A DNA stretch of 64,000 nucleotides, taken from NCBI GenBank assembly GCA_964515035.1, contig CAZEUO010000006.1, positions 10,103 through 74,102 of the forward strand, written 5' to 3'. Of this stretch, positions 1 through 64,000 are shown one piece after another (positions within the stretch are counted from its first letter, which is position 1; each line of letters opens with the position of its first letter). This DNA comes from an uncultured Planctomycetales bacterium. Lineage in GTDB: Bacteria; Omnitrophota; Gorgyraeia; Zapsychrales; CAZBRU01. A program made the translations under genes and the position numbers. The notes beneath the pieces were generated by a model. That model searched no databases. It saw only the letters and a list, made by a program, of their open reading frames with translations, and was not told where the DNA came from.

Positions 1-59
1 AAGATCTTTCCTATTCGGATCGGGTACATATCGTCAAGCGTATACAGAATGAAGCCGGT

Positions 60-1733
60 ATGTCTGAAGGAGAACTTAGCTTTTCGTATAATCCTAAACG
101 CGACAAAATTCGTTTTATAAAGGCCCGTATTACTTCACCGGATGGTAAAAGGCAGCGGTATAAAATGATTCAGGATGTTAACCCCGTAAAGGAAGGTTAT
201 TATTCTGATTTAAGGAAAAAGATTGTGACGATGCCGAGTGTCATACCGGGCAGTGTCATCGATTTTGAATATGAAATTTTTCACAAACAGGGGCCGCTCA
301 AAGGCCACTTTTTTACGGGTATTGCCTTAAATTCTACAACACCGATAAAGCACTCATTTGTAAAGCTTACGGTGCCGAAAAGCCTGAAACTTTACTTTAA
401 GAAAATCAACACCAAATATGAACCAGTCACAACGTCTTCTGACAAAACGGCCACGTATCTTTGGGAATCGAAAGGAGATGATGATTATGATCAAAAATGG
501 GCACAAGAAGATATAACTCCGCCCTCTATAGATGTACAGCCGTATGTTTCAATTTCAACGATTCGGGATTGGAGTACATTTGCCGATATCTATGCCGCGA
601 TATATCTCAAAGCGGCTGGGATTAACCCTCAAATTAAAGAAGCAGCTCAAAATATTATCCAGGGTAACAATACCGATACAGAAAAAATCGAGGCTATCCG
701 AAAGTATCTTTTCGATAACTTTCGCTATGTCGCGGTCAATTTAAACGAACATGATTTCGTGCCGCATCCGGCTGAAGAAGTATTCCAAAATAGATTCGGG
801 GACTGCAAAGACCAGTCAATTTTATTCATTTCGATGCTAAAGGACGCCGGAATTAAGGCCTATCCCGTTCTTGTGCGGCAAGAAGGAGATGGTGACTTTA
901 AAAAATTGCTCCCGGCAACAGAATCTTTCGAGCATGTGATGGTAGGTATTCCAATGGAGGAAAAGATTATCTTTGTTGATCCGCTGATAAATGGCTACCG
1001 TATCGATGAAACACCCTATTCGTTGGAAGGCAGTTATGTTTTAGTTTTAGATGGCAAGGGCGGCAAGGCCATGCAGATTCCGTACATGCCGCTTGAGCAT
1101 AAAACACAAAGGTCAAAACTTCAGGTAACGCTAGAATCGGATGGCTCCGCAAATGTTAAGCTGGAAATAACTCCAAATTTGAGTAATGCGGTTGATTTGA
1201 GGGAGAAATTTAAGGTTGCCACGGAACAGGATAAGCAGAAAATATTGGAGATTCTTGAGAATGTTACGCGGGGAGGCAAGGTGATTTCCCATTCCATAGT
1301 TGGATTAGAAAACGCCTATGGTCCCTTGACAGTAAAGATTGAGTCTTCTGCGCCGGAGTATTTAAAACTCATGGGGCCTTATATGTTTTGGGCTGGAGAT
1401 AATACAGATCTCTTGGGCAGTTTCTCGCAGAAAACTAGAAAATATCCGATTTGGTTTAATAACGAGGCACTGGATGAGGATATTACCGAAGTACGGATTC
1501 CCGATGGTTTTCGATTCGAATATATTCCGAAAAATGTGAATCTCAAAAGCGATTGGATGGATCTGGATATTTTCTATATGAAAAAGGGTAAAATTATTGA
1601 GCAAACCCAGCGTATCCATTACAAGCGGACGCTCATTCCACCATCGAAATATCAGGAGTTCAGAGATTATTTATTGAAATGTGAGCAGGCCCTAGCCGAG
1701 GTTATTGTCTTAAGAAAGGATAAAGTTGAGTAA
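60..1733 (+). CDS. transglutaminase-like superfamily protein (N-terminal DUF3857-like region plus transglutaminase-like Cys-protease core)
   Basis: The motif FGDCKDQSILFISMLKDAGIKAYPV resembles the catalytic Cys context of transglutaminase-like domains. A D/H-containing region lies downstream. Long ORF with no overlaps. Confidence 0.55.
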   Translation: MSEGELSFSYNPKRDKIRFIKARITSPDGKRQRYKMIQDVNPVKEGYYSDLRKKIVTMPSVIPGSVIDFEYEIFHKQGPLKGHFFTGIALNSTTPIKHSFVKLTVPKSLKLYFKKINTKYEPVTTSSDKTATYLWESKGDDDYDQKWAQEDITPPSIDVQPYVSISTIRDWSTFADIYAAIYLKAAGINPQIKEAAQNIIQGNNTDTEKIEAIRKYLFDNFRYVAVNLNEHDFVPHPAEEVFQNRFGDCKDQSILFISMLKDAGIKAYPVLVRQEGDGDFKKLLPATESFEHVMVGIPMEEKIIFVDPLINGYRIDETPYSLEGSYVLVLDGKGGKAMQIPYMPLEHKTQRSKLQVTLESDGSANVKLEITPNLSNAVDLREKFKVATEQDKQKILEILENVTRGGKVISHSIVGLENAYGPLTVKIESSAPEYLKLMGPYMFWAGDNTDLLGSFSQKTRKYPIWFNNEALDEDITEVRIPDGFRFEYIPKNVNLKSDWMDLDIFYMKKGKIIEQTQRIHYKRTLIPPSKYQEFRDYLLKCEQALAEVIVLRKDKVE

Positions 1734-1816
1734 AAAGTATGTGAGTAAATTTTAGTCAGGTCAAAGTTTTCGATTGTCACTCACAGGGCGGGTGTTATAA
1801 TGTGTAACAATTTGTT

Positions 1817-2014
1817 ATGCAATATAAAATGAAAAAACTAGCCGAAACTTACACAGTCGAAGAAGTCGCGGAAGCTCTCAAGCTTCATCCCTATACCGTG
1901 CGCCGATTATGCAGAGAGGGCAAAATCCCAGGATTTAAATTCGGTGGGCAATGGAGATTTCAGAAAGAATCTATTAATAAATTTGTCAATTTATCAAAGA
2001 TGAAAAAACAATGA
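1817..2014 (+). CDS. small helix-turn-helix DNA-binding protein, excisionase/MerR-like (HTH_17) family; possible controller of the downstream Res-Mod operon
   Basis: 65 aa with the pattern TVEEVAEAL...YTVRRLCREGKIPGFKFGGQWRF, typical of excisionase-family HTH. Its stop overlaps the res start (ATGA). Palindromes lie in the upstream promoter region. Confidence 0.55.
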   Translation: MQYKMKKLAETYTVEEVAEALKLHPYTVRRLCREGKIPGFKFGGQWRFQKESINKFVNLSKMKKQ

Positions 2015-4977
2015 ATTCGCCTATACTTAATTCTCCATATAAAGAACCAAATTTTCATTTTAAATCAGACGAACGGGGACTTACTGACGAAGTTTTAGAA
2101 TTTCGTCGACCTAGTAGCTTTTACATCCCAGTTCCTCGTGCTAAATCAATGAAAAAACGTGCTGAACAGAACGTTGCTGAAGGCGCCTTTGGTAGTGAAT
2201 TACAAAAAGAAAACGAGTTTATTAATAAGGTCAGAGAGAAGATAAAAGAATGGCGAAATAAGGATTATTCAGGGCTTACTAAAACATCAAGAGACTTGCT
2301 TTTCTATTGGAAGGATGAGAGCCGTGACAATAAACTTTTCTTTTGCCAGGTCGAAGCACTAGAAACTTTGATGTACATTAATGAAGTGGCAGAAAAATCG
2401 GGCGAAGTCTGGATTATTAATGAATTGAAAAAAGCAGGCAAAGAAGCAAATCCAGGCCTATATCGAATTGCTTTGAAGATGGCTACTGGTTCTGGGAAGA
2501 CAGTAGTTATGGCAATGATCATTGCATATAACACTCTTAATAAAATTCGATATCCTTTAGACACAAGATTCACAGATGCCTTCGTAATAGTCACTCCCGG
2601 CATTACTATTCGTGATCGTTTAAACGTCTTGCTTCCGAACGATCCTAACAATTATTATCGTAAGCGCGACATTGTTTCTTATCAGGATTTTGAGTTGCTA
2701 CATTCAGCAACGATTTTTATAACAAATTATCATCAACTGGAACTTCGACAGAATCCAAGATTTCAGATTGGCGGAGTTATGAAAGCAACTGGGCTTATTA
2801 AAGAAGAAACAACTAAAGAAATATCATCCGCAATGGTGAATCGAGCCTTCAAAAGTGTTCTTCAAAAAACAAGAATTCTGGTAATTAATGATGAAGCTCA
2901 TCATTGCTATCGCGAGAAACCTCTTGAAGAAAAATTGTCTGGAGAGGATCGCAAAGAGGCTGATGAAAATAATAAAGCCGCACGAGTTTGGATTAATGGG
3001 TTAGAAGCATTGGCAAAAAAATTAAATGTTAATGCATTAATTGATTTGTCAGCGACACCATATTTCTTGCGCGGGTCTGGTTATCAAGAAGGCACTCTTT
3101 TTCCATGGGTCATTTATGATTTTTCTATTCTCGATGCGCTGGAATGTGGTGTTGTTAAGATACCACGACTCCCTGTCAAGTCAGATACCATTACATTGGA
3201 TGATGAACCAGAATTTCGTAATTTGTGGTTATACGTCCGTGATGATCTTCCGAAGAAGGGATTGAAAACAGGAGATTACGATCTTTCTTCATTCGCTTTG
3301 CCTACTAAACTTGCCGCGGCCTTACTTTCTCTCTATGGTAGTTATGAAAAATATTACAGAGAGTACGAAAAACAAAGAAAATTGGACCCGAATGTTATGC
3401 CTCCAGTCATGATAGTCGTTTGTAACAATACAACAGTTTCAGAGATTGTTTATCGTTGGATTGCTGGATATGAGCGAGAAACAGCGAGTGGAAAAATAAA
3501 AATTGAGAAAGGTAATCTTGAAATATTTCGCAATGAAGATGGCACCCAATTTTTTGATCGGCCAAATACTCTATTAATTGATAGTGCTCAACTTGAGAGT
3601 GGTGAAAAAATAAACGACGAGTTTAAAAAGATATTTTTGAAAGAGACAGAAGATTTTCACAAAGAATACAAGCGCCGGTTCCCGGGCCGTGATGATCCTA
3701 CTGATGAAGAATTACTTCGTGAAGTTATGAACACTGTTGGTAAACCTGAGAAACTGGGTGAAAATATTAAATGCGTGGTAAGCGTTTCGATGCTTACTGA
3801 AGGCTGGGATGTTAATACGGTGACCCACATTTTAGGAATACGTGCATTTTCTACACAACTTCTTTGTGAGCAGGTCGTCGGTCGGGCTCTTCGACGAATC
3901 GATTACAATATTGATGAAGATACCGGCATGATGACTCCCGAATATGCCGAAGTGTATGGGGTTCCGTTTAGTTTCCTACGAGTTGAAGGCAATGTTACTC
4001 CGCAGCCCCCTAAAGTGTTTCATCGGGTTCGGGGCCTTCCTGAGCGAGAAAAATATGAAATTACTTTTCCACGCGTGGAAGGTTATCGATATGAACTTAA
4101 TGAAACAAAATTGGCGGCTAATTTTACCGAAGAATCAAAAATTATCATTGAGAACGAGCCGATGGAGGTTGTTTCAGAAGGCGTTGTTGGCTATGGGACA
4201 ATAGAAACTTTGGAAAAAATTAAAGAGCGTCGAGAAGGTGAAGTGATTATTCGCCTGACTGAGGGACTTTTGAAGCGTTATTATGTTGATGCCGACGGTA
4301 CTGAAAAATATTGGCTTGGGCCAAAATTACGAAAAATAGTTGAGGAGTTCGTAAAGAATTATATTGTCCTTAAGGATCGTATGGTTATTGGATATTTAAG
4401 TGTTGGCACTTATTTTACAGGCGCACTGACCAAAATTCAGCAAGGAATCATTACTGAAAATATTGCCAATATAGATTCCAAGAAAATTTTACCAATATTG
4501 GTTCCTTACGATACTCTTGGATCTACTCGTTACGTGGATTTTTTGACTACACGGCCTGTGCAAGAAACAATTAAAAGTCACGTGAATTATGTAGTGGCGG
4601 ATACAAAAGAATGGGAGCAGGGAGTTGCCAAGAAACTAGAGCAGATGGAAGAGGTAATTTCTTACGTCAAAAATCAGAATTTAGGGTTTGCCATCCCTTA
4701 TGAACATGAAGGTGTGGCACGTCATTATACGCCGGATTTTGCAGCCAAGATTGAAATGCCTGATAAATCCCTTCTTAATCTTTTGATTGAGGTTACCGGA
4801 AGAAAGGATGATAAAAAAATCATGAAAATAAAAACAACTCGTGAATTTTGGATTCCTGCCGTTAATAACGATGGGCGATTTGGTCAGTGGGCACTTCTTG
4901 AAGTGCAGGATATTCATGAGACCCAAAATTTAATACGAGGTGGATTAAATAAAGGTTTTAATAATTTAGGAAAATAA
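2011..4977 (+). CDS. res: Type III restriction Res-like subunit: SF2 DEAH helicase with C-terminal PD-(D/E)xK-like nuclease region
   Basis: Motif I MATGSGKTVV; motif II VINDEAHH; motif V/VI MLTEGWDV...QVVGRALRR. C-terminal region TPDFAAKIE...LIEVTGRKD is nuclease-like. 988 aa, typical Res length. Stop is 3 nt before the mod start. Confidence 0.7.
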   Translation: MNSPILNSPYKEPNFHFKSDERGLTDEVLEFRRPSSFYIPVPRAKSMKKRAEQNVAEGAFGSELQKENEFINKVREKIKEWRNKDYSGLTKTSRDLLFYWKDESRDNKLFFCQVEALETLMYINEVAEKSGEVWIINELKKAGKEANPGLYRIALKMATGSGKTVVMAMIIAYNTLNKIRYPLDTRFTDAFVIVTPGITIRDRLNVLLPNDPNNYYRKRDIVSYQDFELLHSATIFITNYHQLELRQNPRFQIGGVMKATGLIKEETTKEISSAMVNRAFKSVLQKTRILVINDEAHHCYREKPLEEKLSGEDRKEADENNKAARVWINGLEALAKKLNVNALIDLSATPYFLRGSGYQEGTLFPWVIYDFSILDALECGVVKIPRLPVKSDTITLDDEPEFRNLWLYVRDDLPKKGLKTGDYDLSSFALPTKLAAALLSLYGSYEKYYREYEKQRKLDPNVMPPVMIVVCNNTTVSEIVYRWIAGYERETASGKIKIEKGNLEIFRNEDGTQFFDRPNTLLIDSAQLESGEKINDEFKKIFLKETEDFHKEYKRRFPGRDDPTDEELLREVMNTVGKPEKLGENIKCVVSVSMLTEGWDVNTVTHILGIRAFSTQLLCEQVVGRALRRIDYNIDEDTGMMTPEYAEVYGVPFSFLRVEGNVTPQPPKVFHRVRGLPEREKYEITFPRVEGYRYELNETKLAANFTEESKIIIENEPMEVVSEGVVGYGTIETLEKIKERREGEVIIRLTEGLLKRYYVDADGTEKYWLGPKLRKIVEEFVKNYIVLKDRMVIGYLSVGTYFTGALTKIQQGIITENIANIDSKKILPILVPYDTLGSTRYVDFLTTRPVQETIKSHVNYVVADTKEWEQGVAKKLEQMEEVISYVKNQNLGFAIPYEHEGVARHYTPDFAAKIEMPDKSLLNLLIEVTGRKDDKKIMKIKTTREFWIPAVNNDGRFGQWALLEVQDIHETQNLIRGGLNKGFNNLGK

Positions 4978-4980
4978 ATT

Positions 4981-7452
4981 ATGGGAAGAAAAAAAATAAT
5001 TACTAAAACCACTGAAGCCGCTGCAGTTACATCGTATAAGCATAAAGATAAACGTTCGCGTATTCCCACACAGGAAGAATCCGTTAAGCTTTCTGTCCGG
5101 GAAAAACAACCGGTTAAGAAAAGATACGAATATGAACCTTCACTGGATCCTCAGCTTGTTTGGTCTGGGAAGAAAGAATCCGGATCCGAACTGTCTGTTT
5201 CAACAATACCGATTTATGTTCAGGAAAAGATTGCACCAGAAGCTATCATCGCTCGTTTAAAGCAAGGATCCAAAGACGAAGCGCAATACACATTGTTTGG
5301 TGAAACAACCCAACAGCAGTTTGATAAGGCTGTAGAATTTTATAAGCACGAAGACAATTGGCAAAACCGCATGATTTTGGGAGATAGTCTTTTGGTAATG
5401 AACAGTTTGCTTGAAAAAGAAGGTATGCGTGGCAAGGTACAAACTATTTACATTGACCCGCCTTATGGAATTAAATTCGGTTCCAATTGGCAGACATCAA
5501 CTCGGAAACGTGAAGTGAAGGATAATAAAGTTGAAGATTTGGTTCGCCAGCCAGAGCAAATAAAAGCATTCCGTGATACGTGGGAGTTGGGTATTCATTC
5601 GTATCTTTCTTACTTACGTGATCGTTTAATTACCGCCAGAGAGCTCTTGACAGAAAGTGGATCATGTTTTGTACAAATTTCGGATGAAAATTTACACTTA
5701 ATTAGAAATCTAATGGATGAAGTTTTAGGGAATGAGAATTTTGTAAGTTTAATTACATTCAAAAAAACGAATCCACTAGGTGCTAGTGGATTAGGGGCAG
5801 TTTCTGATTATTTGATATGGTATGCTCGCGATATAAAACGATATAAGTTTAGAAGAATTCTTCTTGAGAAGCATCTTGGTGTTGGTGGAGTTAGTGGTTA
5901 TTCATGGATTGAGTTGCCCAATGGTAACCGACGAAGGCTTACAAGTGATGAATTTAACAATATTGATAAATTACCTAAAGATTGGCGTATTTTTGCGCCT
6001 ACAAAATTAACAGCCGCTGGGTTAACTCCTAGCTGTGTTTACCCTTTTGAATATGAAGGCGTTCGATTTACCCCAAAACAAGGATCAAGTTGGAGAACTA
6101 ATGCAGCAGGCATGGAAAAGTTAATTAGTTTGAAGAGGCTGATACGACTTGGCGATTCAATTTATCAAGTAATGTATTTTGATGATTATCCTGTTACAGA
6201 ATTGACAAATCTTTGGGACGATACTCGGGGAGAAATGGACAAGTGTTATGTTGTGCAAACTGCTACTAGAGTTATAGAGCGCTGTATACTTATGACTACT
6301 GATCCTGGCGACCTTGTTTTTGATCCAACCTGTGGTTCCGGTACAACCGCTTATGTCTCCGAGCAGTGGGGAAGGCGATGGATTACGACCGATACTTCAC
6401 GCGTTGCCCTTGCATTGGCACGTACTCGACTTATGGCCGCTAAATTTTCCTATTACACATTGAAAGATCAAAGTAATGTGCGTTCAGGATTTGAATATAA
6501 AATTGTTCCACATGTAACTTTGAAATCTTTAGCAAATGATGAGGAATCAGAACAAGAAGTCCTTTACGATCAGCCATTCGAAGATAAAGGGAAGGTTCGG
6601 GTATCCGGGCCATTTACAGTCGAGTCTCTTTCTCCCCATCGAGTTTCTGATGCGCAAGAAATGATTTCATCTGAACGATTTGCTGAAACTGTGGTTACCA
6701 ATCTTCTCAAAGCAGGGGTACAAACTGGCGAGAAAGACGCACGCTTAGAGTTCATCAACTTAGATATTTTACCTAGTGGTCCTGAAGTTCAGGCTATTGG
6801 CGAATACAAAACAAAAGATGGATTAAAAAAAATAGCTGTTGCCATTGGTCCTGAATTCGGAAGCGTTGATGATGATTTTATCCGGGATGCGGCTAAAGTA
6901 GCCAAAAAATTTGCCAATCTTTTGGTGGTCGCAGCAACGTCATTTGATGCTTCGGCATTTACCGAGCCTTCACAGATAAATGGTTTACAGATAATGAAAG
7001 TTAAAATTAATCCTGATCTTTCGATGGGTGATTTACTTAAGAAAACGGGCTCAGGCAATCTTTTCTTGGCTTTCGGCGAACCAGAAGTCAGAGTGAAACA
7101 GACAAAAGATGGATTGGTCGTTGAAATTTTGGGCGTGGATGTTTATGACCCAGTCAAAGGTCAAATCCGTTCAAGTGGAGCGGGGAATCCTGAGCATGAC
7201 ATTGCTACCTGGTTTATTGATGCCAATTACAGTGGCGAAGCATTTTTTGTAACGCATGCTTATTTTCTTGGAGAAGACAAACCCTACGAAAAATTAAAGA
7301 AAGCCCTTAAAGCAGATATAAATGAGGACGCGTGGGATACGCTGTATTCAACCGTATCTCGCCCCTTTGCCAAACCCAAAACCGGCAAAATCGCTGTTAA
7401 AGTAATTAATCATTACGGGGATGAAGTAATGAAAGTAATAGAGGTTAAATAA
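4981..7452 (+). CDS. mod: beta-class N6-adenine (or N4-C) DNA methyltransferase, Type III Mod-like, with a ~340 aa C-terminal extension
   Basis: Motif IV IYIDPPYGIKFGSNWQ precedes motif I LVFDPTCGSGTTAYV...GRRWITTD. This order is the beta-class arrangement of Type III Mod. About 290 aa of TRD-like sequence separate them. A long extra C-terminal region follows motif I. Confidence 0.75.
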   Translation: MGRKKIITKTTEAAAVTSYKHKDKRSRIPTQEESVKLSVREKQPVKKRYEYEPSLDPQLVWSGKKESGSELSVSTIPIYVQEKIAPEAIIARLKQGSKDEAQYTLFGETTQQQFDKAVEFYKHEDNWQNRMILGDSLLVMNSLLEKEGMRGKVQTIYIDPPYGIKFGSNWQTSTRKREVKDNKVEDLVRQPEQIKAFRDTWELGIHSYLSYLRDRLITARELLTESGSCFVQISDENLHLIRNLMDEVLGNENFVSLITFKKTNPLGASGLGAVSDYLIWYARDIKRYKFRRILLEKHLGVGGVSGYSWIELPNGNRRRLTSDEFNNIDKLPKDWRIFAPTKLTAAGLTPSCVYPFEYEGVRFTPKQGSSWRTNAAGMEKLISLKRLIRLGDSIYQVMYFDDYPVTELTNLWDDTRGEMDKCYVVQTATRVIERCILMTTDPGDLVFDPTCGSGTTAYVSEQWGRRWITTDTSRVALALARTRLMAAKFSYYTLKDQSNVRSGFEYKIVPHVTLKSLANDEESEQEVLYDQPFEDKGKVRVSGPFTVESLSPHRVSDAQEMISSERFAETVVTNLLKAGVQTGEKDARLEFINLDILPSGPEVQAIGEYKTKDGLKKIAVAIGPEFGSVDDDFIRDAAKVAKKFANLLVVAATSFDASAFTEPSQINGLQIMKVKINPDLSMGDLLKKTGSGNLFLAFGEPEVRVKQTKDGLVVEILGVDVYDPVKGQIRSSGAGNPEHDIATWFIDANYSGEAFFVTHAYFLGEDKPYEKLKKALKADINEDAWDTLYSTVSRPFAKPKTGKIAVKVINHYGDEVMKVIEVK

Positions 7453-7458
7453 ATAATT

Positions 7459-10400
7459 ATGAGTTCAAAATATCCAAGAGGATCCGAATGGCGCAAGTGG
7501 GATTTGCATGCACAAACCGTTCTAGATGATGGTTATATTTCGATAGGGCAATACTTAGAAGAAATAAAAGGAATCTCTCCCGAAAAATATAATGAATTGA
7601 TCAGGAGAGTTGGAACGGAAGATTTGGTGAAGAAATATGATTCCAAAGAGTATTTTTTTACAGATACTCAAGATGATGAAAAAAGAAGAGTAGAAAATTA
7701 TTCAAAATTATTTCTTAATTTTGTCGATATCTTTAATGCCCATATCGGAGTAATTGGAATTACTGATCATAATTATGAAAATCAATATTTATTAGATTGC
7801 TTGGTCCACAAGGCCAGTGATTTTAATTTTCAAGTTGTCCCCGGTGTTGAAATAAATGTTCAGGGTGTTCATATGCTTGTTTATTTTGGCGACAAACCAT
7901 ACCAGAAGACAACATATGCAGAAGGAATCAAAGCATTCTTGAGTAAAATTAATGTTACAAACAGAAAGACGAACAATATCTTAACGGTTTGCAATAAAAG
8001 CTATACGGATGTTATTAATGAAATAAAGGAACTGGAAGCAATCTTAGTTTATCCTCATTGCAATTCTTCCAATGGACTTTTCCAGGAAAGAGGCAAAACT
8101 GACCGAACACATCTCGCTGATCAATTCAATCACCAGAGTTTTAATATTTTACAGTCTAAAAATAAAGAATCCGCAGACACAGTTGTTTCCTATGTCAAAG
8201 CTAGAACAGAATTAAAATCGGGGTTGGTTTTTACTCTTGGAAGCGATGCACGCGCGTTAAAAGATATTTTAAAGCCAGATAAAGATGAGAATTATTGTTG
8301 GATTAAGGCTGATCCAACATTTGAAGGGTTAAAGCAAATCATTTATGAGCCAGATGCGAGAGTTTTTATTGGTAAAGAGCCTGAAATAGAGACTCGCGTT
8401 AGGAGCAATAGAACTAGATATATAAAATCATTATGTATCGGACAGGCTGACAAATATAACGAAGCGCATGGTATATGGTTTAAAGATGAATCCATAGAAT
8501 TTAGTAAGGAACTTGTTGCCATTATTGGGAATAAGGGAAGCGGAAAAAGTGCCATCACCGATATTATTGGGTTGCTTGGTAATAGTCATAATCAGAAATA
8601 TGGGAAACGAGATGGAAGTCGCGAAGAATTATTTTCCTTTCTAAATAAGCAAAAATTCCTAAAGCCGGGTTATGCATCGAATTTTAAGGCAGCATTGCAT
8701 TGGTATGATGGAGAGCCTGCGAAAATGGAATTAGATAAAGAAGTTGATGATAACATTCCAGAGCGCGTTGAGTATTTACCACAAAAATATCTTGAGAAAA
8801 TTTGTGCAAACATAGACGATGATGAATTTCGTGGAAGATTAAACGAGGTTATTTTTGAATATGTTAAAGAGAAATTTGATTATAAAAACCTAGAAGATTT
8901 AATTAAATATTTAACAAGTCAAGCTGATGAGGATATTAAGAATTCAAAGTTCTCTCTTCATGAAAAGAACGAAGAAATTGTTTCTGTAGAGAAAAAACTT
9001 ACAACAGATTACAAAAAGGAAATCGAAGAAAAGATTAAGATTAAAGAAGAAGAAGTTACTGCTCATAAGAAAAATAAACCTCCTCAGAAGAATGAACCAC
9101 CTCGTAACAGCGAAGCCGCAGCTACAGGAGCAGCTCAGATTGCAGATATTGAAACAAAAATCAATGACTTGATTAAGCACATTGATGGTCTTGAAGAGGA
9201 GCAAACAGCTGTTTCCAAGCAGCTTGAAGATCTTAAGCACGCAAAAGAGGCTATATCGAGGCAAGAAACAGTTTTAAAAGATTTGAAGTCTAAATATAAA
9301 TCATTTTTTGACAGTCTTGGTTTAGCGCTTGATGAGGTAATTAAGGTTTCTTTTCATTATGAGAAAATTGAAAAAATCGTAAATGGAAAAAAGACACGTT
9401 TGCAAGAAATTGAAGGTCTTTTGAGAACTGCTGAGGAAATAAATGAACTTGAAGACGATATAGTAATAAATGATGCACAAAGTAAGAGTTTAAGATTACA
9501 GTTAATCCAATTAGAAAATGGAAAGAAAAATATTATTGATCAATTAAGCAAGCCGGAACAAGAATACCAGGAATACTTGAGACAAAATTCAAAATGGGAG
9601 GCTCGCCAAAAAGAACTTGTTGGGGACGAACAGGCTCCGGTGGTTGACACGTCAAATTGGTTAAAACAAGAATTGAAAAATATTGCTGACGCGTATACTC
9701 AGAATCGGGATAGCTTAAGAAAAGAAAGAAAGAAAATCTTGAAGGACATCTTTAGTAAAAAGCAGGCATTAGTTTCGTTTTATAATTCAGTCAAAGAATC
9801 GATTGACAAAGAAATTGGAAAATATAGTGAAGATTTGGGAAGTTACAATATTGCCATTGAAGCCGGATTACGTTTTAATACGTCGTTTTATGACGAGTTC
9901 TTTAAATATATAAATCAAGGTATAAAAGGGAGTTTCTTTGGCACCGAGGATGGTAGAGGCATATTAAAAAACCTTTGTGAAGGTGTTCAGGGTTGGCAAG
10001 ATGAAAAAGATGTTGTTTCAATATTAGAAGACATAACCAATCACTTGGACAATGACCAGAGAAAAGAAGTTTTATCCGATGATCAGGCTAGGGATATTTT
10101 TAAGCAAATGAAGCAAAAGAAAGACCCTGTGGAGTTTTATGATTATCTTTTCGGGTTAGAATTTTTGCAAACAAAATATGATCTAAAAGTTGACGGTAAA
10201 GATCTTAGTCAATTATCTGCTGGAGAAAGAGGGGGATTATTGTTGATATTTTACTTAATGTTAGATAAGAAAGAGATCCCTTTGATTATCGATCAGCCAG
10301 AAGATAATCTTGATAATAAAAGTGTGTATGAAATCCTTGTTACATTTTTAAAACGAGCGAAAAAAAGACGACAAATTATTATGGTTACGCATAACCCCAA

Positions 10401-10596
10401 CTTAGCGGTTGTCGCTGATGCCGAACAAATTATTCACGTCTCAATCAATAAAAAGAATAAGAATGATTTCGATTATTATTCTGGATCAATTGAAAATTTG
10501 GAAATTAATAATCGGGTTGTCGAAATTCTTGAAGGAACTATGCCTGCTTTCAATAATCGAAGATTAAAATATCGTAAATATTCTAATGATAATTAA
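7459..10596 (+). CDS. fusion protein: N-terminal PHP (polymerase/histidinol phosphatase-like) phosphoesterase domain + Rad50/SbcC/SMC-like ABC ATPase with long internal coiled coil
   Basis: PHP-like blocks: WDLHAQT, IGITDHNYEN, VVPGVEINVQGVHM, VYPHCNSSNG, FTLGSDARA. Walker A IIGNKGSGKSAITD. A ~280 aa K/E-rich coiled coil follows. ABC signature LSAGERGG, Walker B PLIIDQPEDNLD, H-loop IMVTHNP. Starts 7 nt after the mod stop. Confidence 0.6.
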   Translation: MSSKYPRGSEWRKWDLHAQTVLDDGYISIGQYLEEIKGISPEKYNELIRRVGTEDLVKKYDSKEYFFTDTQDDEKRRVENYSKLFLNFVDIFNAHIGVIGITDHNYENQYLLDCLVHKASDFNFQVVPGVEINVQGVHMLVYFGDKPYQKTTYAEGIKAFLSKINVTNRKTNNILTVCNKSYTDVINEIKELEAILVYPHCNSSNGLFQERGKTDRTHLADQFNHQSFNILQSKNKESADTVVSYVKARTELKSGLVFTLGSDARALKDILKPDKDENYCWIKADPTFEGLKQIIYEPDARVFIGKEPEIETRVRSNRTRYIKSLCIGQADKYNEAHGIWFKDESIEFSKELVAIIGNKGSGKSAITDIIGLLGNSHNQKYGKRDGSREELFSFLNKQKFLKPGYASNFKAALHWYDGEPAKMELDKEVDDNIPERVEYLPQKYLEKICANIDDDEFRGRLNEVIFEYVKEKFDYKNLEDLIKYLTSQADEDIKNSKFSLHEKNEEIVSVEKKLTTDYKKEIEEKIKIKEEEVTAHKKNKPPQKNEPPRNSEAAATGAAQIADIETKINDLIKHIDGLEEEQTAVSKQLEDLKHAKEAISRQETVLKDLKSKYKSFFDSLGLALDEVIKVSFHYEKIEKIVNGKKTRLQEIEGLLRTAEEINELEDDIVINDAQSKSLRLQLIQLENGKKNIIDQLSKPEQEYQEYLRQNSKWEARQKELVGDEQAPVVDTSNWLKQELKNIADAYTQNRDSLRKERKKILKDIFSKKQALVSFYNSVKESIDKEIGKYSEDLGSYNIAIEAGLRFNTSFYDEFFKYINQGIKGSFFGTEDGRGILKNLCEGVQGWQDEKDVVSILEDITNHLDNDQRKEVLSDDQARDIFKQMKQKKDPVEFYDYLFGLEFLQTKYDLKVDGKDLSQLSAGERGGLLLIFYLMLDKKEIPLIIDQPEDNLDNKSVYEILVTFLKRAKKRRQIIMVTHNPNLAVVADAEQIIHVSINKKNKNDFDYYSGSIENLEINNRVVEILEGTMPAFNNRRLKYRKYSNDN

Positions 10597-10621
10597 TGTA
10601 AGCTAGTTTCTTCCCGCAATC

Positions 10622-11119
10622 GTGGAAATTGAAATGTTTTCGAGAAAAAGAATAGAAGATTATCTTAAGAAAATTGAAAAGAGGTTTTTTATCGCTCCAC
10701 GCCAAAAGTTTAGTTTCTCCGAAAATTGGTTTCAGGAAATACCCTTGGAAGCTGGTATTTACGGTATTTTTAATCAAAATAAACTCATCTATATAGGGGA
10801 AACCGGTTCTCTTCGCGGAAGGATGCGTGATTTGGGAAGAACGGTTAATCATCAATTCCGAAGAAGTGTTGGGAAAAATATGTTCTCTCGTGTAAAAGGA
10901 TTCGAGGAAGCGAGCAGTAGAAAGAAATTTCCTCTTAACATTGAAAAAAAGCTAAATAAATGGATGGAACAAAAACTTGAAATCGCTGTTTTGCCAATTT
11001 TGTTTGGAAGAAAGGAAATTGAAGAATATATCTGTAAAGAATATAAACCAAAATGCAATACACGAGTTAAAAGGGAATGTAGAAAGATAAATGAAAATCA
11101 TCGAAATTTATCACTGTAA
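10622..11119 (+). CDS. GIY-YIG nuclease domain protein (standalone, 165 aa)
   Basis: GIYGIFNQNKLIYIGETGSLRGRMRDL matches the GIY...YIG...R core. Only a 25 nt gap follows the ATPase gene, with no terminator. Start may be GTG at 10622 or ATG at 10634. Confidence 0.6.
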   Translation: MEIEMFSRKRIEDYLKKIEKRFFIAPRQKFSFSENWFQEIPLEAGIYGIFNQNKLIYIGETGSLRGRMRDLGRTVNHQFRRSVGKNMFSRVKGFEEASSRKKFPLNIEKKLNKWMEQKLEIAVLPILFGRKEIEEYICKEYKPKCNTRVKRECRKINENHRNLSL

Positions 11120-11516
11120 TGTTAAAACTAAGCGGAAGCTGCCAATGTTTCTTTCAAGAGTTCGCGCCGGGTTTCCGTCCCCCGCAGATGATTACCTCGA
11201 CAAGAAACTGGACTTAAACGAACATCTGATTAAGCATCCCGCCGCTACTTTTTTTGTCAAAGTCAAAGGCGATTCGATGATAAAGGCGGGAATTAATTCG
11301 GGAGATATTCTGGTAGTTGATCGTTCGCTTGAACCAAAAGATAAGAAAATTGTTGTGGCGATACTAAATGGAGAGTTTACGGTCAAGCGAGTGCGAAAGA
11401 TGAAGGACAAATTATATCTGGTTTCAGAAAATGACGATTATCTGCCTATTGAAATCAAAGATGACGCGGAGTTTGAGATTTGGGGAGTAGTTGCCCATGT
11501 TATCCACTCAGTCTGA
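11091..11516 (+). CDS. umuD: UmuD (S24 LexA-like self-cleaving peptidase, TLS polymerase V accessory subunit)
   Basis: RAGFPSPADDYL...KVKGDSMIKAGINSGDILVVD aligns to the E. coli UmuD cleavage site (CG/FPSP) and the catalytic Ser (GDSM). Lys is in the C-terminal part. The full-length N-terminal arm is present if the start is 11091. Confidence 0.75.
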   Translation: MKIIEIYHCNVKTKRKLPMFLSRVRAGFPSPADDYLDKKLDLNEHLIKHPAATFFVKVKGDSMIKAGINSGDILVVDRSLEPKDKKIVVAILNGEFTVKRVRKMKDKLYLVSENDDYLPIEIKDDAEFEIWGVVAHVIHSV

Positions 11517-12810
11517 CAAAAAAGTTTTTGCCTTAGTTGACTGCAATAGTTTTTACGTTTCCTGCGAAAAAGTTTTTCATCCTTCCGTAAACAACAAGCC
11601 AGTTGTTGTGCTTTCCAATAATGACGGTTGCGCTATCTCACGCTCGAATGAAGCCAAGCGGATCGGTATTGGCATGGGTGCTCCTATATTCAAATGTCAG
11701 GATATTGTTAAACAACATGATGTGAAGGTTTTCTCAGCTAATTTTGTCCTCTATGGCGATATGTCTAATCGGGTTATGGCTGTGCTTTCGAATTTTACAC
11801 CGAATCTTGAAATCTATTCGATTGATGAAGCTTTCCTTTTATTAAACGGCTTTGAACACTTGAATCTTGAGGACTATGCACGCAAGATTAAGGGAGAGGT
11901 TAAAAAACAAACCGGAATCCCTGTCTCAATTGGTGTTGCGCCGACCAAAACTTTGGCGAAAGTTGCTAATCATTATGCCAAAGACCATCCGGAAGCAAAT
12001 GGGGTATTTACCTTAATGGATGATGATAAGATTGAGCGTATCTTGTCACAAACACCGGTTAGAGAGATTTGGGGCATCGGTAAAGAAAAGGCCATATTCT
12101 TGGAACGACACGGCATAAAAACAGCGTTTGAATTACGAAATACCAGTGATGAATGGATCAAGAAACATCTGACTATCGTTACCCTACGCACGGTTTGGGA
12201 ATTAAGAGGAACCCCGTGTTTGTCTCTGGAAAAGGTGCAACCCAATAAGAAAGCCATTGCAACAACCAGAACTTTTGGTTATGAAGTTAATTGTTTGGCG
12301 GAAATGGAAGAGGCGGTCGCGGCGTATGTCAGCCGTTCGGCAGAGAAGTTAAGAAAACAAAAATCACTGGCCAGTTACATTCAAGTGTTTATTGAGACTA
12401 ATCCTTTCAAAGACACGCCTTACTATCGGAATTCAGCCGGAACGGATGTTAATCCACCAACGGCCTACACACCAAGATTGATTGAAGTTGCTAAGGAGCT
12501 TTTAAAACGTATTTACCGAGATGGCTTACGCTATAAAAGCTGTGGAGTCTTTTTAATGAATCTTTGCCCTCAAACGAACGAACAGGATTATTTGTTTGAA
12601 GAAAAATATCAAGGAAGCTCACGAGAAAGGCTCATGCAGATTATGGATCGTTATAATCGCGGTGCTAATAGCGGAAAACTTTTTATGGCCGCTGAAGGGT
12701 TGGGTAAGCCATGGTTTATGAAACAAGCGCATAAATCCAAGCGATTCACAACACGGTGGGACGAACTGTTAACAATAAACCTTGAAAGGAATAAAAATGC
12801 CACCAAGTGA
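11491..12810 (+). CDS. umuC: UmuC / Y-family translesion DNA polymerase V catalytic subunit
   Basis: N-terminus FALVDCNSFYVSCEKVFHP...PVVVLSNNDGCAI is near-canonical UmuC. Overlaps umuD as in umuDC operons. Confidence 0.85.
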   Translation: MPMLSTQSDKKVFALVDCNSFYVSCEKVFHPSVNNKPVVVLSNNDGCAISRSNEAKRIGIGMGAPIFKCQDIVKQHDVKVFSANFVLYGDMSNRVMAVLSNFTPNLEIYSIDEAFLLLNGFEHLNLEDYARKIKGEVKKQTGIPVSIGVAPTKTLAKVANHYAKDHPEANGVFTLMDDDKIERILSQTPVREIWGIGKEKAIFLERHGIKTAFELRNTSDEWIKKHLTIVTLRTVWELRGTPCLSLEKVQPNKKAIATTRTFGYEVNCLAEMEEAVAAYVSRSAEKLRKQKSLASYIQVFIETNPFKDTPYYRNSAGTDVNPPTAYTPRLIEVAKELLKRIYRDGLRYKSCGVFLMNLCPQTNEQDYLFEEKYQGSSRERLMQIMDRYNRGANSGKLFMAAEGLGKPWFMKQAHKSKRFTTRWDELLTINLERNKNATK

Positions 12811-13126
12811 GAGGTCAATGCAAATTGCTGGAAAATTCTCTGAATATGCAAAATCTGGTGACGATGCTTTAATACAAAATTTTACGGAAAATGAAATTAA
12901 GTTAACATTAATACAATATGCGCAAGATAAGAGATTTCCTCATTACAGTGCAATGGAAATGCAATTGCAAAAACTACAAGAACAAAAAAGAGAGTTATTA
13001 AGCCAGAATGAAAGAGAAGCAGAAAGGAAAGAAGGCTATAAAAATGGATTGATTACAGGCATTATTAGCGGTGTAATTGGTGGGATTATTTTAGCTGTAA
13101 TTTTGAAATTATTGGGATTAGGATAA
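12782..13126 (+). CDS. hypothetical small protein with C-terminal transmembrane helix
   Basis: 114 aa with coiled-coil-like middle and hydrophobic C-terminus GLITGIISGVIGGIILAVILKLLGLG. No recognisable family. Confidence 0.3.
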   Translation: MKGIKMPPSERSMQIAGKFSEYAKSGDDALIQNFTENEIKLTLIQYAQDKRFPHYSAMEMQLQKLQEQKRELLSQNEREAERKEGYKNGLITGIISGVIGGIILAVILKLLGLG

Positions 13127-13128
13127 TT

Positions 13129-13791
13129 ATGTGCGGACGATATTCACAAACAAAATCCAAGCAGGATATTAAAAAGCGGTTCAATCTTAAGAAAGTCCCG
13201 GATGAAATGGGACCCCTTTTTAATATTGCGCCAGATTCAAATGTGCCAGTTATCTTAAATGAATCATCAGATGAAATAACTTTGGCAAGATGGGGGCTTG
13301 TGCCTTCATGGTCAAAAGAGGAGGAGTCACCTTATAGTATGATAAACGCAAGGGCAGAGACAATCTTAGAAAAGCCTTCCTACAAAAGGCTGATTAAAAA
13401 TAAACGCTGTTTGATCATTGCCGATTCGTTCTACGAATGGAAAAAAGTAAAAGGTAAAAAATTCCCTCACAGGATCATGCTTGAAAGCGAAGACTTATTC
13501 GCTTTTGCAGGATTATGGGATCTCTGGGAAGGAAATGGCAATTCCTTAATTAGCTGTTCCATTATTACTACGACCCCCAATAAGCTTTGTGTTACGATTC
13601 ATGACAGGATGCCAGTCATTTTGCCAAGAGAAAGAGAGAAAGACTGGCTGTCTGATATTACCGTTGAGGATGCCATTAAACTTCTTCAACCCTGCGCCGA
13701 TGGCATGAAATGCTGTGAAATTTCCTTAAAAATCAACAATCCTCAAAACAATTCTCCCGACGTGATTTTACCGTTCAAAAGCCAACCTTAA
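13129..13791 (+). CDS. SOS-response-associated peptidase (SRAP/YedK family), abasic-site DNA-protein crosslinking protein
   Basis: Begins MCGRYS (invariant Cys2 nucleophile of SRAP). About 220 aa, with the WGLVPSW motif. Confidence 0.85.
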   Translation: MCGRYSQTKSKQDIKKRFNLKKVPDEMGPLFNIAPDSNVPVILNESSDEITLARWGLVPSWSKEEESPYSMINARAETILEKPSYKRLIKNKRCLIIADSFYEWKKVKGKKFPHRIMLESEDLFAFAGLWDLWEGNGNSLISCSIITTTPNKLCVTIHDRMPVILPREREKDWLSDITVEDAIKLLQPCADGMKCCEISLKINNPQNNSPDVILPFKSQP

Positions 13792-13801
13792 AAATTTCAC
13801 C

Positions 13802-13830
13802 TTGACAAAATCGATTATATTGATTATACT
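13802..13830 (+). promoter_or_regulatory. sigma70-like promoter (TTGACA-17-TATACT) upstream of the T4SS/transfer gene block
   Basis: TTGACA aaatcgattatattgat TATACT read directly. Followed by a 10-nt inverted repeat cgtaaaaatc/gatttttacg at about 13868..13910. Confidence 0.35.
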
Positions 13831-13946
13831 TCAAATGTAATTGATGAATAATCAACACTCGTTCCCCGCGTAAAAATCCCTTACCGTAGTAACCTAGCCT
13901 GATTTTTACGTTCCCTGTAGAAAAGTTCCCCCAAGGACTGCTATAC

Positions 13947-14687
13947 ATGGATCGTATCCCTCAAAAATTACTGATTCTTAAGTTTATTGTCGAACAAGGC
14001 GTTGTAACCTTAGAGGACATTAAACAATTCCTGAATATTCCCAATGATTCCGGTTCTATCCGGGTTTCTCTTTATCAGCTGGGAATCTCTCACATAAAAT
14101 ACGGAAAAATACCTCATGGTGTCTGGTATGTCAGTAATTCACAGTCTATTGAATTGCTAAGGACATATTTCAGGGAATTACCGCAATTTCCCATCCGCAG
14201 GATTCATCTCCATTTGGTCCCGCACTCTTTGGGGATGAACCGAATCCGCATTATTCTACAAAAAAGCCAAAACATAAAAGTTAGCGCGTGGTGGTCAGAA
14301 CATTATATCCGCGCCCTTACCCCGGATATGCGTTTTGGGATTTTGATGTCTAAAATCCCGGATGCTATCTTCTGGCGTGATCGTTGTAACGGAACGCAAC
14401 AAAAATTCTTTTTGGAATACGAAAGAACCTTAAAAAGTAAAGCCAGATATATGGACCTTTTTCGATATTACTCTCAACGTAACGACGTATTAAACCGTAA
14501 TGTTATTTATATTTGCGAAAACGATACGATCAAAACCGAACTGGAAAAAATTGAACAATTTTTAGTCAAGTCAGGAAGGATGGAAAGTACCGGGCTTTAT
14601 TTCCAATTTATTACTTTTGAAAAATTCTGCCTTCAATATTCAATCCAAAACCCAATTCAAAAGGAGGAAGAGGTATGCGTAAATTAA
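13947..14687 (+). CDS. hypothetical winged-helix-like protein, first gene of the transfer block; possible relaxosome/replication-relaxation-type component
   Basis: 246 aa. N-terminal region resembles wHTH. Contains the His-rich segment RRIHLHLVPH (HUH-like). No confident family assignment. Confidence 0.3.
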   Translation: MDRIPQKLLILKFIVEQGVVTLEDIKQFLNIPNDSGSIRVSLYQLGISHIKYGKIPHGVWYVSNSQSIELLRTYFRELPQFPIRRIHLHLVPHSLGMNRIRIILQKSQNIKVSAWWSEHYIRALTPDMRFGILMSKIPDAIFWRDRCNGTQQKFFLEYERTLKSKARYMDLFRYYSQRNDVLNRNVIYICENDTIKTELEKIEQFLVKSGRMESTGLYFQFITFEKFCLQYSIQNPIQKEEEVCVN

Positions 14688-14968
14688 ACAAATTGTTTAA
14701 TTCAAGGATAGGCAAGTGTTTGATGATTTTGGGTCTGTTATGTGTTTTAACCACATCTGCCTGGGCCGACCTTGAAAGCGGCATGGAAGAGCTTCAGTCA
14801 AAGATATTCAACATTTCGACGCCTTTGGCGATCATCTTCCTGATTATTGCCGCATGGCAAAAGGCAATGGGCAATGACACGCTTTTTTTCGCGTCTCTCG
14901 TGGGGACGATCATCATGTTTGCCGCGCCTCAGATTGTGCAATTCATAAGTGCGTCATTTGGAGGTTAA
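14675..14968 (+). CDS. VirB2/TrbC-like T4SS pilin
   Basis: 97 aa with signal-like N-terminus and two hydrophobic segments (LAIIFLIIAAW; LVGTIIMFAAPQIV). Sits immediately before VirB3/B4. Confidence 0.5.
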   Translation: MRKLNKLFNSRIGKCLMILGLLCVLTTSAWADLESGMEELQSKIFNISTPLAIIFLIIAAWQKAMGNDTLFFASLVGTIIMFAAPQIVQFISASFGG

Positions 14969-14971
14969 CTT

Positions 14972-17779
14972 ATGCGTAATTTCAGCGAACGATGCTTAAG
15001 GAATCTGCAAGATAGGATGATAATCCTCGGCTTTGAAGGTTGGGATATCTTTATCGTGATTGGCACAGCTTTAATTCTGCAATCCTTCCATATCCATAAT
15101 CTTGTTCTTTGGTTGACAATCGGCGCAACCGGAGGTTTCCTCTATTTTATCAAACGGGGTAAACCGCCGAATGCCACGGAACATTTTGTTGACTGGTTTT
15201 TAAAGGAAAAACGTTTTACGGCAATTCCGCAAATCATCGGCGAATCATTAAAAGGAAGGCCGTTAGATATCAAACTCAATTCATTGCAAACCTTATTGCC
15301 CTATGGGCACTTGGAAGATAACTATTTAATATTCTGCGACGATTCCCTTTCGGTCAGTTATGAAATCAGCTGTCCGCCACTGGATAATCTTTCCAATGAC
15401 GAACTAATTGCCTATTCCCAGCGTATCGAAACTTTTTTAAACAGTTTAACCGATAAGGCTACTTACCAGATTTTCTTTACTCTCGATAGCAATTATCAAA
15501 AGGAAATTGAGGAGCATAAAGCCATTAAGTCGACGCACCCCTTGATTAAGATCATGCACAGCCAAAGAATCGAGAAATTCGAAGAACTGCAAAAACAGAA
15601 AGTCTTAAGGCGAAGGCGTTGTTTTCTATTTGTTAATTACGCCGGTTCTAAGGCTAATCAGAAAAAAATAAGCCTATTAAATAAGTTTAAACAAAGCCGG
15701 AAACTGATCAATGAAGATGTCGATCTCTTGAAACGTGACCTGACCTTTATCCTTCAGCCCATCGAGGACAGCATAAAGGCGGCTGGATTTAGTTTTAAGC
15801 GGTTGTCGCAAGATGAAATCATGGCCTTGATTTACAAATATTTGAATCCGGATCGAGAGAAACAAGGTTTGCTATGCGCCAGGCTAAAGGACAGCCAAAT
15901 GTTTGGCCGGCAGGTTTGCTGTTCAGACTTATTGATAGATGAAAACAAAGGGGAATACCTGCATTTTGGCGGCTTTTACCATAAATACATTACCTTAAAA
16001 GTCCTTCCGGAAACAACCGAGCCCGGGATGTTGGCCTATCTGTCCCAACTATCTTTCTCGGAATTCGATGTGATTGTCAATTTTGAGGCACCGGCCAAAG
16101 AATGGGGGCGAAAGAAAATCGAATCCATGCGAAAGCGCGAATACGGCAACATGGTCGGCCTCTTTAATATCGTCAATAAAGACGCCCAAACAAAAGTCGC
16201 CCAGTATGAAACGCTTCTTGAGGAAACCCAACAAAATAATCAAAAACTTTTCCGTATGCAGCTGACTCTGCATGTTTACGGTGAGGAAATGGAGGATGTT
16301 AAGAAAAAGACTGTTGAAGTTATCCGTATATTTTCCAGCCTTAACGGCGCGGAAATGCATGATGAACGCTGGGGCGCGGTTAAACCGATATTTCTAGGGA
16401 CCTTGCCCGGATGGACCAAAGAATCATCGAGGTGGTTATTGTTGAAATCCCTTCATTTGGCGGATTTTTTGCCGTTTTTCTCCGAATTTAAAGGGAGCGG
16501 ATCGGCACAATGCCTATTCTTTAATACAACTCAAGGCTTGGCCTCTTATGATCCGTTTTCGGAGGAATTGACCGCTTTTAATACCGTAGTTGTAGGCGCA
16601 TCGGGGAGCGGAAAAAGCTTCACCATCAATCAAATTATCAATCAATACAGCAAAAACGACCCCGTGGAAATATTTATCGATATTGGTGGTTCATACAAGC
16701 GTCAAGTCATCTTAAAAAACGGCGAGTATATCAACTTAGGCCTAAAAGAGAAATTCACCATCAATCTTTTTGATTTATCAAAGAATAAGCGGTTTAGAGA
16801 TTTTAACGAAGAGGAACAAAACGAAATCCTTATCATTAAGACCAAAACCATTGCCCAAATGATGGGTGGGCTGGCTCGATTTAAAGAATCCGACCAAATA
16901 GTGGAAGATTTTATCTTTCGAAGCGTTGCCTTTCTGTATGAAAGAGTTGACTATCCCATCTTAAGCGATCTTAAGGAAGTTTTGAAATCCGTATCCCAAA
17001 ACAACAAACAATTACAGCCGTTTCTTGAGCCGGTTATCGGGTTGTTGGGAATCTGGTTTAAAGGCGGGCAGTATGGCAATTACACCGATGGCCCTTCGAC
17101 AATATCCTTAGATAACAGCGTTATTTGTTTTGATTTAAAAGGCCTTAGTCAATTCGAAAGGCTTCAGGCGGTCATGCTGACTATCGTAACAAACTTTATT
17201 TGGGGAAAAATCATGAGTGAGCCCGGGCGCCGCAAATTCGTTATTTTCGATGAGTGCTGGAAACTACTTAGTACCCCGGAAGCGGCCACTTTTATCGCCG
17301 AATGCTACCGAACCTTTCGAAAATACGGCGCAGGGGCCATTTCGGTCACTCAATCTTTAAGCGACTTTTTGGGATGCGGCTTGGAAGATGCCATACTGGG
17401 CAATTCCAATACGCGATTTATTCTGCGCCAAAATTCTGCTCCCACGGTTGAACAGATTATTAAATACTTCAACTTTAATGAACAGGAGAGAAGGCTTGTT
17501 GAATCTCTACAGATTAAAAAAGGTGAGTATTCGGAAGTCTTTTTCTCGCAATCCAAGGAGTTAAAAAACATCAGCGCCAAGATGGTGATCTGGCCTACGC
17601 CGATTGAATATTGGGTTGCGACAACCGATTCGAGAGATTTGGGCCATTATGAAAATACCAGACAGCGGTTTCCGAAACTGAACTTGTACGAATCATTACA
17701 AAAATGCGCAAAAGAATTTCCGCATGGTGTTGGAAATTCAACATTCATTCAAGAAGGGGGGCCAAATGCGTTCATTTAA
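14972..17779 (+). CDS. virB4: VirB3::VirB4 fusion, T4SS ATPase (TrbE/CagE family)
   Basis: N-terminal two-TM VirB3-like segment. Walker A VVVGASGSGKSF. Walker B FVIFDECWKLL. 935 aa. Confidence 0.85.
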   Translation: MRNFSERCLRNLQDRMIILGFEGWDIFIVIGTALILQSFHIHNLVLWLTIGATGGFLYFIKRGKPPNATEHFVDWFLKEKRFTAIPQIIGESLKGRPLDIKLNSLQTLLPYGHLEDNYLIFCDDSLSVSYEISCPPLDNLSNDELIAYSQRIETFLNSLTDKATYQIFFTLDSNYQKEIEEHKAIKSTHPLIKIMHSQRIEKFEELQKQKVLRRRRCFLFVNYAGSKANQKKISLLNKFKQSRKLINEDVDLLKRDLTFILQPIEDSIKAAGFSFKRLSQDEIMALIYKYLNPDREKQGLLCARLKDSQMFGRQVCCSDLLIDENKGEYLHFGGFYHKYITLKVLPETTEPGMLAYLSQLSFSEFDVIVNFEAPAKEWGRKKIESMRKREYGNMVGLFNIVNKDAQTKVAQYETLLEETQQNNQKLFRMQLTLHVYGEEMEDVKKKTVEVIRIFSSLNGAEMHDERWGAVKPIFLGTLPGWTKESSRWLLLKSLHLADFLPFFSEFKGSGSAQCLFFNTTQGLASYDPFSEELTAFNTVVVGASGSGKSFTINQIINQYSKNDPVEIFIDIGGSYKRQVILKNGEYINLGLKEKFTINLFDLSKNKRFRDFNEEEQNEILIIKTKTIAQMMGGLARFKESDQIVEDFIFRSVAFLYERVDYPILSDLKEVLKSVSQNNKQLQPFLEPVIGLLGIWFKGGQYGNYTDGPSTISLDNSVICFDLKGLSQFERLQAVMLTIVTNFIWGKIMSEPGRRKFVIFDECWKLLSTPEAATFIAECYRTFRKYGAGAISVTQSLSDFLGCGLEDAILGNSNTRFILRQNSAPTVEQIIKYFNFNEQERRLVESLQIKKGEYSEVFFSQSKELKNISAKMVIWPTPIEYWVATTDSRDLGHYENTRQRFPKLNLYESLQKCAKEFPHGVGNSTFIQEGGPNAFI

Positions 17780-18173
17780 ATATTTGTTATTAGCCTTAAT
17801 ACTTCCGGTACTTATTGGTTGTGCTAACAAACTGGCTTACGTTTCAACCGGAAGCCTCATTGGAGCCGGGGGCGGGTATGCCATTGACCGTGACAGCAAG
17901 GACGCTGCTATTGGCGGGTTAGTTGGGGGAACGACCGGAGCCATACTAGCAGACATCCATAAAAAAAGTGAAAATAAAAAGTACCAAGATGGTTACGATC
18001 AAGGGTATACCCAAGCCCAGCTTGAAATTGCTAAAAGTAACTGGGATGAAAATACCGGCAAACAAAAGAAGGATGTTACTTCAAAATCTTATGAGCGGAT
18101 TAAAATCCCTAAAAAAGAAGTCAATGATGTGCTCTATGATTCGCATTATGAAACGCTGGAGGTGTACAAATGA
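17766..18173 (+). CDS. lipoprotein with glycine-zipper motif (possible VirB7-like / T4SS-associated)
   Basis: Lipobox LIGC after signal peptide. GSLIGAGGGYAID...GGLVGGTTGAILA glycine zipper. The upstream ORF start (17724) overlaps virB4, so the 17766 ATG is preferred. Confidence 0.45.
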   Translation: MRSFKYLLLALILPVLIGCANKLAYVSTGSLIGAGGGYAIDRDSKDAAIGGLVGGTTGAILADIHKKSENKKYQDGYDQGYTQAQLEIAKSNWDENTGKQKKDVTSKSYERIKIPKKEVNDVLYDSHYETLEVYK

Positions 18174-18895
18174 AAAAACTTATGGTTTTTGCGATTATTC
18201 TCATGTTGAGCCCGCGGCCTGCGTGGGCTGATTCGACCTGGGCGGTCTTACAGCAAACCAGCATCCAGACAGCTGAGCATCTAAAAAGGGTTCAGGAAGC
18301 GATTAAGATGGTTCAGCTGCTTCAAACCCAGGTTCACGATGTCCAGGATCTTCTTAAATTGGCAGTCAGGGCCAGTGAAGGCTTGGAGGGCGTTGAGTTT
18401 ATAAGCGATTTCAGGAACCTGGCGATTGAAACCAACGACCTGATTGGAGAAATTCGAGAGTATATCGAATATGACAAACCCATTGGAGAAGAATGGCTGA
18501 ATCTCTTTGGAAAAATCGGGAACTGGATCGAAGACTCAAATGAAATCTTTAAAAATATTAAAATGTCCGATTCGGTCAATGCCAGAAGTTTTAATATTGC
18601 CGATAGCTACCATGACAAATATCAGGAAAATTCAGAATACGCTGAGCAATTAGTTGCGAATTCGAAAACAGTCAATGAAAAAGGCGCGTTAAAACAGATA
18701 GCGGAAGAGATGGGCCACCTCATGCAGATGCAAAATCAAGAAATTTATTTACTCTCCGAGATCCTCAGATCGCAAAGTGTCGAATACTCCAACGAAAATC
18801 TGAAGCGCAAGGAAGATGCCATCAAATTTGAGCAGGAAAATAAAGGGATAAAGCGTTTTATAAGCATGTCAATCGACGACCAATTCGAGTTATAG
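18170..18895 (+). CDS. secreted alpha-helical protein, VirB5/TrbJ-like candidate
   Basis: Signal peptide MKKLMVFAIILMLSPRPAWA. Coiled-coil-rich. Position matches VirB5 between B4 and B6. Confidence 0.35.
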   Translation: MKKLMVFAIILMLSPRPAWADSTWAVLQQTSIQTAEHLKRVQEAIKMVQLLQTQVHDVQDLLKLAVRASEGLEGVEFISDFRNLAIETNDLIGEIREYIEYDKPIGEEWLNLFGKIGNWIEDSNEIFKNIKMSDSVNARSFNIADSYHDKYQENSEYAEQLVANSKTVNEKGALKQIAEEMGHLMQMQNQEIYLLSEILRSQSVEYSNENLKRKEDAIKFEQENKGIKRFISMSIDDQFEL

Positions 18896-18899
18896 AGCT

Positions 18900-19913
18900 A
18901 TGGACTTTGTTATTAGCATTGTCAAAAGTGATTTATGGGGAATAATCCATACTGGACGCTATTTGTTGAGTGGCCTTTTCCTTTTTGCGGTATTTGTTCA
19001 TTTCCTGGGCATACTCGCTCATCAAACAAGCTGGTCGTCCTTACTGATGCGATTGGTGATCGGCTTTATATTGCTTCAAAACTATGTTTGGATCATGGAC
19101 ACGACCAAAGATATTGTCGTAGGCTTAGATAAAACGATTACCCCGCAACAGGACTTTTCCAAACAGTATGCCGAGATGTCTGAAAATTTAAGGGTGGAAT
19201 ATGAGCAAAATGTCCAACAGAGTATCACTGAACGAATTCTAAACTTTGGTAAAAACACGATCCACAGTTTGGTGGTAAACTTTTCGTTTATTTTTTATGC
19301 CATAGTTTCTCGTATTATGGAGGCTATTCGTTACTCGATTGCGGGTATTTTGTATAAATTGGGGCCGATTTTAATTCCTTTAATCCTATTCAATTCGACA
19401 AAGCGTGTTTTGGGCGGTTGGTTCACCAGCTATATTTGCGTGCTGTCTTGGCCGATTTTATGGCATATCACGTTGTCGATTGCCGTTGCCATAAGCGAAC
19501 GTTTTGGCATAACCGGAGATGGGATCGAATATTTCGTTGCCATTAATTTTGCGGTGGGTTTTGTCCTGATATTTTCACCGATGATTATTACGAGTTTGGC
19601 TGCCGGTATCGGCGCGGGGGCAGCGGCTTCGCTTGCTGGGGCGTTTGCGACAAAAACATTCTTAGATAGATTTCAGCAAGCCGGGCGTATAGGAGCGGCG
19701 GGAGTGACAGGCGCGGTAAGCACTGGCATAAGAACTGTTCAAAGCATTTCTCAGGCCATTCCGGTTAACGCATTGTTAAGCGAAAGGTTTAAAAATATCA
19801 TGTCCTTTGCCGGAAAGCCTAAAGCGGATACTCCGGGACACGATATTAAATCATCCGGCAAAAACCCTTTTGATTCAATCAATAAAGCAATGAAAGGAAA
19901 GAAAGATGAGTGA
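18900..19913 (+). CDS. VirB6/TrbL-like polytopic inner-membrane T4SS protein
   Basis: Multiple TM helices and a Gly/Ala-rich C-terminal segment. Correct synteny position. Confidence 0.5.
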   Translation: MDFVISIVKSDLWGIIHTGRYLLSGLFLFAVFVHFLGILAHQTSWSSLLMRLVIGFILLQNYVWIMDTTKDIVVGLDKTITPQQDFSKQYAEMSENLRVEYEQNVQQSITERILNFGKNTIHSLVVNFSFIFYAIVSRIMEAIRYSIAGILYKLGPILIPLILFNSTKRVLGGWFTSYICVLSWPILWHITLSIAVAISERFGITGDGIEYFVAINFAVGFVLIFSPMIITSLAAGIGAGAAASLAGAFATKTFLDRFQQAGRIGAAGVTGAVSTGIRTVQSISQAIPVNALLSERFKNIMSFAGKPKADTPGHDIKSSGKNPFDSINKAMKGKKDE

Positions 19914-20502
19914 GCTTGCCTTTAACCGAATTATTCTGGAAAAAAATAACTATGTTTTATCCGTCCTGGCCGTTATTTCCTTATCGATTAATTTGTTTTT
20001 AACCACGATGCTGGCTTTTTCGATCAATAAAAAGCCACTTATGGTTTATGAGGATTCGGGACAGGTGATTTCTCTTAACAATCGAGAATTTAAATTAGAC
20101 GAAAAGATTTTGGAAGGGTTCGTCCATTTGATTACCAAAGAATACTTAAGTTTTAGCCCGTCCTCATTGCCGGTGCAAATTGAGGCGATAAAGCATTATC
20201 TAACGGACAGCCCAAGAAACGCGATTCTTGATTCCTATAAAAAGAATGAGAAGAAAATTCAGGAAGAGAATGTTTTTCAACAATTTACCGTTCAAGAAAT
20301 TAAAATCACCAAAAAAAACAGTCCGTATTTAGTCGAAGTTGATGGCATAAAAACGGTTTACGCCAATGGCAACAGCAAAAATATTGCCGCGACTTATGCA
20401 TTGGAAATCGAACGGATCAAGCAGGCACAAGATAATCCTTATGGATTAATTGTTTCAAAGATTATTGAGAAACCACAACAACTAACGGAGAGCCGGAAAT
20501 GA
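19906..20502 (+). CDS. VirB8-like bitopic T4SS protein
   Basis: N-terminal TM (VLSVLAVISLSINLFLTTMLAF) followed by about 150 aa periplasmic domain. Synteny. Confidence 0.45.
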   Translation: MSELAFNRIILEKNNYVLSVLAVISLSINLFLTTMLAFSINKKPLMVYEDSGQVISLNNREFKLDEKILEGFVHLITKEYLSFSPSSLPVQIEAIKHYLTDSPRNAILDSYKKNEKKIQEENVFQQFTVQEIKITKKNSPYLVEVDGIKTVYANGNSKNIAATYALEIERIKQAQDNPYGLIVSKIIEKPQQLTESRK

Positions 20503-21311
20503 AATATATAATCATATTGTTAATTTTGCTTACCGCAGAGCCGGTTTTTGCGCTTGATGGAACAAACAGGTATTTGAGCCCTAATAAAGTCATTTATGAA
20601 GACCCTCAAGAAGATGATGTCCTCATCATCAATACAACCGTTGGTTACACAACCGTGTTGGAATTTCCCGAAAAACCCGCAATGGTATCAACCGGCGACA
20701 GCTCTCTTTTGCAAATCGAAGTGCCAAAGAATTCAAAGAGTGTCCTGTTAAAAGCCTTAAGAGACGAAGGGGAGACTAATCTCTTTGTTTTCACGCCAAG
20801 CCAGCGGTTTAATTACAAGGTCTTTATCGGCAATCAGCAGGATGTTGATTATGTCATTGATGTTCAGAAAGAATCTCTAAACAAGAAGAATCGACCTGCA
20901 CAAATTCCGATAACCCAGCTTGTAAAAATGGCACAAAACTACCGGGTTTTACGCGATTCCAAACAAATCAATGACCGGATATTCATTCAAAAGGACATAT
21001 TTACTCAATATGAGAATCCGTTCGTAAAGCTGAAAGTTATCGAAGCCTTTGCCAATAAAGCCCCTCACTATCTGGTTTTGCATTTTGTTATTTCAAATAA
21101 GCAATTAATACCTATAAACTTAAACGAGAAAATAACCAGTGTGTATGTTAACGGCCAAAAGTTTCAGCCAAATTATGTTTTGTTTGATTCCGAGAGGCTG
21201 AATGCAAAACAGGAAACGGATGCTTGGGTCATACTGGAAGGAACTCATATTTCCCTAAACAATCACTTTTCTATCGGGGTAGGTGTCTATGATAAAGAAC
21301 ATATCTTTTAA
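20499..21311 (+). CDS. VirB9/TrbG/CagX-like T4SS outer-membrane core protein
   Basis: Signal peptide and beta-rich sequence. Overlapping start/stop with neighbours (translational coupling). Confidence 0.5.
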   Translation: MKYIIILLILLTAEPVFALDGTNRYLSPNKVIYEDPQEDDVLIINTTVGYTTVLEFPEKPAMVSTGDSSLLQIEVPKNSKSVLLKALRDEGETNLFVFTPSQRFNYKVFIGNQQDVDYVIDVQKESLNKKNRPAQIPITQLVKMAQNYRVLRDSKQINDRIFIQKDIFTQYENPFVKLKVIEAFANKAPHYLVLHFVISNKQLIPINLNEKITSVYVNGQKFQPNYVLFDSERLNAKQETDAWVILEGTHISLNNHFSIGVGVYDKEHIF

Positions 21312-22206
21312 AAATTTATTTTTTAGGCAGGATCATACCGGAAGACGGCAGCCGACAATCCTGACTTGGGTATTGGTCTGCATGACAGTTTTCGGCTCAT
21401 TCTTTTTATCGAAGGGAAAAGGCAAAGTCCGGAAGAAGGAAGCAAAGCAGGACATTATCAAAGAAAAAGATATTGTTGCGGCCTCAAATACACCAACGAA
21501 AAAGGATGAAAATACGATCGATTTGTCCAAGATTTTAGAAATTGCCAGAGAAGAAGGAAAGAATAAGGCGTCGAGAATCAAAGGAAAAATAGATTCAAAA
21601 ATGATTGTTTTTGACGGGACCAACGATTACCGTTCTGATCAAATCGCCCCTCTGGGGAGCATGGTCAAATGTATTCTTGCGCATAATATCGTAACCAACA
21701 ATTTTAGTTCACCGGTCATTGTCCAGGTTTGGGAAGATTTTTATTTTAACGGAAAATTACTTTTCCCGTTTGGAACCAGAATATATGGCACCGCCAGGGC
21801 GGGCAAAGAAAGAGACCGGGTGCTTGTTACTTTTCATACGGCGGTATTTCAGGACGGTAGAGAAGTCAAGCTGAATGCCATTGGATTAAGCCAAGACGGT
21901 TCCGGCGGCTTAACCGGTCAACTTGTTAGAAAGGAAAACAAGAAAAGAATACTTCTAATGGCGATGAATTTCATAAGCGGTATAGCGCTGGGGTTGCAGG
22001 AAACAGCTACCAATGCCGTTACCGGATTATCACAAATTACGACCAATTCACGCAACGCCACATTAGAAGGAGTATCCAATACTTTTGAAAACGAAGCGCG
22101 CCGGCTTGAAAAAGAAATCGATGCCGCTGAAGGGTACGCTATTGTTTTGGCAGGGAACCAATTGATAGTTTATTTTGAGAAATCAACGGATGTAAAACCG
22201 CTTTAA
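21283..22206 (+). CDS. VirB10/TrbI-like T4SS core protein
   Basis: N-terminal TM (ILTWVLVCMTVFGSFFL), low-complexity linker and C-terminal beta domain. Synteny after VirB9. Confidence 0.5.
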   Translation: MSMIKNISFKNLFFRQDHTGRRQPTILTWVLVCMTVFGSFFLSKGKGKVRKKEAKQDIIKEKDIVAASNTPTKKDENTIDLSKILEIAREEGKNKASRIKGKIDSKMIVFDGTNDYRSDQIAPLGSMVKCILAHNIVTNNFSSPVIVQVWEDFYFNGKLLFPFGTRIYGTARAGKERDRVLVTFHTAVFQDGREVKLNAIGLSQDGSGGLTGQLVRKENKKRILLMAMNFISGIALGLQETATNAVTGLSQITTNSRNATLEGVSNTFENEARRLEKEIDAAEGYAIVLAGNQLIVYFEKSTDVKPL

Positions 22207-22220
22207 GGGAGGATAAATCA

Positions 22221-22502
22221 ATGCGAACGATAGCGCTACTAACCGCGTGTATTTTATTTTCTGGATGTGCGACTTATGGTTCATTGCCGTTTATAAAAGC
22301 AACGGATCAACAGCCGTCTGTAGAAACTGAAACCGTATGGGTAAACGCAAAAACAAAGAAGATTTGGATTAATCCGCATGTCGATGACGAAGGCAATATG
22401 GTCGAAGGGCATTATAAATTTATTGTTTTGGAGAAAGGCCATTGGGCCTTACAGGAAATTGCTCCGGAAAACACAATTACGAATAAATCGGAAGGCAAAT
22501 GA
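22221..22502 (+). CDS. small lipoprotein (possible VirB7-like)
   Basis: Lipobox LFSGC. 93 aa. Located between VirB10 and VirD4. Confidence 0.4.
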   Translation: MRTIALLTACILFSGCATYGSLPFIKATDQQPSVETETVWVNAKTKKIWINPHVDDEGNMVEGHYKFIVLEKGHWALQEIAPENTITNKSEGK

Positions 22503-24211
22503 ACGACAAGATTGTCCTTATCATCTTGGTCTTAATTTTGGGGTATTACCATTACCGGGAATTTATTTCTGAGGAGTTGAACAATCCCTTATTTTACGGG
22601 GCGCTGATTATTTTCTTTTTCCTTATATTATTTGTCGGCCACTATTTCGAGAAATTTCAAAACAAATTAAGTATGTGGCGTCAGGGAATAAGGTTTAACC
22701 CAGACTCAAATCCAATACTTTACCCATTCCGTAAATACAATATTAAAGATTTTTTGGACAGATTCTATGCCATAGAAAGCAATAAGGAGCATACCTTTAT
22801 CGGATTAAATGCTGAAAAGTCGAATAAAGAAGACGTTTTTATTCCGGACATACAGCGCAGCCAGCATTTGCAGGTTTTGGGAATGACCGGGACCGGAAAG
22901 ACTTCAGGCATATTTCTGCCTTTGATTTATCAGGATGCTCTTAAGAAACGCCCGATTATTATTTTAGACGCGAAAGGAGAGATGCACACCGTTAACCAAC
23001 TCAACTCTATTTTTCATTCAATTGGGCGCAGCGACGATTTTCTATTATTTTCGCTTTCCCATAAAGATATTTCTTGTAGTTATAACCCTTTATACGTTGG
23101 GGAATGCGATCCCCAAGTTGTCATTGATGCATTTTTTAATAATTTTAAAGATGAAAATACATTTTATCGTGAAACATCAAAAACGATTTTCACGAATACA
23201 TTTTATATTCTTCATTCGTTAGAAAAGCCATTTACCCCGATGGATGTTTACACCTATTTGACAAATCTAAAATGCCGCTTGGAAATCAATAAACAAATTA
23301 AGCAAAACGAAAAAGGGTTCATTTATTTGAAGCTTCTTAATACCCTTATCGAAAGGCTTACTGACCAATATAAGGGTTGGGAGCATGTTATAACCGGCTT
23401 TAACAATTATCTGTTAAATCATCGGGCTGATCTTTTAAACGTAGATGACAGCGATATTATTCTTACAGATGTCATCCGGGAGAGAAAAATCGTCTATTTT
23501 CAACTCCCGACGAATGCTTATCCCATCCAAGCTGTTAGCATCGCAAAAATGGTACAGGCCAATTTGCGCTACATATCATCACTGATCCAGGTAGGCTTGA
23601 TTCCTAAAGATATTTTAGTCAGCGTCATCATCGATGAATACGGCTCATTTGCCGAAGAAACATTTGTTGAGGTGTTAAATAAGGCCAGAACCAGCGGGAT
23701 GATGGTTACCCTCTCGCACCAAAGTTTGAGTGACTTAAGAATGATTTCGGAAACCTTCATGAAACGCATAGATGAGAATACCCTGAACAAATTATATCTC
23801 AAACAGACAGATCCGGAACTCTGTGAACTGATTGCCAAAAGCATGGGGACCTATATCAAAGAAGAAAAGACCTACCGGATGGTAGGCGGAAATTTTGGTA
23901 ACCAAGTCCATAACGGCGAATCATCAAATCGCCTGGTTAATGAATTCCATTTTCCACCGGACAAGATCAAGAATTTACACAAATTCGGACAAGGTTATTT
24001 TGTATACCGTGGCAATAATACTCATAAATGCGTTAATTTCGGAAAATTCGATAACATTCAAGAAATTCCCTATATCAAGAAAACAAAAAGTAACAAGCGT
24101 GAGGGGTTAAGGCTCTTTGAAAAATATTACTTGGCCAATTCGCTGGAAGAAAAGACACGCAAACCTAAAATGGCGATGGCTTCTAAAGGCCTCATCGAAT
24201 GTGATGATTAA
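22499..24211 (+). CDS. virD4: VirD4/TraG-type conjugative coupling ATPase (T4CP)
   Basis: Two N-terminal TM helices. Walker A LGMTGTGKTSG. Walker B VSVIIDEYGSF. 570 aa. Confidence 0.8.
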   Translation: MNDKIVLIILVLILGYYHYREFISEELNNPLFYGALIIFFFLILFVGHYFEKFQNKLSMWRQGIRFNPDSNPILYPFRKYNIKDFLDRFYAIESNKEHTFIGLNAEKSNKEDVFIPDIQRSQHLQVLGMTGTGKTSGIFLPLIYQDALKKRPIIILDAKGEMHTVNQLNSIFHSIGRSDDFLLFSLSHKDISCSYNPLYVGECDPQVVIDAFFNNFKDENTFYRETSKTIFTNTFYILHSLEKPFTPMDVYTYLTNLKCRLEINKQIKQNEKGFIYLKLLNTLIERLTDQYKGWEHVITGFNNYLLNHRADLLNVDDSDIILTDVIRERKIVYFQLPTNAYPIQAVSIAKMVQANLRYISSLIQVGLIPKDILVSVIIDEYGSFAEETFVEVLNKARTSGMMVTLSHQSLSDLRMISETFMKRIDENTLNKLYLKQTDPELCELIAKSMGTYIKEEKTYRMVGGNFGNQVHNGESSNRLVNEFHFPPDKIKNLHKFGQGYFVYRGNNTHKCVNFGKFDNIQEIPYIKKTKSNKREGLRLFEKYYLANSLEEKTRKPKMAMASKGLIECDD

Positions 24212-24225
24212 GGAAAGGGACTAAA

Positions 24226-24780
24226 ATGGCAAATAAAAAAGAAAAAAACAGATCGGCAGAAATCATCCCGCAAGAACGCATTGAAAATAGAATTTTACTC
24301 ATCAGAAGCAAGAAAGTCATGCTCGATAGTGACCTTGCGGAATTATATAAAGTAGCGACTGGCCAATTGAAGAGGGCTGTTAATCGCAACATAAATAGGT
24401 TTCCCGAAGACTTTATGTTTGAACTCACCAAAGAAGAAGCCCAAGCTTTGAGATGCCAATTTGGCATCTCAAAGAAAGGACGAGGCGGCCAACGATATTT
24501 ACAATATGTTTTCACCCAAGAAGGTGTCGCGATGCTTTCCAGTGTTCTTAACAGCGAGAGGGCTATTGGTGTGAATATTCAGATTATGCGTGCTTTTGTA
24601 AGGTTGCGCGAACTTATGATTTCTCATAAAGATTTAGCCCGCAAACTTGATGATTTAGAATTGAAATTTAAAGAACATGATAAGAGTATTTTGTTAATTT
24701 TTAGGGCAATAAAAGAATTGCTTCAAAAGCCGAAAGAACCGGAGAAGCCGAAGCTTGGCATTGGCTTTCATGTCAGGTAA
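24226..24780 (+). CDS. ORF6N-domain protein (KilA-N related, phage antirepressor/Rha-like DNA-binding)
   Basis: RILLIRSKKVMLDSDLAELYKVATGQLKRAVNRNINRFPEDFMFELTKEE is the typical ORF6N N-terminal domain. Confidence 0.6.
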   Translation: MANKKEKNRSAEIIPQERIENRILLIRSKKVMLDSDLAELYKVATGQLKRAVNRNINRFPEDFMFELTKEEAQALRCQFGISKKGRGGQRYLQYVFTQEGVAMLSSVLNSERAIGVNIQIMRAFVRLRELMISHKDLARKLDDLELKFKEHDKSILLIFRAIKELLQKPKEPEKPKLGIGFHVR

Positions 24781-24988
24781 ACTTATCGAATATAAGGGGA
24801 AAATAATGGAACGTCGATTTATAGGAGTTGTCGAATTGGCTGATTATCTTGGGTTGACCAAAGGAACTGTTTACGTATGGGTTTGCCGCAGAAAGATTCC
24901 CTATGTCAAGGTCGGTAGATTGGTCAAGTTCGATTTGCACAAGATTGAAAAATGGTTAGAAGAAACCTCTACAAAAGTATATAATTAG
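24755..24988 (+). CDS. xis: excisionase / AlpA-like HTH_17 DNA-binding protein
   Basis: VELADYLGLTKGTVYVWVCRRKIPYVKVGRLVKFDLHKIEKWLEE. Directly upstream of the integrase. Confidence 0.6.
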   Translation: MALAFMSGKLIEYKGKIMERRFIGVVELADYLGLTKGTVYVWVCRRKIPYVKVGRLVKFDLHKIEKWLEETSTKVYN

Positions 24989-25010
24989 TAAAATCAATTA
25001 ATGAAAAGAG

Positions 25011-26210
25011 GTGGCTATGGCTGTTTTCAATCGTGTCTATTGTCCTAATTGTAAGAAAGAGCACAACATCTATGGGGATGACATCAAAGAGTTAAATTGC
25101 GGCCGTTGTGGGTATCCTGTAAAAATAAACCCTAAAGAAGGTAATTTTTTTATTGAGTATTATGCCAAAGGAAAGCGGAAACGGGAGAAAATTGGGCCGA
25201 ACAGAACACTGGCCGAAATAGTCCTCAAAAAACGAAAGGTCGAAATCGCCGAAAAGAAATTTCTCGATATCAAAGAGGAAAAAAGAATTAAATTTGAAGA
25301 TTTTGCCGATGAATATTTGGAACTCCACGCCAAGGTCAATAACAGGTCCTGGAAAAAGGCCGATGCCGTAAACATCAGGCTTCTTAAAAAAGTTTTTTCG
25401 GGAAAGTGCCTTAACGAAATTACGCCGCTGATGATTGATCGATTTAAGGCAGAAAGGGCAAAAAGTCTAAAAGGCGAAAAGAAAACAAAAACAATTTCCC
25501 CTGCTACGGTGAATCGAAATTTAGCTTGCCTGAAAAGCATGTTTAATAAAGCGATTGCCTGGGGTCAGTTTGTCGGAGAAAACCCTGTCCGGCAGGTAAA
25601 ACTTTTTAAGGAGAATAATAAAAGGCTGCGGTTTTTGGAGAAGGAGGAGATTGTCCGGCTATTGGCCAATTGCAATAAACACCTGAAAGCGATTGTTATC
25701 CTTGCCCTGCATACAGGCATGAGGCGGGGAGAAATATTAAATCTTAAGTGGCGCGATATCGATATCAAGCGCGGGGTCATTTATTTGTACAATACCAAGA
25801 ATAGCGAGAAAAGGGAAATCCCTATTAATGAACAGGTGAAAACTGCGCTTATCAGAACACTCAAGCATCCAAAAAGCGAATATATTTTTACTAAAAAAGA
25901 CGGGTCACCCATAGGTGACATTAAGAAATCTTTCTATGCAGCTGTGAAGAAATCTGGTATAATCACGCTTCGTTTTCATGATTTGAGACATACCTTTGCC
26001 TCCCATTTGGTTATGAGTGGAGTTGATTTGAACACAGTAAGAGAATTGATGGGCCACAAGTCGTTGCAAATGACACTTAGATATTCACATTTGTCGCCTG
26101 ACCATAAGAAGCGGGCAGTGGATACCTTGGGTAAGAGAATGGACACATTTTGGACACCAGAGCTAAAAACACTTATTGCAATAAAAGACCAAGTCCCTAT
26201 AACCACTTAA
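25011..26210 (+). CDS. int: tyrosine site-specific integrase with N-terminal CxxC..CxxC zinc-ribbon
   Basis: C-terminal HDLRHTFASHLVMSGVDLNTVRELMGHKSLQMTLRYSHL gives the R..H..R..Y catalytic box. N-terminus CPNCKK..CGRCGYP. Ends 22 nt before tRNA-Met. Confidence 0.9.
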   Translation: MAMAVFNRVYCPNCKKEHNIYGDDIKELNCGRCGYPVKINPKEGNFFIEYYAKGKRKREKIGPNRTLAEIVLKKRKVEIAEKKFLDIKEEKRIKFEDFADEYLELHAKVNNRSWKKADAVNIRLLKKVFSGKCLNEITPLMIDRFKAERAKSLKGEKKTKTISPATVNRNLACLKSMFNKAIAWGQFVGENPVRQVKLFKENNKRLRFLEKEEIVRLLANCNKHLKAIVILALHTGMRRGEILNLKWRDIDIKRGVIYLYNTKNSEKREIPINEQVKTALIRTLKHPKSEYIFTKKDGSPIGDIKKSFYAAVKKSGIITLRFHDLRHTFASHLVMSGVDLNTVRELMGHKSLQMTLRYSHLSPDHKKRAVDTLGKRMDTFWTPELKTLIAIKDQVPITT

Positions 26211-26232
26211 GATTATTAGTGTTATAATTTTC

Positions 26233-26306
26233 GGGCCCATAGCTCAGGCGGTTAGAGCAACTGACTCATAATCAGTGGGTCGGAGGTTCGAGCCCTCCTG
26301 GGCCCA
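26233..26306 (+). tRNA. tRNA-Met (anticodon CAT; elongator or Ile2-type), CCA not encoded; integration target
   Basis: Cloverleaf folded by hand. Acceptor GGGCCCA/TGGGCCC. Anticodon loop CTCATAA. T-loop TTCGAGC. Confidence 0.85.
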
Positions 26307-26403
26307 GTGAACTGGTGATGAACGAGATGTTCAAAAGGTTCTCCCGCCTTTTCCACCACTAGCGTTTAGAAGAAGGGCGGGACCCCGCCGTTGTCCGGCG
26401 GGG

Positions 26404-26424
26404 GAGCCCTGGTGGGCCCAGTGA
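26404..26424 (+). repeat. 19/21-nt direct repeat of the tRNA-Met 3' end (att-core-like remnant)
   Basis: gagccctggtgggcccagtga versus gagccctcctgggcccagtga at 26290..26310. Confidence 0.45.
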
Positions 26425-26460
26425 TCGACCAATATAGATTTGTCAGTTAAGTGGGTTTTA

Positions 26461-26537
26461 GGGCGCATAGCTCAGCTGGATAGAGTGCTGCCCTCACATG
26501 GCAGAGGTCGAAGGTTCGACTCCTTCTGCGCCCACCA
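26461..26537 (+). tRNA. tRNA-Val (anticodon CAC), CCA encoded
   Basis: Acceptor GGGCGCA/TGCGCCC. Anticodon stem CTGCC/GGCAG with loop CTCACAT. T-loop TTCGACT. 3' ACCA. Confidence 0.85.
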
Positions 26538-26563
26538 AAATCGTACGATACAAAAAGGAAATT

Positions 26564-27289
26564 ATGCCCCAAGTTTCCATCAAGGATCAACTCAAGAAGC
26601 TTGTTGAGCTGCAGGCAATCGATGCCGAACGCTACCGTCATAAAGTAGAATTGGAAGAAAAACCTGCCGCACTTGAGGAGCTTAGAAAAGCGTTTGAAGA
26701 GAAAAAAGTTAATTTAAAAAGCCTTGAGGATCGCTCAAAAACGATCCAAGTTGACCGGAAGTCTAAAGAGCTTGAATTGCAGGCCAAGGAAGGGGAGATT
26801 GCGAAATCGAATGCCCAACTTTCTTTGCTGAAGACCAATAAAGAGTATCAGGCAAAGATGGCAGAAATTGAAAGTTTTAAAGCCGACAAATCCATTATCG
26901 AAGAGAAAATTCTTCTTTTGTACGATAGCGGCGACATTATCAATTCTGAGATCGCAAAAGAAAAAAGTATTTTGGCTGAAGAGGAGAAAAATTATTTAAA
27001 TCAGAAGAAAATCGTCGAAGACGCCGTCAAGGAAATTGAGGAAAAGCTGAAAGTTTTAGAAATGAAACGAAGTCAGGTTTCTCCTGAGATTGATAAGGCA
27101 AATTTAAATCGCTACGAACGGGTTTTAGAAAACAAAAAGGGCCTGGCCATCGTCCCTGTGAAAGGCAATTCGTGCGGGGGATGTTTTATGAATGTCCCCG
27201 AACAGAGCATTAACGAAATTAAAATGCATGACAAGCTGACATTTTGCGAAATGTGCGCCAGGATTCTTTATCTCGAGGATGATCTTTGA
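26564..27289 (+). CDS. COG1579-type zinc-ribbon/coiled-coil protein
   Basis: Long coiled coil then C-terminal CGGCFMNV...CEMCARILY zinc ribbon. Start moved to ATG 26564 with RBS AAAGGAA because the longer ORF overlaps tRNA-Val. Confidence 0.6.
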   Translation: MPQVSIKDQLKKLVELQAIDAERYRHKVELEEKPAALEELRKAFEEKKVNLKSLEDRSKTIQVDRKSKELELQAKEGEIAKSNAQLSLLKTNKEYQAKMAEIESFKADKSIIEEKILLLYDSGDIINSEIAKEKSILAEEEKNYLNQKKIVEDAVKEIEEKLKVLEMKRSQVSPEIDKANLNRYERVLENKKGLAIVPVKGNSCGGCFMNVPEQSINEIKMHDKLTFCEMCARILYLEDDL

Positions 27290-27744
27290 AATCGATCGAG
27301 CTCTTTGTCGATGGGGCTTGCAGCGGAAACCCCGGGGAGGCGGGAATCGGGGTCGTCGTTATCGAAAAAGGCAAAACGATTAAAAACATTTCGCTTTCCA
27401 TCGGTCAAGCGACGAATAATATTGCCGAATATACGGCGCTCATCTTTGGGCTTCAGGAAGCGCTGATTCTCAAAGCTGATAAGGTTCGAGCGAATACCGA
27501 TAGCGAGCTTTTGTACAATCAAATCAACGGTAGTTACAAGATTAAGAACCCGACTTTAAAAGTTCTCGTTGCACAAGTTGAGCATTTATTGAAAGGGTTT
27601 AAGCAGGTAGAAATGAAGCGTGTCCCGCGCGAACAAAATCGAGATGCGGACACGTTGGCAACAAAAGCTATTAAAAAGGAACAAGCCAAGGTAGTCGCCC
27701 CGCTATTCGTAGTCGGGGAGGAAAGTCCGAGCTCCGAAGGATAA
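27286..27744 (+). CDS. rnhA: ribonuclease HI-like protein
   Basis: ELFVDGACSGNPGEAGIGVVV...NNIAEYTALIFGL...NTDSELL...REQNRDADTLA gives the D-E-D-D RNase H fold motifs. Its 3' end overlaps rnpB. Confidence 0.7.
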   Translation: MKSIELFVDGACSGNPGEAGIGVVVIEKGKTIKNISLSIGQATNNIAEYTALIFGLQEALILKADKVRANTDSELLYNQINGSYKIKNPTLKVLVAQVEHLLKGFKQVEMKRVPREQNRDADTLATKAIKKEQAKVVAPLFVVGEESPSSEG

Positions 27745-28082
27745 TGCATCCCGGTAATGCGGGATACTTTTGAGGTCTGTCGCAAGACAGCTTTCGAAAG
27801 GAAGATTAGAGCTACAGTGACGATACCTGGTGCTTATCCCGCTCACGCGGGACAAGTACTGGGGGTGAAACGAGCAATCTCTGCAGGGAGCAAGGCCAAA
27901 TAGGAAAGGATCCCGTACTAATTTTGCTTCACAAAATTAGTGCTGGGACGAAGTTGATCCGCTTCGTCAGGACTTTCGGGTAGGCTGCAAGAATCCGGCG
28001 AGCAATCACCGGAGTTAGTCAAATGACTATCCATCTCGCCTTGAAAAAAATCGAGAGGAACAGAACTCGGCTTACTGGCTTG
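27682..28082 (+). ncRNA. rnpB: RNase P RNA (rnpB), bacterial type A
   Basis: GAGGAAAGTCCGAGCTCC (P4 5' strand), GGGTGAAA, GAGCAAGGCCAAATAGG, GGGTAGGCTGC, and ACAGAACTCGGCTTA (P4 3' strand) match conserved blocks of E. coli M1 RNA in the correct order. P1 pairing caagcca/tggcttg. Confidence 0.8.
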
Positions 28083-28232
28083 TTCAATGAGCACGCGACT
28101 TATGTCGTCCTACGGACGACATAAGTCGCTGTGCGAATGAATCCCAAACATTTTTTGTGAGAAAAATGTTTGGGACCTAAAGTGCAGAAAACTTTTAAAC
28201 GCAATCCAAACGAATAAGAAAGGGTCAATACT

Positions 28233-28979
28233 ATGTCAGGTCATTCAAAGTGGGCAAAAATCAAACACAAGAAGGAAGGGACAGACGCGAAAAGAGGCGC
28301 CGCCTTTTCTAAGGTTATTCGGGAAATTACGGCTGCGGCCAAAGACGGCGGTGGAAATACCGAAACAAATATTCGCTTACGTGCCGCTATTCAAAGAGCC
28401 AAAGGCATCAATATGCCTGTCAATAACGTTGAAAACGCCATTAAAAAAGGAACGGGCGAGCTTCCCGGCGTGACTTATGAGTCGACAAATTTTGAAGGAT
28501 ACGCTCCGGGAGGGGTGGCGCTGTTGATTGAAGTTTTAACAGACAATAAAAATCGTACGACGGCTGAAATCCGCAATATGCTTTCCAAGAAAAACGGCAG
28601 TATGGCCGGCGCGGGAAGTACGGCGTGGATATTTACTAAAAAAGGTTATATCTCTGTCGCTAAAGAAAAGATTCAGGAAGATCAATTGATGGATATTGTC
28701 CTGGAAGCCGGGGCAGAGGATTTAAAATCAGAAGGCGATAGTTATGAAGTGACGACTCCGCCATCCGCCCTTGAAGCCGTGAAAGCGGCGTTGGACGCCA
28801 AAAAAATTCCGATGCAAACAGCCGAAATGACAATGCTTCCCGCTTCCACCGTTAAAGTTGAAGGCGACGCGGCCAAGCAGGTTTTGAGCCTTATGGAAGA
28901 ACTTGAGGAGCATGAAGACGTTCAGGCGGTCTATGCCAATTTTGATATTCCCGATGATGTGCTCGAGAAAGTTTTGTAG
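28233..28979 (+). CDS. yebC: YebC/PmpR family DNA-binding transcriptional regulator
   Basis: MSGHSKWAKIKHKK N-terminus is diagnostic. Confidence 0.9.
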   Translation: MSGHSKWAKIKHKKEGTDAKRGAAFSKVIREITAAAKDGGGNTETNIRLRAAIQRAKGINMPVNNVENAIKKGTGELPGVTYESTNFEGYAPGGVALLIEVLTDNKNRTTAEIRNMLSKKNGSMAGAGSTAWIFTKKGYISVAKEKIQEDQLMDIVLEAGAEDLKSEGDSYEVTTPPSALEAVKAALDAKKIPMQTAEMTMLPASTVKVEGDAAKQVLSLMEELEEHEDVQAVYANFDIPDDVLEKVL

Positions 28980-28982
28980 TCC

Positions 28983-29465
28983 ATGCGAATCCTTGGAATC
29001 GATCCCGGGTTGAGGATTACCGGTTATGGATTGATCGAAAGTGTTCGCTCTAAGGTCAAATTGATTGAAGCCGGAATCATCGAACCCAAAGAAAAAGATT
29101 TGATTCAAAATCGCATCAACGCCATTTACAATAATCTCGATGAGCTGGTTACGGAATACCGGCCGGAGGTCATGGTGTTAGAAAAGCTTTTTACGCATTA
29201 TCGGCACCCCACAACGGCTTGTCTTTTGGGGCATGTTCGTGGGGTTATTTGTTTGTTATGTGCCAGGCATCAGATCAAGCTCGTTGAGCATGGTGTGCGT
29301 CGAATCAGGCAGGCCATGACGGGCCGTGGTGGTGCTTCAAAACTTCAGACGCAGGGGATGGTCGCGCACGTCTTGAATATTGATAAAAACCAATTAACGC
29401 CTGATGCCAGTGACGCGTTGGCATTAGCATTAGGATATGCTCAGCTTAACAGCAACCGATTATGA
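28983..29465 (+). CDS. ruvC: Holliday junction resolvase RuvC
   Basis: MRILGIDPGLRITGYGL. About 160 aa. Precedes ruvA. Confidence 0.9.
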   Translation: MRILGIDPGLRITGYGLIESVRSKVKLIEAGIIEPKEKDLIQNRINAIYNNLDELVTEYRPEVMVLEKLFTHYRHPTTACLLGHVRGVICLLCARHQIKLVEHGVRRIRQAMTGRGGASKLQTQGMVAHVLNIDKNQLTPDASDALALALGYAQLNSNRL

Positions 29466-30091
29466 TTGTTCGAATCCAAGGTAAATTAATTGAGCAAAAC
29501 GAAAACAATTTAGTTGTGAATGTGCAGGGCTTGTCTTACGCGATCAGCGTTCCCCAGTCGGTTTTACAGCGGCTTGACAGCCTGATTGATAAAGACGGAA
29601 ATATTAGTTTAGTTACGTATCATTATTTTCAGATTGATCCGTCGCGCGGTTTTCCGGCGATGATTGGATTTACCAATGAAATTGAGCGGGATTTTTTTGA
29701 GCGGTTTATTACGGTTTCCGGTATTGGGCCGCGGGCAGCTGTCAGGGCGATTAACAAACCGATTTCGGAAATTGCCCAAGCGATTGATTCGGGGGATGTT
29801 GAATTTTTAAGGACGCTTCCCGGAATTGGTATTCAAAGAGCAAAAGAGATTATCGCGAAACTTCAGGGGAAAGTCGGAAAGTTCGGATTGATCAAGGACC
29901 AGACGGGTTTTGTAACACCTAAAAAAGATACCCCGCAATGGCAAGACGAGGCGCTGGCGGTTTTACTGCAGCTGCAATATAAAAAGCCGGAGGCACTCGA
30001 AATGATCCAGAAGGCCCTGGAGCGGTCCAAGGAAATCCACACGACTGAAGATTTGTTAAATGAAATTTATAAACAAAAGGTGAAAAAATAA
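29462..30091 (+). CDS. ruvA: Holliday junction branch-migration protein RuvA
   Basis: MIVRIQGKL... HhH motifs LPGIGIQRAKEI. About 200 aa. Confidence 0.85.
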   Translation: MIVRIQGKLIEQNENNLVVNVQGLSYAISVPQSVLQRLDSLIDKDGNISLVTYHYFQIDPSRGFPAMIGFTNEIERDFFERFITVSGIGPRAAVRAINKPISEIAQAIDSGDVEFLRTLPGIGIQRAKEIIAKLQGKVGKFGLIKDQTGFVTPKKDTPQWQDEALAVLLQLQYKKPEALEMIQKALERSKEIHTTEDLLNEIYKQKVKK

Positions 30092-30762
30092 TGGACGAAT
30101 CGAACACAAGTTATATTCGAAGTATCGTTGAGGCCGTTTTGTTTACGACAGAAAAGCCGGTGATGCTGGATCAAATCAAAGATATCATCGATGGGGCACA
30201 GACAGCTGAAATTCGCGATGTCATCGAGACGATGAAGAAAGAATTTTCACAACAAAAGCGCGGTTTCCTTATCGTCGAGATTGCCGGCGGTTACCAGATT
30301 TTGACCAACCCCGATTTTGCGATGTACGTGAAAAAGTTTTACCGGACCAAGCATAAGGAGAAATTATCAAAGCCCGCCTTAGAAACTCTGGCGATTATTG
30401 CCTACAAACAACCAGTATCGCGTTTGGATATTGAGTTGATTCGCGGTGTGAATTCAGACGGGGTGGTTGTTCATTTGCTCAGCAAAGAATTAATCAAAAT
30501 TGCCGGACGCAAGGATGTGCCCGGGCGGCCGTATCTGTACGGCACGACAAGGCAATTTTTAGAATATTTCGGATTAAAATCGCTGGAAGATCTCCCAAAG
30601 TTAGAAGATTTTTCTTCGCTTCAGGAATTGCCGGAAAATGTGGATGGCCAATCGCAACAGCAGGAGGCATCGGCTGGTCAGGGATCACCTCAAAACAACG
30701 ATGCTCAAAAAGAAACTCAGGAGACAAAAAATGAGTCTGGCGAAACTGCGCAAAAAAATTGA
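30091..30762 (+). CDS. scpB: segregation and condensation protein B (ScpB)
   Basis: IVEAVLFTTEKPVMLDQI...IAGGYQILTNPDF. Acidic C-terminal tail. Confidence 0.8.
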   Translation: MDESNTSYIRSIVEAVLFTTEKPVMLDQIKDIIDGAQTAEIRDVIETMKKEFSQQKRGFLIVEIAGGYQILTNPDFAMYVKKFYRTKHKEKLSKPALETLAIIAYKQPVSRLDIELIRGVNSDGVVVHLLSKELIKIAGRKDVPGRPYLYGTTRQFLEYFGLKSLEDLPKLEDFSSLQELPENVDGQSQQQEASAGQGSPQNNDAQKETQETKNESGETAQKN

Positions 30763-31792
30763 CGCCCTTGATTCAAAAATTATTTCATTGCTGAATGCTC
30801 GTGCCGATTTGAGTTCAAAAATCGGCAAGGAAAAGCTGGCACACAATAAAAGCATTTATTCTCCCGACCGGGAGAAAATGGTTTTGGATCGCGTTAAATC
30901 TTTGAGCAAAGGTTTGCTGTCGAGTGCCGCCGTTGAGTCGATTTATCGCGAGATTATGTCGAGCTCTTTGTCGCTAGAGAAATCTCTCGAGATTGCCTAT
31001 ATGGGGCCCGAAGCGTCTTTCTCAAACCTTGCGGCGCTTAAAAAATTCGGATCACAAGTTCAATACAAACCATGCGGCAGCATTTCGGAAGTATTCCATA
31101 GAGTTGAAAAGGAAGAATGTGATTACGGCGTTGTCCCGATTGAAAATTCAATCGAAGGGGCCGTGACTCACACCTTTGATCTTCTGGTGGATTCGGAATT
31201 GAAGATTTGTTCCCAAGTTTTGCTGGAAATATCGCACAATCTTTTGTCGCGAACGACGATAGATAAGATTAATGCGATTTATTCCAATCCGCAGGTGTTC
31301 GGCCAATGTCGCCAGTGGCTTTTAGCGCATTTGCCTCGCGCGGAACAGGTGGAAGTGTCTTCAACGACCCGCGCGGCTCAAATTGCCTCCGAACGCAAGA
31401 ACTCGGCGTGTATCGCTTCAACCTTGGCGGCGAAGGTATATAAACTCAAGATTGTTAAAAAAGATATCGAAGACAGCCTGCATAACATCACCCGGTTTTT
31501 GGTCATTTCCAAAACCGATGTGGTGCAAACCGGCAAGGACAGGACATCGATTGTATTTTCCATTAAGGATCGGGTCGGCGCCCTGCAGGACATGCTTTCG
31601 CCGTTTCGTAAAAATGGAATTAACCTAACCAAGATTGAATCCCGCCCCTCTAAGCGTAAAGCCTGGGATTATTACTTCTTCGTTGATTTCGAAGGCCACC
31701 GCTTGGATAAAAAGGCGACCCGGGCGTTGTCGCAGCTCGAAGGCAAGTGCAACACTTTGAAGATTCTTGGGTCGTATCCTGTCGTGGAGTAA
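30731..31792 (+). CDS. pheA: bifunctional chorismate mutase / prephenate dehydratase (P-protein) with ACT domain
   Basis: CM helix LRKKIDALDSKIISLLNARADL, then a PDT domain, then C-terminal ACT (TSIVFSIKDRVGALQDML). Start chosen at ATG 30731. Confidence 0.85.
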   Translation: MSLAKLRKKIDALDSKIISLLNARADLSSKIGKEKLAHNKSIYSPDREKMVLDRVKSLSKGLLSSAAVESIYREIMSSSLSLEKSLEIAYMGPEASFSNLAALKKFGSQVQYKPCGSISEVFHRVEKEECDYGVVPIENSIEGAVTHTFDLLVDSELKICSQVLLEISHNLLSRTTIDKINAIYSNPQVFGQCRQWLLAHLPRAEQVEVSSTTRAAQIASERKNSACIASTLAAKVYKLKIVKKDIEDSLHNITRFLVISKTDVVQTGKDRTSIVFSIKDRVGALQDMLSPFRKNGINLTKIESRPSKRKAWDYYFFVDFEGHRLDKKATRALSQLEGKCNTLKILGSYPVVE

Positions 31793-31800
31793 ATCCATTC

Positions 31801-32886
31801 ATGAGAGAAATTGCTAGAAAAAATATTCTTTCGGTCAAACCGTATGTGCCAGGAAAGCCGATTGACGAAGTCAAGCGGGAATTGGGATTGCGCGATGTGA
31901 TCAAGCTCGCGTCGAATGAGAATCCTTTCGGGCCGTCGCCTAAAGTTTTAAAGGCAATCCAGGAATCTGCAGAAACGGTTAACCGTTATCCTGATGGCAA
32001 TTGCCATTATTTGCGCCGGGAATTGGCAAAACAGTTAAGAGTAAATCCGGACCAATTAATTTTTGGAAACGGTTCGGATGAGGTCATTGTCATGGCCACA
32101 CGCGTGTTTGCCGGAGTCGGCGATGAAGTCGTTATGGCAACACCGTCATTTTTGATTTATGAAATCGCCTCCAAAATTTCCGGGGCGACAATTAAAATGG
32201 TGCCGCTAAAGAATTTTCGCTACGATCTGGACGGCATCAAACGTGCGGTGACCCGGAAAACAAAAATCATTTTTATCGGCAATCCCGATAATCCGGCCGG
32301 GACTTACTTGACCCAGAAACAGGTTGAAAATTTATTAAAAAATATCCGCCCCAACATCCTTGTCTTTATCGACGAAGCCTACTTTGAGTTTGTGGACGAA
32401 AAGGATTATCCGGACACGATTCGACTTATCAAAACCTACAAAAATGTTATTACGACGCGAACATTTTCAAAGATGTATGGATTAGCGGGGCTGCGCGTCG
32501 GTTATGGAGTGGCGAATCGGGACGTTATTTCGCTTTTGGATCGCGTCCGAGAACCGTTTAACATCAATTCCGCGGCGCAGGCGGCGGCATTGGCATGCCT
32601 GCGGGACAAAAAATATTATCAAAAGTTATTGAAGGTTATTAATGCACAGCGAAAATACCTGTACCGGCAATTGGAAAGTTTGGACTTATCATTTGTCGAT
32701 AGCGTAACAAATTTTATTCTGGTTGATGTCGCAGGAAATGGTTCAGGCGTTTCAAGATCGTTATTAAAAAAGGGTGTTATCGTGCGGGACATGGGGTATT
32801 GGGGATTGAAAACCTATATCCGCGTAACAATAGGGACGCCGCAGGAAAATCAAAAATTCATTAAAGCTTTAAGGGAGGTATTATGA
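31801..32886 (+). CDS. hisC: histidinol-phosphate / aromatic aminotransferase (class II PLP)
   Basis: KLASNENPFGPSP...TFSKMYGLAGLRVGY (PLP Lys context). Start at ATG 31801. Confidence 0.8.
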   Translation: MREIARKNILSVKPYVPGKPIDEVKRELGLRDVIKLASNENPFGPSPKVLKAIQESAETVNRYPDGNCHYLRRELAKQLRVNPDQLIFGNGSDEVIVMATRVFAGVGDEVVMATPSFLIYEIASKISGATIKMVPLKNFRYDLDGIKRAVTRKTKIIFIGNPDNPAGTYLTQKQVENLLKNIRPNILVFIDEAYFEFVDEKDYPDTIRLIKTYKNVITTRTFSKMYGLAGLRVGYGVANRDVISLLDRVREPFNINSAAQAAALACLRDKKYYQKLLKVINAQRKYLYRQLESLDLSFVDSVTNFILVDVAGNGSGVSRSLLKKGVIVRDMGYWGLKTYIRVTIGTPQENQKFIKALREVL

Positions 32887-33899
32887 TTGTCATTTTGCGT
32901 CACGACGCAACGGAAGAACAGATTAAGCATATCGTTGAAAAAGCAGAAAAGTTAGGATTAAAGGCTCATATTTCACGCGGGGTGGAGAGGACAATTATCG
33001 GCTTTATCGGGCCGGAGGATGTCTTGCGGGTGACGCCCTTGGAGGTTTTTCCCGGCGTTGAAAGTGTCATGCCGGTTTTATCTCCCTACCGACTTGTTTC
33101 GAGGGAATTTAAAAAAGAAAATTCCATTGTTGATTTGGGTAAGGGTGTCAAGATTGGCGGGAATAAGATTATTATAATGGGCGGTCCGTGTTCGATTGAA
33201 GGGAAAGAAAAATTCCATTCGGTTGCCAAAAAGATTAAATCCTCCGGGGCCAACGTACTGCGTGGCGGGGCATTCAAACCCCGCACTTCTCCGTATGATT
33301 TCCAGGGTTTGGGAGAGGAGGGGCTGAAATATTTAAAAGAAGCCGGCGATCAGCTCGGAGTTGTTACCGTAACAGAAGTCATGGACCCGCGGCAGGTCGC
33401 TTTGGTGGCGAAGTATGCCGATGTCTTTCAAATTGGCGCCCGCAATATGCAAAACTTTTCGCTTTTAAAAGAAGTTGGGATGACTAAGAAACCAATCTTA
33501 CTGAAACGCGGCATGAGCGCAACAGTCAAAGATTTGTTGATGTCGGCGGAATATATTCTTTCCGAGGGGAATTTCAGCGTTATGCTTTGCGAACGCGGTA
33601 TCAGGACATTTGAAACAGCAACGAGAAATACGTTAGATATCAATGCCGTCGCGGTCATCAAGGAATTATCACATTTACCCGTTGTCGTTGATCCAAGCCA
33701 TGCGACAGGCAAGTGGGGCTATGTCCCCAGCGCGGCCAAGGCGGCTGTTGCCGCCGGATGCGACGGGCTCATCATTGAAGTTCATGAAAATCCCGAAGAA
33801 GCATTATCGGATGGCGCCCAATCTTTAATTCCAAGCAATTTCAGCCAGCTGCTTCAGGAATTAAAAAGGGTTGCCGTCGCTGTAGACAGGGACATCTAA
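32883..33899 (+). CDS. aroF: 3-deoxy-7-phosphoheptulonate (DAHP) synthase, type I-beta with N-terminal regulatory domain
   Basis: IIMGGPCSIEG...LRGGAFKPRTSPY...GARNMQNF...DPSHATG are KDO8P/DAHP synthase family motifs. Confidence 0.8.
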   Translation: MIVILRHDATEEQIKHIVEKAEKLGLKAHISRGVERTIIGFIGPEDVLRVTPLEVFPGVESVMPVLSPYRLVSREFKKENSIVDLGKGVKIGGNKIIIMGGPCSIEGKEKFHSVAKKIKSSGANVLRGGAFKPRTSPYDFQGLGEEGLKYLKEAGDQLGVVTVTEVMDPRQVALVAKYADVFQIGARNMQNFSLLKEVGMTKKPILLKRGMSATVKDLLMSAEYILSEGNFSVMLCERGIRTFETATRNTLDINAVAVIKELSHLPVVVDPSHATGKWGYVPSAAKAAVAAGCDGLIIEVHENPEEALSDGAQSLIPSNFSQLLQELKRVAVAVDRDI

Positions 33900-33915
33900 G
33901 GAATAGGATAATCAC

Positions 33916-34758
33916 ATGTTTCGTAAAGTTACAATTATTGGAGTTGGACTGATCGGCGGTTCGGTTGGATTGGCCATTAAGAAATACCGCCTGGCCAGGG
34001 AAGTTATTGGTGTTTCTCGTCAACAATCATCATTGACGCAGGCCTTGAAAAGTAAAGCCATTGACAGAGCATCGCATGATATCAAAAGATCCGCGCAGGA
34101 TGCCGATTTTGTTGTCCTGGCAACGCCGGTCAAAGCGACTATTCATTTTCTTTCGACAATCGGAAGGGATTTGCGTCGTGGTGCGTTGGTTACGGATGTC
34201 GGCAGCACCAAATCAGCGATCGTGGAAGCGGCGCAAAAGAATTTGCCGCCGCATGTGCATTTTGTTGGGTCGCATCCTTTAGCGGGTTCTGAAAAAAAAG
34301 GCGCAGCTTTTTCCAGTGCCGAACTTTTTGAACGTGCCGTCTGTCTTATGACGCCGACCGAGAAATCCCAAAAATTTGCCGTTGATAGAATCAAAACCTT
34401 TTGGACGAAAATAGGCGCCAACGTCAAAATTTTATCACCAAGTGAACATGACAAGGCCCTGGCGTATATCAGCCACTTACCGCATTTATTGGCTTATGGC
34501 TTGATCGGGACCGTTCCGCAAGAACACTTGAACTTGGCCTCACAGGGGCTTAAAGATACGACACGCATTGCGGCCTCGGACCCGGAGATATGGCGAGACA
34601 TTTGTTTGACCAACGCCTCACACCTGGTTAAATCTCTCGATGAATTTATCAAGATTCTCTCGATTTATCGTAAGGCCATTGTTTCGCGAGATGAACAAAT
34701 CCTCCTCGAAAATTTCCGGAAATCAAAGAACAAAAGAGATTCCATTGAGCACGGTTAA
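33916..34758 (+). CDS. tyrA: prephenate dehydrogenase
   Basis: Rossmann N-terminus VTIIGVGLIGGSVG. HPLAGSE motif. Confidence 0.75.
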   Translation: MFRKVTIIGVGLIGGSVGLAIKKYRLAREVIGVSRQQSSLTQALKSKAIDRASHDIKRSAQDADFVVLATPVKATIHFLSTIGRDLRRGALVTDVGSTKSAIVEAAQKNLPPHVHFVGSHPLAGSEKKGAAFSSAELFERAVCLMTPTEKSQKFAVDRIKTFWTKIGANVKILSPSEHDKALAYISHLPHLLAYGLIGTVPQEHLNLASQGLKDTTRIAASDPEIWRDICLTNASHLVKSLDEFIKILSIYRKAIVSRDEQILLENFRKSKNKRDSIEHG

Positions 34759-34777
34759 CGCTTCGCGTTCGACGGTT

Positions 34778-35437
34778 GTGATCACAATTGACGGGCCGGC
34801 GGGAGCAGGGAAAAGTACTGTTGCCAGGGCGCTGGCCAAACGTTTGGGTTTTTCTTATCTGGACACGGGTGCAATGTACCGCGCACTGACCTTAAAGGCC
34901 TTGCGGGAAAAAATTAATTTAGAAGATGAAAGCCAATTGGTTGCCTTGGCGAAAAGAACCACTGTTGATATTACAATGGATTCCGCCGGGGTGTTAAAGG
35001 TTCTATTAGATCGTGCGGATGTCAGCGAGGCGATTCGGACTTTGGAAGTTACCAATAGCACTTTTTATATCGCCAGAACTCCGGGGGTTCGTGAGCTGAT
35101 GGTCCAAAGGCAGCGTGAGATTGGCAGTGCAAAAAACGTTGTTGTTGAAGGGCGTGATATCGGAACGGTCGTTTTTCCGAACGCGACGAAAAAGTTTTAT
35201 TTGGATGCGGATTTTACGGAACGGTCAAAACGGCGCATCGATGAATTAAAGGCCAAAGGAAAAGCCGTCGATGAAACGGCACTCGCAAAGGAGCTTCAGG
35301 AGCGCGACACCAAAGACATGACGCGCAATGTCGGAGCGTTAAAAGTTGCCGATGGTGCGATTGTTATTGACTCAACGCATTTAACGGTTGATCAGGTTGT
35401 CGAAAAAATTTTAAGCCACATCAAACACAATGGATAA
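34778..35437 (+). CDS. cmk: cytidylate kinase
   Basis: ITIDGPAGAGKSTVARALAKRLGFSYLDTGAMYRA. Start inferred at in-frame GTG 34778. The annotated ORF extends upstream into tyrA. Confidence 0.8.
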   Translation: MITIDGPAGAGKSTVARALAKRLGFSYLDTGAMYRALTLKALREKINLEDESQLVALAKRTTVDITMDSAGVLKVLLDRADVSEAIRTLEVTNSTFYIARTPGVRELMVQRQREIGSAKNVVVEGRDIGTVVFPNATKKFYLDADFTERSKRRIDELKAKGKAVDETALAKELQERDTKDMTRNVGALKVADGAIVIDSTHLTVDQVVEKILSHIKHNG

Positions 35438-37220
35438 ATCCCTCATTCGCAATTTCTCTATCATTGCCCATATCGATCATGGCAAATCCACCTTAGCCGA
35501 CAGGTTATTGCTATTTACCGGAGCTATTGACGAAAGAAAATTCCATAACCAGCTTCTGGATGATATGGACTTAGAACAAGAGCGCGGGATTACCATCAAA
35601 GCCTCGGCCGTGCGAATCAATTACAAAGCGAGCGATGGAGAAAGTTATGTTTTAAACCTCATTGATACACCGGGGCATGTTGATTTTACCTATGAAGTTG
35701 AAAAATCCTTGCGCGCCTGTGAAGGGGCGCTGTTGGTCGTTGACGCGTCCCAAGGGGTCGAGTCTCAAACCGTTGCCAATTTTCATTTGGCTATTCATAA
35801 CAACCTTGAAATCCTTCCTCTGATTAACAAAATCGATATCGCTGGTATTGATATTGAAAATGTTAAAAAAGAATTAAAAGAAATTTTCGGCTTTAAAGAA
35901 CAGGACATGCTCTTGGTTTCGGCCAAAGAGGGGATTGGCATTCAAGAGGCACTGGAGAAAGTTATTGAATTTATCCCCGCGCCCGATGGCGATGAGGCGG
36001 CACCTTTACAAGCTTTCATTTTTGATTTGAAATACGATATCTACAAAGGCGTGATTATTTATATCCGGGTGATCAACGGACGGATTGCGCCACAAATGCC
36101 GATTCGGATGATTCATGCCGGCAAGGAATTTAATGTCGAGGAAATCGGGATTTTTAAGCCTGAAGCGGCCCAGATTTCAGAATTGACATGCGGGGAAGTC
36201 GGGTACATCACCTGCAATCTTCACGATACCCAACAGGTGAAAGTTGGTGATACCGTGACTGAAGTCGCCAGGCCGTGCCTTCAACCGCTTGAAGGATATC
36301 GCCAACTTAAGCCTTTGGTTTTTTGCGGGGTGTATCCGGTCAATTCCAAAGATTTTATGTCGCTACGTGAGGCCATTGCCAAATTAAAACTCAATGACCC
36401 CAGTTTTGTTTATGAACCGGAAACGTCGCAATCATTTGGCCACGGTTTTCGCTGCGGGTTTTTGGGACTCTTGCACATGGAAATTGTTCAGGAACGGTTG
36501 CAGCGGGAATATGATTTAAATTTGATTCTCACAACGCCCAACGTCAGTTACCGGGTGGTCAAAAGAAACGACGAAACCTATGAAATCGAAAGCCCATCGG
36601 AATTACCCAGCGGCTCCGAAATCAAACGCATGGAAGAGCCGTGTCTGGCCGTCGCTATCATTACTCCCGTCTTTGCCATGGATAGCGTCATGGAACTGGC
36701 AAAAAAGAAAAGGGGAACGTTTCAAAAAAGTGAATTTGTTTCTGACCGCATGAAGATTTCATTTGATATTCCTTTGTCGGAGGTCATTGTTGATTTTAAT
36801 GATCTCATCAAATCAGCCACAAAAGGTTACGGCTCGATCGATTATGAATTTAAGGGCTACATTCCGGCGGATATTACCAAGATGGACATCTTGATTAATG
36901 ATAAAATTTGCGACGCCTTTTCCTGTCTCGTCAATAAAGAGCGGGCCTATGAAAAAAGCAAGGCGTTGGTCGACAAATTAAAGGAAATAATTCCACAGCA
37001 GCTTTTTGAAGTGCGCATTCAAGCAACTTGTGACGGCCGGATTATTGCCAGCGCCAGAGTGAAATCTGCAGGCAAAAATGTTACGGCCAAATGTTATGGC
37101 GGAGATATTACCCGCAAACGCAAACTTTGGGAAAAGCAAAAAGAAGGAAAAAAGCGACTAAAGCAATTTGGCCAGGTTGAAATTCCCCAGGAGGCCTTTT
37201 TAGCGGCATTGAAAATATGA
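35430..37220 (+). CDS. lepA: elongation factor 4 (LepA)
   Basis: IIAHIDHGKSTLADRL...DTPGHVDF...NKID. 596 aa. Confidence 0.95.
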   Translation: MDKSLIRNFSIIAHIDHGKSTLADRLLLFTGAIDERKFHNQLLDDMDLEQERGITIKASAVRINYKASDGESYVLNLIDTPGHVDFTYEVEKSLRACEGALLVVDASQGVESQTVANFHLAIHNNLEILPLINKIDIAGIDIENVKKELKEIFGFKEQDMLLVSAKEGIGIQEALEKVIEFIPAPDGDEAAPLQAFIFDLKYDIYKGVIIYIRVINGRIAPQMPIRMIHAGKEFNVEEIGIFKPEAAQISELTCGEVGYITCNLHDTQQVKVGDTVTEVARPCLQPLEGYRQLKPLVFCGVYPVNSKDFMSLREAIAKLKLNDPSFVYEPETSQSFGHGFRCGFLGLLHMEIVQERLQREYDLNLILTTPNVSYRVVKRNDETYEIESPSELPSGSEIKRMEEPCLAVAIITPVFAMDSVMELAKKKRGTFQKSEFVSDRMKISFDIPLSEVIVDFNDLIKSATKGYGSIDYEFKGYIPADITKMDILINDKICDAFSCLVNKERAYEKSKALVDKLKEIIPQQLFEVRIQATCDGRIIASARVKSAGKNVTAKCYGGDITRKRKLWEKQKEGKKRLKQFGQVEIPQEAFLAALKI

Positions 37221-37804
37221 TGACACCCAAGCAGCATAAACATAAATCAAATTTGCGAGAATGGATTGAGTCGATTGTTATCGCCGTTATCCTGGCGTTG
37301 TTTATCCGCACTTTTTTTATTCAGGCTTTTAAAATTCCGACCGGATCCATGCGGACAACGCTTTTAGAGGGCGACAGGATTCTCGTCAATAAGCTGCGCT
37401 ACGGGGCGAAAGTCCCCTTTACGGCATTGCGTTTGCCCGGTTATGGTAAACCTCAGCGCGGGGATGTCATTGTTTTTATTTATCCGGAGGATCCAAAGAG
37501 GGATTTTATTAAGCGATTGATTGCCTTAGGCGGAGATACCGTTGAGATCAATAACGGGAATATTTACGTCAACAATCAGGAAGTGGTGGATTCGCCGATA
37601 AAAAATATTTATTATTACAACCGCGGTGATTACGGAAAAGTCGGGCAGACAATTAAAGTTCCGGAGGATTCCTATTTTGTCCTTGGGGATAACAGCGCTT
37701 CAAGCAAGGACAGCCGTTATTGGGGATTTGTCCCGCAAAAAGATCTCATCGGTCGGGCGGAATTTATTTATTGGCCGTTAACGCGTCTTCGGGTCATTAA
37801 ATGA
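37217..37804 (+). CDS. lepB: signal peptidase I
   Basis: GSMRTTLLEGDRILVNK (Ser box), KRLIALGGD (Lys box), GDNSASSKDSRYWG. Confidence 0.85.
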   Translation: MMTPKQHKHKSNLREWIESIVIAVILALFIRTFFIQAFKIPTGSMRTTLLEGDRILVNKLRYGAKVPFTALRLPGYGKPQRGDVIVFIYPEDPKRDFIKRLIALGGDTVEINNGNIYVNNQEVVDSPIKNIYYYNRGDYGKVGQTIKVPEDSYFVLGDNSASSKDSRYWGFVPQKDLIGRAEFIYWPLTRLRVIK

Positions 37805-38058
37805 TGAAGTGCGCGAGATTCTTGCTGTTATTTTGTGTAATAATCCTATCGGGGTGCAATACCGTAACGCCAAAGACTGAGGATTCTCAGATCAAAGAAA
37901 CTTCCAAGGAAGTTCAAGCGGCCGTCACAACGGTGGTTGATTCGGTGAGCGGAAAAAAAAGAATTGTCCGTTATTGCCCGGTGTGCGGTAAGCATTATAG
38001 CGCTAGCGTGTCCCAATGTTCCATTGATGGCGCAACCTTGCAGGAAATCGAAGAGTAG
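37801..38058 (+). CDS. small lipoprotein with C-terminal CxxC zinc-ribbon-like motif
   Basis: Signal plus lipobox LSGC. CPVCGKHY...C. Confidence 0.35.
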   Translation: MMKCARFLLLFCVIILSGCNTVTPKTEDSQIKETSKEVQAAVTTVVDSVSGKKRIVRYCPVCGKHYSASVSQCSIDGATLQEIEE

Positions 38059-38060
38059 TC

Positions 38061-38618
38061 ATGGGTTTAAGTTTTGCCAACAAAGTCACCATCTGCCGCA
38101 TTCTCGCCGTTCCGGTTTTTATCCTCGCGTTAGCCTATTCGTCTCAACGACAATACTTTCGAGAGATTGCCATCGGTGTTTTTTTGTTGGCGGTCATTTC
38201 GGATGTGGTCGATGGTTATATCGCCCGGCGATGGTATCAAAAAACAACAGCCGGCGCTATTCTTGACCCTTTGGCGGACAAATTGCTTTTGATAAGTGCG
38301 TTTGTTTGCCTTTTCATTTTAGGAAAAACATTCGGGGAGGTATATTTTCCGCTTTGGTTTGTTTTGATTGTTATCAGCCGTGACGTGATTTTGTTGGTCG
38401 GCTCGTTAATCATCTATCAGGTCCACGGTCAATTGGAGATATCACCGACCAAGTGGGGCAAGACGACGGCATTTTTTCAAATTCTCTGCATTCTGGGAGT
38501 TTTATTTCAAATCGAAATTTCTCAGGTTGTCTGGTATTTGACGGTTGTGTTAACGTTTATTTCGGGGGTCGGGTATCTTCGCAAGGGGATTAAGGTTCTC
38601 AATGCTTCTTCTCGTTAA
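38061..38618 (+). CDS. CDP-alcohol phosphatidyltransferase family protein
   Basis: DGYIARR...GAILDPLADKLL motif. Multiple TM helices. Confidence 0.7.
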   Translation: MGLSFANKVTICRILAVPVFILALAYSSQRQYFREIAIGVFLLAVISDVVDGYIARRWYQKTTAGAILDPLADKLLLISAFVCLFILGKTFGEVYFPLWFVLIVISRDVILLVGSLIIYQVHGQLEISPTKWGKTTAFFQILCILGVLFQIEISQVVWYLTVVLTFISGVGYLRKGIKVLNASSR

Positions 38619-39240
38619 AATATTTTTTGGTGTCATCGCGGCGTATCTGATCGGCTCGATTCCGACGGCTTATATTTTTGGAAAACTCTATCGCGGCATC
38701 GATATCCGTCAGTATGGTTCGGGCAACATCGGCGCGACCAATGTCTTTCGTGTCTTGGGAAAGGCCCCCGGAATTGTTGTTCTGGTTTTGGATGTTGCCA
38801 AAGGCGTTATCGCAACGGCCTTGATTCCAAGAATTTTCGGGCTTGAACAAATGCTTATTTATGTCCTTTTGGGGCTTGCGGCTGTTTCCGGTCACAACTG
38901 GACAGTTTTTCTTAACTTTAAAGGCGGTAAAGGTATGGCCACAAGCCTCGGGGTGTTGATTGGCCTGACCATCAGCATTGCCGCGATCCGCCCGGTTTTG
39001 GCTTGGTCCGTTGCCATTTGGTTGGCGGTTTTTTTGTTCACCGGTTTTGTGTCGTTGGCATCAGTTGTTGCTGCGGTTGTATTGCCTGTTTTAATGGTGA
39101 TGCTGACGACTTCTTTTGAGTTAATTTTTCTTGGAATTATTTTCTGCATTTTTATCGTTCTGCGTCATCGTCCTAATATCAAGCGGCTTCTCGCCCGAGA
39201 AGAACACAGGTTTTCCTTCCCGTACCAAAAAAGAAAGTAA
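38602..39240 (+). CDS. plsY: glycerol-3-phosphate acyltransferase PlsY
   Basis: GSGNIGATNVFRVLG...HNWTVFLNFKGGKG. Confidence 0.85.
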   Translation: MLLLVKIFFGVIAAYLIGSIPTAYIFGKLYRGIDIRQYGSGNIGATNVFRVLGKAPGIVVLVLDVAKGVIATALIPRIFGLEQMLIYVLLGLAAVSGHNWTVFLNFKGGKGMATSLGVLIGLTISIAAIRPVLAWSVAIWLAVFLFTGFVSLASVVAAVVLPVLMVMLTTSFELIFLGIIFCIFIVLRHRPNIKRLLAREEHRFSFPYQKRK

Positions 39241-39531
39241 ACTTTTTACGGCAATTCTCAGATTCCGCATCCTCGTTTTCCTCGGATGCGGAATTGATTC
39301 GTCCGCCTTGCGTCCTGCGTTCCGCAGGACGGCGGACGAATCAAGAAACCGCTTTCTTATTTTTCAAATTATTTGAAAACGCTTTCCTAAAACGCCTTTC
39401 AAAGCCTTGTTTCGATGGTAGGCGATGTTATACTTCGAGTAAGAAAACGAAAGAAAGGCTATGAGCTAACTTATTTCCGAAAACGCGAACGCAAAACCCA
39501 TTTTGATCCCCCACCAGCCATGGATGGGATA

Positions 39532-39592
39532 GCCGGGTTACCGAAGAAATAAGTCTTTTAAAAGGCACTATTTTGAGGTAACCCGGTTTTTT
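39532..39592 (+). terminator. intrinsic-terminator-like hairpin plus T7 tract inside the leader of ORF 39609 (candidate attenuator)
   Basis: ccgggttacc ... ggtaacccgg ttttttt. The 5' arm overlaps an alternative pairing ggctat/atagcc. Confidence 0.4.
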
Positions 39593-39608
39593 TGTTGAAA
39601 GGTGACGC

Positions 39609-39959
39609 ATGAAGGGGGCAAAAACAATGAGGGAAATTCTTTTTAAAAACCAGACATCGCTAAAAAATAGGCGCCGGGTTATTTGCGTCTGTGAGAAGGC
39701 GGAAAGCAAAGAGGTCACAACCCGCGTTCATAAGGTTTTTATTTATGTGGTCGGCCGGGAAGTGGAGGCGGTCGAAGATATTCCTGCTCCGGTCTTTTCC
39801 ATCATCAAACACTTCAATACCAAAACCAAAGAGGAAAAGTTTGCCTTTCGCGTTAAAGGCATGTTTTATGTTGTCAAAGACAACGGCTATTTGATGGTCC
39901 ATTTCTGCCACTCCCTTCGCATTGATGTTGCCCGCAAGAGCAAAGTCTCCGCTTCCTAA
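39609..39959 (+). CDS. hypothetical protein (116 aa)
   Basis: ORF with RBS gaaagg preceded by a structured leader. No family recognised. Confidence 0.4.
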   Translation: MKGAKTMREILFKNQTSLKNRRRVICVCEKAESKEVTTRVHKVFIYVVGREVEAVEDIPAPVFSIIKHFNTKTKEEKFAFRVKGMFYVVKDNGYLMVHFCHSLRIDVARKSKVSAS

Positions 39960-40038
39960 TTGTTTTATCCTTGTTTTGAAAAAATACCCCTTCAACCCTG
40001 ATGAATTATTTGACTATCCCTAGCTTTTGTGATACTTT

Positions 40039-40734
40039 ATGGCAATGATCAAGGACAATATTTTTCGTCTTAAAAAGGATATTTCTTTGGTCTGCCGGCG
40101 TCTGGGGCGGGATCCGCAACAGATTGCCCTGGTAGGTGTTACAAAATATGCGCAATCAATAGGGATTATTGAAGCCTTACAAATCGGCCTGACGCATATT
40201 GCAGAAAACAAGATTCAGGAAGCCAAAGAAAAATTTGCGGCAATTGATTTTTCAAAATATCCCGTGACACGTCATATGATCGGGCATCTGCAAACCAACA
40301 AGGTTAAAGATGCCCTGAAACTTTTTGACATGATTCAATCTCTCGATAGCATGAATTTAGCCGAGGCCATCGAACGTCAAGCCGGAGTACTGGGCCGAAC
40401 AGTGGATGTTTTGGTTCAAATCAATATTTCCAAAGAAGTTCAAAAATTTGGCGTCGATCCTCAGGAAGCATCGCCATTTATTGAGCGTTTGGCCACCTTT
40501 AAATACCTTAATGTTTTAGGCGTTATGGGTATGGCTCCAACGACAGATGATGAAGAAATCATTCGCAATTGTTTTCGAGGCTTAAGAGAATTTCGTGATA
40601 ATATTGAGGCGAAGTTCAAAGGAAGTGGTAATATCCAAATGAAGTTTCTCTCCATGGGCATGTCCCGCGATTATCGGATCGCTCTCGAGGAAGGCTCAAA
40701 CATGTTGCGCATAGGGAGTTTGATATTTAAATGA
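40039..40734 (+). CDS. yggS: YggS-family PLP-binding homeostasis protein
   Basis: IALVGVTKY (PLP Lys)...HMIGHLQTNK. About 230 aa TIM barrel. Confidence 0.85.
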   Translation: MAMIKDNIFRLKKDISLVCRRLGRDPQQIALVGVTKYAQSIGIIEALQIGLTHIAENKIQEAKEKFAAIDFSKYPVTRHMIGHLQTNKVKDALKLFDMIQSLDSMNLAEAIERQAGVLGRTVDVLVQINISKEVQKFGVDPQEASPFIERLATFKYLNVLGVMGMAPTTDDEEIIRNCFRGLREFRDNIEAKFKGSGNIQMKFLSMGMSRDYRIALEEGSNMLRIGSLIFK

Positions 40735-40837
40735 TGACACAACTTACGGAACGTTAGTGACGCAAGCTGTTGTAGGAATTTACCCCGCCTCTTGCATTCT
40801 GCAAGAATGCGGCGGGGTGATTTGGAGAAACAAAATC

Positions 40838-41626
40838 ATGCATAAAATCGGAATTATCGGCGGCGGAAATATGGGGGAGGCAATTATCGCCAGTTGCCTG
40901 AAACGTTTCTTTATTCATGTTTGCGAAAAAGATACGGCCCGCCAGCAGGCTCTTCATCAGGCTTATCGGCTGAATTTCTTTGACATCAAGGGCTTGGCAC
41001 AAAATTCCGACATTATCATTATTGCGGTCAAGCCGCAGGATATTGAAGGGGCTTTGAGGGAATTGGGCGAAGTTTTAAAAGACGGAACGCTCGTTGTTTC
41101 CATTGCCGCCGGCATTACGACTGGTTATATCGAACGCGTTCTTGGCAAAAAAAGACGAGTGGTGCGTACGATGCCTAACATGCCGGCGTTAATCGGCCAG
41201 GGAGTGACGGCGGTTTGTCAGGGAAATTTTGCCACTTTGGCTGATGTGGATTCGGTCTGCAAGGTTTTTAACAATTTGGGATCAACGATCGTTGTTGAGG
41301 AAAAATTCATTGATGCAGTTACGGCGGTTTCGGGAAGCGGGCCGGCGTATGTGTTTCTTTTTATTGAGCATTTGATGAAAGCGGCCGAAACGTTGGGTCT
41401 ACCGAAAGAAATGGCCAAGGAACTCGTGGAAAAAACTTTCTTGGGCAGCGTCAATCTTTTGCTGAAGCAAAAGATTGACGCTGGCGTTTTACGCGCCAAG
41501 GTGACCTCTAAAGGCGGAACGACTCAGGCTGCACTTAAAGTCTTCGAACGAAAAAATTTAGAAAAGATTTTTGAACTTGCCCTCAAAGCAGCCAAAAAAC
41601 GATCAAAAGAATTATCAAAAGCTTAA
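40838..41626 (+). CDS. proC: pyrroline-5-carboxylate reductase
   Basis: MHKIGIIGGGNMGEAI...AVSGSGPAYVF. Start set at ATG 40838. Confidence 0.8.
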   Translation: MHKIGIIGGGNMGEAIIASCLKRFFIHVCEKDTARQQALHQAYRLNFFDIKGLAQNSDIIIIAVKPQDIEGALRELGEVLKDGTLVVSIAAGITTGYIERVLGKKRRVVRTMPNMPALIGQGVTAVCQGNFATLADVDSVCKVFNNLGSTIVVEEKFIDAVTAVSGSGPAYVFLFIEHLMKAAETLGLPKEMAKELVEKTFLGSVNLLLKQKIDAGVLRAKVTSKGGTTQAALKVFERKNLEKIFELALKAAKKRSKELSKA

Positions 41627-41635
41627 GAGGCAATC

Positions 41636-42496
41636 ATGGCAAAAGTCGGGATTATCGGCGGTAGCGGTCTTTACGATATCGAGGGCATAAAGAATTTAAA
41701 GGAAATTAAAGTCAAAACGCCTTTCGGTTCCCCGTCTGACAGTCTGATGACAGGGAAACTGGAAGGAGTTGAGGTGGCTTTCCTGCCGCGTCACGGTCGT
41801 GGCCATCGCATTTCCCCCAGTGAAATTAATTATCGCGCCAATATTTTTGCCATGAAAACTTTTGGCGTTCAGGCGATTCTTTCGGTTTCGGCTTGCGGAA
41901 GTCTAAAAGAGGAATTAAAGCCTCTCGATTTTGTCATTCCCGATCAATTTCTCGACAGGACAAACCGTTCTCGCCAAGCGACATTTTTTACCGGTGGCAT
42001 TGTCGCTCATGTCGCATTTGCTGATCCTGTAAGCCCTGAACTTGCGGATATTCTTTTTAATGCAGTCAAAGAAATCGGCGCGACCGTTCACAAGGGCGGA
42101 ACCTATGTCAATATGGAAGGCCCGCAATTTTCCACAAAAGCGGAGTCGCATCTTTACCGCAGCTGGGGCATGGATATTATCGGAATGACAAATTTAACCG
42201 AGGCCAAGCTTGCGCGCGAGGCAGAGATTTCCTACGCAACTCTCGCCGCCGTTACCGATTATGACTGCTGGCATGAGTCTCATGAAAGTGTCACACTCGA
42301 AATGATTATCGGTAACCTTAACAAAAACATCGACAACGCTAAGAAAATCTTAAAAGTGGCCATTCCCAGAGTCGGAAAGCTGAAAAAATTCAGCGCCGAA
42401 GGCGCAATCCAGTTCTCCATTGTCACAAACCCCAAGCTCATTCCCGCAAAAGTCAAAAAAGACCTCAAGGTACTCATTGGAAAATACATCAAATAG
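41636..42496 (+). CDS. mtnP: S-methyl-5'-thioadenosine (purine nucleoside) phosphorylase
   Basis: KVGIIGGSGLY...LPRHGRGH...GMT. PNP family. Confidence 0.8.
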   Translation: MAKVGIIGGSGLYDIEGIKNLKEIKVKTPFGSPSDSLMTGKLEGVEVAFLPRHGRGHRISPSEINYRANIFAMKTFGVQAILSVSACGSLKEELKPLDFVIPDQFLDRTNRSRQATFFTGGIVAHVAFADPVSPELADILFNAVKEIGATVHKGGTYVNMEGPQFSTKAESHLYRSWGMDIIGMTNLTEAKLAREAEISYATLAAVTDYDCWHESHESVTLEMIIGNLNKNIDNAKKILKVAIPRVGKLKKFSAEGAIQFSIVTNPKLIPAKVKKDLKVLIGKYIK

Positions 42497-45323
42497 CAAA
42501 ATAGATTACAGGCCGACGCTTAATCTGCCTCAAACGGATTTTTCCATGAAGGCGAATCTGACTCAGCGCGAGCCTGCAATGTTAGAGAAGTGGGCGAAGG
42601 ATAATATCTATCGCGCGATCCGGGAAAAATCCAAAGGCAAAAAAAAGTTTATTCTTCACGATGGTCCGCCATACGCCAACGGCAATATCCATATCGGCCA
42701 CGCCTTAAATAAAATCTTGAAAGACATTATCGTGAAGTTTCGCACCATGGAAGGGCATGACAGCGCTTATGTTCCGGGTTGGGATTGCCACGGGCTTCCG
42801 ATCGAACATCAGCTATTAAAAGAATTAAAATTGGAGAAATCCAAAGTCGAACGTGTTGAATTTCGCCGCAAAGCCCACGACTATGCCATGAAATACGTCG
42901 GCATTCAGCGCGAGCAGTTTCAACGTCTGGGAGTTTTTGGGGATTGGGATAACCCTTATTTAACTTTAACCCCTGATTATGAATATTGGATTTTAAAATC
43001 TCTCGCGGATTTAAATAAAAATGGTTACATCTATCGCGGATTAAAACCCGTCAATTGGTGTTTTAGCTGCGAAACCGCTTTAGCCGAGGCCGAAGTCGAA
43101 TACAAAGATCACCCCTCGCCTTCGGTTTATGTGAAATTTAAAGTCAACAATCCCGACGCAATTAAAGGATTGCCCAAAGGAAAAAAACTTTCCCTTTTGG
43201 TGTGGACGACGACACCGTGGACACTTTTAGCCAATGTAGCGGTCGCTGTCCACGCGACTTACAAATATTCCTTTGTCGATGTTGAAGATGAGATTTTAGT
43301 TATCGAAAGTACTTTAATCAATTCTGTTTTAGCCGAAAAAATTACCGGTGAACATAAAGCGGTCAAGGAAGTCGATGGGGCAGGGTTAACCAAATTGACT
43401 TATACTCATCCTTTCGGCGTCAAAGAAAATTGCCCGGTTGTTAGCGTTGATTATGTAACCAAAGAAGAGGGCACCGGATTGGTGCATACCGCGCCCGGGC
43501 ATGGGCAGGAAGATTTTGAGACGGGTCAAAAATACAAATTAGACGTGCTGATGCCAGTTGATCAGCGGGGAATTTTTGACGAAAAAGGCGGTGCCTTCAA
43601 AGGCCAGCACGTTTTTAAGGCCAACGCGCATATCATAGAAGATTTATCGAAACGCAGCCTTTTGTTTGCGGCAAAAGATAAACCTCACTCCTATCCGCAT
43701 TGCTGGCGCTGCAAAAATCCGGTCATCTTTCGCGCAACCGAACAATGGTTTTTGAAAATTGATCATAAGAATTTAAGGGGAAAGCTCGTTGAGGCGATTA
43801 AAAACGACGTTCAATGGGTTCCCGAAGGCGGGCGGGAAAGAATTTTAGGAATGGTGGCAACGCGGCCCGATTGGTGTCTTTCACGTCAGCGCTATTGGGG
43901 CGTTCCGATTCCGGCGGTTGTCTGCAAGCACTGCAAAGAAGAACATTTGCTTTTGACAGAAACAATTGAAAAATTTGCCGATATCACGAAAAAAGAAGGA
44001 AGCGACGCGTGGTTTATCCGTGATGTGAAGGATTTTCTTCCGGCTAAAACCGTTTGCAAAAAATGCGGCCGAAGCGATTTTGAAAAAACAAATGACATTT
44101 TGGATGTTTGGTTTGATTCGGGGGTCAGTCATCAAGCGGTTTGCAAGGCAATGATGAACGAAAAGCTTCCCGTTTCGCTTTATCTCGAAGGGTCCGATCA
44201 ACATCGCGGCTGGTTTCAATCGTCCTTGATACCCGGCGTTGCCATTGAAGGTAAAGCGCCCTATCAGGCGGTCTTGACGCATGGCTTTGTCGTTGACGGC
44301 CAAGGGCGAAAGATGTCAAAGTCTCTCGGAAATGTCGTTTCACCCCAAGATATCATTAAAAGTCACGGCGCCGATATTTTACGGCTTTGGGTTGCCTCCA
44401 GTAACTACAATGACGATATTCGAATTTCAAAGGAAATTCTCGATCGCTTGATTGACGCGTATCGTAAAATCAGAAACACCTTTCGTTTTATTTTAAGTAA
44501 TCTCTATGATTTTCATCCTGACAAAGATCGCGTTGAATATGGCGAGCTTATGGATATTGATAGATGGGCGCTTTACCATTTAGGCGGGGCGTTAGACGCC
44601 GTAACCGGCCATTATAATGCGTATGACTTTGATAGGGCGTATAAGGCGATTTATTCGTTTTGTAATGACGATCTCTCCAGCATTTATCTTGACATCCTAA
44701 AAGACAGATTGTATACTGCCCCCTCGCAATCAACCGCCAGGCGTGCAGCGCAAACTGTTCTTTATGATATACTTGATACGCTTGTAAGGATCACGGCACC
44801 GATTTTAAGCTTTACCTGCCAGGAAGTTTTTGAGGTCATGGCGAAAACGGAGTTTTCAGGTCCCGTGGCTGGTGTTCATCTCCTAGATTGGCCAAAAGCC
44901 AAAGATGAATGGAAAGATGCCAGAGGTGTCGCCAACGAAGAAAAATTGAAAATTCCTTTGGCACTACGGCCCTTTGTACTAAAATCCTTGGAGGAAAAAC
45001 GGCAGGCCGGTGTTATCGGCAGTTCGCTTGAGGCTAAGGTCATTTTCGAGACTGCGAGCGATCGGGACCGTCAAGCTTTGGAAGTACAAAGAGCGGTTTT
45101 AGCATCGATCTATATCGTTTCACAAGCTGAAGTTAGGAAAGCCGAAAACGTTACTCAAGGCGTAAACCAGGATTTCTCGAAAACGCACATTGTGATTGAA
45201 AAGGCTGATGGTCAGAAGTGCGCACGTTGTTGGAATTACAGCGTTCGTGTCGGAGAAGATCAGGAACATTCCGGTTTGTGTGAACGATGTGTTGAAACAA
45301 TAAGGAGCTTAAAGGATGCCTAA
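42420..45323 (+). CDS. ileS: isoleucyl-tRNA synthetase
   Basis: PPYANGNIHIGHALNKILKD (HIGH), KMSKSLGN (KMSKS), C-terminal CxxC zinc motifs. Start ambiguous: ATG 42420 overlaps mtnP, or in-frame TTG 42477. Confidence 0.9.
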   Translation: MSQTPSSFPQKSKKTSRYSLENTSNSKIDYRPTLNLPQTDFSMKANLTQREPAMLEKWAKDNIYRAIREKSKGKKKFILHDGPPYANGNIHIGHALNKILKDIIVKFRTMEGHDSAYVPGWDCHGLPIEHQLLKELKLEKSKVERVEFRRKAHDYAMKYVGIQREQFQRLGVFGDWDNPYLTLTPDYEYWILKSLADLNKNGYIYRGLKPVNWCFSCETALAEAEVEYKDHPSPSVYVKFKVNNPDAIKGLPKGKKLSLLVWTTTPWTLLANVAVAVHATYKYSFVDVEDEILVIESTLINSVLAEKITGEHKAVKEVDGAGLTKLTYTHPFGVKENCPVVSVDYVTKEEGTGLVHTAPGHGQEDFETGQKYKLDVLMPVDQRGIFDEKGGAFKGQHVFKANAHIIEDLSKRSLLFAAKDKPHSYPHCWRCKNPVIFRATEQWFLKIDHKNLRGKLVEAIKNDVQWVPEGGRERILGMVATRPDWCLSRQRYWGVPIPAVVCKHCKEEHLLLTETIEKFADITKKEGSDAWFIRDVKDFLPAKTVCKKCGRSDFEKTNDILDVWFDSGVSHQAVCKAMMNEKLPVSLYLEGSDQHRGWFQSSLIPGVAIEGKAPYQAVLTHGFVVDGQGRKMSKSLGNVVSPQDIIKSHGADILRLWVASSNYNDDIRISKEILDRLIDAYRKIRNTFRFILSNLYDFHPDKDRVEYGELMDIDRWALYHLGGALDAVTGHYNAYDFDRAYKAIYSFCNDDLSSIYLDILKDRLYTAPSQSTARRAAQTVLYDILDTLVRITAPILSFTCQEVFEVMAKTEFSGPVAGVHLLDWPKAKDEWKDARGVANEEKLKIPLALRPFVLKSLEEKRQAGVIGSSLEAKVIFETASDRDRQALEVQRAVLASIYIVSQAEVRKAENVTQGVNQDFSKTHIVIEKADGQKCARCWNYSVRVGEDQEHSGLCERCVETIRSLKDA

Positions 45324-45699
45324 CAGCAAAAAGTTAGACAAGAAGACATTAGTCAATTACAAAAAAGTTTTACTCGATATCAAAGAGAAAATTGTCGGTG
45401 AAATCAAACAGATGGCCAGTGACGCCTCGACGTCTCACAAAGATTCGAGCGGAGACTCTGGGCACGCGTTGCATATGGCAGATGTGGCGACCGACATGTA
45501 TGACCGCGAATTTTCTTTGAACCTTGCCTCCAACGACCGTGAACTTCTCCAAAAAGTTGAAACAGCCCTTAAGCGGATTGCGGACGCTTCCTTCGGGAAT
45601 TGCGTCGAGTGTCAAAAACCCATCGCCACGGCACGCCTTAAAGCCATTCCTTACGCGCCAACCTGCCTCAAATGCCAAGAAAAAATTGAATTGCGGTAA
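45316..45699 (+). CDS. DksA/TraR-family C4 zinc-finger protein
   Basis: CVECQKPI...CLKCQ C4 finger and preceding coiled-coil. Confidence 0.7.
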   Translation: MPNSKKLDKKTLVNYKKVLLDIKEKIVGEIKQMASDASTSHKDSSGDSGHALHMADVATDMYDREFSLNLASNDRELLQKVETALKRIADASFGNCVECQKPIATARLKAIPYAPTCLKCQEKIELR

Positions 45700-46178
45700 T
45701 GATACGCCATCAACGATCTTGGGTTGATGTCTTCATTTCTATATGTATTGTTTTCAGTGTTGTCCTGCTCGATCGGGTCACGAAGATTTTCTTTTCGAAC
45801 GCGCTGTCTTTGGGCGAGTCCATCCCCGTTGTGCGCAATATTTTTCACTTTACCCTCGTCCAAAACACCGGAATCGCTTTTGGTTTATTTAAAAACCAAG
45901 GGATTGTTTTTATCATTGTTCCGGTTATTGCCATCGCTTTAATTGCGTTTAACATTTATTATTATCGCAATAACGAATACGTTGGCCGGGCGTACCTGAT
46001 CGGATTTTCCCTGATATTGGCGGGGGCGATCGGAAACTTAATCGATCGGATTGCCTTCGGGCATGTGATTGATTTTATTGACTTCAGGGTTTGGCCGGTG
46101 TTTAATATTGCCGATAGCGCCATTACAATCGGAACTATCATTATCCTTTTAAAATGTATCCCGTCATTTGCCAAATAG
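45699..46178 (+). CDS. lspA: lipoprotein signal peptidase II
   Basis: VQNTGIAFGLF...FNIADSAI. 4 TM. Canonical position after ileS. Confidence 0.8.
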   Translation: MIRHQRSWVDVFISICIVFSVVLLDRVTKIFFSNALSLGESIPVVRNIFHFTLVQNTGIAFGLFKNQGIVFIIVPVIAIALIAFNIYYYRNNEYVGRAYLIGFSLILAGAIGNLIDRIAFGHVIDFIDFRVWPVFNIADSAITIGTIIILLKCIPSFAK

Positions 46179-46879
46179 GATCGCTCACCGTTTTTTCCTA
46201 CGGATTGACGCTCGCTGTTGCGGTTTTTATTTGCACATTTTTTTTGCAAAAGGAAGCCAGACAGATCGGGATGGACGTAAATTTTGTTTTTGATTTTTGT
46301 TTTTGGGTTGTCGTCAGCGGAATTATCGGAAGTCGCGTTTTTTTTATTATCCTTAACCTTTCTTTTTTTATCGAAAACCCAACGGAGGCCATCATGTTAC
46401 AGCGCGGCGGCCTGGCCTGGCAGGGCGGGCTGATATTTGGGACCGCAACGGCTGCATGGCTTATCCGCAAACACCGCCTTTCGCTTTGGAAGACAATCGA
46501 TTTTTTTATTCCTTATGCCGCGTTAGGCCAGTCGATCGGAAGGATTGGGTGCTTTCTCAATGGATGTTGTTACGGGCGGGAGGTTGATTGGGGAATTTAT
46601 TTTCCCGTCCATCAGGCCCATCTTCACCCGACTCAATTGTACGATGCGTTGGGGTTGTTTTTGATTTTTTGGATTCTTAAAAGATATACAGTCATCAGAA
46701 AAAAAGACGGCGAGGTTTTTGTTCTTTATCTTTTGCTGGCATCGGCTCAGCGCTTTACAATTGAATTCTTCCGCGCCGATCATACGATTGTGTTTTGGGG
46801 CTTAAGCATTTTTCAAGTTGTAAGTTTGGCGGTTATCAGTTGCGCAGTCTATGCATACTTATTCCTTAAAAGTCGATGA
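46154..46879 (+). CDS. lgt: prolipoprotein diacylglyceryl transferase
   Basis: IGSLTVFSYGL...GGLIFG...HPTQLYDALG signature. Confidence 0.8.
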   Translation: MYPVICQIGSLTVFSYGLTLAVAVFICTFFLQKEARQIGMDVNFVFDFCFWVVVSGIIGSRVFFIILNLSFFIENPTEAIMLQRGGLAWQGGLIFGTATAAWLIRKHRLSLWKTIDFFIPYAALGQSIGRIGCFLNGCCYGREVDWGIYFPVHQAHLHPTQLYDALGLFLIFWILKRYTVIRKKDGEVFVLYLLLASAQRFTIEFFRADHTIVFWGLSIFQVVSLAVISCAVYAYLFLKSR

Positions 46880-47744
46880 CGACAATAATGGCATACGGTT
46901 AGATATTTTTCTTACCAAAAGTCTCCCCGATATTCCCTCGAGAAGCTTTATCCAGAAGACTATTCTTGCCGAAGGCGTTACCGTCAACGGCAAGATCGTT
47001 AAATCAAACTATAAAGTCGAATCCGGAGATCAGGTTCAGGTCGTCATCAAGGTTTTGAACACGGATTCGTTGGAACCAGAAAACATTCCGTTGGAAATTT
47101 TTTATGAAGATGACGAGCTTGTGGTGGTTAACAAGCCCATCGGGATGATGGTGCATCCCGCAACCGGGCAATACACGGGAACTCTGGTCAACGCGTTATT
47201 GTATCATTGCCGGAACCTTTCCAATATTAACGAACCTCCGCGCCCGGGCATTGTCCATCGGCTTGACAAGGAAACGTCTGGTCTCATGTTGGTGGCCAAG
47301 ACAAATCAGGCCCACGCGCGTCTGGCCCGGCTTTTTGAAAAACGCAAGATATTCAAACGTTATGTTGCCTTGGTGGAGGGGAGCGTGGAATTTGATGAAG
47401 GGTTGATTGACGCTCCTTTGGGCCGCCATCCGCGTCACCCGGAAAAAAAGGCCGTTGTCTACGGCGGGTCAAAAACGGCTCAAACCGCATACCGCGTTCT
47501 TAAGCATTACGAACACTCAACTTTGATCGCTCTTTTTCCCCGCACAGGCAGGACTCATCAACTGAGGGTTCATATGGCGCACTTAGGGCACCCGGTTTTA
47601 GGAGATGAAAAATACGGACATCAAGAATCCTTTTTTCGCCTGGCCTTGCACGCTCAGGCCATTGGTTTTGAACACCCGCAAAACAAACAATACATTGAAT
47701 TTTTTTCCCGCATTCCCGAGGAGTTCCTCAAAGACCCCAAGTAA
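46851..47744 (+). CDS. rluD: RluA-family 23S rRNA pseudouridine synthase (RluD-like) with S4 domain
   Basis: VHRLDKETSGLMLVAKT catalytic Asp motif. N-terminal S4-like. Confidence 0.8.
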   Translation: MHTYSLKVDDDNNGIRLDIFLTKSLPDIPSRSFIQKTILAEGVTVNGKIVKSNYKVESGDQVQVVIKVLNTDSLEPENIPLEIFYEDDELVVVNKPIGMMVHPATGQYTGTLVNALLYHCRNLSNINEPPRPGIVHRLDKETSGLMLVAKTNQAHARLARLFEKRKIFKRYVALVEGSVEFDEGLIDAPLGRHPRHPEKKAVVYGGSKTAQTAYRVLKHYEHSTLIALFPRTGRTHQLRVHMAHLGHPVLGDEKYGHQESFFRLALHAQAIGFEHPQNKQYIEFFSRIPEEFLKDPK

Positions 47745-47835
47745 TACAAAATTTTCCAGAATAATCTTTACTTCCCGACTTCATTGCCTATAATACACTT
47801 GGTAGTAGAAAGTTGCAGAAAGGAGTTTCGTTGTC

Positions 47836-48591
47836 ATGAAAATGAACCGGGTCGGAAAAACAACCACGATATTCTTGGGCGTTGTCATCGTGCTATTAAT
47901 CTCATTCACGGCCATTGCCAGCTTTTTCTTTTTGAAGGAAAGTGAGTTGCGAAAAACGACTGAGGAGAAATTGACCCAAACCGAGACTGCATCTGCACAG
48001 TTAAAATCCGAATTGGAAGAAAAAAATAAGCTTGTCTCTGTATTAGAGCAAAAAGTTCAAGAATATGACGATAAAATCAATGATCTCGTTGAGGAAGTAG
48101 ACCTGAAGTCTGCCGCCAAAGATCAGATGAAGGCCGAAAACGACTCTTTGCGCGAGGCCCTCAAAAAGGAAAGCGCTGATAAAGAAAGCCTGCAAAGTGA
48201 AGTGGTTGCGACCCGTGAAAAGATTGCGACTTTAGAATCCAGGTTGCAGTCTACCGAGTCATCTCGCAGTGAACTCGAGGTAAAATTAAAGACCGTTGAG
48301 CAAAGCCAGCAGCAATCCGATGTCTATCTCGAGAAGATTGTTGTTAGCCCCGGTGAAGTCCCCGAAGGAAAGGTGATCAGCACCAATGTTGAAAACAATT
48401 TTGTTGTGGTTAATCTTGGCCAGGAACACGGCATGAAGCAGGACCTCGTTTTGTCTGTCTATCGCAAAGATCAACCGCTTGGCGAAATTAAAGTTGCCCG
48501 CGCTCAAAGCGGTGTTTCGGTTGCGGATGTGATTTCTCCCTTAACAAGCAAGGAAATCAGAAAAGACGACCGGGTCATGGTTAAAAAATGA
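47836..48591 (+). CDS. hypothetical membrane-anchored coiled-coil protein
   Basis: N-terminal TM, about 130 aa coiled coil, C-terminal beta-rich domain. Confidence 0.3.
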   Translation: MKMNRVGKTTTIFLGVVIVLLISFTAIASFFFLKESELRKTTEEKLTQTETASAQLKSELEEKNKLVSVLEQKVQEYDDKINDLVEEVDLKSAAKDQMKAENDSLREALKKESADKESLQSEVVATREKIATLESRLQSTESSRSELEVKLKTVEQSQQQSDVYLEKIVVSPGEVPEGKVISTNVENNFVVVNLGQEHGMKQDLVLSVYRKDQPLGEIKVARAQSGVSVADVISPLTSKEIRKDDRVMVKK

Positions 48592-49886
48592 TTTTAAAGG
48601 TGAAACCGGCGTGCTTTTTACGCGGCGCCGTTGACCTTCCTTCCTCCAAATCCTACAGTATTCGCGCGTTTCTCATTGCCTCCCTTGGGGGGTCCTCAAG
48701 AATAGTTAATCCTTCTGATTGCGATGACGCCAAGATGGCTATCGCTGTTGCCAAAAAACTGGGTTCTCGCGTCGTTTGTTTGAAAAAAAATATTTTTCAA
48801 CTCGTTTCATCAAAAACTTCCCGGATTACAACTCCGATTAACGTCGGAGAATCCGGAACGGTCCTGCGCCTTATCCTTCCTCTCTTGGCTCTTCGCGGCC
48901 AAAAGGTTAAAGTCGATGGTTACGGAACCTTAAGAGGGCGCCCGAATACTTTTTTAATTCGTGTTTTGCGTCGGATGGGTGTGCAGATCAAAGGGCACGG
49001 TTCAAAGGACAGTATTCCCATAGTATTAAAGGGTGGTCGTTTGCGAGGCGGGAGAGTTTCTATTGATGGGTCTTTAAGTTCACAGTTTATTTCCGCTCTT
49101 TTGACGGCATGTCCGAACTTGCCGGAGGACACGTCGTTAAAGATTACGGGCAGAAAAATTGTTTCGCAAACTTACATCACCATGACTCGTCAGATTTTGC
49201 GCCAGGCCGGTATCCGCATCATTCAAAAAGACATGCGGCATTTTTTTATCAAAGGCCGGCAATCGTTTTGCGGATTGAGAACTTTTCGTGTTCCCTCCGA
49301 TTATGGCCTGGCGGCATTTTTTCTCGCTGCTGCGGCCTTGGTCGATTCCCGGATAACCTTAAAAGGGTTTCTCACGAAAGATTTTATACAATCCGATGGG
49401 CAGATTTTAAAATTTTTGCGGGCCATGGGCGTTCGGTTTCGTCTGACGGAGCGTTCGATTGATATTCAAGGCTCATTTCCTCTCAAGGGCGGGGAGTTTT
49501 CGCTAAAAGACTCTCCGGACTTGGTTCCCATCATGTCCATTTTGGCATTGTTTGCAAAGGGCAGAACGAGAATTTATGATATCGGCCATGCGCGCGCTAA
49601 AGAATCGGATCGTATTAGTGATTTAAGAAAAGAATTATTGAAGATCGGCGCCAATATTTCCGAGAGTCAGAATGAAATCGTGATTTATCCGCAGGGCCAA
49701 TACAAAATGAATCAACACCTTGATCCGCATCGGGATCATCGTCTGGCCATGTCGTTTGCTGTCCTGGGCCTTAAGGTCGGGTGTACTGTCAAGGATATAG
49801 AATGTGTCAGTAAATCCTATCCAAATTTTGTGCAAGACTTTGTGAAAATTGGCGCGAATGTTATGAAATATCGAAAAATCGTTTGA
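48588..49886 (+). CDS. aroA: 3-phosphoshikimate 1-carboxyvinyltransferase (EPSP synthase)
   Basis: LPSSKSYSIRAFL...GESGTVLRLILPL...DHRLAMSFAV. Confidence 0.85.
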   Translation: MILKVKPACFLRGAVDLPSSKSYSIRAFLIASLGGSSRIVNPSDCDDAKMAIAVAKKLGSRVVCLKKNIFQLVSSKTSRITTPINVGESGTVLRLILPLLALRGQKVKVDGYGTLRGRPNTFLIRVLRRMGVQIKGHGSKDSIPIVLKGGRLRGGRVSIDGSLSSQFISALLTACPNLPEDTSLKITGRKIVSQTYITMTRQILRQAGIRIIQKDMRHFFIKGRQSFCGLRTFRVPSDYGLAAFFLAAAALVDSRITLKGFLTKDFIQSDGQILKFLRAMGVRFRLTERSIDIQGSFPLKGGEFSLKDSPDLVPIMSILALFAKGRTRIYDIGHARAKESDRISDLRKELLKIGANISESQNEIVIYPQGQYKMNQHLDPHRDHRLAMSFAVLGLKVGCTVKDIECVSKSYPNFVQDFVKIGANVMKYRKIV

Positions 49887-49931
49887 CACTGTATTTTGTT
49901 TCGGATATTATGTTGTTACTGAAAGAGGCTC

Positions 49932-51008
49932 ATGATGTTACAAAAAATCCTTAAATTTTTTAAGGACGCTGTCAATTATGTTCTTGGCCTATTCTCGAAT
50001 GACATCGGAATAGACTTAGGGACCTGCACGACCCTGGTTTACGTCAAAGGGGAAGGTGTGGTTCTTTGTGAGCCGTCAGTTGTTGCCATTCATAAGGGTA
50101 CTGGTAAAGTCATTGCAGTTGGTGAGGAAGCCAAAAGGATGTTAGGCCGAACTCCCGGAAATATTGTTGCCATCCGTCCGATGAAAGACGGCGTCATTTC
50201 TGATTTTGAGATCACCGAAGAAATGATCCGTCGTTTTATTTTAAAAGTTCACCGCCGCCGTGTCCTCGTAAGGCCAGCCATTGTTATCGCCATTCCATCA
50301 GGGATTACCGAGGTTGAAAAACGTGCGGTGAGAGACTCTGCGGAGCGGGCGGGGGCCCGATCGGTTGATTTGATTGAAGAACCAAAAGCGGCCGCTGTCG
50401 GTGTTGGTCTGCCGGTTGAAGAACCCGCTGGGAACATGATCATCGACATCGGGGGTGGAACGACAGAATTGGCCGTCATTTCTTTGGGCGGCATTGTTTA
50501 TGCGCTGTCAATCCGTGTGGCCGGCGATGAAATGGACCAGGCCATTGTTGAATATATGCGCAAGACCTATAATCTTATGATTGGAGAAAGAACCTCTGAG
50601 GAGATTAAGATTAGAATTGGTTCCGCTTATCCTCTGGAAGAAGAATTGAGCATGGATGTCCGGGGCCGTGATTTAATTGCCGGGTTGCCTAAAACCGTGA
50701 CTATTACCTCCGTTGAGATTCGGGAAGCTCTCCAGGAACCTATTCGCGCCATTGTTGATGCGACCAAAACGACTCTCGAACATACGCCTCCGGAATTAGC
50801 ATCGGATCTTATTGACAGGGGGATTGTCATGGCGGGCGGAGGATCGCTGTTACGCGGAATTGATAAGTTGATCGCCGAGGAAACGGGTTTACCGGTGCAT
50901 ATTGCCGATGACCCTTTAACGGCGGTTGTTTTGGGAACGGGACAAACGCTGAATATGCCTTTGCGTTTGCGTCGCCAGCTCGTCGTCCCAACCAGGGCAG
51001 ATTTTTAA
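49932..51008 (+). CDS. mreB: rod shape-determining protein MreB
   Basis: [33 protein letters not shown] is near-identical to E. coli MreB. Confidence 0.9.
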
Positions 51009-51023
51009 TCACTTTTTAAACGT

Positions 51024-51809
51024 GTGCCGAAAAAAACAAAAAAGCTTTTAGTTTACCTGCTGTTGCTTCTCTTGCCTTTCTTTTTTCTTTCCCTAAAGCA
51101 AAATAATTTTCAACCCTTTAAAATGTCGCTTGTCGATGCGTCGTCATTTGTGCTGCATGTCGTGTTATTTCCCTTTGAGGAATTAAAAAAGGCTTCATTG
51201 TTTCATGTTACCTATGACCAGTACATGAAACTCAAAAAAGAAACCGGAATGATACAAGCCCGATTGATCCAACAAACGGAATTTATCGAAGAGAACAAAC
51301 GTTTAAGGGCGATTTTGGATTTAAAGTCGAAGACGGCTTATTCGACGATCGTTGCCAACGTTATCGGGCGTGATCCGTCCAATTGGAACGCCATCATTAT
51401 CGTTGACCGAGGAGAAAAAGACGGAATAAGCCAGGGGATGGCTGTCGTTGATACATCCAACGTGGTTGGGAAGGTGTTGGAAGTCGGGCGCAATACCTCT
51501 AAGGTTATGCTATTGAGCGATCCAAGTTTTAGCGTGGCGGCTATTTTACAAAGAAGCCGCGAGTCGGGAGTTGTTTCGGGAAGTTTACAAGGGGCCTGCC
51601 GCATGCGTTACCTATCTGCACAGGCCGATATTCGCGCCGGTGACCAAGTCATTACCTCGAATTTGAGTTCTTCTTTTCCGGAGGGGCTTTTGATCGGAGA
51701 AGTTATCTCAATTGAAGAAAGCCAAACGAATCCGACCATAGAGTGCCTTGTCAAAACTGCAGCCTCACTGTCCCAGCTCGAAGAAGTCATTGTGATTAAA
51801 CGAAAGTAA
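51024..51809 (+). CDS. mreC: rod shape-determining protein MreC
   Basis: TM, coiled coil (ENKRLRAILDLK), beta-domains. Synteny. Confidence 0.7.
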   Translation: MPKKTKKLLVYLLLLLLPFFFLSLKQNNFQPFKMSLVDASSFVLHVVLFPFEELKKASLFHVTYDQYMKLKKETGMIQARLIQQTEFIEENKRLRAILDLKSKTAYSTIVANVIGRDPSNWNAIIIVDRGEKDGISQGMAVVDTSNVVGKVLEVGRNTSKVMLLSDPSFSVAAILQRSRESGVVSGSLQGACRMRYLSAQADIRAGDQVITSNLSSSFPEGLLIGEVISIEESQTNPTIECLVKTAASLSQLEEVIVIKRK

Positions 51810-51816
51810 TAACGAC

Positions 51817-52305
51817 ATGAAACGCGCCTATCTTTTGCTTGGCATGACTCTTGCTTTTTTTCTTTTGGAATTCGTCATTGCGAATTTTCTGGGGCGGTGG
51901 TTGAAGCCGAATTTGCTCATCTTACTGGTTATCTTTGTCGATTTACATCTGGGTAGCCGGTGGGGGATTTATACGGCGTTGATGGCAGGAATTTTAAGGG
52001 ACAGTTTTACGACGGGTGTCTTTGGCGTACACATCTTTGCATTTGTTTTTTGCGTTTACGTGATTACGTTGATACGGAAGTACTTGTTGTTTGATACTGA
52101 ATTTGGATTTTTAAGGATTTTGATGGCACTCGTAATGAGTATTTTAAATGTCTCTGTCGTTTACATCTTACTTTCGTTATTTAAGACCATTGACTTCCGG
52201 CAGATGATGGCATTTGTAATGTTGCCGGAAGTGGTGATGACGACCCTTGTTGCCTCCATTGTATTTAAGGAATTGAAAAAATGCGTCTTAAAGCTTTCCG
52301 TTTAA
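51817..52305 (+). CDS. mreD: rod shape-determining protein MreD
   Basis: 162 aa polytopic membrane protein directly after mreC. Confidence 0.55.
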   Translation: MKRAYLLLGMTLAFFLLEFVIANFLGRWLKPNLLILLVIFVDLHLGSRWGIYTALMAGILRDSFTTGVFGVHIFAFVFCVYVITLIRKYLLFDTEFGFLRILMALVMSILNVSVVYILLSLFKTIDFRQMMAFVMLPEVVMTTLVASIVFKELKKCVLKLSV

Positions 52306-53978
52306 TTGTTTATAGTATGTTTTTATTTGTCGCCGGAGGCCTGATTTATACCCAGGTTATTCGCGGACAGCATTATTATAATTTAAGCGTTGATAATAGC
52401 ATCCGTGTTGTTCCCATAGACGGGCGCCGAGGCATTATTTTCGATCGTAACGGAACCGTCATTGCGGAAAATCGCGTTTCTTTTGACGTCATGATTATTC
52501 CGCAAGGGGCGAGAAATAAAGAGGAATTGTTTAGGTTCTTAAGCGGTGTATTGGGAATTGAAAAAGAAAAGCTGGCCAAAACATTTCGCACGAGAATCTT
52601 AGCGCCGTTTGCGCCGGTTTTGGTTGCCAAGGATATCAAAAAAGAAGCTGCCATTGTCATCGAAGAAAATAGATTTCGATTTCCGGGCCTCATTGTCCAA
52701 CCCAATATTGTCCGGTATTATCCGTTTGCAGAAATTAACGCCCATATCCTGGGCTATGTCGGAAAGATCAGTCGTTCCCGCATTACCCAATTACAAGACT
52801 ACGGCTACAACATTCAGGATATCGTCGGGTATTCCGGTGTTGAAGAATACTATGACCGGAATTTAAAGGGCGAAGACGGCGGTCTGCAAGTTGAGGTGAA
52901 TAATCGCGGCGAGCAAGTGAGGATGCTGGGTTATCGCGGTGCCCAAAATGGCCAGGACATTACGCTGACAATTGATAACCGAATCCAGCAGATGGCCTTC
53001 GAGGCACTGGAAGGCCGTAAGGGTTCGGTCACCGTTATGGATTTGGAAACGGGAGAAATTTTGGGGATGGTCAATCTCCCATCCTATGACCCCAACGCTT
53101 TTGTGGAGGGCAGGTCAATCATTTCAGAGTATTTCAATGACTCTTCTGCTCCGCTTTTAAATCGCGCTATTAGCGGCCAGTATCCGCCGGGGTCAACGTT
53201 TAAAATCCCCATTTCCATAGGGGCGCTAGAGAATCAAAAGATTACCCCGTCAACGTCTTTTACCTGCCCGGGATATTATTCATTGGGGCGCAGGCAATTT
53301 AAATGTTCGCATACTCATGGTGTACAAAATTTGCATGAAGGTATTGCCCATTCCTGTAACGTTTATTTTTTTAATACCGGCTTATTATTGGGCCCAGAAC
53401 TTATTGTTAAATATGCGAGAATGTTTGGGTTGGGAAGTCCAACTTCTGTTGACCTTCCTTACGAGGCCAAGGGATTGATATCCGATCGGCCTCTGGTCAA
53501 TAAGACCTGGCATAAAGGCGATATTTTGAATGTTTCCATTGGTCAAGGCGATGTTTTGGTTACGCCGATTCAATTGGTTCGCATGATATCGGCTGTTGCC
53601 GGAGATGGCCAAGGCGTCACGCCGTATGTCTTAAAATCTATCGGCTTAGAATCCGAACATAAAAGCATTCCGCCAGAAAAAGTTGATGTAAAATCGAAAA
53701 CCTTTGAAATTGTCAAAAGGGGTCTCAGGGGGGCCGTTGCGGAGGCGGGGGGGACGGCGCGTGCCATTGATATTCCCGATGTTCCCGTTTTTGGAAAAAC
53801 GGGGACGGCTCAAACATCCGGCAATAAGGCCCATCATGCTTGGTTTATCGGTTTTTGCCCAACTACAAAAACAAAGATTGTGTTTTGTATTTTCCTGGAG
53901 CACGGTGGATCCAGTTATGTCGCTTGCCAGGTAGGGCGCAAACTGCTTGTCGGCATGAAAGAAGCACAAATCTTGTAA
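52281..53978 (+). CDS. mrdA: penicillin-binding protein 2 (elongasome transpeptidase)
   Basis: STFK (PPGSTFKI), SCN (HSCNVYF), KTG (GKTGTA) active-site motifs. Confidence 0.85.
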   Translation: MRLKAFRLIVYSMFLFVAGGLIYTQVIRGQHYYNLSVDNSIRVVPIDGRRGIIFDRNGTVIAENRVSFDVMIIPQGARNKEELFRFLSGVLGIEKEKLAKTFRTRILAPFAPVLVAKDIKKEAAIVIEENRFRFPGLIVQPNIVRYYPFAEINAHILGYVGKISRSRITQLQDYGYNIQDIVGYSGVEEYYDRNLKGEDGGLQVEVNNRGEQVRMLGYRGAQNGQDITLTIDNRIQQMAFEALEGRKGSVTVMDLETGEILGMVNLPSYDPNAFVEGRSIISEYFNDSSAPLLNRAISGQYPPGSTFKIPISIGALENQKITPSTSFTCPGYYSLGRRQFKCSHTHGVQNLHEGIAHSCNVYFFNTGLLLGPELIVKYARMFGLGSPTSVDLPYEAKGLISDRPLVNKTWHKGDILNVSIGQGDVLVTPIQLVRMISAVAGDGQGVTPYVLKSIGLESEHKSIPPEKVDVKSKTFEIVKRGLRGAVAEAGGTARAIDIPDVPVFGKTGTAQTSGNKAHHAWFIGFCPTTKTKIVFCIFLEHGGSSYVACQVGRKLLVGMKEAQIL

Positions 53979-53983
53979 TTACG

Positions 53984-55093
53984 ATGACTCAAAACACAGG
54001 ACGAACGATTTGGATTGTAACAACGGCTATCATGGCGATTGGGCTGATGGCTATTTACAGCGCCTCATCGCAAAGTACCCGGGTTACGCAGGAAATTTTT
54101 TATGATCAATTATGGTGCGCCGCGATCGGACTGACGTTCATGAATTTTCTAAGCCGTTTTGATTACCGCCGGTTTTTTGATTTTGCGTATATCTTGTATG
54201 TGATCAATGTCATTTTGCTGTTTGTCGTTCTCGTGATAGGACGGCATATCTTAGGGGCCAGGCGGTGGCTTGAAATCGGGAGTATTAATTTTCAACCATC
54301 GGAAATGGCGAAGCTGGTTATGATCTTAGTTTTGAGCCGTTACATGAGCCAACAACGCTCAGCCCATTTGTTTCGAGGCCGAGACAAAACACAGGCTTTA
54401 CAAAACGAATTGCTCATTCCGTTTTTGTTGACGGTTGTCCCGATGCTTTTGATTTTTAAGCAACCCGACTTGGGGACAGCGATAATGATTTTTGGAATAT
54501 TTATTGCCATGATGTTTATTAACGGGCTTCGGCTTTCTTATTTTCTTTCTTTTTTAGCATGCGGTTTGGCTGCGGCACCACTGATGTGGCACATCTTGAA
54601 GCCTTATCAAAAAGACAGGCTCCTGGTCTTTTTAAATCCCAATATCGATCCTTTGGGGGCGGGTTATACAATCATCCAGTCAAAAATTGCAGTCGGATCC
54701 GGCCGGCTAATAGGCAAGGGGTGGCTGGAAGGAACGCAAAGCCAATTGAACTTCTTGCCGGAGCGGCACACGGACTTTATTTTTGGAGTTATCGGGGAGG
54801 AATGGGGTTTATTTGGATCCATGCTCTTGGTACTTTGTTTTGTGGTCCTGGTCGATTGCGGTATTAAAATTGCCGCGCGCACAAAAGACAGATTCGGCCA
54901 TTCCTTGGCTTTGGGGGTCGTTGCCATTATTTCTTTGCAGGCGGTTATAAATATCGGAATGGTTTTGGGATTGTTTCCTGTTGTTGGATTGACGTTACCT
55001 TTGGTAAGCTACGGCCGGTCTTCCTTTCTCATGTTTGCCATTATGATCGGTATTTTACTGAACCTTAATCGAAAACTGGCCAAGCAGAAGTAG
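53984..55093 (+). CDS. rodA: peptidoglycan glycosyltransferase RodA (SEDS family)
   Basis: About 370 aa polytopic. FQPSEMAKL, DFIF..GEEWG motifs. Start set at ATG 53984 after the mrdA stop. Confidence 0.85.
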   Translation: MTQNTGRTIWIVTTAIMAIGLMAIYSASSQSTRVTQEIFYDQLWCAAIGLTFMNFLSRFDYRRFFDFAYILYVINVILLFVVLVIGRHILGARRWLEIGSINFQPSEMAKLVMILVLSRYMSQQRSAHLFRGRDKTQALQNELLIPFLLTVVPMLLIFKQPDLGTAIMIFGIFIAMMFINGLRLSYFLSFLACGLAAAPLMWHILKPYQKDRLLVFLNPNIDPLGAGYTIIQSKIAVGSGRLIGKGWLEGTQSQLNFLPERHTDFIFGVIGEEWGLFGSMLLVLCFVVLVDCGIKIAARTKDRFGHSLALGVVAIISLQAVINIGMVLGLFPVVGLTLPLVSYGRSSFLMFAIMIGILLNLNRKLAKQK

Positions 55094-55223
55094 TGGGGTC
55101 AAAATTGCTAAAGGATTTTGTCAAAGCCCCACTCGTCCGCTTTGAAAAGCATTCGAAGGATTGACAAGTTGATAAAAGACACGCTACAATGTAACGGGTT
55201 GTTGTCCTGTCGGGAGGAATTTT

Positions 55224-56651
55224 ATGAAAAATAATTTTACATGGATCTTTGTGAGGCTAAAAGGGTTAAGGCATGAATTGGCTTTTGCTTTTGGCCTTGT
55301 CATGTTGGCAACTCTGGTTTTTTTAGGTTATCTTTTCCCCGGAATTTCCTCCGCTTTCTCCGTTCAGACGCATTTGCCTTATGCTGTTTTTCTGGCGGTA
55401 TTAATTGTTGTCCTGGCCTTCTTGTGGATTCGTCAGGTTTTGATTAATCCGGTAATCAACATTAGCCAAAGAATTGCGGCCGGGGATTATAACCGGCAGA
55501 TTGTACTCACCAGAGAAGATGAGATCGGCGAATTAGGAGATGCCTTAAACCGCATGACATCCCGAATCCGCACGGACATGGAGGAATTAAAGAATTTTGG
55601 CCAGAAAACCGAGGCCATTAATGCGGATATTAATAAAAGGATTCTTTCTCTTTCCGGCCTTCTGCAAATCAGTAATCTGATTTCCCAAAATACCCAGCTT
55701 GACAAAATTGTTGACGTCGGTGTTGAGCGCTGTTTGTCCAGCGGTGAAATGTCTTTGGGCTGTTTAATTCTTAAGGATGAAAGGACAAATGATTTTACCG
55801 TCAAAACTATTCAGGGGGCCTTGAAGGATCTTTTGCTAAGTCAGGATTTGGATCAACTGCGGATCAAATTAGGAGAGGGGTTGTTGGGTTTGATTATTTT
55901 AAAGCGGGAAACGCTTTTAATCGATAGAAATTCCAAAGAGACCGCGGAAATCAGGGATTTCAGGAAACAGTTTTCCATCGTCAATTGTTTAGGGTTGCCC
56001 ATCAGTTGCCGCGGAAAAACCCACGGAATACTTTTAGTCGGGAACCAAAAAAGCGATTACATTTTCTCTTCATCTGACAAAGAATGGCTGGATCTGTTTG
56101 TAAAACAGATCGCTATTGCCATTGAAAATATCCTCTTAGCCAACCAGGTTGAAAAGTTAGAAGTGATCGACAGCTTAACGGGGCTGTATAACCATACGTA
56201 CATTCAGGAAAGGCTCGATGAAGAAATTAAACGGGCGATTAGTTTTCAACGTCCGTGTGCCTTTGTATTATTCACCATTGATGCGTTCCAGGAATTCCAT
56301 TCCTCTTTTGGGCACTTGGCCGCTGAAAATATACTGGTTAAAATCGGAACGGCCCTTAAGGAGAATATTAATGACGTCGATAAGGCTGCACGGTTTGGAG
56401 ACCATGAATTTGCCCTGATTTTGCCGGAGCGAAACAAGCGTCAGGCTATTGATATTGCCGATTCGATTCGAAGGAAGATTGAATACCTTTTTGCTGAGGA
56501 AGAAAATCAGCAGAAACGGCTCACCTGTACGGGGGCCGTAGCCGAAAACCCCGTCGACGGAGTGCGGGCGGAAGAGTTAGTATCGAAGGCCCGGGCCATT
56601 CTTACGTCCGCTATAAAGCAAGGCGGGAACAGGATTTGCTATAAGGTTTAA
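55224..56651 (+). CDS. membrane HAMP-GAF-GGDEF domain protein with degenerate active-site motif (GDHEF)
   Basis: TM helices. HAMP-like SQRIAAGDYN...IGELGDALNRM. GGDEF-domain context LTGLYNHTYIQ...RFGDHEFALIL. Confidence 0.75.
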   Translation: MKNNFTWIFVRLKGLRHELAFAFGLVMLATLVFLGYLFPGISSAFSVQTHLPYAVFLAVLIVVLAFLWIRQVLINPVINISQRIAAGDYNRQIVLTREDEIGELGDALNRMTSRIRTDMEELKNFGQKTEAINADINKRILSLSGLLQISNLISQNTQLDKIVDVGVERCLSSGEMSLGCLILKDERTNDFTVKTIQGALKDLLLSQDLDQLRIKLGEGLLGLIILKRETLLIDRNSKETAEIRDFRKQFSIVNCLGLPISCRGKTHGILLVGNQKSDYIFSSSDKEWLDLFVKQIAIAIENILLANQVEKLEVIDSLTGLYNHTYIQERLDEEIKRAISFQRPCAFVLFTIDAFQEFHSSFGHLAAENILVKIGTALKENINDVDKAARFGDHEFALILPERNKRQAIDIADSIRRKIEYLFAEEENQQKRLTCTGAVAENPVDGVRAEELVSKARAILTSAIKQGGNRICYKV

Positions 56652-56669
56652 ACGGATTACCCAACAAAA

Positions 56670-57119
56670 ATGTCAAGCTATAAGAAAATTACAAACAAAC
56701 ACTTAGGCGAACTTTTGATTGAGCGGGGCGTCATCAATCACGAGCAACTGAATTTAGCCATCAATTTCCAGCAGCAAAAAGGCGGTTTGATTGGAGAAGT
56801 TCTTGTCGAATTAAAATTCGCAACTGAGGAAAACATTGCCCAGGCCTTGACCTGCCAATATGGGTTTCCTTATCTTCCTTTGTCAAATTATGAAATCGAC
56901 TTGGAAGTCGTCAAGTCAATTCCCGAGAACGTCTGCCGGCAATTTTGTTTAATTCCGATCGATAAAATCGGAAAGAGTTTGACCTTGGCTATGGCCAATC
57001 CGCTGAACGTTCAGGCGATTGAGGATGTGGAGCTCATCACAGGCTGTGCCGTCCAGACCTTTGTCAGTACATCGAGCGATATCCGCAATTCTATTGATAA
57101 ATATTTTAGAGGAAAATAA
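56670..57119 (+). CDS. standalone MshEN / T2SSE_N domain protein (putative c-di-GMP receptor)
   Basis: HLGELLIERGVINHEQLNLAINFQ fits the LGxxLLxxGhhxxxxLxxxLxxQ c-di-GMP-binding motif of MshEN domains. Confidence 0.65.
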   Translation: MSSYKKITNKHLGELLIERGVINHEQLNLAINFQQQKGGLIGEVLVELKFATEENIAQALTCQYGFPYLPLSNYEIDLEVVKSIPENVCRQFCLIPIDKIGKSLTLAMANPLNVQAIEDVELITGCAVQTFVSTSSDIRNSIDKYFRGK

Positions 57120-57122
57120 AAC

Positions 57123-58850
57123 GTGTTTTCACTGAAAGAGCGCCTTAAAGAAATTTTAATTCGTGACAATATCATCAAGCAGGAAGATCTTGACCGGGCG
57201 CTTGAGGTTCAAAAAAAAGAGGGCGGCGACCTAAGCAAAATCCTCGTTAAGATGAATCTCATTAGCGAGGATGACTTGACGATGTTGTTGAGTCAGGGTT
57301 TGGGAATGCCCCCCATTGATATCGGCCGACTCAAAATTGATCCGGCAGTTGTCAGAATGATTCCCCAGGAAGTGGCGATCAATTTTAGGATTATCCCGGT
57401 TTCTAAGATTGGTGGGAGCCTGACGTTGGCCATGGCTGATCCGCTTAATATTTTTGCTATCGATAATGTCAAGGCGTTGACCGGTCTTGAAATCAACCCC
57501 ATTATCGGGCGTTCCAAGGATATTTTGCAGGCCATCAACACCTACTATAATGAGGATGCAACATCAAAGTTTGCCCAAATTATGAAGCAGATGGACGATG
57601 CGGAAAATCTCGAATTGATCAAAGACGCCGCAGCGGGGATGGATCAGCAGGATATCGAGAATTTAACCAAAGAAGCGCCTATCATCCGGTTGACGGATGC
57701 GATTGTCAAGCAAGGGGTTATCGCCAAGGCGAGCGATATTTTTATTGAGCCGCTGGAAAAAGCATTACGCGTCCGTTATCGCGTCGATGGTATTATCCGG
57801 GAAGTCGACCAACTGTCCAAATCGCTGCATTTTCCGATTGTCTCCAGGATTAAAATTCTTTCCAGTCTTGATATTTCCGAACATCGGCTTCCCCAAGATG
57901 GGCGATTTAAAGTCGTCATGGATAGTTCCAAAGAGGTTGACTTGCGTGTCAGCGTTCTTCCTGCGGCATACGGGGAAAAGGTTGTGTTGAGAATTCTGGA
58001 CAAGACGGCAGCCATGCTGGATATTGCCAAATTAGGATTCACCGATAAATCACTCGAAACGTTAAAACAGTGTTCTTTGAAACCTCACGGAATGATTTTA
58101 ACTTGCGGGCCAACGGGAAGCGGAAAAACAACCACCCTTTATTCCATCTTAAAATTTATTGATACGCCGGAGAGAAATATTATTACCGTTGAAGACCCGG
58201 TCGAATATCAAATGAAGGGTATTAGCCAGGTCAATGTGCGTTCAGAGGTGGGCCTGACATTTGCGTCCAGTTTGCGTTCCATTTTGCGCCAGGACCCCGA
58301 TATTATTTTTGTTGGAGAAATCCGTGATTTCGAAACCCTTGATATTGCCATTAAATCTGCTTTGACCGGCCACTTGGTTTTGAGTTCATTGCATACTACG
58401 ACCGCATCGGGATCGGTTGTCCGTATGATGAATATGGGGATTGAGCCGTTTTTGATTTGTGCGTCTGTCATCGCGATCGTCGCTCAGAGACTTTTAAGAA
58501 AAGTGTGTGTCAATTGCAAGGAAACTTATATACCTCCTGATGTTTTGATTAAGAAAATTGGTTTGGATAAGGCGGCAGGCGGAAAGGATGTAAAATTGTT
58601 CCGCGGAAAAGGTTGCAAGGTTTGCGGAAATTTGGGTTATAGCGGAAGAATTGGAATTACGGAGATCTTAGTTTTGACGCCGAAGGTCAAGGATCTGATC
58701 ATGCGTCGGGCCGGGGAATATAAAATCAAAGAGGCCGGCCGTGAGGACGGTATGGTGACGATGCGCGAAGACGGATTGAAAAAAGCCCTTTTGGGGCTGA
58801 CCTCGCTTGAAGAAGTGCTGCGAGTTACGGCTGCGGACGAGGCAAAGTAA
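57123..58850 (+). CDS. pilB: type IV pilus / T2SS assembly ATPase (PilB/GspE family), paralog 1
   Basis: N-terminal T2SSE_N domain. Walker A GPTGSGKTTTL. Asp/His boxes. Tetracysteine CVNCKE...CKVCG. Confidence 0.85.
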   Translation: MFSLKERLKEILIRDNIIKQEDLDRALEVQKKEGGDLSKILVKMNLISEDDLTMLLSQGLGMPPIDIGRLKIDPAVVRMIPQEVAINFRIIPVSKIGGSLTLAMADPLNIFAIDNVKALTGLEINPIIGRSKDILQAINTYYNEDATSKFAQIMKQMDDAENLELIKDAAAGMDQQDIENLTKEAPIIRLTDAIVKQGVIAKASDIFIEPLEKALRVRYRVDGIIREVDQLSKSLHFPIVSRIKILSSLDISEHRLPQDGRFKVVMDSSKEVDLRVSVLPAAYGEKVVLRILDKTAAMLDIAKLGFTDKSLETLKQCSLKPHGMILTCGPTGSGKTTTLYSILKFIDTPERNIITVEDPVEYQMKGISQVNVRSEVGLTFASSLRSILRQDPDIIFVGEIRDFETLDIAIKSALTGHLVLSSLHTTTASGSVVRMMNMGIEPFLICASVIAIVAQRLLRKVCVNCKETYIPPDVLIKKIGLDKAAGGKDVKLFRGKGCKVCGNLGYSGRIGITEILVLTPKVKDLIMRRAGEYKIKEAGREDGMVTMREDGLKKALLGLTSLEEVLRVTAADEAK

Positions 58851-58852
58851 TC

Positions 58853-60562
58853 ATGGCAAAAACGTTAAAAGAAAAAATTTTAGAAACTCTCATCGAGTTA
58901 AAAAAGGTTAAGAAAGAAGACCTTGAATCTGCCGTTTCGCTTCAGAAATCGAAAGGGATTAGCCTTGATAAGGCATTAATTGAAAGGGGGCTCATTAATG
59001 AACAGGAACTGCTCATCTTATTTGTCAAGGAATTGAACATCCCACCGATCAATCTCTCCAAATACAAAATCGATCCTGGTTTGCGGGAGATTATCCCGGA
59101 AAGAACCGCAAGGCAATACCATATCATTCCCATTTCCGAGCTTGGGCACACGATAACGATTGCTCTTTCCGATCCGTTCAATATTTTTGCTATTGATGAT
59201 TTAAAGAATATCACCGGCCGCGACGTCGATATCGCCATTAGCACGGAAACAGAAATCCTTCAGGCCATTGATAATTATTATGGAACGAAAAGCGGTATGA
59301 GCGTTTCCGATGTTACGCGGGACATCAACACCGGAGAATTTGAAATTATTCAAGGGCAGGATACGAGTGGAGTCAGCGACATCGTGGTCGCCGAGAGCGA
59401 AGAAGCGCCCATTATCAAAATGGTTGATCTCGTTATCGGGGAGGCTTTAAAACAGAGGGCATCGGACATTCACGTCGAACCGGCGCTAGAAAATCTTCGA
59501 GTTCGTTATCGCATTGACGGGTCATTGCTCGATTTTTTGAATATTCCTAAGGCCAATCAAAATGCCGTTATCGTCAGAATTAAAATTATGTCAGGCCTGG
59601 ACATTACAGAATCGCGTATTCCCCAGGACGGGCGCTTTAAGATGCGGTTTTCGTCCAAAGAGGTCGACTTTCGTGTCTCTTCTTTACCAACGACGTTTGG
59701 AGAAAAAATCGTTATGCGAATTTTGGATCGGGGAGGCCTGTCAATTGGCCTCGAAGGTCTCGGATTTTTCCCGGAAGATATTGAGTTATTTAAGGAAGCT
59801 GTGGCTAAGCCGTTTGGCATGATTTTGGTCACCGGCCCAACGGGAAGCGGAAAATCGACCACGCTTTATTCGGTCATCAATAAATTAAACACGATTGACA
59901 AAAATATCATTACGGTTGAGGATCCCGTTGAATATCTTATTGAGGGTTTAACGCAGATTCAAGTGAAATCCGAAATTGGCCTGACCTTTGCATCCGGGTT
60001 GAGATCCATTTTACGACAAAGTCCCGATATTGTCATGGTTGGGGAGATCCGCGACTCAGAAACCGCAGATATCGCCATTAAGGCCTCACTCACTGGACAG
60101 CTTGTCTTTGCGACCCTTCACACCAACGATGCGGCAGGGTCTTTAACCCGTTTGGTTGATATGGGTGTTGAGCCGTTTTTAGTTGCCTCCAGTTTGGTCA
60201 TGGTGTGCGCCCAACGGCTTTGCCGGAAAATTTGTACAAAGTGCAAAGAACCGATCAAAATTCCCGACCAGGTTTTTAAGGAAATTAAATTTAAGCCGCC
60301 CAGTGGCGCGGTTTTTTATCAGGGCAAGGGTTGCGAATATTGCCGCCAGACCGGATATCGGGGGCGCATGGGAATCCTTGAAATCATGATGATCAACGAC
60401 GAGGTTCGGGAAATGCTCATCAAGGGCGCTTCTTCTCACGAAATAAAAGAATATGCTGTCAAAGAGAATGGTATGAAAACGCTTTGGGACGATGCGCTCA
60501 GGAAGTTGACGGAAGGCATGACGACCTTGGAAGAAGTCTTGCGCGTAACAACATCAGATTGA
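58853..60562 (+). CDS. type IV pilus / T2SS assembly ATPase (PilB/GspE family), paralog 2
   Basis: N-terminal T2SSE_N domain. Walker A GPTGSGKSTTL. Tetracysteine CTKCKE...CEYCR. Confidence 0.85.
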   Translation: MAKTLKEKILETLIELKKVKKEDLESAVSLQKSKGISLDKALIERGLINEQELLILFVKELNIPPINLSKYKIDPGLREIIPERTARQYHIIPISELGHTITIALSDPFNIFAIDDLKNITGRDVDIAISTETEILQAIDNYYGTKSGMSVSDVTRDINTGEFEIIQGQDTSGVSDIVVAESEEAPIIKMVDLVIGEALKQRASDIHVEPALENLRVRYRIDGSLLDFLNIPKANQNAVIVRIKIMSGLDITESRIPQDGRFKMRFSSKEVDFRVSSLPTTFGEKIVMRILDRGGLSIGLEGLGFFPEDIELFKEAVAKPFGMILVTGPTGSGKSTTLYSVINKLNTIDKNIITVEDPVEYLIEGLTQIQVKSEIGLTFASGLRSILRQSPDIVMVGEIRDSETADIAIKASLTGQLVFATLHTNDAAGSLTRLVDMGVEPFLVASSLVMVCAQRLCRKICTKCKEPIKIPDQVFKEIKFKPPSGAVFYQGKGCEYCRQTGYRGRMGILEIMMINDEVREMLIKGASSHEIKEYAVKENGMKTLWDDALRKLTEGMTTLEEVLRVTTSD

Positions 60563-60695
60563 GTTTAGCCTATTAATTTATCGAAAGTACGTCTTGATAT
60601 TGGTAGGCTTTAAGGTAAAATAACTACAGTGGTTTTAGAATTTAGAGTGCGTTGGCAGTCCGCTGGACGGCATGAGAAAATTTAAAGGGGATTGA

Positions 60696-61151
60696 ATGGC
60701 TTTCTCAAGAAGAGATTTGATTACAAAAAAGCAGCTCATGGGTCAGATATTGCTCAAGCGGAATTTTATCACCCAGGAGCAGCTCAAAGAGGCGCTCGAG
60801 ACTCAGAAAAAGAACGGGGGGGTCCTGGGGGAAATTCTCGTCAAACTTGGCTTTATTACGGAAAAGGATATCGTCGTTGCGTTGATTGTTCAATGCGGAT
60901 TTCCTTACATTGCTGTTAACAAGTACGAAATTGATCCGAAAGTTATATTGCTGGTTTCTGAGGAAATGGCACGAAAATATCACGCCATTCCTTTGGATCG
61001 CGTCGGGGATGTCTTAAGCGTTGTCATGGCCAATCCTTTGGATATTGCGATCATTGAGGATCTTGAAAAGATAACGCATTGTAAAATTGCCACATTCATC
61101 GCCACAAAAGCGGAAATTGATGAGGCGATTAATCATCGTTACAGAAAATAA
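60696..61151 (+). CDS. standalone MshEN / T2SSE_N domain protein, second copy
   Basis: LMGQILLKRNFITQEQLKEALETQ matches the same motif with G to N at one position. Confidence 0.65.
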   Translation: MAFSRRDLITKKQLMGQILLKRNFITQEQLKEALETQKKNGGVLGEILVKLGFITEKDIVVALIVQCGFPYIAVNKYEIDPKVILLVSEEMARKYHAIPLDRVGDVLSVVMANPLDIAIIEDLEKITHCKIATFIATKAEIDEAINHRYRK

Positions 61152-61220
61152 ACTGCCTGAACAATTGGCGGGTTTTTGAGATTAACCATTTTTAAAGTTC
61201 GAAAACGGGAGGCTTGATGC

Positions 61221-62429
61221 ATGGCCACATTTAAATACGTTGCAAAAGATGCCAATGCGCATACCGTCAACGGAAAAATTATGGCTGATAACCAGACAGC
61301 GGTTATCGAAGAATTACGCAAGAGAAAACTCGTCATTATTTCTGTAACCGAAATCAAAGAGTCGAGTTTTAAGATGGGGTCTTTCGGCGGGAAAAGAGTC
61401 AAGCCCGATGACTTGGTTATTTTTTCCAGGCAGCTGGCGACCATGGTGGAAGCGGGGATTCCGTTGCTTCAAGGTTTGGATGCTCTTCAGGAACAAATAA
61501 CCCACCCCTATTTTAAAAGCGTTATAGCGGCGATTCGTGACGATATCGAAGTCGGCAACAGCCTTTCGGCGGCGTTTTCAAAATACCCGCATATTTTTGA
61601 CGTTCTTTTTATCAGTATGGTCAAGGTTGGGGAATCCGGTGGTATGCTTAACGTCATTTTAGACCGCGTGGCCCAATATATGGAAAAATCAATTAAACTA
61701 AAGCGAAAAATTGCTTCCGCACTTGTCTATCCACAAGTTGTCATTGGTATGGCGCTTGTCATTACTTTGTTTTTGTTGGTAAAGGTTGTTCCAACTTTTA
61801 GCGGAATTTTTGAGTCGCTGGGTGCTGAATTGCCCGCACCGACACAATTTTTGATCAATGTCAGCAATGTATTGCGCCATGGATTGCTTTGGGTTATTGG
61901 AAGCATCGTTTTAGTTGTTGTGGCTGTGTCTTATTATGGAAAGACAGAAGGGGGCCGGTTGCAGCTGGATCGTTTAAAACTTAAACTTCCTGTTTTTGGC
62001 GATCTGATTCGGAAGGTTTCGATCAGTCGATTTAGTCGTACTCTGGCAACTTTGACGCAAAGCGGCGTTCCTATTTTAATTTCACTTGATATTGTTTCAA
62101 AAACTTGCGGTAACAAGGTTCTTGAGATTGCCGTTAACAATGTTAAAAATAACGTCCGGGAGGGAGAAAACATTGCCCCGCCTCTCATCAAGAGCGGCGT
62201 TTTTCCTCCGATGGTGACGAGAATGATTTCTGTCGGAGAAAAAACCGGTGAGATGGAGAAAATGCTTGTTAAAATTGCGGAGTTCTATGACGATCAGGTG
62301 GATACGGCTGTTTCGGGCTTGACCAGCATGATCGAGCCTTTGATTATCGGATTTTTGGGTGTTGTCGTCGGCGGGATAGTGGTTGCGTTGTTCTTGCCTA
62401 TTATCAAGATGACAACTTTGATTCATTAA
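61221..62429 (+). CDS. pilC: type IV pilus inner-membrane platform protein PilC/GspF
   Basis: Two GspF repeats with 3 TM. About 400 aa. Confidence 0.85.
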   Translation: MATFKYVAKDANAHTVNGKIMADNQTAVIEELRKRKLVIISVTEIKESSFKMGSFGGKRVKPDDLVIFSRQLATMVEAGIPLLQGLDALQEQITHPYFKSVIAAIRDDIEVGNSLSAAFSKYPHIFDVLFISMVKVGESGGMLNVILDRVAQYMEKSIKLKRKIASALVYPQVVIGMALVITLFLLVKVVPTFSGIFESLGAELPAPTQFLINVSNVLRHGLLWVIGSIVLVVVAVSYYGKTEGGRLQLDRLKLKLPVFGDLIRKVSISRFSRTLATLTQSGVPILISLDIVSKTCGNKVLEIAVNNVKNNVREGENIAPPLIKSGVFPPMVTRMISVGEKTGEMEKMLVKIAEFYDDQVDTAVSGLTSMIEPLIIGFLGVVVGGIVVALFLPIIKMTTLIH

Positions 62430-62465
62430 GGTATACTTAAGAGTAAGCAAAACCGAGGGGACAAC

Positions 62466-62936
62466 ATGAAAAGAAATCTGAAAGGTCAGCGTTCCTTTAC
62501 ACTCATTGAACTTTTAATTACCATGGTTGTTTCGGCCTTGGTCATTAACGGTGTGATTATGTCGATTGTCAATTCCATGGTCTTAAATCAATATAACCAG
62601 GAATTTTCCATCGCCATGAATATTGCCCGCGCGGAAATTGAAGAGTCGATTAGTCAAAAAACAAATTTTACCGGCATCGTAAGCGAAAGCGGAGCAACCT
62701 CGGAATTAACCTTAGCGAATGATGGGCTTAGAGGGTGTAAGAGAAAAGTTGTGACCAATGTTGTTTTAAACGAATTGAGAAACGTCCGGGTGTTTGTTTG
62801 TTGGGTCGGAAGGGGCGGAAGACTCATTGGGAATTGTGTCGATTTAGAAACCCAAGTAAATCCAGTGTGTACTACTCCTCTAGCAGCTTTAGTACAATCA
62901 CCTGTGATGCTGGAAACGGCGGTGGCTCGAAGATAG
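62466..62936 (+). CDS. type IV pilin / pseudopilin with prepilin N-terminal methylation motif
   Basis: KGQRSFTLIELLITMVVSALV gives the class III signal (G/F cleavage, E+5). Two Cys near C-terminus. Confidence 0.7.
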   Translation: MKRNLKGQRSFTLIELLITMVVSALVINGVIMSIVNSMVLNQYNQEFSIAMNIARAEIEESISQKTNFTGIVSESGATSELTLANDGLRGCKRKVVTNVVLNELRNVRVFVCWVGRGGRLIGNCVDLETQVNPVCTTPLAALVQSPVMLETAVARR

Positions 62937-62975
62937 TCCATTTCATATTCCTTCTAAAAAAATCATAAAATCATT

Positions 62976-63022
62976 ACCCTTTTTAGTTTCTTTTATACTA
63001 GAATACTAAAAAGGGTTTTTTG
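62976..63022 (+). terminator. rho-independent terminator after the pilin gene
   Basis: accctttttagt (loop) actaaaaagggt followed by TTTTTTG. Confidence 0.6.
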
Positions 63023-63084
63023 TTTCATGAAAGAGATGAAATAATTCATTTTTTGCCTTTTTTAAATGCAAAGGTTTAGTTCTT

Positions 63085-63726
63085 ATGCCCCAGATTAATT
63101 TATTATCTCCAACCTCACGAAAAAAAGTTACCAATGCCATTCTCTCCGGTGACCCCAAAACCGAACTGGCCCGCGTTTTACCATCAACCATAAAGCGTTC
63201 CGGCATTTGCCTTGTCTTGATTGTGATTATTTGGATTGTTTTAGCTGTTAACGTTTCTGGCAAGGAAAAGGTTCACCACGAAATTGACGAAAAGGTTAAA
63301 GTGCTCGTCGTCAACCCGCAAGAAATTGAAGATTTGAAGAAGGAAAGGGCTGCGCTTGAGAAAAAAGTAAAATTAATTGATGAACTTTCCTCCCGAAAAT
63401 TTTATTGGTATCAGAAACTTGAACTTTTGTCTAAAATTCTTCCCGATGGTATATGGTTTGAAGAAATATCGTTTAAACCCAGAAAAGCAACCTTCGTCAA
63501 GAAATCAACAACGGTCGAAAAAGAGCAGATGGAGCTCTCCTTGAAAGCCGTTGCGGTGGCCTTTAGCCTTGATGATGCCATTAGCCTAATCGGCGGTTTT
63601 GTTGGAAAAATAGAAAAGAACCCTGAGTTTGCCGAGGCTTTTGAAGACATCGATTATAATACGACCAAGGGGACAATCGGCGGTCTTGATGTCATGAAAT
63701 TTGATTTTACCTGCAGGTCAAAATAA
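63085..63726 (+). CDS. pilN: PilN-like pilus assembly protein
   Basis: N-terminal INLL motif (PQINLLSP), single TM, then coiled coil. Confidence 0.5.
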   Translation: MPQINLLSPTSRKKVTNAILSGDPKTELARVLPSTIKRSGICLVLIVIIWIVLAVNVSGKEKVHHEIDEKVKVLVVNPQEIEDLKKERAALEKKVKLIDELSSRKFYWYQKLELLSKILPDGIWFEEISFKPRKATFVKKSTTVEKEQMELSLKAVAVAFSLDDAISLIGGFVGKIEKNPEFAEAFEDIDYNTTKGTIGGLDVMKFDFTCRSK

Positions 63727-63728
63727 TT

Positions 63729-64000
63729 ATGGCTCAAAAACCAAAAGATCCAACATTTAAAATGGATGCTTATGTGGCCCTGGCGGTTCGGTATCTGCCG
63801 CTGTGGTTGCCTGTATTGCTTCTGATCGTATTTATTTCCGCCGTAGGCTGGCCCTTGAGCCTGAAACTGATATCACTTTCCCAGGGGATCATTCGTAAGC
63901 AAAACGAAATAACAACGGCCGTGCGCAACAAATCCGATACGGCAAAAATGAACGATGATTTGGCTATTTTTCGAAAAAAAGTTGATGAATTTGAAAATAA
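63729..64000 (+). CDS. PilO-like protein, 5' partial (runs off window)
   Basis: TM LPLWLPVLLLIVFISAV then coiled-coil. Position after pilN. Confidence 0.35.
   Translation, partial: MAQKPKDPTFKMDAYVALAVRYLPLWLPVLLLIVFISAVGWPLSLKLISLSQGIIRKQNEITTAVRNKSDTAKMNDDLAIFRKKVDEFEN

Follow-up and report, generated by a model that had tools for sequence, protein, structure and literature searches.

Within a 64,000-nt stretch of DNA (the window) from a metagenome-assembled genome (MAG) of Candidatus Omnitrophota, ten closely packed ORFs on the + strand (14675-24211) resemble a type IV secretion system (T4SS) lacking VirB11 and VirB1. The locus raises two questions: what so small a gene set does, and to which class of mating pore it belongs. 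Judged from its sequence, the region of ~13.8-26.3 kb is probably (at a rough probability of 0.78) the transfer-and-integration module of an integrative and conjugative element (ICE) in the Candidatus Omnitrophota chromosome. Little has been described of this lineage, whose conjugation system is left unclassified by standard family models.

All ten ORFs were present, in the order pilin, TraL/VirB3::VirB4, glycine-zipper lipoprotein, 241-aa protein, VirB6, TraE/VirB8, VirB9-like protein, VirB10/TrbI, TraV-like protein and VirD4/TraD coupling protein (T4CP). The pilin and VirB4 genes are separated by 3 nt, and VirB4 overlaps the lipoprotein gene by 14 nt, counted from the gene caller's Met at 17766. 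The following junctions are an overlap of 4 nt (lipoprotein/241-aa gene), a gap of 4 nt (241-aa gene/VirB6), overlaps of 8 nt (VirB6/TraE), 4 nt (TraE/VirB9) and 23-29 nt (VirB9/VirB10), a gap of 14 nt (VirB10/TraV) and an overlap of 4 nt (TraV/T4CP). These short overlaps and gaps bear out the tightly packed mating-pore operon proposed in an earlier note on this DNA; as also proposed there, it encodes no ATPase other than VirB4 and the coupling protein. The transfer unit exceeds the extent noted earlier, since it includes a 246-aa gene upstream and an ORF6N gene, an integrase gene and tRNA-Met downstream. All module and island genes located below lie on the + strand. A promoter-like site (TTGACA-17-TATACT, 13802-13855), overlapped by a 15-nt inverted repeat, occupies the only sizeable noncoding gap 5' of the module and is a candidate operon promoter/operator; it was the top hit (11/12) of a scan that as a whole was not enriched relative to shuffles. 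Inverted repeats were found at 13820-13855 and 13869-13910. An oriT was not located, and no inverted repeat upstream of the candidate relaxase gene was kept across related loci.

The final gene of the element encodes a tyrosine integrase (25011-26210; Phage_integrase, 2.2e-40), and tRNA-Met(CAT) (26233-26306; ARAGORN and Rfam) lies 22 nt 3' of its stop. This tRNA gene forms the right border of a low-GC island, GC content rising from 0.35-0.43 inside to 0.45 at the border. The T4CP and integrase genes flank a gene for an ORF6N-domain protein (24226-24780; PF10543, 2.5e-32), possibly a regulator, which has an equivalent position in loci L009 and L022. In most Omnitrophota loci reaching that far, an integrase gene is likewise found 3' of the T4CP gene, followed in L008, L009, L022 and L025 by a tRNA gene at 30-136 nt. 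The cargo part of the island (1817-13791, assigned by Pfam) comprises an HTH_17 gene (gene call in L001), a type III restriction-modification system (Res 2011-4977, Mod 4981-7452), an SMC/AAA_21 ATPase with a GIY-YIG nuclease (7459-11119), UmuD/UmuC (11091-12810) and SRAP (13129-13791). Its left border is undefined and may fall outside the window. No attL/attR pair was found, the sole candidate being the 10-nt repeat GTGTTATAAT (1792-1801 and 26219-26228), and no copy of the tRNA sequence was found leftwards within the window or in the 925 nt beyond it (L001). One integrated island thus carries an integrase, a candidate relaxase, a T4CP and a VirB4-bearing MPF, the combination by which an ICE is recognised. 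The module running from relaxase through pilin, VirB3::VirB4, lipoprotein, 241-aa protein, VirB6, TraE, VirB9, VirB10, TraV and T4CP to (ORF6N and) integrase was colinear and intact in ~25 Omnitrophota loci spanning 48-81% VirB4 identity. In related loci the cargo lies upstream of the module and varies in content. Because the module keeps its order in ~25 loci beside variable cargo, it is read as an ICE transfer module.

The first gene of the module (13947-14687) encodes a 246-aa protein, predicted to combine a winged helix with a PD-(D/E)XK nuclease domain, that is likely the relaxase. Its predicted structure was confident and showed winged-helix and restriction/nicking-endonuclease folds; at the sequence level, no match to any solved structure was obtained. 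The protein scored 24.5 bits against Replic_Relax (PF13814), just under the gathering score of 25.3. This family was matched by 16 of its 38 homologues (E <= 0.01; best 2e-7), and one homologue is named replication-relaxation family protein by NCBI. MOB_C relaxases are PD-(D/E)XK enzymes that are poorly understood, a covalent DNA intermediate never having been observed (PMC12857230). Like pAD1 TraX and CloDF13 MobC, the 246-aa protein would join a PD-(D/E)XK fold, predicted here, to a DNA-binding domain; it also shares with MOB_C relaxases the PF13814 similarity and a neighbourhood of VirD4-type coupling protein and T4SS genes, but is strongly divergent.

It is unlikely, though by no means negligible, that the 246-aa protein is a mere transcriptional regulator or defence nuclease, the relaxase being unrecognised or supplied in trans, which would make the locus an incomplete ICE that still encodes its own pore. 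Such a role would suit the MarR/ArsR-like winged helix at the N-terminus, the Pfam score under gathering and the lack of the protein in Bdellovibrionota relatives, which carry a different winged-helix protein of 296-324 aa and an FtsK-type ATPase instead; it accords poorly with the strict linkage to the pilin gene, with a 13-nt overlap, in 23 loci. Acidic and lysine residues are moreover conserved in the nuclease domain across the family, as in PD-(D/E)XK domains, and the Replic_Relax Pfam family is equivalent to the MOB_C relaxases (PMC5357655). Related proteins also accompany related VirB4 genes on plasmids: an annotated replication-relaxation gene adjoins VirB2/3/4 on a Thermus plasmid, and the family HMM matched a 240-aa ORF adjoining the T4CP gene of Myxococcus pYRE (3e-4).

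The pilin gene (14675-14968) encodes a 97-aa VirB2/TrbC-type protein (PF04956, 5.3e-5) that has two hydrophobic segments as well as a long leader. Its Pfam TrbC score of 23.8 is below gathering (27.9), that of a Bdellovibrionota orthologue (35.7) above; the family HMM matched Bdellovibrionota orthologues at 1e-8 to 7e-13. In the 935-aa protein encoded next, residues 1-105 (14972-15286) form a TraL/VirB3-like domain, in which a KRGKP motif comes after a hydrophobic hairpin. An HMM of this domain matched standalone ORFs of 104-140 aa (mostly 104-122) directly 5' of VirB4 in 18 Bdellovibrionota loci (1e-8 to 2e-17). Among the aligned members, 17/18 matched TraL (PF07178; best 1.3e-6), weakly but consistently, and 14/18 weakly matched DUF3487, which we take to be the PFL_4702 TraL-like family. 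The VirB3::VirB4 fusion suggested earlier was therefore confirmed by homology, as the first 105 aa are homologous both to the free-standing pre-VirB4 ORF of Bdellovibrionota and to Pfam TraL.

The remainder of the fusion (15287-17779) is a VirB4/TraC ATPase domain with Walker A GASGSGKS, above the Pfam gathering score for P-loop_TraG (120.5 bits, 9e-35) and TraC_F_IV (57.6 bits, 1.4e-15). Every curated subfamily cut-off was missed by a wide margin. The best NCBIfam model was TraC-F-type TIGR02746 (239.5 bits; cut-off 567.05), with PRK13721 at 89.6 (1177). Scores for MPF_T models were 178 for TIGR00929 (643.1), 104 for TrbE NF010447 (1020) and 28 for VirB4 PRK13853 (957); MPF_G TraC of the PFL_4706 family (TIGR03744) gave 46 (520.6) and MPF_B TraG (TIGR03783) 77 (261.55). 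Identity to F TraC was 23.6% over 403 aa. Wherever the source names an organism, the 44 close VirB4 homologues belong to Omnitrophota. In a rough tree, VirB4 formed a clade with Bdellovibrionota homologues (~30% identity, 100% bootstrap) outside R388 TrwK, the F TraC/Methylomonas TraC clade and Bacteroides TraG. It thereby stood apart from all F, B, T and I references sampled, in a tree whose deep nodes are unsupported and from which MPF_G and MPF_C are absent.

The lipoprotein gene (17766-18173; gene call in L002, the longest ORF beginning at 17724) encodes 135 aa with an LIGC lipobox and a glycine-zipper segment (weak Gly-zipper Pfam matches). Its position is kept in 22 Omnitrophota loci and it is absent from Bdellovibrionota loci; the protein is possibly VirB7-like. 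A second lipoprotein, the 93-aa TraV-like outer-membrane protein (22221-22502; FSGC lipobox), scored above gathering (PF09676, 26.9 bits against 21; TIGR02747, 1.6e-5). The earlier note had overlooked both lipoproteins, the 246-aa gene 5' of the pilin gene and the neighbouring integrase and tRNA genes.

Among the components assigned weakly at first, those of VirB8 and VirB10 type exceeded gathering: the 198-aa bitopic TraE protein (19906-20502; PF05309, 27.5 bits against 24.8; TIGR02761, 2.7e-6) and the 307-aa VirB10/TraB protein (21283-22206), which has an N-terminal membrane anchor and a TrbI domain (PF03743, 6.5e-18, 65.7 bits against 35) and whose family HMM matched F TraB (4.6e-9). Two others remained below it and were backed by family HMMs. 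The 337-aa polytopic inner-membrane protein (18900-19913) is VirB6/TrbL-like (PF04610, 2.9e-5; TrbL 24.4 against 25.9), with a match to R388 TrwI (5.5e-5). In the secreted 270-aa VirB9/TraK-like protein (20499-21311) only the N-terminal domain is recognisable (CagX 29.6 against 34.2, 7.6e-7; T2SS-T3SS_pil_N, 2e-4; TIGR02781 VirB9, 5.9e-9; R388 TrwF, 5.1e-5); the TraK Pfam model gave no match to it, the similarity being to the VirB9/CagX N-domain instead. A short form of 125-158 aa occurs in all Bdellovibrionota loci and some Omnitrophota. The VirB5 assignment fared worst: the secreted all-helical 241-aa protein (18170-18895) had no Pfam match, only 2/35 homologues matched DUF4141 (1.9e-6), and its AlphaFold model was unusable (pLDDT 46). 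Its place between VirB4 and VirB6, kept by orthologues in Bdellovibrionota, and its weak homology suggest a VirB5-like candidate, the weakest of the component assignments. In conjugative transposons of Bacteroides, DUF4141 proteins are flanked by traG and traJ; from this position they would be TraI, which is treated as VirB5-like (PMC4027160). The 570-aa T4CP (22499-24211), a VirD4/TraD-type protein, has two transmembrane segments at its N-terminus and the Walker A motif GMTGTGKT. It was above gathering for TraG-D_C (37.5 against 22, 2.6e-9) and T4SS-DNA_transf (24.0 against 20.1, 2.1e-5), and matched TIGR03743 SXT_TraD (5.5e-25) and TIGR03754 (1.5e-20).

The sister VirB4 clade belongs to uncharacterised ICE-borne T4SS of Bdellovibrionota (L029-L051). 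These share, in order, pilin, VirB3, a 230-aa protein, VirB6, TraE-like protein, VirB9 N-domain, VirB10 and TraV-like protein, as well as a terminal integrase and the lack of VirB11. They differ in having a separate VirB3 gene and an FtsK/SpoIIIE-type ATPase in place of the VirD4-type coupling protein, and in lacking the Replic_Relax protein and the glycine-zipper lipoprotein. This shared clade, a more distant plasmid relative from Myxococcus, a predatory lineage, and the absence of a canonical HUH relaxase might suggest that the T4SS is not conjugative and delivers effectors or DNA into prey or host of putatively predatory or episymbiotic Omnitrophota and Bdellovibrionota. We consider this very unlikely: the module lies inside a low-GC island and is always integrase-linked, usually tRNA-adjacent, accompanied by variable cargo and present in several copies per genome (two in each of five MAGs); it includes a coupling protein and MOB_C-like nuclease, and no conserved effector-like genes lie alongside it.

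Even less likely is that the cluster is degenerating and no longer functional, left over from a larger F- or VirB-type system whose VirB11, VirB1 and accessory genes have gone. Its gene set is small, several components fall under family thresholds and occasional copies are disrupted (VirB4 split in L026, a 745-aa ORF inserted after VirB4 in L020). Yet the translationally coupled junctions are kept, and gene set and order are maintained with intact ORFs throughout the ~25 loci, so that purifying selection must act on exactly this composition.

The missing genes were sought directly. Among island ORFs of 90 aa or longer, none matched T2SSE or SLT in Pfam, a six-frame search of 1-26.3 kb with R388 TrwD, R388 VirB1 and R64 TraJ yielded nothing, and no peptidoglycan hydrolase was found. 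In ~50 related loci (10 kb either side of VirB4), TrwD and TraJ had no real homologue; the sole matches, those with R388 VirB1 included, were two marginal P-loop hits (E ~0.004), both to FtsK-type ATPases and each in a different Bdellovibrionota locus. The reported absence of VirB11 and VirB1 therefore stands for the island and the ~50 related loci. Across the whole window, the VirB11 superfamily was matched only by two PilB/GspE-type ATPases (57123-60562; ~570 aa, MshEN domains), whose genes belong to a pilus/T2SS cluster that also encodes PilC and a prepilin. That a third ATPase comes from elsewhere, either a VirB11 beyond the undefined left border or these PilB-like proteins in trans, is the least likely reading, as the latter lie in a host-GC cluster 31 kb past the tRNA border, the related loci have no real TrwD/TraJ homologue within 10 kb of VirB4, and F-type systems work without VirB11 (PMC12857230). 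The absence of VirB11 is normal for such systems and the rule outside MPF_T, since systems of other types rarely have it (19%; Guglielmini et al. 2014, PMC4027160). Its combination with VirB9/VirB10, earlier called less common, is thus not unusual.

For the favoured ICE reading a mechanism is proposed, with parts identified computationally in MAG sequences and steps taken from established T4SS biology. In short, the integrase would excise the element, and the 246-aa MOB_C-like winged-helix/PD-(D/E)XK protein would bind and nick a putative oriT. The VirD4/TraD-type coupling protein would then feed this DNA into a diderm type IV secretion channel. Its inner-membrane platform would consist of TraL/VirB3::VirB4, VirB6 and TraE/VirB8, and its F/G-like outer core of VirB9/TraK-like protein, VirB10/TraB, TraV lipoprotein and the second, glycine-zipper lipoprotein. 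A pilus of VirB2 type, possibly tipped by a VirB5-like protein, would probably extend from the channel. As in the F system, just two ATPases, VirB4 and the T4CP, would power it.

Core proteins of VirB9/VirB10 type occur in the classes MPF_F, MPF_G, MPF_B and MPF_C. The components had been described simply as VirB-like; by sequence, the best matches are F/G-type (TraL, TraC, TraE, TraV, TraB), and the gene order is VirB-like. Like MPF_F (F Tra) and its MPF_G relatives (ICEHin1056 Tfc), the system lacks VirB11, has homologues of TraL, TraC, TraE, TraB(TrbI) and TraV and an outer core of TraK/TraB/TraV type, and its T4CP is nearest to SXT/TOL TraD families. Of the MPF_F core, TraE, TraV and TrbI (TraB domain) exceeded Pfam gathering, TraL was weak and the TraK model unmatched. 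Its gene content is that of a reduced F/G-like system: ~10 genes fit into 9.5 kb, whereas F has 37 annotated features spread over 33 kb, and the F-specific proteins for pilus assembly and mating stabilisation are missing. F plasmid TraF, TraH, TraN, TraU, TraW and TrbC gave no phmmer match (E <= 0.01) among six-frame window ORFs and no matching Pfam; the TraG C-terminal domain was likewise missing, and F-specific genes were absent from the island and the related loci alike. It further differs from MPF_F in a VirB4 below half of the TraC family cut-off, fusion of TraL to TraC, VirB gene order, a VirB2/TrbC-type pilin, a candidate VirB5 and a MOB_C-like rather than MOBF or MOBH relaxase candidate. 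With MPF_T (A. tumefaciens VirB/D4, R388 Trw) it shares compactness and the order B2-B3-B4-(B5)-B6-B8-B9-B10-D4, in which virB2-B3-B4 ... B8-B9-B10, compared with R388, follows the conserved virB gene-order rule (PMC3548315). Family HMMs matched TrwI, TrwF and TrwB, and VirB3-VirB4 fusions are already known in some MPF_T members (PMC4027160), whereas the usual VirB11 and VirB1 are absent and TraE/TraV-type proteins replace those of VirB8/VirB7 type. For MPF_G (ICEHin1056/ICEclc), absent from the tree, the TraC model was not reached and the weak DUF3487 matches are the only hint; for MPF_B (CTnDOT type), TraJ TIGR03782 scored 21.6 against 289.95, and similarities to Transposon_TraM and DUF4141 were weak only.

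Tentatively, with MPF_G and MPF_C unsampled, the Omnitrophota and Bdellovibrionota systems might form a distinct, unnamed diderm MPF class missed by typing tools. Such a class would comprise ~10 genes in VirB order, among them an F/G-like core of TraK/TraB/TraV type, and would lack VirB11, VirB1 and the F accessory genes. Its partners would be small PD-(D/E)XK relaxases resembling MOB_C in Omnitrophota, and coupling ATPases of FtsK type in Bdellovibrionota. That the lineage is poorly sampled, as the earlier note supposed, agrees with the failure of VirB4 at all curated cut-offs and with MOB-suite, which labels the two closest plasmid relatives (~24-26% VirB4 identity) non-mobilizable.

Transcription in the window runs almost wholly on the + strand according to the ORF map, and ten abutting or overlapping ORFs occupy positions 14675-24211, with overlaps of 4, 4, 8, 4, 13 and 14 nt and gaps of 3-14 nt. 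Components were assigned by Pfam and NCBIfam scans. The operon was found to encode a TrbC/VirB2-type pilin of 97 aa (Pfam 5.3e-5), a VirB4/TraC ATPase of 935 aa (P-loop_TraG 9e-35; top NCBIfam model TraC-F-type, 239.5 bits), a glycine-zipper lipoprotein (135/149 aa), a secreted helical protein of 241 aa without Pfam or NCBIfam match, a VirB6/TrbL-like polytopic protein (2.9e-5), TraE (VirB8 type, above the gathering score), a VirB9/CagX-like protein (7.6e-7; TIGR02781 5.9e-9), a TrbI/VirB10 protein (65.7 bits), a TraV-like lipoprotein (above the gathering score) and a VirD4/TraD-type coupling protein. The gene list of an earlier note, a T4SS with a VirB3::VirB4 fusion, VirB2/5/6/8/9/10-like genes and VirD4, is therefore right. 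Two lipoproteins have to be added, and the affinities of the system, judged from its sequences, are F/G-like rather than VirB-like. Assignment of the 241-aa protein as VirB5 is weak; a PDB profile search gave no match for this protein and AlphaFold modeling with 35 sequences reached a pLDDT of 46.

To examine the fusion of VirB3 to VirB4, an HMM was built from the first 105 residues of the Omnitrophota VirB4 proteins. This model matched free-standing ORFs of ~104-140 aa (mostly 104-122 aa) in 18 Bdellovibrionota loci (E 1e-8 to 2e-17), located immediately upstream of an 800-aa VirB4. Pfam TraL was matched by 17 of the 18 aligned members of the VirB3 domain (best 1.3e-6) and DUF3487 by 14 of the 18, and in the alignment a conserved K-x-G-K-P motif comes after a hydrophobic hairpin. 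Together, the HMM, the TraL/DUF3487 matches and the motif show that the proposed fusion is real. It is fixed across the Omnitrophota clade, in which full-length VirB4 homologues all measure about 906-951 aa. VirB3-VirB4 fusions were previously known in MPF_T (PMC4027160).

All named sources of VirB4 homologues at 48-81% identity are Omnitrophota MAGs, and identity falls sharply, to about 30%, in Bdellovibrionota. The same gene order, consisting of a 246-aa gene, pilin, VirB3::VirB4, lipoprotein, 241-aa gene, VirB6, TraE, VirB9, VirB10, TraV, coupling protein, optionally ORF6N, and integrase, is kept in ~25 Omnitrophota loci, and five MAGs each carry two copies of the module. In the window, the ORF6N gene follows the coupling protein and precedes a tyrosine integrase (25011-26210), and a tRNA-Met starts 22 nt past the integrase stop. 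In the window (25011-26306) and in the related loci L008, L009, L022 and L025, a tRNA gene on the integrase strand has its 5′ end 22-136 nt past the integrase stop; the identity of this tRNA differs by locus, being Met in the window and Ala, Thr, Lys and Ser in the four others (30-136 nt). Upstream cargo is unrelated among the Omnitrophota loci, comprising PAS-LuxR regulators, metal resistance or restriction-modification. In the window it spans 1817-13791 and includes type III restriction-modification, an SMC-like ATPase with a GIY-YIG nuclease, UmuD/UmuC and SRAP. A colinear module, linkage to an integrase and a tRNA, and variable cargo are the signature of an ICE family.

Some variation was observed among these loci. 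In locus L026 (10001-12756), VirB4 is split into ORFs of 394 and 538 aa, possibly a frameshift or pseudogene. In locus L020, an inserted 745-aa ORF (from 12790) separates VirB4 from the lipoprotein gene. In the subclade formed by L014-L018, L021, L024 and L026, VirB9 is short or undetected and TraV was not detected. In the Bdellovibrionota loci L029-L051, which differ further, VirB3 is a gene of its own, VirB9 is short and the integrase is preceded by an HTH_17 gene; in place of the VirD4-type coupling protein of Omnitrophota, these loci encode an FtsK/SpoIIIE-type ATPase of 462-490 aa (PF01580 7e-19; e.g. L033, 15810-17228). In PMC4027160, replacement of VirD4 by TcpA is described only within a subclass of MPF_FA.

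No island ORF matched T2SSE or SLT in Pfam, and six-frame searches of the island with R388 TrwD, R388 VirB1 and R64 TraJ gave no match. The absence of VirB11 and VirB1 from the island, also claimed in the earlier note, is therefore real. Similarly, F TraF, H, N, U, W and TrbC had no match in the six-frame search of the island. In the related loci, the matches of TrwD and TraJ were limited to two P-loop proteins, FtsK-type ATPases from two Bdellovibrionota loci, and were marginal (E about 0.004). Other VirB11 candidates were rejected. The upstream ORFs of ~280-420 aa that occur in related loci encode PAS-LuxR regulators, metal resistance or unassigned proteins; ORFs with a Walker A motif proved to be of the FtsK, HerA and PHP types, and the 324-aa Bdellovibrionota ORF encodes a winged-helix protein. 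Within the window, the VirB11 superfamily is represented only by a pair of 570-aa PilB/GspE-type ATPases carrying MshEN domains, which belong to a chromosomal pilus cluster at 57-63 kb. Retention of VirB9 and VirB10 in the absence of VirB11 was considered less common in the earlier note, but this combination is not unusual: outside MPF_T, VirB11 is rare (19%), and VirB9/VirB10-type cores are present in MPF_F, G, B and C (PMC4027160). The F system is functional without VirB11 (PMC12857230).

The conserved module opens with a gene (13947-14687) that encodes a 246-aa protein and shares 13 nt with the pilin gene. The top-scoring promoter-like site of the region, TTGACA-17-TATACT (13802-13830), lies just upstream. 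On Replic_Relax, the protein scores 24.5 bits against a gathering score of 25.3, and 16 of 38 homologues match this model (best 2e-7). Replic_Relax (PF13814) is the Pfam counterpart of the MOB_C relaxase superfamily of CONJscan (PMC5357655); MOB_C relaxases are PD-(D/E)XK enzymes, of which pAD1 TraX is typical (PMC12857230). Residues E118, D139, E157, E159 and K163 are invariant in the 246-aa family. A Thermus plasmid with a related VirB4 carries an annotated replication-relaxation gene beside VirB2/3/4, and on Myxococcus pYRE a 240-aa ORF adjoining the coupling protein gene is also reached by the family HMM. A PDB sequence-profile search with the 246-aa protein gave no match. No oriT was found, and a comparison of 23 loci showed no conservation of the inverted repeats that precede position 13947. 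On balance, we favor the 246-aa protein, with some reserve, as the MOB_C-like relaxase of the element.

The VirB4 scores far below the cut-off of every curated NCBIfam model: F-type TraC is best (239.5 vs. 567), followed by the T-type (178 vs. 643), B-type (77 vs. 262) and G-type (46 vs. 521) models. Its best plasmid matches are those of a Myxococcus (26%) and a Thermus plasmid (24%), both labeled non-mobilizable by MOB-suite. These VirB4 relatives (L053, on pYRE of Myxococcus stipitatus, and L058, of Thermus sp.) sit in T4SS-like clusters of mostly hypothetical genes, which suggests conjugative systems missed by current typing. In a rough NJ tree, Omnitrophota and Bdellovibrionota VirB4 form a clade with 100% support outside F TraC/Methylomonas TraC, Bacteroides TraG, R388 TrwK and R64 TraU; support at deep nodes is 2-53%, so this tree, which lacks MPF_G (reference ICEHin1056) and MPF_C, cannot place the clade. 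The description that fits this T4SS best is that of a pared-down F/G-like system arranged in VirB order; that it deserves its own MPF class is somewhat less likely than not.

Following established T4SS biology, the parts identified here would act as follows. The integrase would excise the element, the MOB_C-like protein would nick oriT, and the coupling protein would pass the DNA to a channel. This channel would have an inner-membrane part formed by VirB3::VirB4, VirB6 and TraE and an outer-membrane core of VirB9-like, VirB10 and TraV proteins, and would probably bear a VirB2 pilus. Exactly the same gene set is kept across many intact loci, with strict linkage to an integrase and with variable cargo. 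Mainly for these reasons, it is improbable that a hidden or trans-acting third ATPase takes part, that the 246-aa protein is only a regulator, or that the T4SS serves predation or effector delivery instead of conjugation; a decayed remnant is likewise unlikely.

Omnitrophota are abundant, mostly uncultured nanobacteria, and to our knowledge their mobile elements are almost undescribed. No published description of such an ICE/T4SS family was found in the Omnitrophota literature. The conserved compact ICE family points to classical conjugation in Omnitrophota, and its module of 12-13 genes is a natural vehicle for future genetic tools. With two ATPases, a fused VirB3-VirB4 and a TraV/TraB/VirB9-like core, the T4SS is a naturally minimal diderm system, bridging F/G-type content and VirB-type organization, and the element links it to a tiny MOB_C-like candidate relaxase. 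Standard typing misses the system: NCBIfam cut-offs are not reached, and MOB-suite calls its two closest plasmid relatives non-mobilizable. The lineage is therefore probably underrepresented in surveys of conjugative elements.

The GC content increases at about 26 kb, from 0.35-0.43 to 0.45. As the integrase stop is upstream of the tRNA 5′ end, the element lies on the 5′ side of the tRNA, versus the usual 3′ side. A blastn-short search of the integrase-tRNA junction for attL against 1-25 kb and the overlapping locus L001 gave a 10-nt match only, and at the other island end no repeat derived from the tRNA turned up within the window. The left island border could be placed neither in the window nor in the 925 nt that L001 adds to its left.

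The cargo consists mostly of defense and DNA-damage functions. An HTH_17 gene overlaps the type III Res/Mod pair, the SMC/AAA_21 ATPase (1045 aa) is followed by the GIY-YIG nuclease, and the transfer operon is immediately preceded by the genes for UmuD-UmuC and the SRAP (abasic-site) protein. A stretch of 21 nt that ends tRNA-Met and its trailer (26290-26310) recurs 114 nt downstream (26404-26424, 90% identity), preceded by a GC-rich hairpin (26376-26389); lying between tRNA-Met and tRNA-Val, this repeat may be the scar of an old att site or the remnant of a tRNA-like sequence. The chromosomal pilus/T2SS-like cluster (57123-62936) follows a HAMP-GAF-GGDEF protein (55224-56651) and comprises the tandem PilB/GspE ATPases with MshEN (57123-58850 and 58853-60562), a stand-alone MshEN (60696-61151), PilC/GspF (61221-62429) and a prepilin (62466-62936). 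Just beyond the island, a bacterial class A RNase P RNA (27678-28090, 143.6 bits) begins within the 3′ end of an RNase H-like ORF (27286-27744).

Follow-up and report, generated by a model that had tools for sequence, protein, structure and literature searches.

Why does the 3' end of a tRNA-Met gene occur twice at this locus, with less than 100 nt between the copies and a conjugative element directly on the other side of the gene? The locus lies in the window, by which we mean the whole stretch of 64,000 nucleotides, from an Omnitrophota bacterium, that was analysed. An earlier inspection of the letters and their open reading frames (the sequence-only reading) had taken the second copy for a degenerate footprint of integration. 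The explanation that we favour, with moderate confidence, is that mobile DNA carrying a replacement tRNA-Met sequence and a hairpin arm inserted into the resident tRNA-Met. The features on which the argument rests are given in Table 1.

Table 1. Features of the window around the repeated tRNA-Met end, with positions counted from the first letter of the window.
Feature	Position	Strand	Evidence or remark
Type III restriction-modification	2011-7452
SMC/AAA_21 ATPase	7459-10596
UmuD/UmuC	11091-12810
Type IV secretion genes	14972-24211		VirB4/TraC, TrbL, TraE, CagX, TrbI, coupling protein
HTH_17 gene	24755-24988
Tyrosine integrase, last gene of the conjugative element	25011-26210	+	Pfam Phage_integrase 2.2e-40 and Int_N
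tRNA-Met(CAT), complete, carries copy 1	26233-26306	+	ARAGORN; Rfam tRNA 70.5 bits
Copy 1 of the 21-mer GAGCCCTCCTGGGCCCAGTGA	26290-26310	+	tRNA 3' end plus GTGA
Spacer, putatively imported, variable 5' third	26307-26335	+	45% identity to L097, the neutral level
Spacer, putatively imported, conserved hairpin-rich part	26336-26403	+	79% identity to L097; nhmmer E = 3.7e-9
Block identical in L097	26336-26355	+	20/20, AGGTTCTCCCGCCTTTTCCA
Hairpin H1	26342-26352 pairs with 26372-26382	+	consensus structure, window and L097
Hairpin H2, loop TTGTC	26383-26390 pairs with 26396-26403	+	consensus structure, window and L097
Copy 2, attR-type repeat	26404-26424	+	2 mismatches against copy 1
Native spacer, from the presumed old tRNA-Met end to tRNA-Val	26425-26460	+	comparison with the L100 flank
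tRNA-Val(CAC), native downstream neighbour	26461-26537	+	ARAGORN; Rfam
RNase P RNA, bacterial class A	27678-28090		143.6 bits; several long insertions relative to the model

The repeated tRNA-Met end and its empty sites

The two copies of the 21-mer agree at 19 of 21 positions, and the two mismatches are adjacent (CC to GG). This part of the sequence-only reading was confirmed. No further copy of the 21-mer is present elsewhere in the 64 kb window on either strand, 100 dinucleotide-preserving shuffles of the window produced no such repeat (0 expected by chance), and a sensitive self-BLAST of the 64 kb found no other pieces of tRNA-Met. Copy 2 is made up of the T-loop GAGC, the T-stem 3' strand CCTGG, the acceptor strand TGGGCCC, the discriminator A and the native GTGA. 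The 21-mers are separated by 93 nt (26311-26403), or by 97 nt when the distance is counted from the end of the tRNA.

The flanking GTGA had been counted as part of the match. It is indeed present after both copies in the window, but the one after copy 1 is replaced by GAAT in the homologous locus L097, so the firm repeat is the 17 nt of tRNA sequence. We also found that TGGGCCCA is its own reverse complement and that copies 1 and 2 could therefore pair together, to which we give no weight. With C4-G69 and C5-G68 in its acceptor stem, the tRNA with the CAT anticodon looks as much like the tRNA-Ile2 (lysidine) of E. coli as its elongator tRNA-Met.

To the left of the gene, an integrative conjugative element fills about positions 1 to 26210, with its left end beyond the window. 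Besides the genes in Table 1 it contains GIY-YIG, SRAP, relaxase-like and ORF6N genes. The stop codon of its integrase lies 22 nt before tRNA-Met, and both are read in the same direction. The GC content is about 0.39 left of tRNA-Met, in the element, and about 0.45 to the right. There, tRNA-Val is followed by a zinc-ribbon gene, RNase H, RNase P RNA, YebC and RuvCA, and the order tRNA-Met, tRNA-Val, zinc-ribbon gene, RNase H is conserved with relatives. The RNase P RNA directly follows the RNase H gene. Just left of the window start, contig L108 carries a motif of about 50 nt (AGTCC.GCGT.GAAGGGGGAA.CCTGGACTTTAAAAAAGTAAAACCTTCG) twice, at its positions 80-130 and 673-722. The motif precedes two consecutive element genes (DUF1643 and a transglutaminase-like gene) and may be a shared leader or regulatory RNA.

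The alignment with empty sites that the sequence-only reading had proposed could be made with related Omnitrophota genomes. Relatives were found through the zinc-ribbon gene, and loci with the same synteny were compared. Two of them, L101 and L102 (73% protein identity), have a clean empty site, composed of rpoD, the native promoter region, a tRNA-Met with the T-stem CCAGG/CCTGG, 33 nt and tRNA-Val. In L100 (80%) the tRNA-Met, ...GGTCCCAGGTTCGAGTCCTGGTGGGCCCA, ends in GAGTCCTGGTGGGCCCA and is followed directly by GTGAT and the spacer, while the tRNA-Met of L103 (75%) ends in GAGCCCTGGTGGGCCCAGTAA. Copy 2 matches the single tRNA-Met end plus GTGAT of L100 at 21 of 22 positions, and the tRNA-Met end of L103 at 20 of 21.

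The similarity to L100 continues into the flank, where 29 of about 40 positions are identical over 26421-26460, a segment that includes the GTGA of copy 2 (shuffle p = 0.0015). The window flank after copy 2 is not alignable with that of L097, and comparison of nine relatives showed no homology between their spacers. Since the single end of the empty-site relatives matches copy 2, copy 2 appears to be the displaced original 3' end of tRNA-Met. The restored empty site of the window would read tRNA-Met and then directly GTGATCGACC.

The T-arm of the present tRNA-Met is GGAGG TTCGAGC CCTCC, as in L097, and differs from the CCAGG/CCTGG stem of the empty-site relatives L100, L101 and L103. With copy 2 and 26425-26460 orthologous to a native end and its flank, the newcomers are the T-arm GGAGG/CCTCC and the 97 nt behind it. 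The att-type duplication that the sequence-only reading had suspected is thus supported by these relatives, with the roles of the copies exchanged, as copy 2 had been regarded as a diverged copy of the present tRNA end and is instead the older one, the present T-arm being the import. A pseudo-att site, offered there as an alternative, is rejected on account of the flank behind copy 2, an ortholog of the native one. The same reading had also allowed for another element in continuing competition for the site, of which there is no sign.

The same insert is found in L097, L098 and L099, three assemblies of a groundwater genome (76% identity). Their gene order is dnaG, rpoD, a small GIY-YIG gene, tRNA-Met, a 157-nt spacer and tRNA-Val. 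The arrangement recurs in three independent assemblies and is therefore no assembly artefact. The L097 spacer is homologous to that of the window, has both hairpins and ends in GCGCCCTGGTGGGCCCAGTGAT, and its tRNA-Met has the same GGAGG/CCTCC T-arm. In L097, a native promoter region that can be aligned to its counterpart in L101 precedes a mere stub of tRNA-Met, its first 10 nt (GGGCCCATAG, 9271-9280). Behind the stub come roughly 350 nt of foreign DNA containing the GIY-YIG gene, then a complete tRNA, the insert and the old 3' end. The ends of the old gene flank everything, which points to one foreign block (GIY-YIG remnant, new tRNA and insert) inside the old gene.

These assemblies bear on an objection raised with the original observation, namely that relatives lacking any island might share the duplication, as they would a native feature. 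L097-L099 do share the insert and second copy and contain no integrase or conjugation genes, but L097 has pieces of the old tRNA around foreign DNA and closer relatives are without the insert, so this is no native operon feature.

Some further observations concern the foreign DNA of L097. The GIY-YIG gene (within 9281-9666) encodes a nuclease of 98 aa, lies within the disrupted old tRNA-Met and has a reading frame that enters the new tRNA. Short TCCCGAC(G/A) repeats stand in front of the gene, and the nuclease may be homing-type or leftover cargo. No integrase remnants were found in L001, L097 or L101. A 13-mer, AAGATTATT(A/C)GTG, occurs after the integrase stop in the window and at the 3' end of the GIY-YIG gene in L097. 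Homology upstream of the tRNA was dropped, because the shuffle p was 0.056 and an unrelated locus scored equally.

In terms of gain or loss, identity of zinc-ribbon and RNase H groups the window with L096 and L100 (80-87%; 80-83% for L100) and L097 with L103 (90-91%), with L101 outside both groups. The insert is thus present in two non-sister lineages, the window and L097, and absent from a closer relative of each. A deletion between the repeats would yield a GGAGG/CCTCC tRNA or a mismatched stem. It cannot produce the CCAGG/CCTGG stem of all three empty sites, which argues that the empty form is ancestral and the insert was gained. As the closer relatives of both carriers are empty, the insert and the GGAGG/CCTCC T-arm must have entered or been transferred at least twice.

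Similarity in copy 2 breaks off sharply, in the window and in L097 at one and the same position of the T-loop. A circular form that uses copy 2 would join the left end of the island to ...CGGCGGGG|GAGC. Both strands of the T-stem are imported and the similarity of copy 2 ends in the T-loop, hence the import starts upstream of the T-stem. That old DNA resumes only at GAGC fits a foreign block with a whole new tRNA splitting the old gene, the arrangement found in L097. A crossover in the T-loop could also have occurred, but both lineages would then have had to acquire the same pair of compensatory changes, at the cost of more events.

Our reading, which we hold to be fairly likely, is that copy 2 once ended the resident tRNA gene and was displaced when a site-specific insertion, whose right junction it marks, supplied the replacement. 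Mobile DNA would have entered the chromosomal tRNA-Met by site-specific recombination, with the right junction in the T-loop before GAGC. It would have brought replacement tRNA-Met sequence, probably all of the gene at 26233-26306 and no less than its entire T-arm and acceptor end, with the 97-nt arm and its two conserved hairpins behind it. The old 3' end would have been displaced about 114 nt downstream, next to the native flank and tRNA-Val, where it now stands as an attR-type repeat. The junction was presumably made by a tyrosine integrase, and an integrase-bearing element resembling the conjugative element on the left may have entered along with the imported block.

Several findings count against this explanation. 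The DNA between the copies holds no recombinase gene, and as described below, the arm is missing from the closest integrase relatives, a motif of the L006 and L035 inserts does not track integrase relatedness, the hairpins are selected for pairing, and inserts of the window type amount to two independent sequences. The old 5' part of tRNA-Met, the expected mark of the left end of the island, is not seen for the window genome, either in the window or in the 925 nt added further left through L108, where no tRNA occurs. In L097, an extra deletion is required for the loss of old tRNA positions 11-56.

Integrase relatives and the border of the island

The integrase belongs to a very large clade, with more than 6000 matches. 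In 18 of 19 distinct loci with at least 46% identity, the integrase gene is next to a complete tRNA read in the same direction (Ser, Lys, Thr, Ala, Pro, Leu, Arg or Met) and terminates anywhere from 29 nt short of the tRNA 5' end to 51 nt into the tRNA. More distant relatives mostly face the tRNA 3' end in the classical manner (27 loci vs 10). According to PMC6563490, which cites Zhao and Williams 2002, elements integrate far less often into the 5'-distal part of a tRNA gene than into its 3' part.

The closest relatives of the integrase have 72-76% identity over the C-terminal region, as in L011. In L011 and L012, the same type of conjugative element is found at tRNA-Lys; there the host genes begin 51 nt beyond the tRNA, and no repeat is present. 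Of the 21 co-directional loci that have at least 300 nt of downstream sequence, only three (the window, L006 and L035) carry the 3' part of the tRNA again on that side, and the arm is therefore no constant part of this element family. In L006 the integrase is followed by tRNA-Met, a 143-nt insert and a 31/31 repeat of the tRNA 3' part; in L035 by tRNA-Thr, a 128-nt insert and a 31/33 repeat. Foreign DNA abuts the 5' end of the tRNA at all four insert-bearing loci.

Several other features of these loci are worth recording. The integrase frame enters the tRNA sequence in L006, L020, L022, L028 and L030, its stop codon in L006 being the TAA of the anticodon loop. The 3' tails of the integrase genes in L008, L013, L016, L017, L019, L021 and L023 contain, when inspected by eye, TTGAAA or TTGATA, about 17 nt and then TAnnnT, all in the last 30-40 nt before the tRNA and with the hexamer TAnnnT ending 4-7 nt before it. 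This resembles a promoter that the element itself would provide for the tRNA. In the window, TATAAT occurs at 26223-26228, with only a weak -35. The metagenome contigs of L010, L014, L015, L018, L027, L100, L103 and L003 end inside or just after the tRNA beside the integrase, as would be expected of elements that have the tRNA sequence at either end.

The tRNA-Met/tRNA-Val locus itself is a hotspot. In L001, a 40-nt 5' fragment of tRNA-Met (8596-8635) lies 770 nt upstream of the complete gene, and 5' and 3' fragments of tRNA-Val are found at 9641-9677 and 9912-9934. L103 has, within positions 1-460, a new tRNA-Val amid pieces of an older one, whose breaks lie in the D-loop, behind the anticodon arm and in the T-loop.

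The repeat may mark where the island in the window really ends on the right. If the insert is a terminal module of the integrase-bearing element, with an imported tRNA, the island would end at about 26403/26404 rather than at the tRNA beside the integrase. This is quite conceivable, on balance slightly doubtful, and could also have come about by accretion with an older remnant. It would be the more parsimonious arrangement for the window and L097 and would fit the foreign DNA on the 5' side at the four insert-bearing loci. The lack of the arm in the closest integrase relatives weakens it.

The lack of a downstream repeat in those relatives, whose junction must be in the tRNA, favours instead an older and independent mini-remnant, similar to a CIME, of a 3'-targeting element that integrated in the T-loop and decayed to about 100 nt, with both att repeats preserved, before the conjugative element arrived on the 5' side with a junction of its own at or within the tRNA. 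We consider this unlikely. The 40-nt 5' fragment in L001 is the trace expected of a 5'-side element, L097 holds the insert without an integrase, and both the CIME concept and accretion are described in PMC5704250. However, gain of both elements in the window and L097 lineages would amount to four events, and the T-stem 5' strand must have changed from CCAGG to GGAGG twice in parallel, since the similarity of copy 2 stops in the T-loop. Foreign DNA against the tRNA 5' end at four of four insert-bearing loci also tells against it, and a circle of about 120 bp would be an unlikely substrate for recombination.

In L006 and L035 the folding of the insert is very stable (z of -6.5 and -3.7), and near the start of each insert lies an inverted copy of the 5' end of the repeat. 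The two L035 copies have different T-stems, each fully paired (GGCGG/CCGCC vs GTCGG/CCGAC). The paired T-stem in the displaced copy indicates that it came from a working gene, with the crossover upstream of the T-stem. A motif of about 30 nt, AGGGGTG..GGGGAAAA.AGTTT.CCCC, is common to the two inserts and found at no other compared locus, and it does not track the relatedness of the integrases. Rfam gave only sub-threshold matches on these inserts. A match of the motif in viral contigs was discarded as chance coding sequence, and the integrase search of viral contigs returned nothing.

As a speculative extension that we consider unlikely, the 97-nt insert and those of L006 and L035 would form a class of miniature structured modules that carry a replacement tRNA 3' part or whole gene, split the resident tRNA and have hairpins under selection. 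Such a module could be an att-only element mobilised in trans or in cis, or a small RNA from the tRNA operon. If real, these modules would explain the 5' and 3' gene fragments that litter the tRNA-Met and tRNA-Val loci of these Omnitrophota.

Insertion of mobile DNA with a replacement tRNA-Met has several consequences. The right border of the island likely shifts to the position given above. The tRNA-Met in use would be at least partly imported, and island-boundary callers that halt at the first tRNA can fall about 190 nt short. The locus would also illustrate, with empty alleles for comparison, how mobile DNA can overwrite the tRNA genes of an uncultured phylum and supply the replacement.

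Structure and constraint of the insert

The 97 nt between the copies contain no gene and no recombinase. The sequence-only reading had drawn one GC-rich hairpin here. The segment is GC-rich (0.58 vs 0.45 in the host part) and does fold, better than its shuffles (z of -2.3 to -2.8), but into the two hairpins H1 and H2 rather than the single one proposed.

Comparison between the window and L097 separates two parts of the insert. The 5' third is 45% identical, close to the 46% at third codon positions of the zinc-ribbon gene, and the spacer after copy 2 has about 53% identity. The 3' two-thirds, with the hairpins, reach 79%. H2 has two compensatory changes from CG to UA pairs, H1 has two wobble-preserving GU/AU changes, and all six stem substitutions in the two hairpins preserve pairing. 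When 11 substitutions were placed randomly, all 19 pairs stayed intact in 0.15-0.4% of trials (p 0.0015-0.004), a test in which the structure was predicted from the same two sequences, the only independent ones known for an insert of this type. Judged by this comparison, the hairpin-rich part is under constraint, its hairpins kept by compensatory changes. Selection on pairing suggests a role as RNA or as a single strand, as a double-stranded recombination arm needs no pairing. The arm may have been kept through action in cis, as a recombination arm or as a structured spacer of a tRNA-Met/tRNA-Val co-transcript.

Searches with the insert gave no relatives beyond L097-L099. No Rfam 15 family matches 26307-26424, and within the window only the tRNAs and the RNase P RNA pass. 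With nhmmer, no further copies of any insert were found in the window or in the 108 compared loci. Matches of the conserved blocks in viral contigs were only to unrelated terminator-like or coding sequence and were rejected, and a phage collection gave no match to these blocks. A terminator, meaning a GC hairpin with a T run, was also considered and rejected: there is no such site on the + strand in 25800-26900, and the insert is absent in L100, L101 and L103.

The covarying hairpins, together with 79% identity where neutral sites have 46%, would also suit a native structured spacer of a tRNA-Met/tRNA-Val operon, a processing or stabilising RNA that was inherited vertically, lost in some lineages and unrelated to mobile DNA. 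The neutral-level divergence of the 5' third is compatible with an old age, and GC-rich hairpins are found in the spacers of other relatives as well. Yet the insert is missing from the closer relatives of both carriers, and deletion between repeats cannot yield the CCAGG/CCTGG stem of the relatives. The spacers of the nine relatives share no homology, no Rfam family or + strand terminator is present, and the L097 locus is visibly disrupted. Taken together, this makes a native origin improbable.

Weaker still is a decayed second tRNA-Met left by tandem duplication, of which only the 3' end would be recognisable. There is a weak in-register similarity upstream of copy 2 (GTTGTCC vs GTGGGTC), but the tRNA covariance model of Rfam gives no match over copy 2, nor anywhere over 26347-26420 even at E up to 10. 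In addition, the similarity boundary is sharp and shared with L097, and the native flank is the one after copy 2, not after copy 1. We regard this origin as very improbable. A tRNA pseudogene was likewise rejected, as no tRNA-model match beyond the two real tRNAs was obtained at E up to 10. Finally, a chance match or an assembly artefact is practically dismissed by a chance expectation of 0 and by the same structure in three independent assemblies of a related genome.

Comparison with known systems

Island borders at which the 3' end of a t(m)RNA is repeated, with the junction in the T-loop, are described in PMC3146451 and PMC1762012. Such border repeats, like tandem arrays and CIMEs, are a well-known phenomenon (PMC3146451, PMC5704250). 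The closest parallel is with tyrosine-integrase elements that target the 3' end, such as mycobacteriophage Ms6 and the Dehalococcoides ssrA islands (PMC3146451), where, as described there, a same-strand repeat of the 3' end lies downstream of the gene. Also shared are the distal copy followed by native flank, the break of similarity in the T-loop and the empty alleles in relatives. The window differs in having 97 nt without a gene between the repeats, and no integrase-bearing element there. Its integrase lies upstream of the tRNA 5' end, in the same direction, and both T-stem strands are replaced, more than would be expected of a simple crossover in the T-loop.

CIMEs, in the description of PMC5704250, are like the window insert in being bounded by attL/attR repeats and in lacking recombination or transfer functions. 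The tandem with a conjugative element at one target gene is likewise known from ICE-CIME accretion, which PMC3146451 also covers. The window insert is unlike them in its size of about 100 nt and in its sequence, which is conserved with base-pair covariation, and its mobilisation is only hypothetical. Familiar examples of CIMEs are kilobases long. As to an origin by decay, no gene remnant is present in the insert, and the window and L097 share its boundaries, so that any decay occurred once, before the insert spread.

Elements with the reversed, 5'-distal target, as presented in PMC6563490, are similar in that the integrase clade of the window faces the tRNA 5' end, and the 40-nt 5' fragment of L001 is a repeat of the corresponding kind. 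The difference is that the repeat in the window is of the 3' end. If the whole tRNA was imported, the element would carry a full replacement gene, with no crossover in the 5' part.

SLP1 and pSAM2 of Streptomyces are integrating plasmids whose att identity spans the whole tRNA gene, so that the tRNA sequence is the crossover region. The window is like them in having much or all of a tRNA sequence beside an integrase, and differs in the roughly 100 nt between the complete tRNA and the junction.

Overall, att scars made of tRNA 3' ends are known, and what would be unusual here, as far as sequence comparison goes, is the tiny size, the replacement of the T-arm or of the gene, the integrase on the opposite side of the tRNA and the covariation within the scar. 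Conserved covarying hairpins in so small a scar would go beyond ordinary att-site biology, in a phenomenon that is otherwise familiar.

Follow-up and report, generated by a model that had tools for sequence, protein, structure and literature searches.

A conserved leader with a P2-less, GEMM-I-like candidate aptamer and an overlapping intrinsic terminator precedes an Omnitrophota-specific gene

The question raised by this locus is whether the approximately 230 nt of non-coding DNA found 5' of a small open reading frame (ORF 39609) encode an RNA that conditions the expression of this frame. The initial annotation of the window (i.e. the whole analysed stretch of DNA, 64,000 nt in length) had proposed a structured leader with mutually exclusive foldings, a candidate riboswitch or attenuator bearing some likeness to the c-di-GMP-I (GEMM) aptamer. 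Both the non-coding stretch and its structured character were borne out, as the 232-nt interval (39377-39608) folds 4 standard deviations better than its shuffled versions (z = -4.0) and contains a conserved domain overlapped by an intrinsic terminator. The element is situated in the gene order lepA, lepB, a small ORF, CDP-alcohol phosphatidyltransferase, plsY, element plus the 110-116 aa ORF, yggS, proC, an MTAP-like gene and ileS, and the order of the genes around it is kept in relatives (whose record titles read Candidatus Omnitrophota). What generally characterizes a transcriptional riboswitch, namely a conserved structured 5' leader domain having strands in common with an intrinsic terminator, was found in 16/16 leaders, with a promoter upstream and the ORF directly downstream of domain and terminator. 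We regard it as highly probable that the leader is a functional cis-regulatory element. The promoter, the RNA elements of the leader and the regulated ORF all lie on the forward strand.

Not all of the interval annotated as leader belongs to it: the assignment holds 3' of position ~39441, while the first ~65 nt (39377-39440) are occupied by a promoter and a palindromic operator. The promoter (39407-39434) is of the sigma-70 type and consists of TTGTTT (39407-12), a 16-nt spacer and a TG-extended TATACT (39429-34), from the position of which the start of transcription is predicted near 39441. The pattern TTGNNN-N15-18-TAYAYT was recovered in 70 of the 71 distinct loci of the ORF family, with 64 of these having TTGTTT-16-TAYACT. 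As in relatives with short leaders the same promoter stands directly ahead of the ORF, in the window's clade the ORF depends on read-through. Further upstream, the pattern GAAANCGNTTTC has just two occurrences in the 64-kb window, a distal palindromic box GAAACCGCTTTC (39345-39356, beginning 62 nt upstream of the -35 element) and a proximal one, GAAAACGCTTTC (39375-39386, centre near -60), the latter being a probable transcription-factor site. Among the 71 distinct loci a 12-bp palindromic box (GAAAnCGnTTTC) begins exactly 32 nt upstream of the -35 element in 60 and lies within 90 nt of it in 64. The promoter is phylum-wide in its distribution, and the palindrome at its fixed offset has the appearance of a conserved site through which the ORF gene would be activated or repressed. 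Some loci of the family possess two copies of the box, and in relatives a YCGTCG motif is often present just upstream of it.

Downstream of the promoter, an aptamer-like domain of 84 nt (39470-39553) was delineated by means of an RNAalifold fold (run on 15 sequences), pairing and conservation statistics and a sub-threshold Rfam c-di-GMP-I match. Its outer helix, P1 (39470-77 with 39546-53; 8 bp), is extended by two CG pairs (C39478-G39479 with C39542-G39543, across the bulge A39544-A39545) that we added to the RNAalifold fold. P1 encloses a junction formed by J1/2 (AAAAC, 39480-84), a 2-bp stub that we term mini-P2 (G39485-C39486 with G39491-C39492, loop GAAC), J2/3 (AAA, 39493-95), P3 (39495-99 with 39535-39) and J3/1 (A39540, C39541). 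P3 continues into an inner stem (39506-10 with 39526-30) and is closed by an apical 14-mer, CCACCAGCCAYGGA (39511-39524), which is invariant apart from its Y in 17/17 aligned copies. The idea that the apical CAU might pair with start codons was dropped, since its U varies to C.

The domain is far better conserved than its surroundings. In the closer relatives (those with 51-95% identical protein) it spans 82-88 nt and is followed by the terminator, and in 15 further distinct orthologous leaders its identity to the window amounts to 81-95%, while at the same loci the identities are 35-68% for third codon positions, 51-95% for the protein and 31-81% for the flanking non-coding segments. Judged by these figures, the RNA is under very strong purifying selection, stronger than that on the protein. 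Across the 17 copies 95.6% of the cells can pair (vs 22-50% in slid registers), and for P1 (CUUAUUUC/GAAAUAAG plus CG/CG) the pairing reaches 98.5-100% of the cells. In P1 and lower P3, six pair columns vary, all of them by wobble-compatible transitions only; two-sided compensatory changes in aptamer pairs amount to 0 in the 17 copies (close orthologs only), and the covariation score does not rise above the shuffle control for these same copies, all of which are orthologous and too similar to one another. The alignment of the leader in relatives, which had been suggested as a check, thus delivered conservation without aptamer covariation, and the fold is supported, as far as these sequences go, by conservation and pairing potential. 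Riboswitch stems are rarely near-invariant in sequence; the near-invariant helices met here are partly explained by the fact that most paired bases have two alternative partners. One leader (L079) carries two mismatches in P1, its 5' strand reading CUAAGUUC vs CUUAUUUC in the otherwise near-identical L007 (positions 114-121 in both), to be explained either by a natural variant that has lost its function or by an error in the assembly.

The second partner of these bases is found in the intrinsic terminator (39533-39593), which overlaps the aptamer-like domain and had been described exactly: a hairpin of CCGGGTTACC (39533-42) and GGTAACCCGG (39577-86), followed by T7 (39587-93; U7 in the RNA), exact, unique in the window and folding at -25.2 kcal/mol (a simple terminator scan misses it owing to its loop of more than 8 nt). 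The 5' arm of the terminator (CCGGGUUACC; CCGGGUURCC across leaders) is made of the P3 3' strand and J3/1, and in a second tier the P1 3' strand (AAAUAAG) is re-paired with a downstream partner that is variable among leaders. An overlapping terminator hairpin is present in 16/16 leaders (-18 to -31 kcal/mol), with a clear U-run in 14/16 and with an A-U to G-C compensatory change at position 8 of the arm in L001, L077 and L085. In the window the terminator-containing fold reaches -39.4 kcal/mol vs -19.9 kcal/mol with the aptamer enforced; as the terminator is ~20 kcal/mol more stable once transcribed, the default outcome would be termination before the ORF, and whatever stabilises P1 and P3 would give read-through. 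The data support the view that aptamer-like domain and terminator are mutually exclusive, and that the conserved competition against the terminator comes from P1 and P3 of the aptamer itself. The antiterminator envisaged in the initial annotation, a GGCUAU/AUAGCC helix, lies elsewhere than had been noted (at 39457-62 / 39529-34), and its 6-mer was encountered in 2/16 distinct orthologous leaders, which is not above chance, so that this part of the proposal was abandoned.

The proposed kinship with c-di-GMP-I stemmed from two short segments, and these are indeed present: ACGCAAAAC (39489-39497) and GCCGGGTTACCGA (39532-39544) are 34 nt apart and unique in the window (0 expected by chance). At the Rfam gathering scores (35 bits for c-di-GMP-I, RF01051, and 59 bits for c-di-GMP-I-GGC, RF03167; clan CL00126) nothing was recovered at the element in a scan of the whole window and 35 related loci, and no Rfam 15 family covers it. 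In a permissive scan no riboswitch family but c-di-GMP-I gave a match to the leader (18.4 bits, E = 0.35 for 501 nt), and in five relatives c-di-GMP-I or c-di-GMP-I-GGC matched at the same site with 17.8-22.2 bits (some of them best with the GGC model); all of these scores are below gathering, and their E-values would exceed 1 at the scale of the whole window. The first cmscan alignment of the window placed P2 on upstream sequence (GC at 39466-67) and was rejected, as that sequence is not conserved in relatives, where an alignment with P2 deleted outscores the one with an upstream P2. In the alignment of L075 (22.1 bits, E = 0.014 for 161 nt) the 18 model positions left out are precisely those of the P2 hairpin; it reads UUUCCGAAAAC-GC-UAA-[0]-C-GC-AAAGCC ... 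GGAU-AG-CCGGGUU-A-CCGAA, by which GC/GC, CGCAAA, the AG bulge and CCGAA are kept.

The resemblance also holds in the opposite direction. Run against the window and 83 loci (430 kb in all), a covariance model built from the element (R1) retrieved no more than the orthologous leaders, its best match besides these being one in L013 (3546-3628, 16.2 bits), with J2/3, P3 and J3/1 as the common part. The site of this match is the only Rfam-certified riboswitch of the GEMM-I clan in the ~237 kb of loci that were scanned at the gathering threshold (RF03167, 64.1 bits). The certified c-di-GMP-I-GGC riboswitch (L013 3535-3619) is situated in a more distant relative, just downstream of its ORF homolog and ahead of a type IV pilin-like gene (N-terminal GFTLVEIMIVVAIIALLAAIAIPN; region to 4150), and it follows that Omnitrophota do use GEMM-I-type riboswitches. 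As judged by these model matches, the resemblance to GEMM-I is real and reciprocal, yet the element is not a member of the c-di-GMP-I family. No further copies of the element outside the orthologous leaders were found in the window, in 88 loci or in a viral collection; the element was seen at one gene only (little DNA per genome was covered). Second-messenger riboswitches usually have several targets per genome, and the occurrence at a single gene may count, weakly, against a riboswitch of this type.

What is retained from the c-di-GMP-I architecture and what is lost can be specified by position. GEMM-I is defined by a P1 formed by the sequences flanking P2 and P3, with the P2 stem-loop adjoining P3 and usually bearing a GNRA tetraloop that docks into a tetraloop receptor in P3 (PMC4744006). 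In common with this family (Vibrio cholerae Vc2 as reference) the element has a P1 made from the flanks with an AA bulge on its 3' side, an A-rich J1/2, two G-C pairs at the base of P2, ACGC-AAA (the A47 equivalent), R-C-CGAA (the C92 equivalent), the lower half of P3 with its A/U-G bulge, and an aptamer overlapping an intrinsic terminator. It differs in that the P2 stem-loop is reduced to a stub of 2 bp and a 4-nt loop (8 nt; GC-NRAC-GC), in the absence of both GNRA tetraloop and receptor (the receptor region of the model is unmatched), in a P3 apex that is an unrelated invariant 14-mer, and in scores of about half the gathering values at an element known from one gene in one phylum. In GEMM-I, A47 is the first A after GACGC and C92 is the Watson-Crick partner of the second ligand guanine. 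Both equivalents here (A39493 and C39541, aligned to those model positions) are invariant in 17/17 copies. An interhelical Watson-Crick C-G pair between P2 and P3 has been called universally conserved (PMC4744006), and its candidate partners in the element, C39490 and G39532, are C and G in 16/17 copies and never covary.

The picture is different at the other base-specific contact. G20 contacts one ligand guanine by pairing with its Hoogsteen edge (PMC6140456), and mutation of G20 in Vc2 entails a 30,000-fold loss of affinity (PMC4744006). The equivalent position of the element (39484) is C in the window and is distributed as C 10, A 5, G 1 and U 1 over the 17 aligned copies. Cyclic GMP-AMP (cGAMP)-sensing GEMM-Ib has A at position 20, and an assignment to an A20 variant of the cGAMP type was dropped, as the position is not fixed as A. 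More generally, the variants of GEMM-I (c-di-GMP-I-GGC, c-di-GMP-I-UAU and GEMM-Ib) have the full three-helix architecture including P2, whereas the element is truncated and its position 20 is not fixed to any one alternative base. On the GEMM-I scaffold, changes in ligand contacts accompany a change of ligand (PMC6140456). Our literature searches brought up no earlier account of a GEMM-I that lacks P2, nor of any riboswitch in Omnitrophota.

The explanation that we favour, and for which we see about as much reason to accept as to doubt, is a riboswitch-type ON switch with a P2-less GEMM-I-like candidate aptamer. Transcription would start near 39441 from the conserved promoter, and the nascent RNA would fold into the 84-nt domain (39470-39553), built like a GEMM-I junction in which P2 is cut down to two base pairs and a 4-nt loop and the tetraloop receptor of P3 gives way to the invariant apex CCACCAGCCAYGGA. 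The 5' arm of the terminator (39533-39593) draws on the 3' strands of P3 and P1. Without ligand this terminator would win and end transcription ahead of the ORF; with a ligand bound at the junction, P1 and P3 would stay closed while the RNA is being made, the terminator would be blocked and read-through would follow. The retention of the A47 and C92 equivalents and of the candidate interhelical C-G pair, together with the loss of G20 and P2, suggests a nucleotide signal containing guanine that would be read differently from c-di-GMP in GEMM-I; c-di-GMP itself is a possible, not a favoured, ligand. The signalling context lends support, as the organism encodes a GGDEF cyclase and MshEN receptors and a relative has the true GEMM-I-GGC riboswitch before its pilin-like gene. 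The c-di-GMP machinery that had been noted downstream is present in the form of a HAMP-GAF-GGDEF protein (55224-56651) and two MshEN-T2SSE ATPases (57123-58850 and 58853-60562), but these genes lie 16-21 kb downstream of the element and outside its operon. Only tentatively do we go as far as suggesting a new riboswitch class ('mini-GEMM'), possibly derived from or converging on the c-di-GMP-I junction, without the P2 arm and the G20 contact, which would bind a ligand other than c-di-GMP (e.g., a guanine mononucleotide, a linear dinucleotide or another nucleotide signal, via the C92-type site), be confined to Omnitrophota, carry a translated two-codon ORF abutting P1, and control a phylum-specific, essential-looking gene.

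The same switch could be thrown by a protein instead of a small molecule, an alternative that is the chief competitor of the favoured explanation but that we hold to be rather unlikely: a protein (perhaps the ORF product, by autoregulation, or another RNA-binding factor) would bind the CCACCAGCCAYGGA apex and the junction and thereby stabilise P3 and P1, the GEMM-I likeness being convergent or vestigial. The comparison with the BglG/SacY/LicT antiterminators and their RAT hairpins is instructive, given that in both cases the 3' strand of the antiterminator is common with the intrinsic terminator, and the highly conserved apex could here be the protein recognition site; RAT elements, however, are single hairpins of ~30 nt, whereas the domain has 84 nt and a multi-helix junction, and no cognate protein was identified. 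The near-invariance of sequence (and not of structure alone) throughout, helices included, the tie to a single gene family, and an ORF product that is a conserved basic beta-sheet protein all agree with protein binding. So does the presence of the apex in the leaders of the distant relatives L003, L005 and L016, without GEMM-like junction or terminator, from which it follows that the apex either predates the GEMM-like pocket or stands apart from it; some part of the RNA, at the least, thus has a function for which such a pocket is not needed, and the protein-binding explanation stays alive. It has to contend with the invariance, in the right structural context, of the nucleotides that match the GEMM-I ligand and tertiary contacts (the A47, C92 and candidate C44-G83 equivalents), with a reciprocal match to a real GEMM-I-type riboswitch that would be hard to explain if the likeness were meaningless, and with an ORF in which no RNA-binding domain or fold was detected. 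At the opposite end, the element could be a bona fide c-di-GMP-I riboswitch that senses c-di-GMP and is too divergent for the Rfam threshold, as the full-length RF01051 and RF03167 matches, correctly placed in the window and in five relatives, the GGDEF and MshEN proteins of the window and the use of GEMM-I-GGC in a related genome would allow. We consider this improbable in view of scores of 17.8-22.2 bits where gathering requires 35 and 59, of the missing P2 stem-loop, tetraloop and receptor, and of a variable position (C in the window) in place of G20, a direct ligand contact (PMC4744006, PMC6140456).

Two further explanations were considered. A putative mini-ORF, ATG-AGC-TAA (ATGAGCTAA, 39461-39469), ends directly at the first base of P1, and such ATG-NNN-stop frames are present in 12/16 leaders vs 1.09 expected from shuffles (maximum 7 in 5000). 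In 11 leaders the stop lies 0-9 nt upstream of P1, a fixed position relative to the helix with sense and stop codons that vary, and in 8/11 a Shine-Dalgarno-like purine run is found ahead. A ribosome that initiates or terminates on this frame could cover the P1 5' strand and prevent the antiterminator fold, in which case termination would report the capacity for translation instead of a small molecule. That such translation-coupled attenuation is the primary control appears quite unlikely, since it leaves 84 nt of near-invariant junction and apex unexplained and the mini-ORF is absent in 4-5 lineages with intact aptamer and terminator (L001/L087, L007, L009, L085); because of this absence we treat it as an accessory layer more likely than a sensor. 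Further examples of the mini-ORF are seen in L073 (1312-1320), L074 (2835-2843) and L075 (1827-1835). Finally, conditional control might be lacking, in which case the promoter, structured RNA and terminator would yield an independent small RNA (~150 nt) or an element that confers stability constitutively, and expression of the ORF would come from leaky read-through. A strong terminator that is also the minimum-free-energy state, and a sequence conservation like that of many trans-acting RNAs, would fit. We deem this very improbable: the 15-33 nt between U-run and start codons leave no room for a second promoter, the same promoter directly drives the ORF in relatives without the element, and in every copy the terminator 5' arm consists of aptamer strands, the hallmark of a switch.

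The regulated ORF (39609-39959) codes for 116 aa from the ATG at 39609 or for 110 aa from the ATG at 39627. It was correctly noted as a small ORF and belongs to a family without known function; its start, in turn, is likelier 39627 than 39609, because most homologs start at the residue aligned with M7, and the ATG at 39627 is preceded by the Shine-Dalgarno sequence AAGGGGG. All of the 141 homologs are unnamed and the family is Omnitrophota-specific; no Pfam, NCBIfam or PADLOC family was recovered for the ORF. Its AlphaFold2 model (pLDDT 94) is all-beta with six long strands, for which no convincing fold match emerged among solved structures. The family is always located between plsY and yggS, and its invariant residues are P55, K61, E70, G78 and H95 (numbered from M7). 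In the most distant orthologs (L019, L025, L033, L058 and L070) an in-frame N-terminal extension of ~15 residues (MEFNDE... or MDFND...) replaces the structured leader.

Should a ligand be bound, a GEMM-I pocket would prove able to dispense with a helix (of three) and a base-specific contact (of two), whether in its original role or in a new one, which bears on the evolution of riboswitch specificities and on the minimal size of a cyclic-dinucleotide-type aptamer. The element would also be the first experimentally testable regulatory element in Omnitrophota, an uncultivated phylum, and would single out a small beta-sheet protein (conserved phylum-wide and equipped with a conserved promoter and operator of its own) as having a function under signal control. 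A two-codon ORF fixed against the outer helix would, moreover, represent an uncommon coupling of a minimal ORF with a riboswitch.

Several minor features were recorded at the locus and its surroundings. The leaders of L003 (5917-5933), L016 (2924-2940) and L005 (5887-5968) keep only a hairpin, GUCC-CCACCAGCCAUGGA-GGAC, followed by a long hairpin that is devoid of a U-run and ends just before the Shine-Dalgarno sequence; they may represent an ancestral, degenerate or translational version of the element. Two strong GC-rich hairpins without U-runs (~39262-39294 and 39293-39347), which may represent repeat-like elements or terminators of plsY, are situated 3' of its stop codon (39240); in L082, the closest relative, another GC-rich hairpin takes the equivalent place after plsY. 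Elsewhere, the window carries two tRNA genes (26233-26306 and 26461-26534) and a bacterial class A RNase P RNA (27678-28090, 143.6 bits) with long insertions relative to the consensus.

Follow-up and report, generated by a model that had tools for sequence, protein, structure and literature searches.

A probable type IVa pilus motor locus of Candidatus Omnitrophota with free-standing MshEN proteins as predicted c-di-GMP receptors

Gene content of the locus

The window, the whole stretch of 64,000 nucleotides that was analysed, derives from a Candidatus Omnitrophota bacterium. On its forward strand, the gene for a degenerate HAMP-GAF-GGDEF protein is followed by those for S1, PilB1, PilB2, S2, PilC, a pilin, and a PilN-like protein, and by the start of a PilO gene (Table 1). 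S1 and S2 stand for two free-standing MshEN (GSPII) proteins. A sequence-only reading of this DNA had proposed the order MshEN-PilB1-PilB2-MshEN-PilC-pilin-PilN-PilO, and all of these genes were found in place, PilN on the basis of position and topology only. The 213-aa PilN-like ORF had zero Pfam matches and only a weak NCBIfam match; in the related locus L001, its orthologue directly precedes a PF04350 PilO gene, with which the partial PilO-like ORF of the window shares 32% identity (E=2e-8). No Rfam family was matched in the region 55000-64000.

Table 1 Features of the pilus motor locus in the window
Feature	Position	Strand	Evidence
HAMP-GAF-GGDEF protein, 475 aa, degenerate GGDEF	55224..56651	+	Pfam HAMP, GAF, and GGDEF matches
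S1, free-standing MshEN/GSPII protein, 149 aa	56670..57119	+	Pfam MshEN, 68.7 bits
PilB1, PilB/GspE-type ATPase, 575 aa, GTG start	57123..58850	+	Pfam MshEN + T2SSE, 445 bits
PilB2, PilB/GspE-type ATPase, 569 aa	58853..60562	+	Pfam MshEN + T2SSE, 448 bits
Promoter-like element, TTGATA-16 nt-TAAAAT	60594..60621	+	Consensus scan, 10/12 positions; consensus match only
S2, free-standing MshEN/GSPII protein, 151 aa	60696..61151	+	Pfam MshEN, 72.5 bits
PilC platform protein, 402 aa	61221..62429	+	Pfam T2SSF x2, 214.6 bits; NCBIfam PilC models, 401-411 bits
Prepilin-like protein, 156 aa, N-terminal methylation motif	62466..62936	+	Pfam N_methyl, 25.4 bits (cut-off 21.2)
PilN-like bitopic protein, 213 aa	63085..63726	+	Position and topology only
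PilO-like gene, 5' part, runs off the window	63729..64000	+	Orthology to the PF04350 gene of L001

The free-standing MshEN proteins S1 and S2

Membership of the MshEN family was judged by the gathering score of Pfam PF05157 (23.1) and by the two-subdomain fold, a 4-helix bundle with an alpha/beta subdomain. Both proteins belong to the family: they score 68.7 (S1) and 72.5 bits (S2), and their AlphaFold2 models (pLDDT 90.4 and 86.2, respectively) each show an alpha/beta unit after four helices. Foldseek placed the S2 model closest to domain GSPII-A of PilF (9G1W; TM 0.82), followed by MshE (5HTL; 0.75) and PilF GSPII-B (0.70); the proximity to GSPII-A, a non-binding domain, may reflect only an apo-like model. 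The top PDB sequence match of both proteins is Thermus thermophilus PilF. S1 also matched PilB N-domains and MshE 5HTL (E=5e-16), and the PilB(N)-PilZ structures 7LKM and 7LKO were found in these sequence and Foldseek searches as well.

Two 24-residue motifs set exactly 5 residues apart are present in either protein. In S1, residues 11-34 (HLG...Q) and 40-63 (LIG...Q) are separated by QQKGG; in S2, the spacer KKNGG lies between residues 14-37 (LMG...Q) and 43-66 (VLG...Q). [quoted passage not shown] Plain counts of consensus positions split the small proteins from the ATPases less sharply, whether strict (S1 16/22, S2 18/22, PilB1 16/22, and PilB2 13/22) or relaxed (20, 20, 16, and 16, respectively); the real difference lies in the identity of the missing residues, G3 and Q24.

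Residue statistics were drawn from 82 homologues of S1 and 118 of S2. G3 does not vary in any of the four motifs (G13 and G42 of S1, G16 and G45 of S2), nor does Q24 in three of them (Q63 of S1, Q37 and Q66 of S2), the fourth, Q34 in motif 1 of S1, being kept in 77/82. Positions 2, 17, and 21 are occupied by L, I, or M throughout and form the Leu cluster of the motif. At position 10, the site of the turn glycine, S1 motif 1 and S2 motif 2 have G; the window proteins carry K there in S1 motif 2, where 76/82 homologues have G, and N in S2 motif 1, a site that is N or G in the family. Across the homologues, a hydrophobic residue mostly stands in for the Arg at the start of the motif, as in PilF GSPII-B. 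Motif 1 of S1 starts with H in the window; its homologues begin with Q, H, or L, and the majority with H or Q. Motif 2 of S1 has an invariant L (L40) at this position. For S2, the first residue is L in motif 1 (L14, in 114/118) and, in motif 2, V in the window protein and F, V, or Y among homologues. The guanine-contacting Asp of the C-subdomain (D266 in PilF, D108 in MshE) is Asn in both S1 and S2.

These patterns can be read against published binding data. G3 and Q24 make polar contacts to the guanine and ribose-phosphate of c-di-GMP. A change of the motif G to A costs 10- to 30-fold in binding, and S at motif position 1 or H/R at Q24 abolishes it (PMC12002112). In XpsE, binding is lost through G11V, G40L, R38G, and Q61V (PMC5013675). 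The extended motif consensus reads (R/K/L)LG...Q (Neissner et al. 2024, PMC11731258); the L at position 1 of S2 motif 1 and of S1 motif 2 fits it, and position 1 of S1 motif 1, polar in most homologues, and of S2 motif 2, hydrophobic or aromatic, lie outside the published R/K/L set. Binding without the Arg, at nanomolar affinity, has been documented in GSPII-B of Thermus PilF, and a KD of 2 nM was found for PilF K167L, a hydrophobic position 1 predicting very high affinity (PMC11731258). According to this mutagenesis, substitutions of the type seen in the ATPases weaken or abolish binding, and a hydrophobic residue in place of the initial Arg raises the affinity (PMC11731258, PMC12002112). PilF GSPII-A did not bind even when its perfect consensus had been restored (PMC12002112), as a consequence of its N-cap helix and subdomain contacts. 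Taken at the level of sequence, S1 is a predicted c-di-GMP receptor paired with PilB1, and S2 a predicted Arg-independent one paired with PilC.

The tandem ATPases PilB1 and PilB2

PilB1 and PilB2 are 45% identical, and PilB1 matches Geobacter PilB (5zfr) at 541 bits. The best-scoring family for both is type IV-A PilB (TIGR02538; 629 and 640 bits), at values under its trusted cut-off of 675.65, and GspE (TIGR02533) gives 577 and 604 bits vs 630; the two enzymes are therefore regarded as divergent members of the PilB/GspE clade rather than as certified equivalogs. With the TfpB model they score 433 and 479 bits, far under the cut-off of 850. In line with the sequence-only reading, both are full-length GspE-type ATPases with MshEN and T2SSE domains, the N1, N2, and C-terminal core layout of the PilB/GspE clade, and a tetracysteine Zn motif, CxxC...CxxC, that is invariant in 41 orthologues of PilB1 and 44 of PilB2. 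Neither is PilT-like, as had also been proposed: with TIGR01420 they obtain 179 and 193 bits (cut-off 319), and each has about 570 aa, an N1 domain, and the 4 Cys, whereas PilT/PilU retraction ATPases have about 350 aa and neither of these two features. Walker A, the atypical Walker B, the catalytic (Asp-box) Glu, and the second His of the His box are likewise kept in both sets of orthologues. The His box reads TGH...HTTT in PilB1 and TGQ...HTND in PilB2, where the first His has been replaced (Q416 in 41/44 orthologues); this residue is Q or E in all PilB2-type proteins, and TGQ or TGE reaches the deep lineages. PilB1 and PilB2, two ancient PilB paralogues, both look catalytically competent.

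The N1 domains of the same orthologues differ from S1 and S2 at the residues that count for ligand contact. In PilB1, G3 is changed to K/Q/T in motif 1 and to S in motif 2, and Q24 of motif 2 to G/A/S; in PilB2, G3 has become L/I/F and D/V/E, and Q24 of motif 2 is E. Taken together, three of the four ATPase motifs lack G3, the fourth has it only rarely, and motif 2 lacks Q24 in both ATPases. The MshEN domains fused to the ATPases have lost c-di-GMP-contacting residues throughout the phylum. The domain of PilB2 is the more degenerate of the two. The suggestion that the ATPase N-domains are more degenerate than the small proteins accordingly holds, most clearly at G3 and Q24, with the reservation that the NF053729 score of PilB1 still exceeds the cut-off.

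Conservation across Omnitrophota

For comparison, 51 GTDB species-level genomes were used, in which about 40 loci were long enough to judge gene order. The order S1-PilB1-PilB2-S2-PilC recurred in every one of these, so the arrangement is not due to chance. The S1-PilB1-PilB2-PilC core is also present in the deep lineages L055-L058 and L060. In L059, S1 is fused to PilB1 and followed by a TGQ-type PilB2 and PilC. Identities between the window and L001 are 82% for S1, 80% for S2, 75% for PilB1, 72% for PilB2 and for PilC, 59% for the GGDEF protein, and 39% for the pilin, which makes S1 and S2 the best-conserved proteins of the locus. Both are of constant length and are found, at 48-86% identity, in dozens of independent assemblies; relatives of S2 form more than 120 clusters at >=59% identity, all named ones being from Omnitrophota. 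The layout with free-standing putative receptors is the norm in this phylum, and as far as we found, it has not been described before.

Neither the window nor the surroundings (9-10 kb) of the 51 related loci yielded a PilT-like gene. In L055 and L060, a PilT gene lies directly upstream of the S1-PilB1-PilB2-PilC module (L055: 353 aa, 452 bits with TIGR01420); the tandem PilB pair therefore coexists with PilT.

GGDEF neighbours and gene spacing

Alignment to PleD showed that the protein encoded upstream of S1 has GDHEF in place of GG[DE]EF and lacks the RxxD I-site; the equivalents of PleD N335 and D344 are H and E, and it does not qualify as an active cyclase. The degeneracy is kept in 11 orthologues, and the protein probably acts as a sensor or adaptor rather than as a cyclase. 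There is, consequently, no local source of c-di-GMP in the locus of this genome. In one subclade (L006-L008 and L010-L012), a REC-GGEEF gene and an AGDEF-AAA-HEAT gene, both with RxxD I-sites, are inserted between PilB2 and S2, just upstream of S2; judging by their motifs, these are canonical diguanylate cyclase genes. GGDEF genes are also found upstream of the module in L055, L056, and L060.

The median gap across related loci is -1 nt between S1 and PilB1, 5 nt between S2 and PilC, and 74 nt between PilB2 and S2. This spacing suggests that S1 pairs with PilB1, to which it would be translationally coupled, and S2 with PilC, the partner of S2 being read from spacing only. The spacer between PilB2 and S2 measures 133 nt in the window, and the promoter-like element within it (Table 1) may serve as an internal promoter for S2-PilC; the TTGAT...GTAAAATA element of this spacer aligns in L004 and, in part, in L003. 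Another promoter-like site (55161-55190, 11/12 positions in the consensus scan) precedes the HAMP-GAF-GGDEF gene.

Possible mode of action and alternative explanations

On balance, it is considered somewhat probable that the locus is the core motor operon of an Omnitrophota type IVa pilus, with the c-di-GMP-sensing MshEN domain encoded in trans. The observed gene content, phylum-wide conservation, pattern of residue retention and loss, fold, genomic coupling, fusion, and association with diguanylate cyclase genes allow a model of ligand binding, binding partners, and regulatory outcome to be proposed. S1 and S2 would each bind one c-di-GMP, and their ligand-dependent docking on the motor would license pilus extension or tune it. 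The docking site would be PilB1 for S1 and, for S2, either the PilC platform or the ATPase engaging PilC. Most simply, S1 and PilB1 together may be seen as a split form of a PilF-like ATPase with two GSPII domains. The earlier proposal that c-di-GMP sensing has been off-loaded to separate proteins agrees with all computational tests run and remains a prediction, a perfect motif being known to be insufficient. The idea that these proteins bracket the ATPases and may gate either one calls for refinement: S1 adjoins PilB1, and S2 adjoins PilC and stands apart from PilB2. Features that point away from receptors in trans are the precedent of GSPII-A, the non-consensus residues at position 1, the Asn in place of the guanine-contacting Asp, the structural proximity of the S2 model to GSPII-A, the degeneracy of the adjacent GGDEF protein, and the NF053729 score of PilB1.

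S1 and S2 might instead be ligand-independent structural subunits or decoys that copy the PilB N1 domain and bridge, or compete for, docking sites on PilM, PilN, or PilC. In that case they would determine the PilB paralogue that occupies the platform, and the role of the conserved motif residues would lie in folding or protein contacts and not in c-di-GMP binding. In favour of this, GspE and PilB N1 domains are believed to make contact with the stator or platform (review PMC11656802), the nearest structural match of the S2 model is a PilF domain that does not bind, a perfect motif is no guarantee of binding, and none of the four motifs has the canonical Arg. This explanation is nevertheless deemed unlikely. 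The invariance of G3 and Q24 is confined to S1 and S2, as would fit ligand contacts, and the N1 domains fused to the ATPases have the same fold without keeping these residues, so that G3 and Q24 are not needed for folding. Moreover, binding without the Arg has its precedent in PilF GSPII-B, and GGDEF genes keep recurring next to the module, in one subclade as canonical cyclases within the operon, which speaks for c-di-GMP.

The key feature could also be the tandem of PilBs itself, one of which, most likely PilB2, would have taken over retraction or another non-extension role from PilT, the MshEN proteins deciding on direction. PilB2 takes the place of pilT in many pilB-pilT-pilC operons, and the window and its 51 relatives have no PilT-like gene nearby. 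Its replaced first His-box His, Q or E in all proteins of this type, corresponds to H413 of Geobacter PilB, which is part of an inter-subunit network (PMC5424180). We consider this improbable since both paralogues carry all PilB/GspE hallmarks (N1, tetracysteine, PilB-model scores) and remain far under the PilT cut-off, a pilT gene may lie in another part of this genome, and Acinetobacter baylyi already offers a case of one machine with two extension ATPases (PilB + TfpB). The bona fide PilT upstream of the same pair in two related lineages weakens the suggestion, made from the sequence alone, that one ATPase replaces PilT. As to the small ORFs being annotation or assembly artefacts, e.g., broken PilB fragments or pseudogene remnants, many short public MshEN entries are in fact contig-end fragments of PilB, such as P0234, a partial GspE of Wallbacteria. 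S1 and S2, however, each have a complete ORF with a start and a stop of its own, inside the 64-kb window and between intact full-length genes, and their identity and constant length across dozens of assemblies, together with their top conservation in the locus, rule such an origin out; its probability is negligible.

Comparison with known systems

The arrangement had been called an unusual regulatory layout, which is correct with respect to model organisms; in Omnitrophota it is the norm, and conceptually it amounts to a split multi-GSPII ATPase like Thermus PilF. As in A. baylyi, where PilB and TfpB are found, two PilB-family ATPases are likely to act on one pilus machine. TfpB of that species is not encoded in tandem with PilB, and no MshEN-only partners have been described there; CpiA, the inhibitor in the PilB-TfpB system, is not known to be related to the MshEN-only proteins. 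The PilB-PilZ-FimX systems of Xanthomonas and Pseudomonas resemble the Omnitrophota locus in having a separate c-di-GMP receptor for a PilB whose N-domain does not bind, both points being predictions in the latter. Their trans-acting receptor, which docks on the PilB N-domain, is FimX, a degenerate EAL protein bridged by PilZ, whereas the putative receptor in Omnitrophota is a paralogue of the PilB N-domain.

In MshE of Vibrio cholerae, PilB of Myxococcus xanthus, and PilB2 of Clostridium perfringens, one c-di-GMP-binding MshEN domain is fused to the ATPase. These proteins have the domain family, the two 24-residue motifs, the 5-residue spacer, and a role in T4P extension in common with the Omnitrophota system. 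Their receptor acts in cis and has RLG motifs, while Omnitrophota combine a degenerate cis domain with a putative receptor in trans that has L, F, V, Q, or H at position 1.

The PilB-type ATPase PilF of T. thermophilus carries three GSPII/MshEN domains at its N-terminus, of which A is non-binding and B and C bind c-di-GMP. Both systems have several MshEN domains per T4aP extension motor, a mix of degenerate domains and binding-competent ones (predicted in the case of Omnitrophota), and in both the competent domains lack the canonical Arg; at motif position 1 they have hydrophobic residues in PilF and mostly so in Omnitrophota, where S1 motif 1 is polar in most homologues. In contrast to PilF, which is a single ATPase, Omnitrophota have two ATPase paralogues, and the predicted competent domains are separate polypeptides. 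The ATPase-proximal domain is degenerate in Omnitrophota but is the binding GSPII-C in PilF, and the genomic linkage of S2, one of the free domains, is with PilC and not with an ATPase.

Gene content and organization of the pilus locus

ORF listing and HMM scans of the window confirmed the gene order proposed in the sequence-only reading, MshEN-PilB1-PilB2-MshEN-PilC-pilin-PilN-PilO, with PilN placed by position only. The pilus genes are all co-directional. The two standalone MshEN proteins, S1 and S2, bracket the tandem PilB/GspE-type ATPases PilB1 and PilB2.

Features of the window, with the protein identity of window gene products to those of the homologous locus L001
Feature	Position	Strand	Basis	Identity to L001 (%)
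Type III R-M, Res	2011-4977			
Type III R-M, methylase	4981-7452			
SMC/AAA_21-like gene	7459-10596			
Y-family polymerase	11491-12810			
TraC/VirB4-like ATPase	14972-17779			
TraG/TraD coupling protein	22499-24211			
Tyrosine integrase	25011-26210			
tRNA-Met	26233-26306			
HAMP-GAF-GGDEF gene	55224-56651	+	HMM scan	59
S1, MshEN-only, 149 aa	56670-57119	+	HMM scan	82
PilB1, 575 aa, GTG start	57123-58850	+	MshEN + T2SSE domains	75
PilB2, 569 aa	58853-60562	+	MshEN + T2SSE domains	72
S2, MshEN-only, 151 aa	60696-61151	+	HMM scan	80
PilC	61221-62429	+	HMM scan	72
Prepilin-like protein	62466-62936	+	HMM scan	39
PilN-like ORF	63085-63726	+	Position only	39
PilO-like gene, start only	from 63729	+	Orthology to PF04350 gene	

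Over the loci compared, the median gaps are -1 nt (S1-PilB1), 4 nt (PilB1-PilB2), 74 nt (PilB2-S2), and 5 nt (S2-PilC), and two gene blocks can therefore be distinguished, S1-PilB1-PilB2 and S2-PilC. S2 is preceded by a promoter-like element common to close relatives; little else in the PilB2-S2 spacer is conserved, and a search for riboswitches or other RNAs gave no Rfam match in positions 55000-64000 at E ≤ 1. The downstream pilus genes of L001 (12469-18323) are unusually arranged: the PilN-like gene and PilO are followed by one for a small T2SSB/T2SSC-like protein, a possible PilP analogue, and then by those for a secretin, a 472-aa coiled-coil/TPR protein and, last, PilM.

GC content is lower at 1-26306 (0.35-0.43) than downstream (0.45), and this block holds a set of mobile-element genes. 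Its integrase is immediately before tRNA-Met, and the block resembles an integrative conjugative element that has entered at that gene.

Conservation and taxonomic distribution

S2 has a large family of homologues 150-155 aa in length, with more than 120 clusters at an identity of at least 59 %, of which all named sources are Candidatus Omnitrophota. Scanning one genome per GTDB species yielded 51 loci, all of them from Omnitrophota, with patterns that were S2-specific, so that the lack of loci outside the phylum bears on S2-type proteins only. Annotation with the window proteins revealed S1-PilB1-PilB2-S2-PilC in every one of these loci long enough to tell. The identities of S1 and S2 to their L001 counterparts are the highest in the locus; both are thus real proteins, under its strongest purifying selection. 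The deeper lineages L055 (Ca. Makaraimicrobium), L056, L058, and L060 have kept S1-PilB1-PilB2-PilC without S2, and their first ATPase always groups with PilB1 and the second with PilB2. TPA MAGs with this Omnitrophota-specific locus (L003, L005, L010, L015, L017-L020, and others) are often titled "uncultured Planctomycetales/Planctomycetia bacterium", probably a taxonomic mislabel.

Many short matches were obtained when a representative library (50 % identity) was searched for standalone MshEN proteins beyond Omnitrophota. One of these, P0234, was rejected as it is a contig-end fragment of a partial GspE/PilB of Wallbacteria, and short length alone is therefore an unreliable criterion. Many of the 140-190-aa MshEN entries in this library are such PilB/GspE fragments, by which length-based counts of standalone MshEN proteins are inflated. 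A profile of divergent true standalone MshENs matched only Omnitrophota-named or unnamed proteins. A 154-aa standalone MshEN in L054 (8001-8465) lies away from pilus genes, between a Rex-like regulator and a nucleoside diphosphate kinase, and has a weaker motif (RIG...E, FIG...R).

The c-di-GMP motifs of S1, S2, and the ATPase N-domains

It had been claimed that the small proteins match the MshEN motif well while the N-domains of the ATPases are degenerate. By overall score this holds only in part: the PilB1 N-domain is still above the cut-off of the NCBIfam motif model NF053729 (47.1 bits vs 38), and a plain consensus count gives 16/22 strict matches for both S1 and PilB1. As counting fails to separate these two, the comparison relied on the identity of the differing residues and on mutagenesis data from the literature, and at that level the distinction stood. 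The motif spacing of S1 and S2 is exactly that of the two-motif consensus, and the residues at the key positions are as follows.

Residues at key motif positions in S1, S2, and the ATPase N-domains
Protein, motif	n	G3	Q24	Position 1
S2, motif 1	118	G16 invariant	Q37 invariant	L in 114/118
S2, motif 2	118	G45 invariant	Q66 invariant	F, V or Y
S1, motif 1	82	G13 invariant	Q34 in 77/82	Q/H/L; preceding Lys almost invariant
S1, motif 2	82	G42 invariant	Q63 invariant	L invariant
PilB1, motif 1	41	K, Q or T		
PilB1, motif 2	41	S	G, A or S	
PilB2, motif 1	44	L, I or F		
PilB2, motif 2	44	D, V or E	E	

Replacement of G3 by Ala lowers the affinity for c-di-GMP 10- to 30-fold, and binding is abolished by Ser at position 1 or by His or Arg at Q24 (PMC12002112). 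Binding was lost in XpsE through changes of a similar kind (PMC5013675). The ATPase-fused domains adopt the fold without G3 and Q24, so the fold itself does not depend on these residues, and that they never or hardly ever vary in S1 and S2 is telling. Taken with the published mutagenesis, the residue pattern predicts that S1 and S2 bind c-di-GMP and that the ATPase N-domains do not.

Position 1 in S1 motif 1 (H/Q) and in S2 motif 2 (V/F/Y) lies outside the published R/K/L set. GSPII-B of PilF, which has K and L at this position, binds with a KD of 6 nM without any Arg, and the K167L variant of PilF does so even better (2 nM); the consensus has been widened to (R/K/L)LG, and a hydrophobic position 1 was proposed to predict very high affinity (PMC11731258). 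In both S1 and S2, Asn takes the place of the C-subdomain Asp that contacts guanine, and a perfect motif was insufficient for binding in GSPII-A of PilF (PMC12002112). AlphaFold2 models of S2 and S1 (pLDDT 86 and 90, respectively) have the MshEN fold, with TM scores of 0.70-0.82 to 5HTL, 8PDK, and 9G1W; they support the fold but do not decide binding.

The two ATPases and PilT

The best family for PilB1 and PilB2 is type IV-A PilB (629 and 640 bits, just under the equivalog cut-off), and against the PilT model they score only 179 and 193 bits (cut-off 319). Both retain Walker A and B, the Asp-box and catalytic glutamates, the γ-phosphate-binding second His, and the four Cys. They are thus full-length GspE-type enzymes with the tetracysteine motif and neither is PilT-like, as was originally proposed. 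At 45 % identity to each other (543 bits), they are about as close to Geobacter PilB (541 and 562 bits) as to their partner, so the duplication is old.

The two paralogues carry complementary, fixed His-box signatures in an inter-subunit coupling motif, TGH...HTTT in PilB1 and TGQ (or TGE)...HTND in PilB2. The first His is Gln or Glu in all PilB2-type proteins (Q416 in the window; also in L055-L059), and HTTT replaces HTND after the second His in all PilB1-type proteins. The His replaced in PilB2 is the equivalent of Geobacter PilB H413, a residue packed against T411 in an inter-subunit network (PMC5424180); by this analogy, PilB2 may couple its subunits differently.

That one of the ATPases replaces PilT is unlikely. 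Such a replacement would accord with the finding of no PilT in the window or among the genes flanking the 51 related loci, but a genuine PilT gene immediately precedes the S1 slot in two deep lineages, L055 (6873-7934) and L060 (3935-6365), the only ones where PilT was seen. Some lineages at least thus have both PilT and the tandem PilBs. Two extension ATPases acting on one pilus are already known from Acinetobacter baylyi (PMC11656802). A bolder reading, to which little credence is given, is that the MshEN proteins would select which of the non-equivalent motors, TGH-type PilB1 or TGQ-type PilB2, engages PilC, so that one machine of these ultra-small predators or parasites would toggle between two motor modes by c-di-GMP level, for example initiation and processive extension, or extension and PilT-independent retraction. 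If true, this would amount to motor exchange, a mechanism without known precedent in type IV filament systems.

Fusions and variants of the S1 slot

In L059 (8001-13263; JGI 3300009514), a 765-aa protein joins an S1-like MshEN, through a Gly/Asn-rich low-complexity linker, to a PilB1-type ATPase, followed by a TGQ-type PilB2 and PilC. By the Rosetta-stone argument, S1 would work with PilB1. The high GC content of L059 (62.5 %) suggests a lineage distant from that of the window. In the light of the fusion, the S1/PilB system is most simply a split form of multi-GSPII ATPases, themselves common in sequence space. In the S1 slot, L056 (8001-8612) has a 203-aa protein containing two c-di-GMP modules, and L060 a 454-aa fusion of MshEN to a DnaA-like AAA+ domain (Bac_DnaA/IstB) in place of a plain MshEN.

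S1 variants of about 203-215 aa (L056 and the library proteins P0296-P0304 and P0395) have an extra N-terminal 53-residue c-di-GMP module and two NF053729 stretches (104 bits); their loci are without S2. In the library proteins P0187, P0235, P0236, and P0260, an S1/S2-like MshEN is fused to PilZ, giving two c-di-GMP receptor folds per protein; P0236 has a DUF7305/adhesin-like C-terminus in addition.

GGDEF genes beside the module

GGDEF genes repeatedly accompany the MshEN-PilB module. In L006-L008 and L010-L012, the PilB2-S2 junction is the exact insertion site of two such genes (3728-8772 in L006), encoding REC-GGEEF and AGDEF-AAA_16-HEAT proteins, both with the RxxD I-site and the N335 and D344 equivalents intact. 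By sequence, these 298-aa response regulators and 1375- to 1425-aa proteins (the AAA_16 part being STAND-like) would be canonical diguanylate cyclases of one Omnitrophota subclade. The HAMP-GAF-GGDEF protein of the window has a degenerate GDHEF and neither an I-site nor the Asn and Asp that bind substrate. The same degeneracy is found in its orthologues in L001, L004, L005, L009, L014, L015, L017, L019, and L020, the motif variants being GDHEF, GDHTF, DDHEF, and SDSEF. The window protein is unlikely to make c-di-GMP and probably serves as a sensor or adaptor without catalytic activity; its gene was rejected as a local c-di-GMP source on account of the degenerate active site.

Significance and comparison with known systems

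Omnitrophota are an uncultured, largely ultra-small phylum in which type IVa pili are nearly universal and thought to mediate host or prey attachment (PMC10066038). The main genomics paper on the phylum reports the presence of these pili and never mentions PilB, PilT, or c-di-GMP (PMC10066038); no report on their regulation was found in the literature. Full-text searches combining Omnitrophota with PilB, PilT, MshEN, or c-di-GMP gave no description of the S1-PilB1-PilB2-S2 arrangement. As comparative genomics the finding stands on solid ground, and split c-di-GMP sensing is a plausible mechanism. If confirmed, this would be the first pilus motor whose MshEN c-di-GMP receptor acts as a separate subunit, and a natural experiment on the poorly understood N1 domain of PilB, with ligand sensing and motor anchoring in different polypeptides. 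The Arg-independent high-affinity motif class would then also take in Q, H, F, V, and Y as position-1 residues. S1 and S2, being small and well-folding, lend themselves readily to binding and structural work, and the fusion and fission variants in L059, L056, and L060 predict interaction partners.

Among the closest known systems, Thermus PilF carries its three GSPII domains in cis; one of them does not bind the ligand, the others do, and high affinity is reached without Arg. The receptor is also in cis in MshE and Myxococcus PilB, whereas the putative receptor is a separate polypeptide in Omnitrophota. The PilB-PilZ-FimX system has a receptor in trans, but of a different fold, and PilB plus TfpB provides a case with two ATPases. 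What is new in Omnitrophota is that the putative receptor domain is encoded on its own, in two copies of which one is genomically tied to PilC, that the ATPase-proximal domains are degenerate and the PilB paralogues form a fixed pair, and that the whole arrangement is conserved across a phylum.
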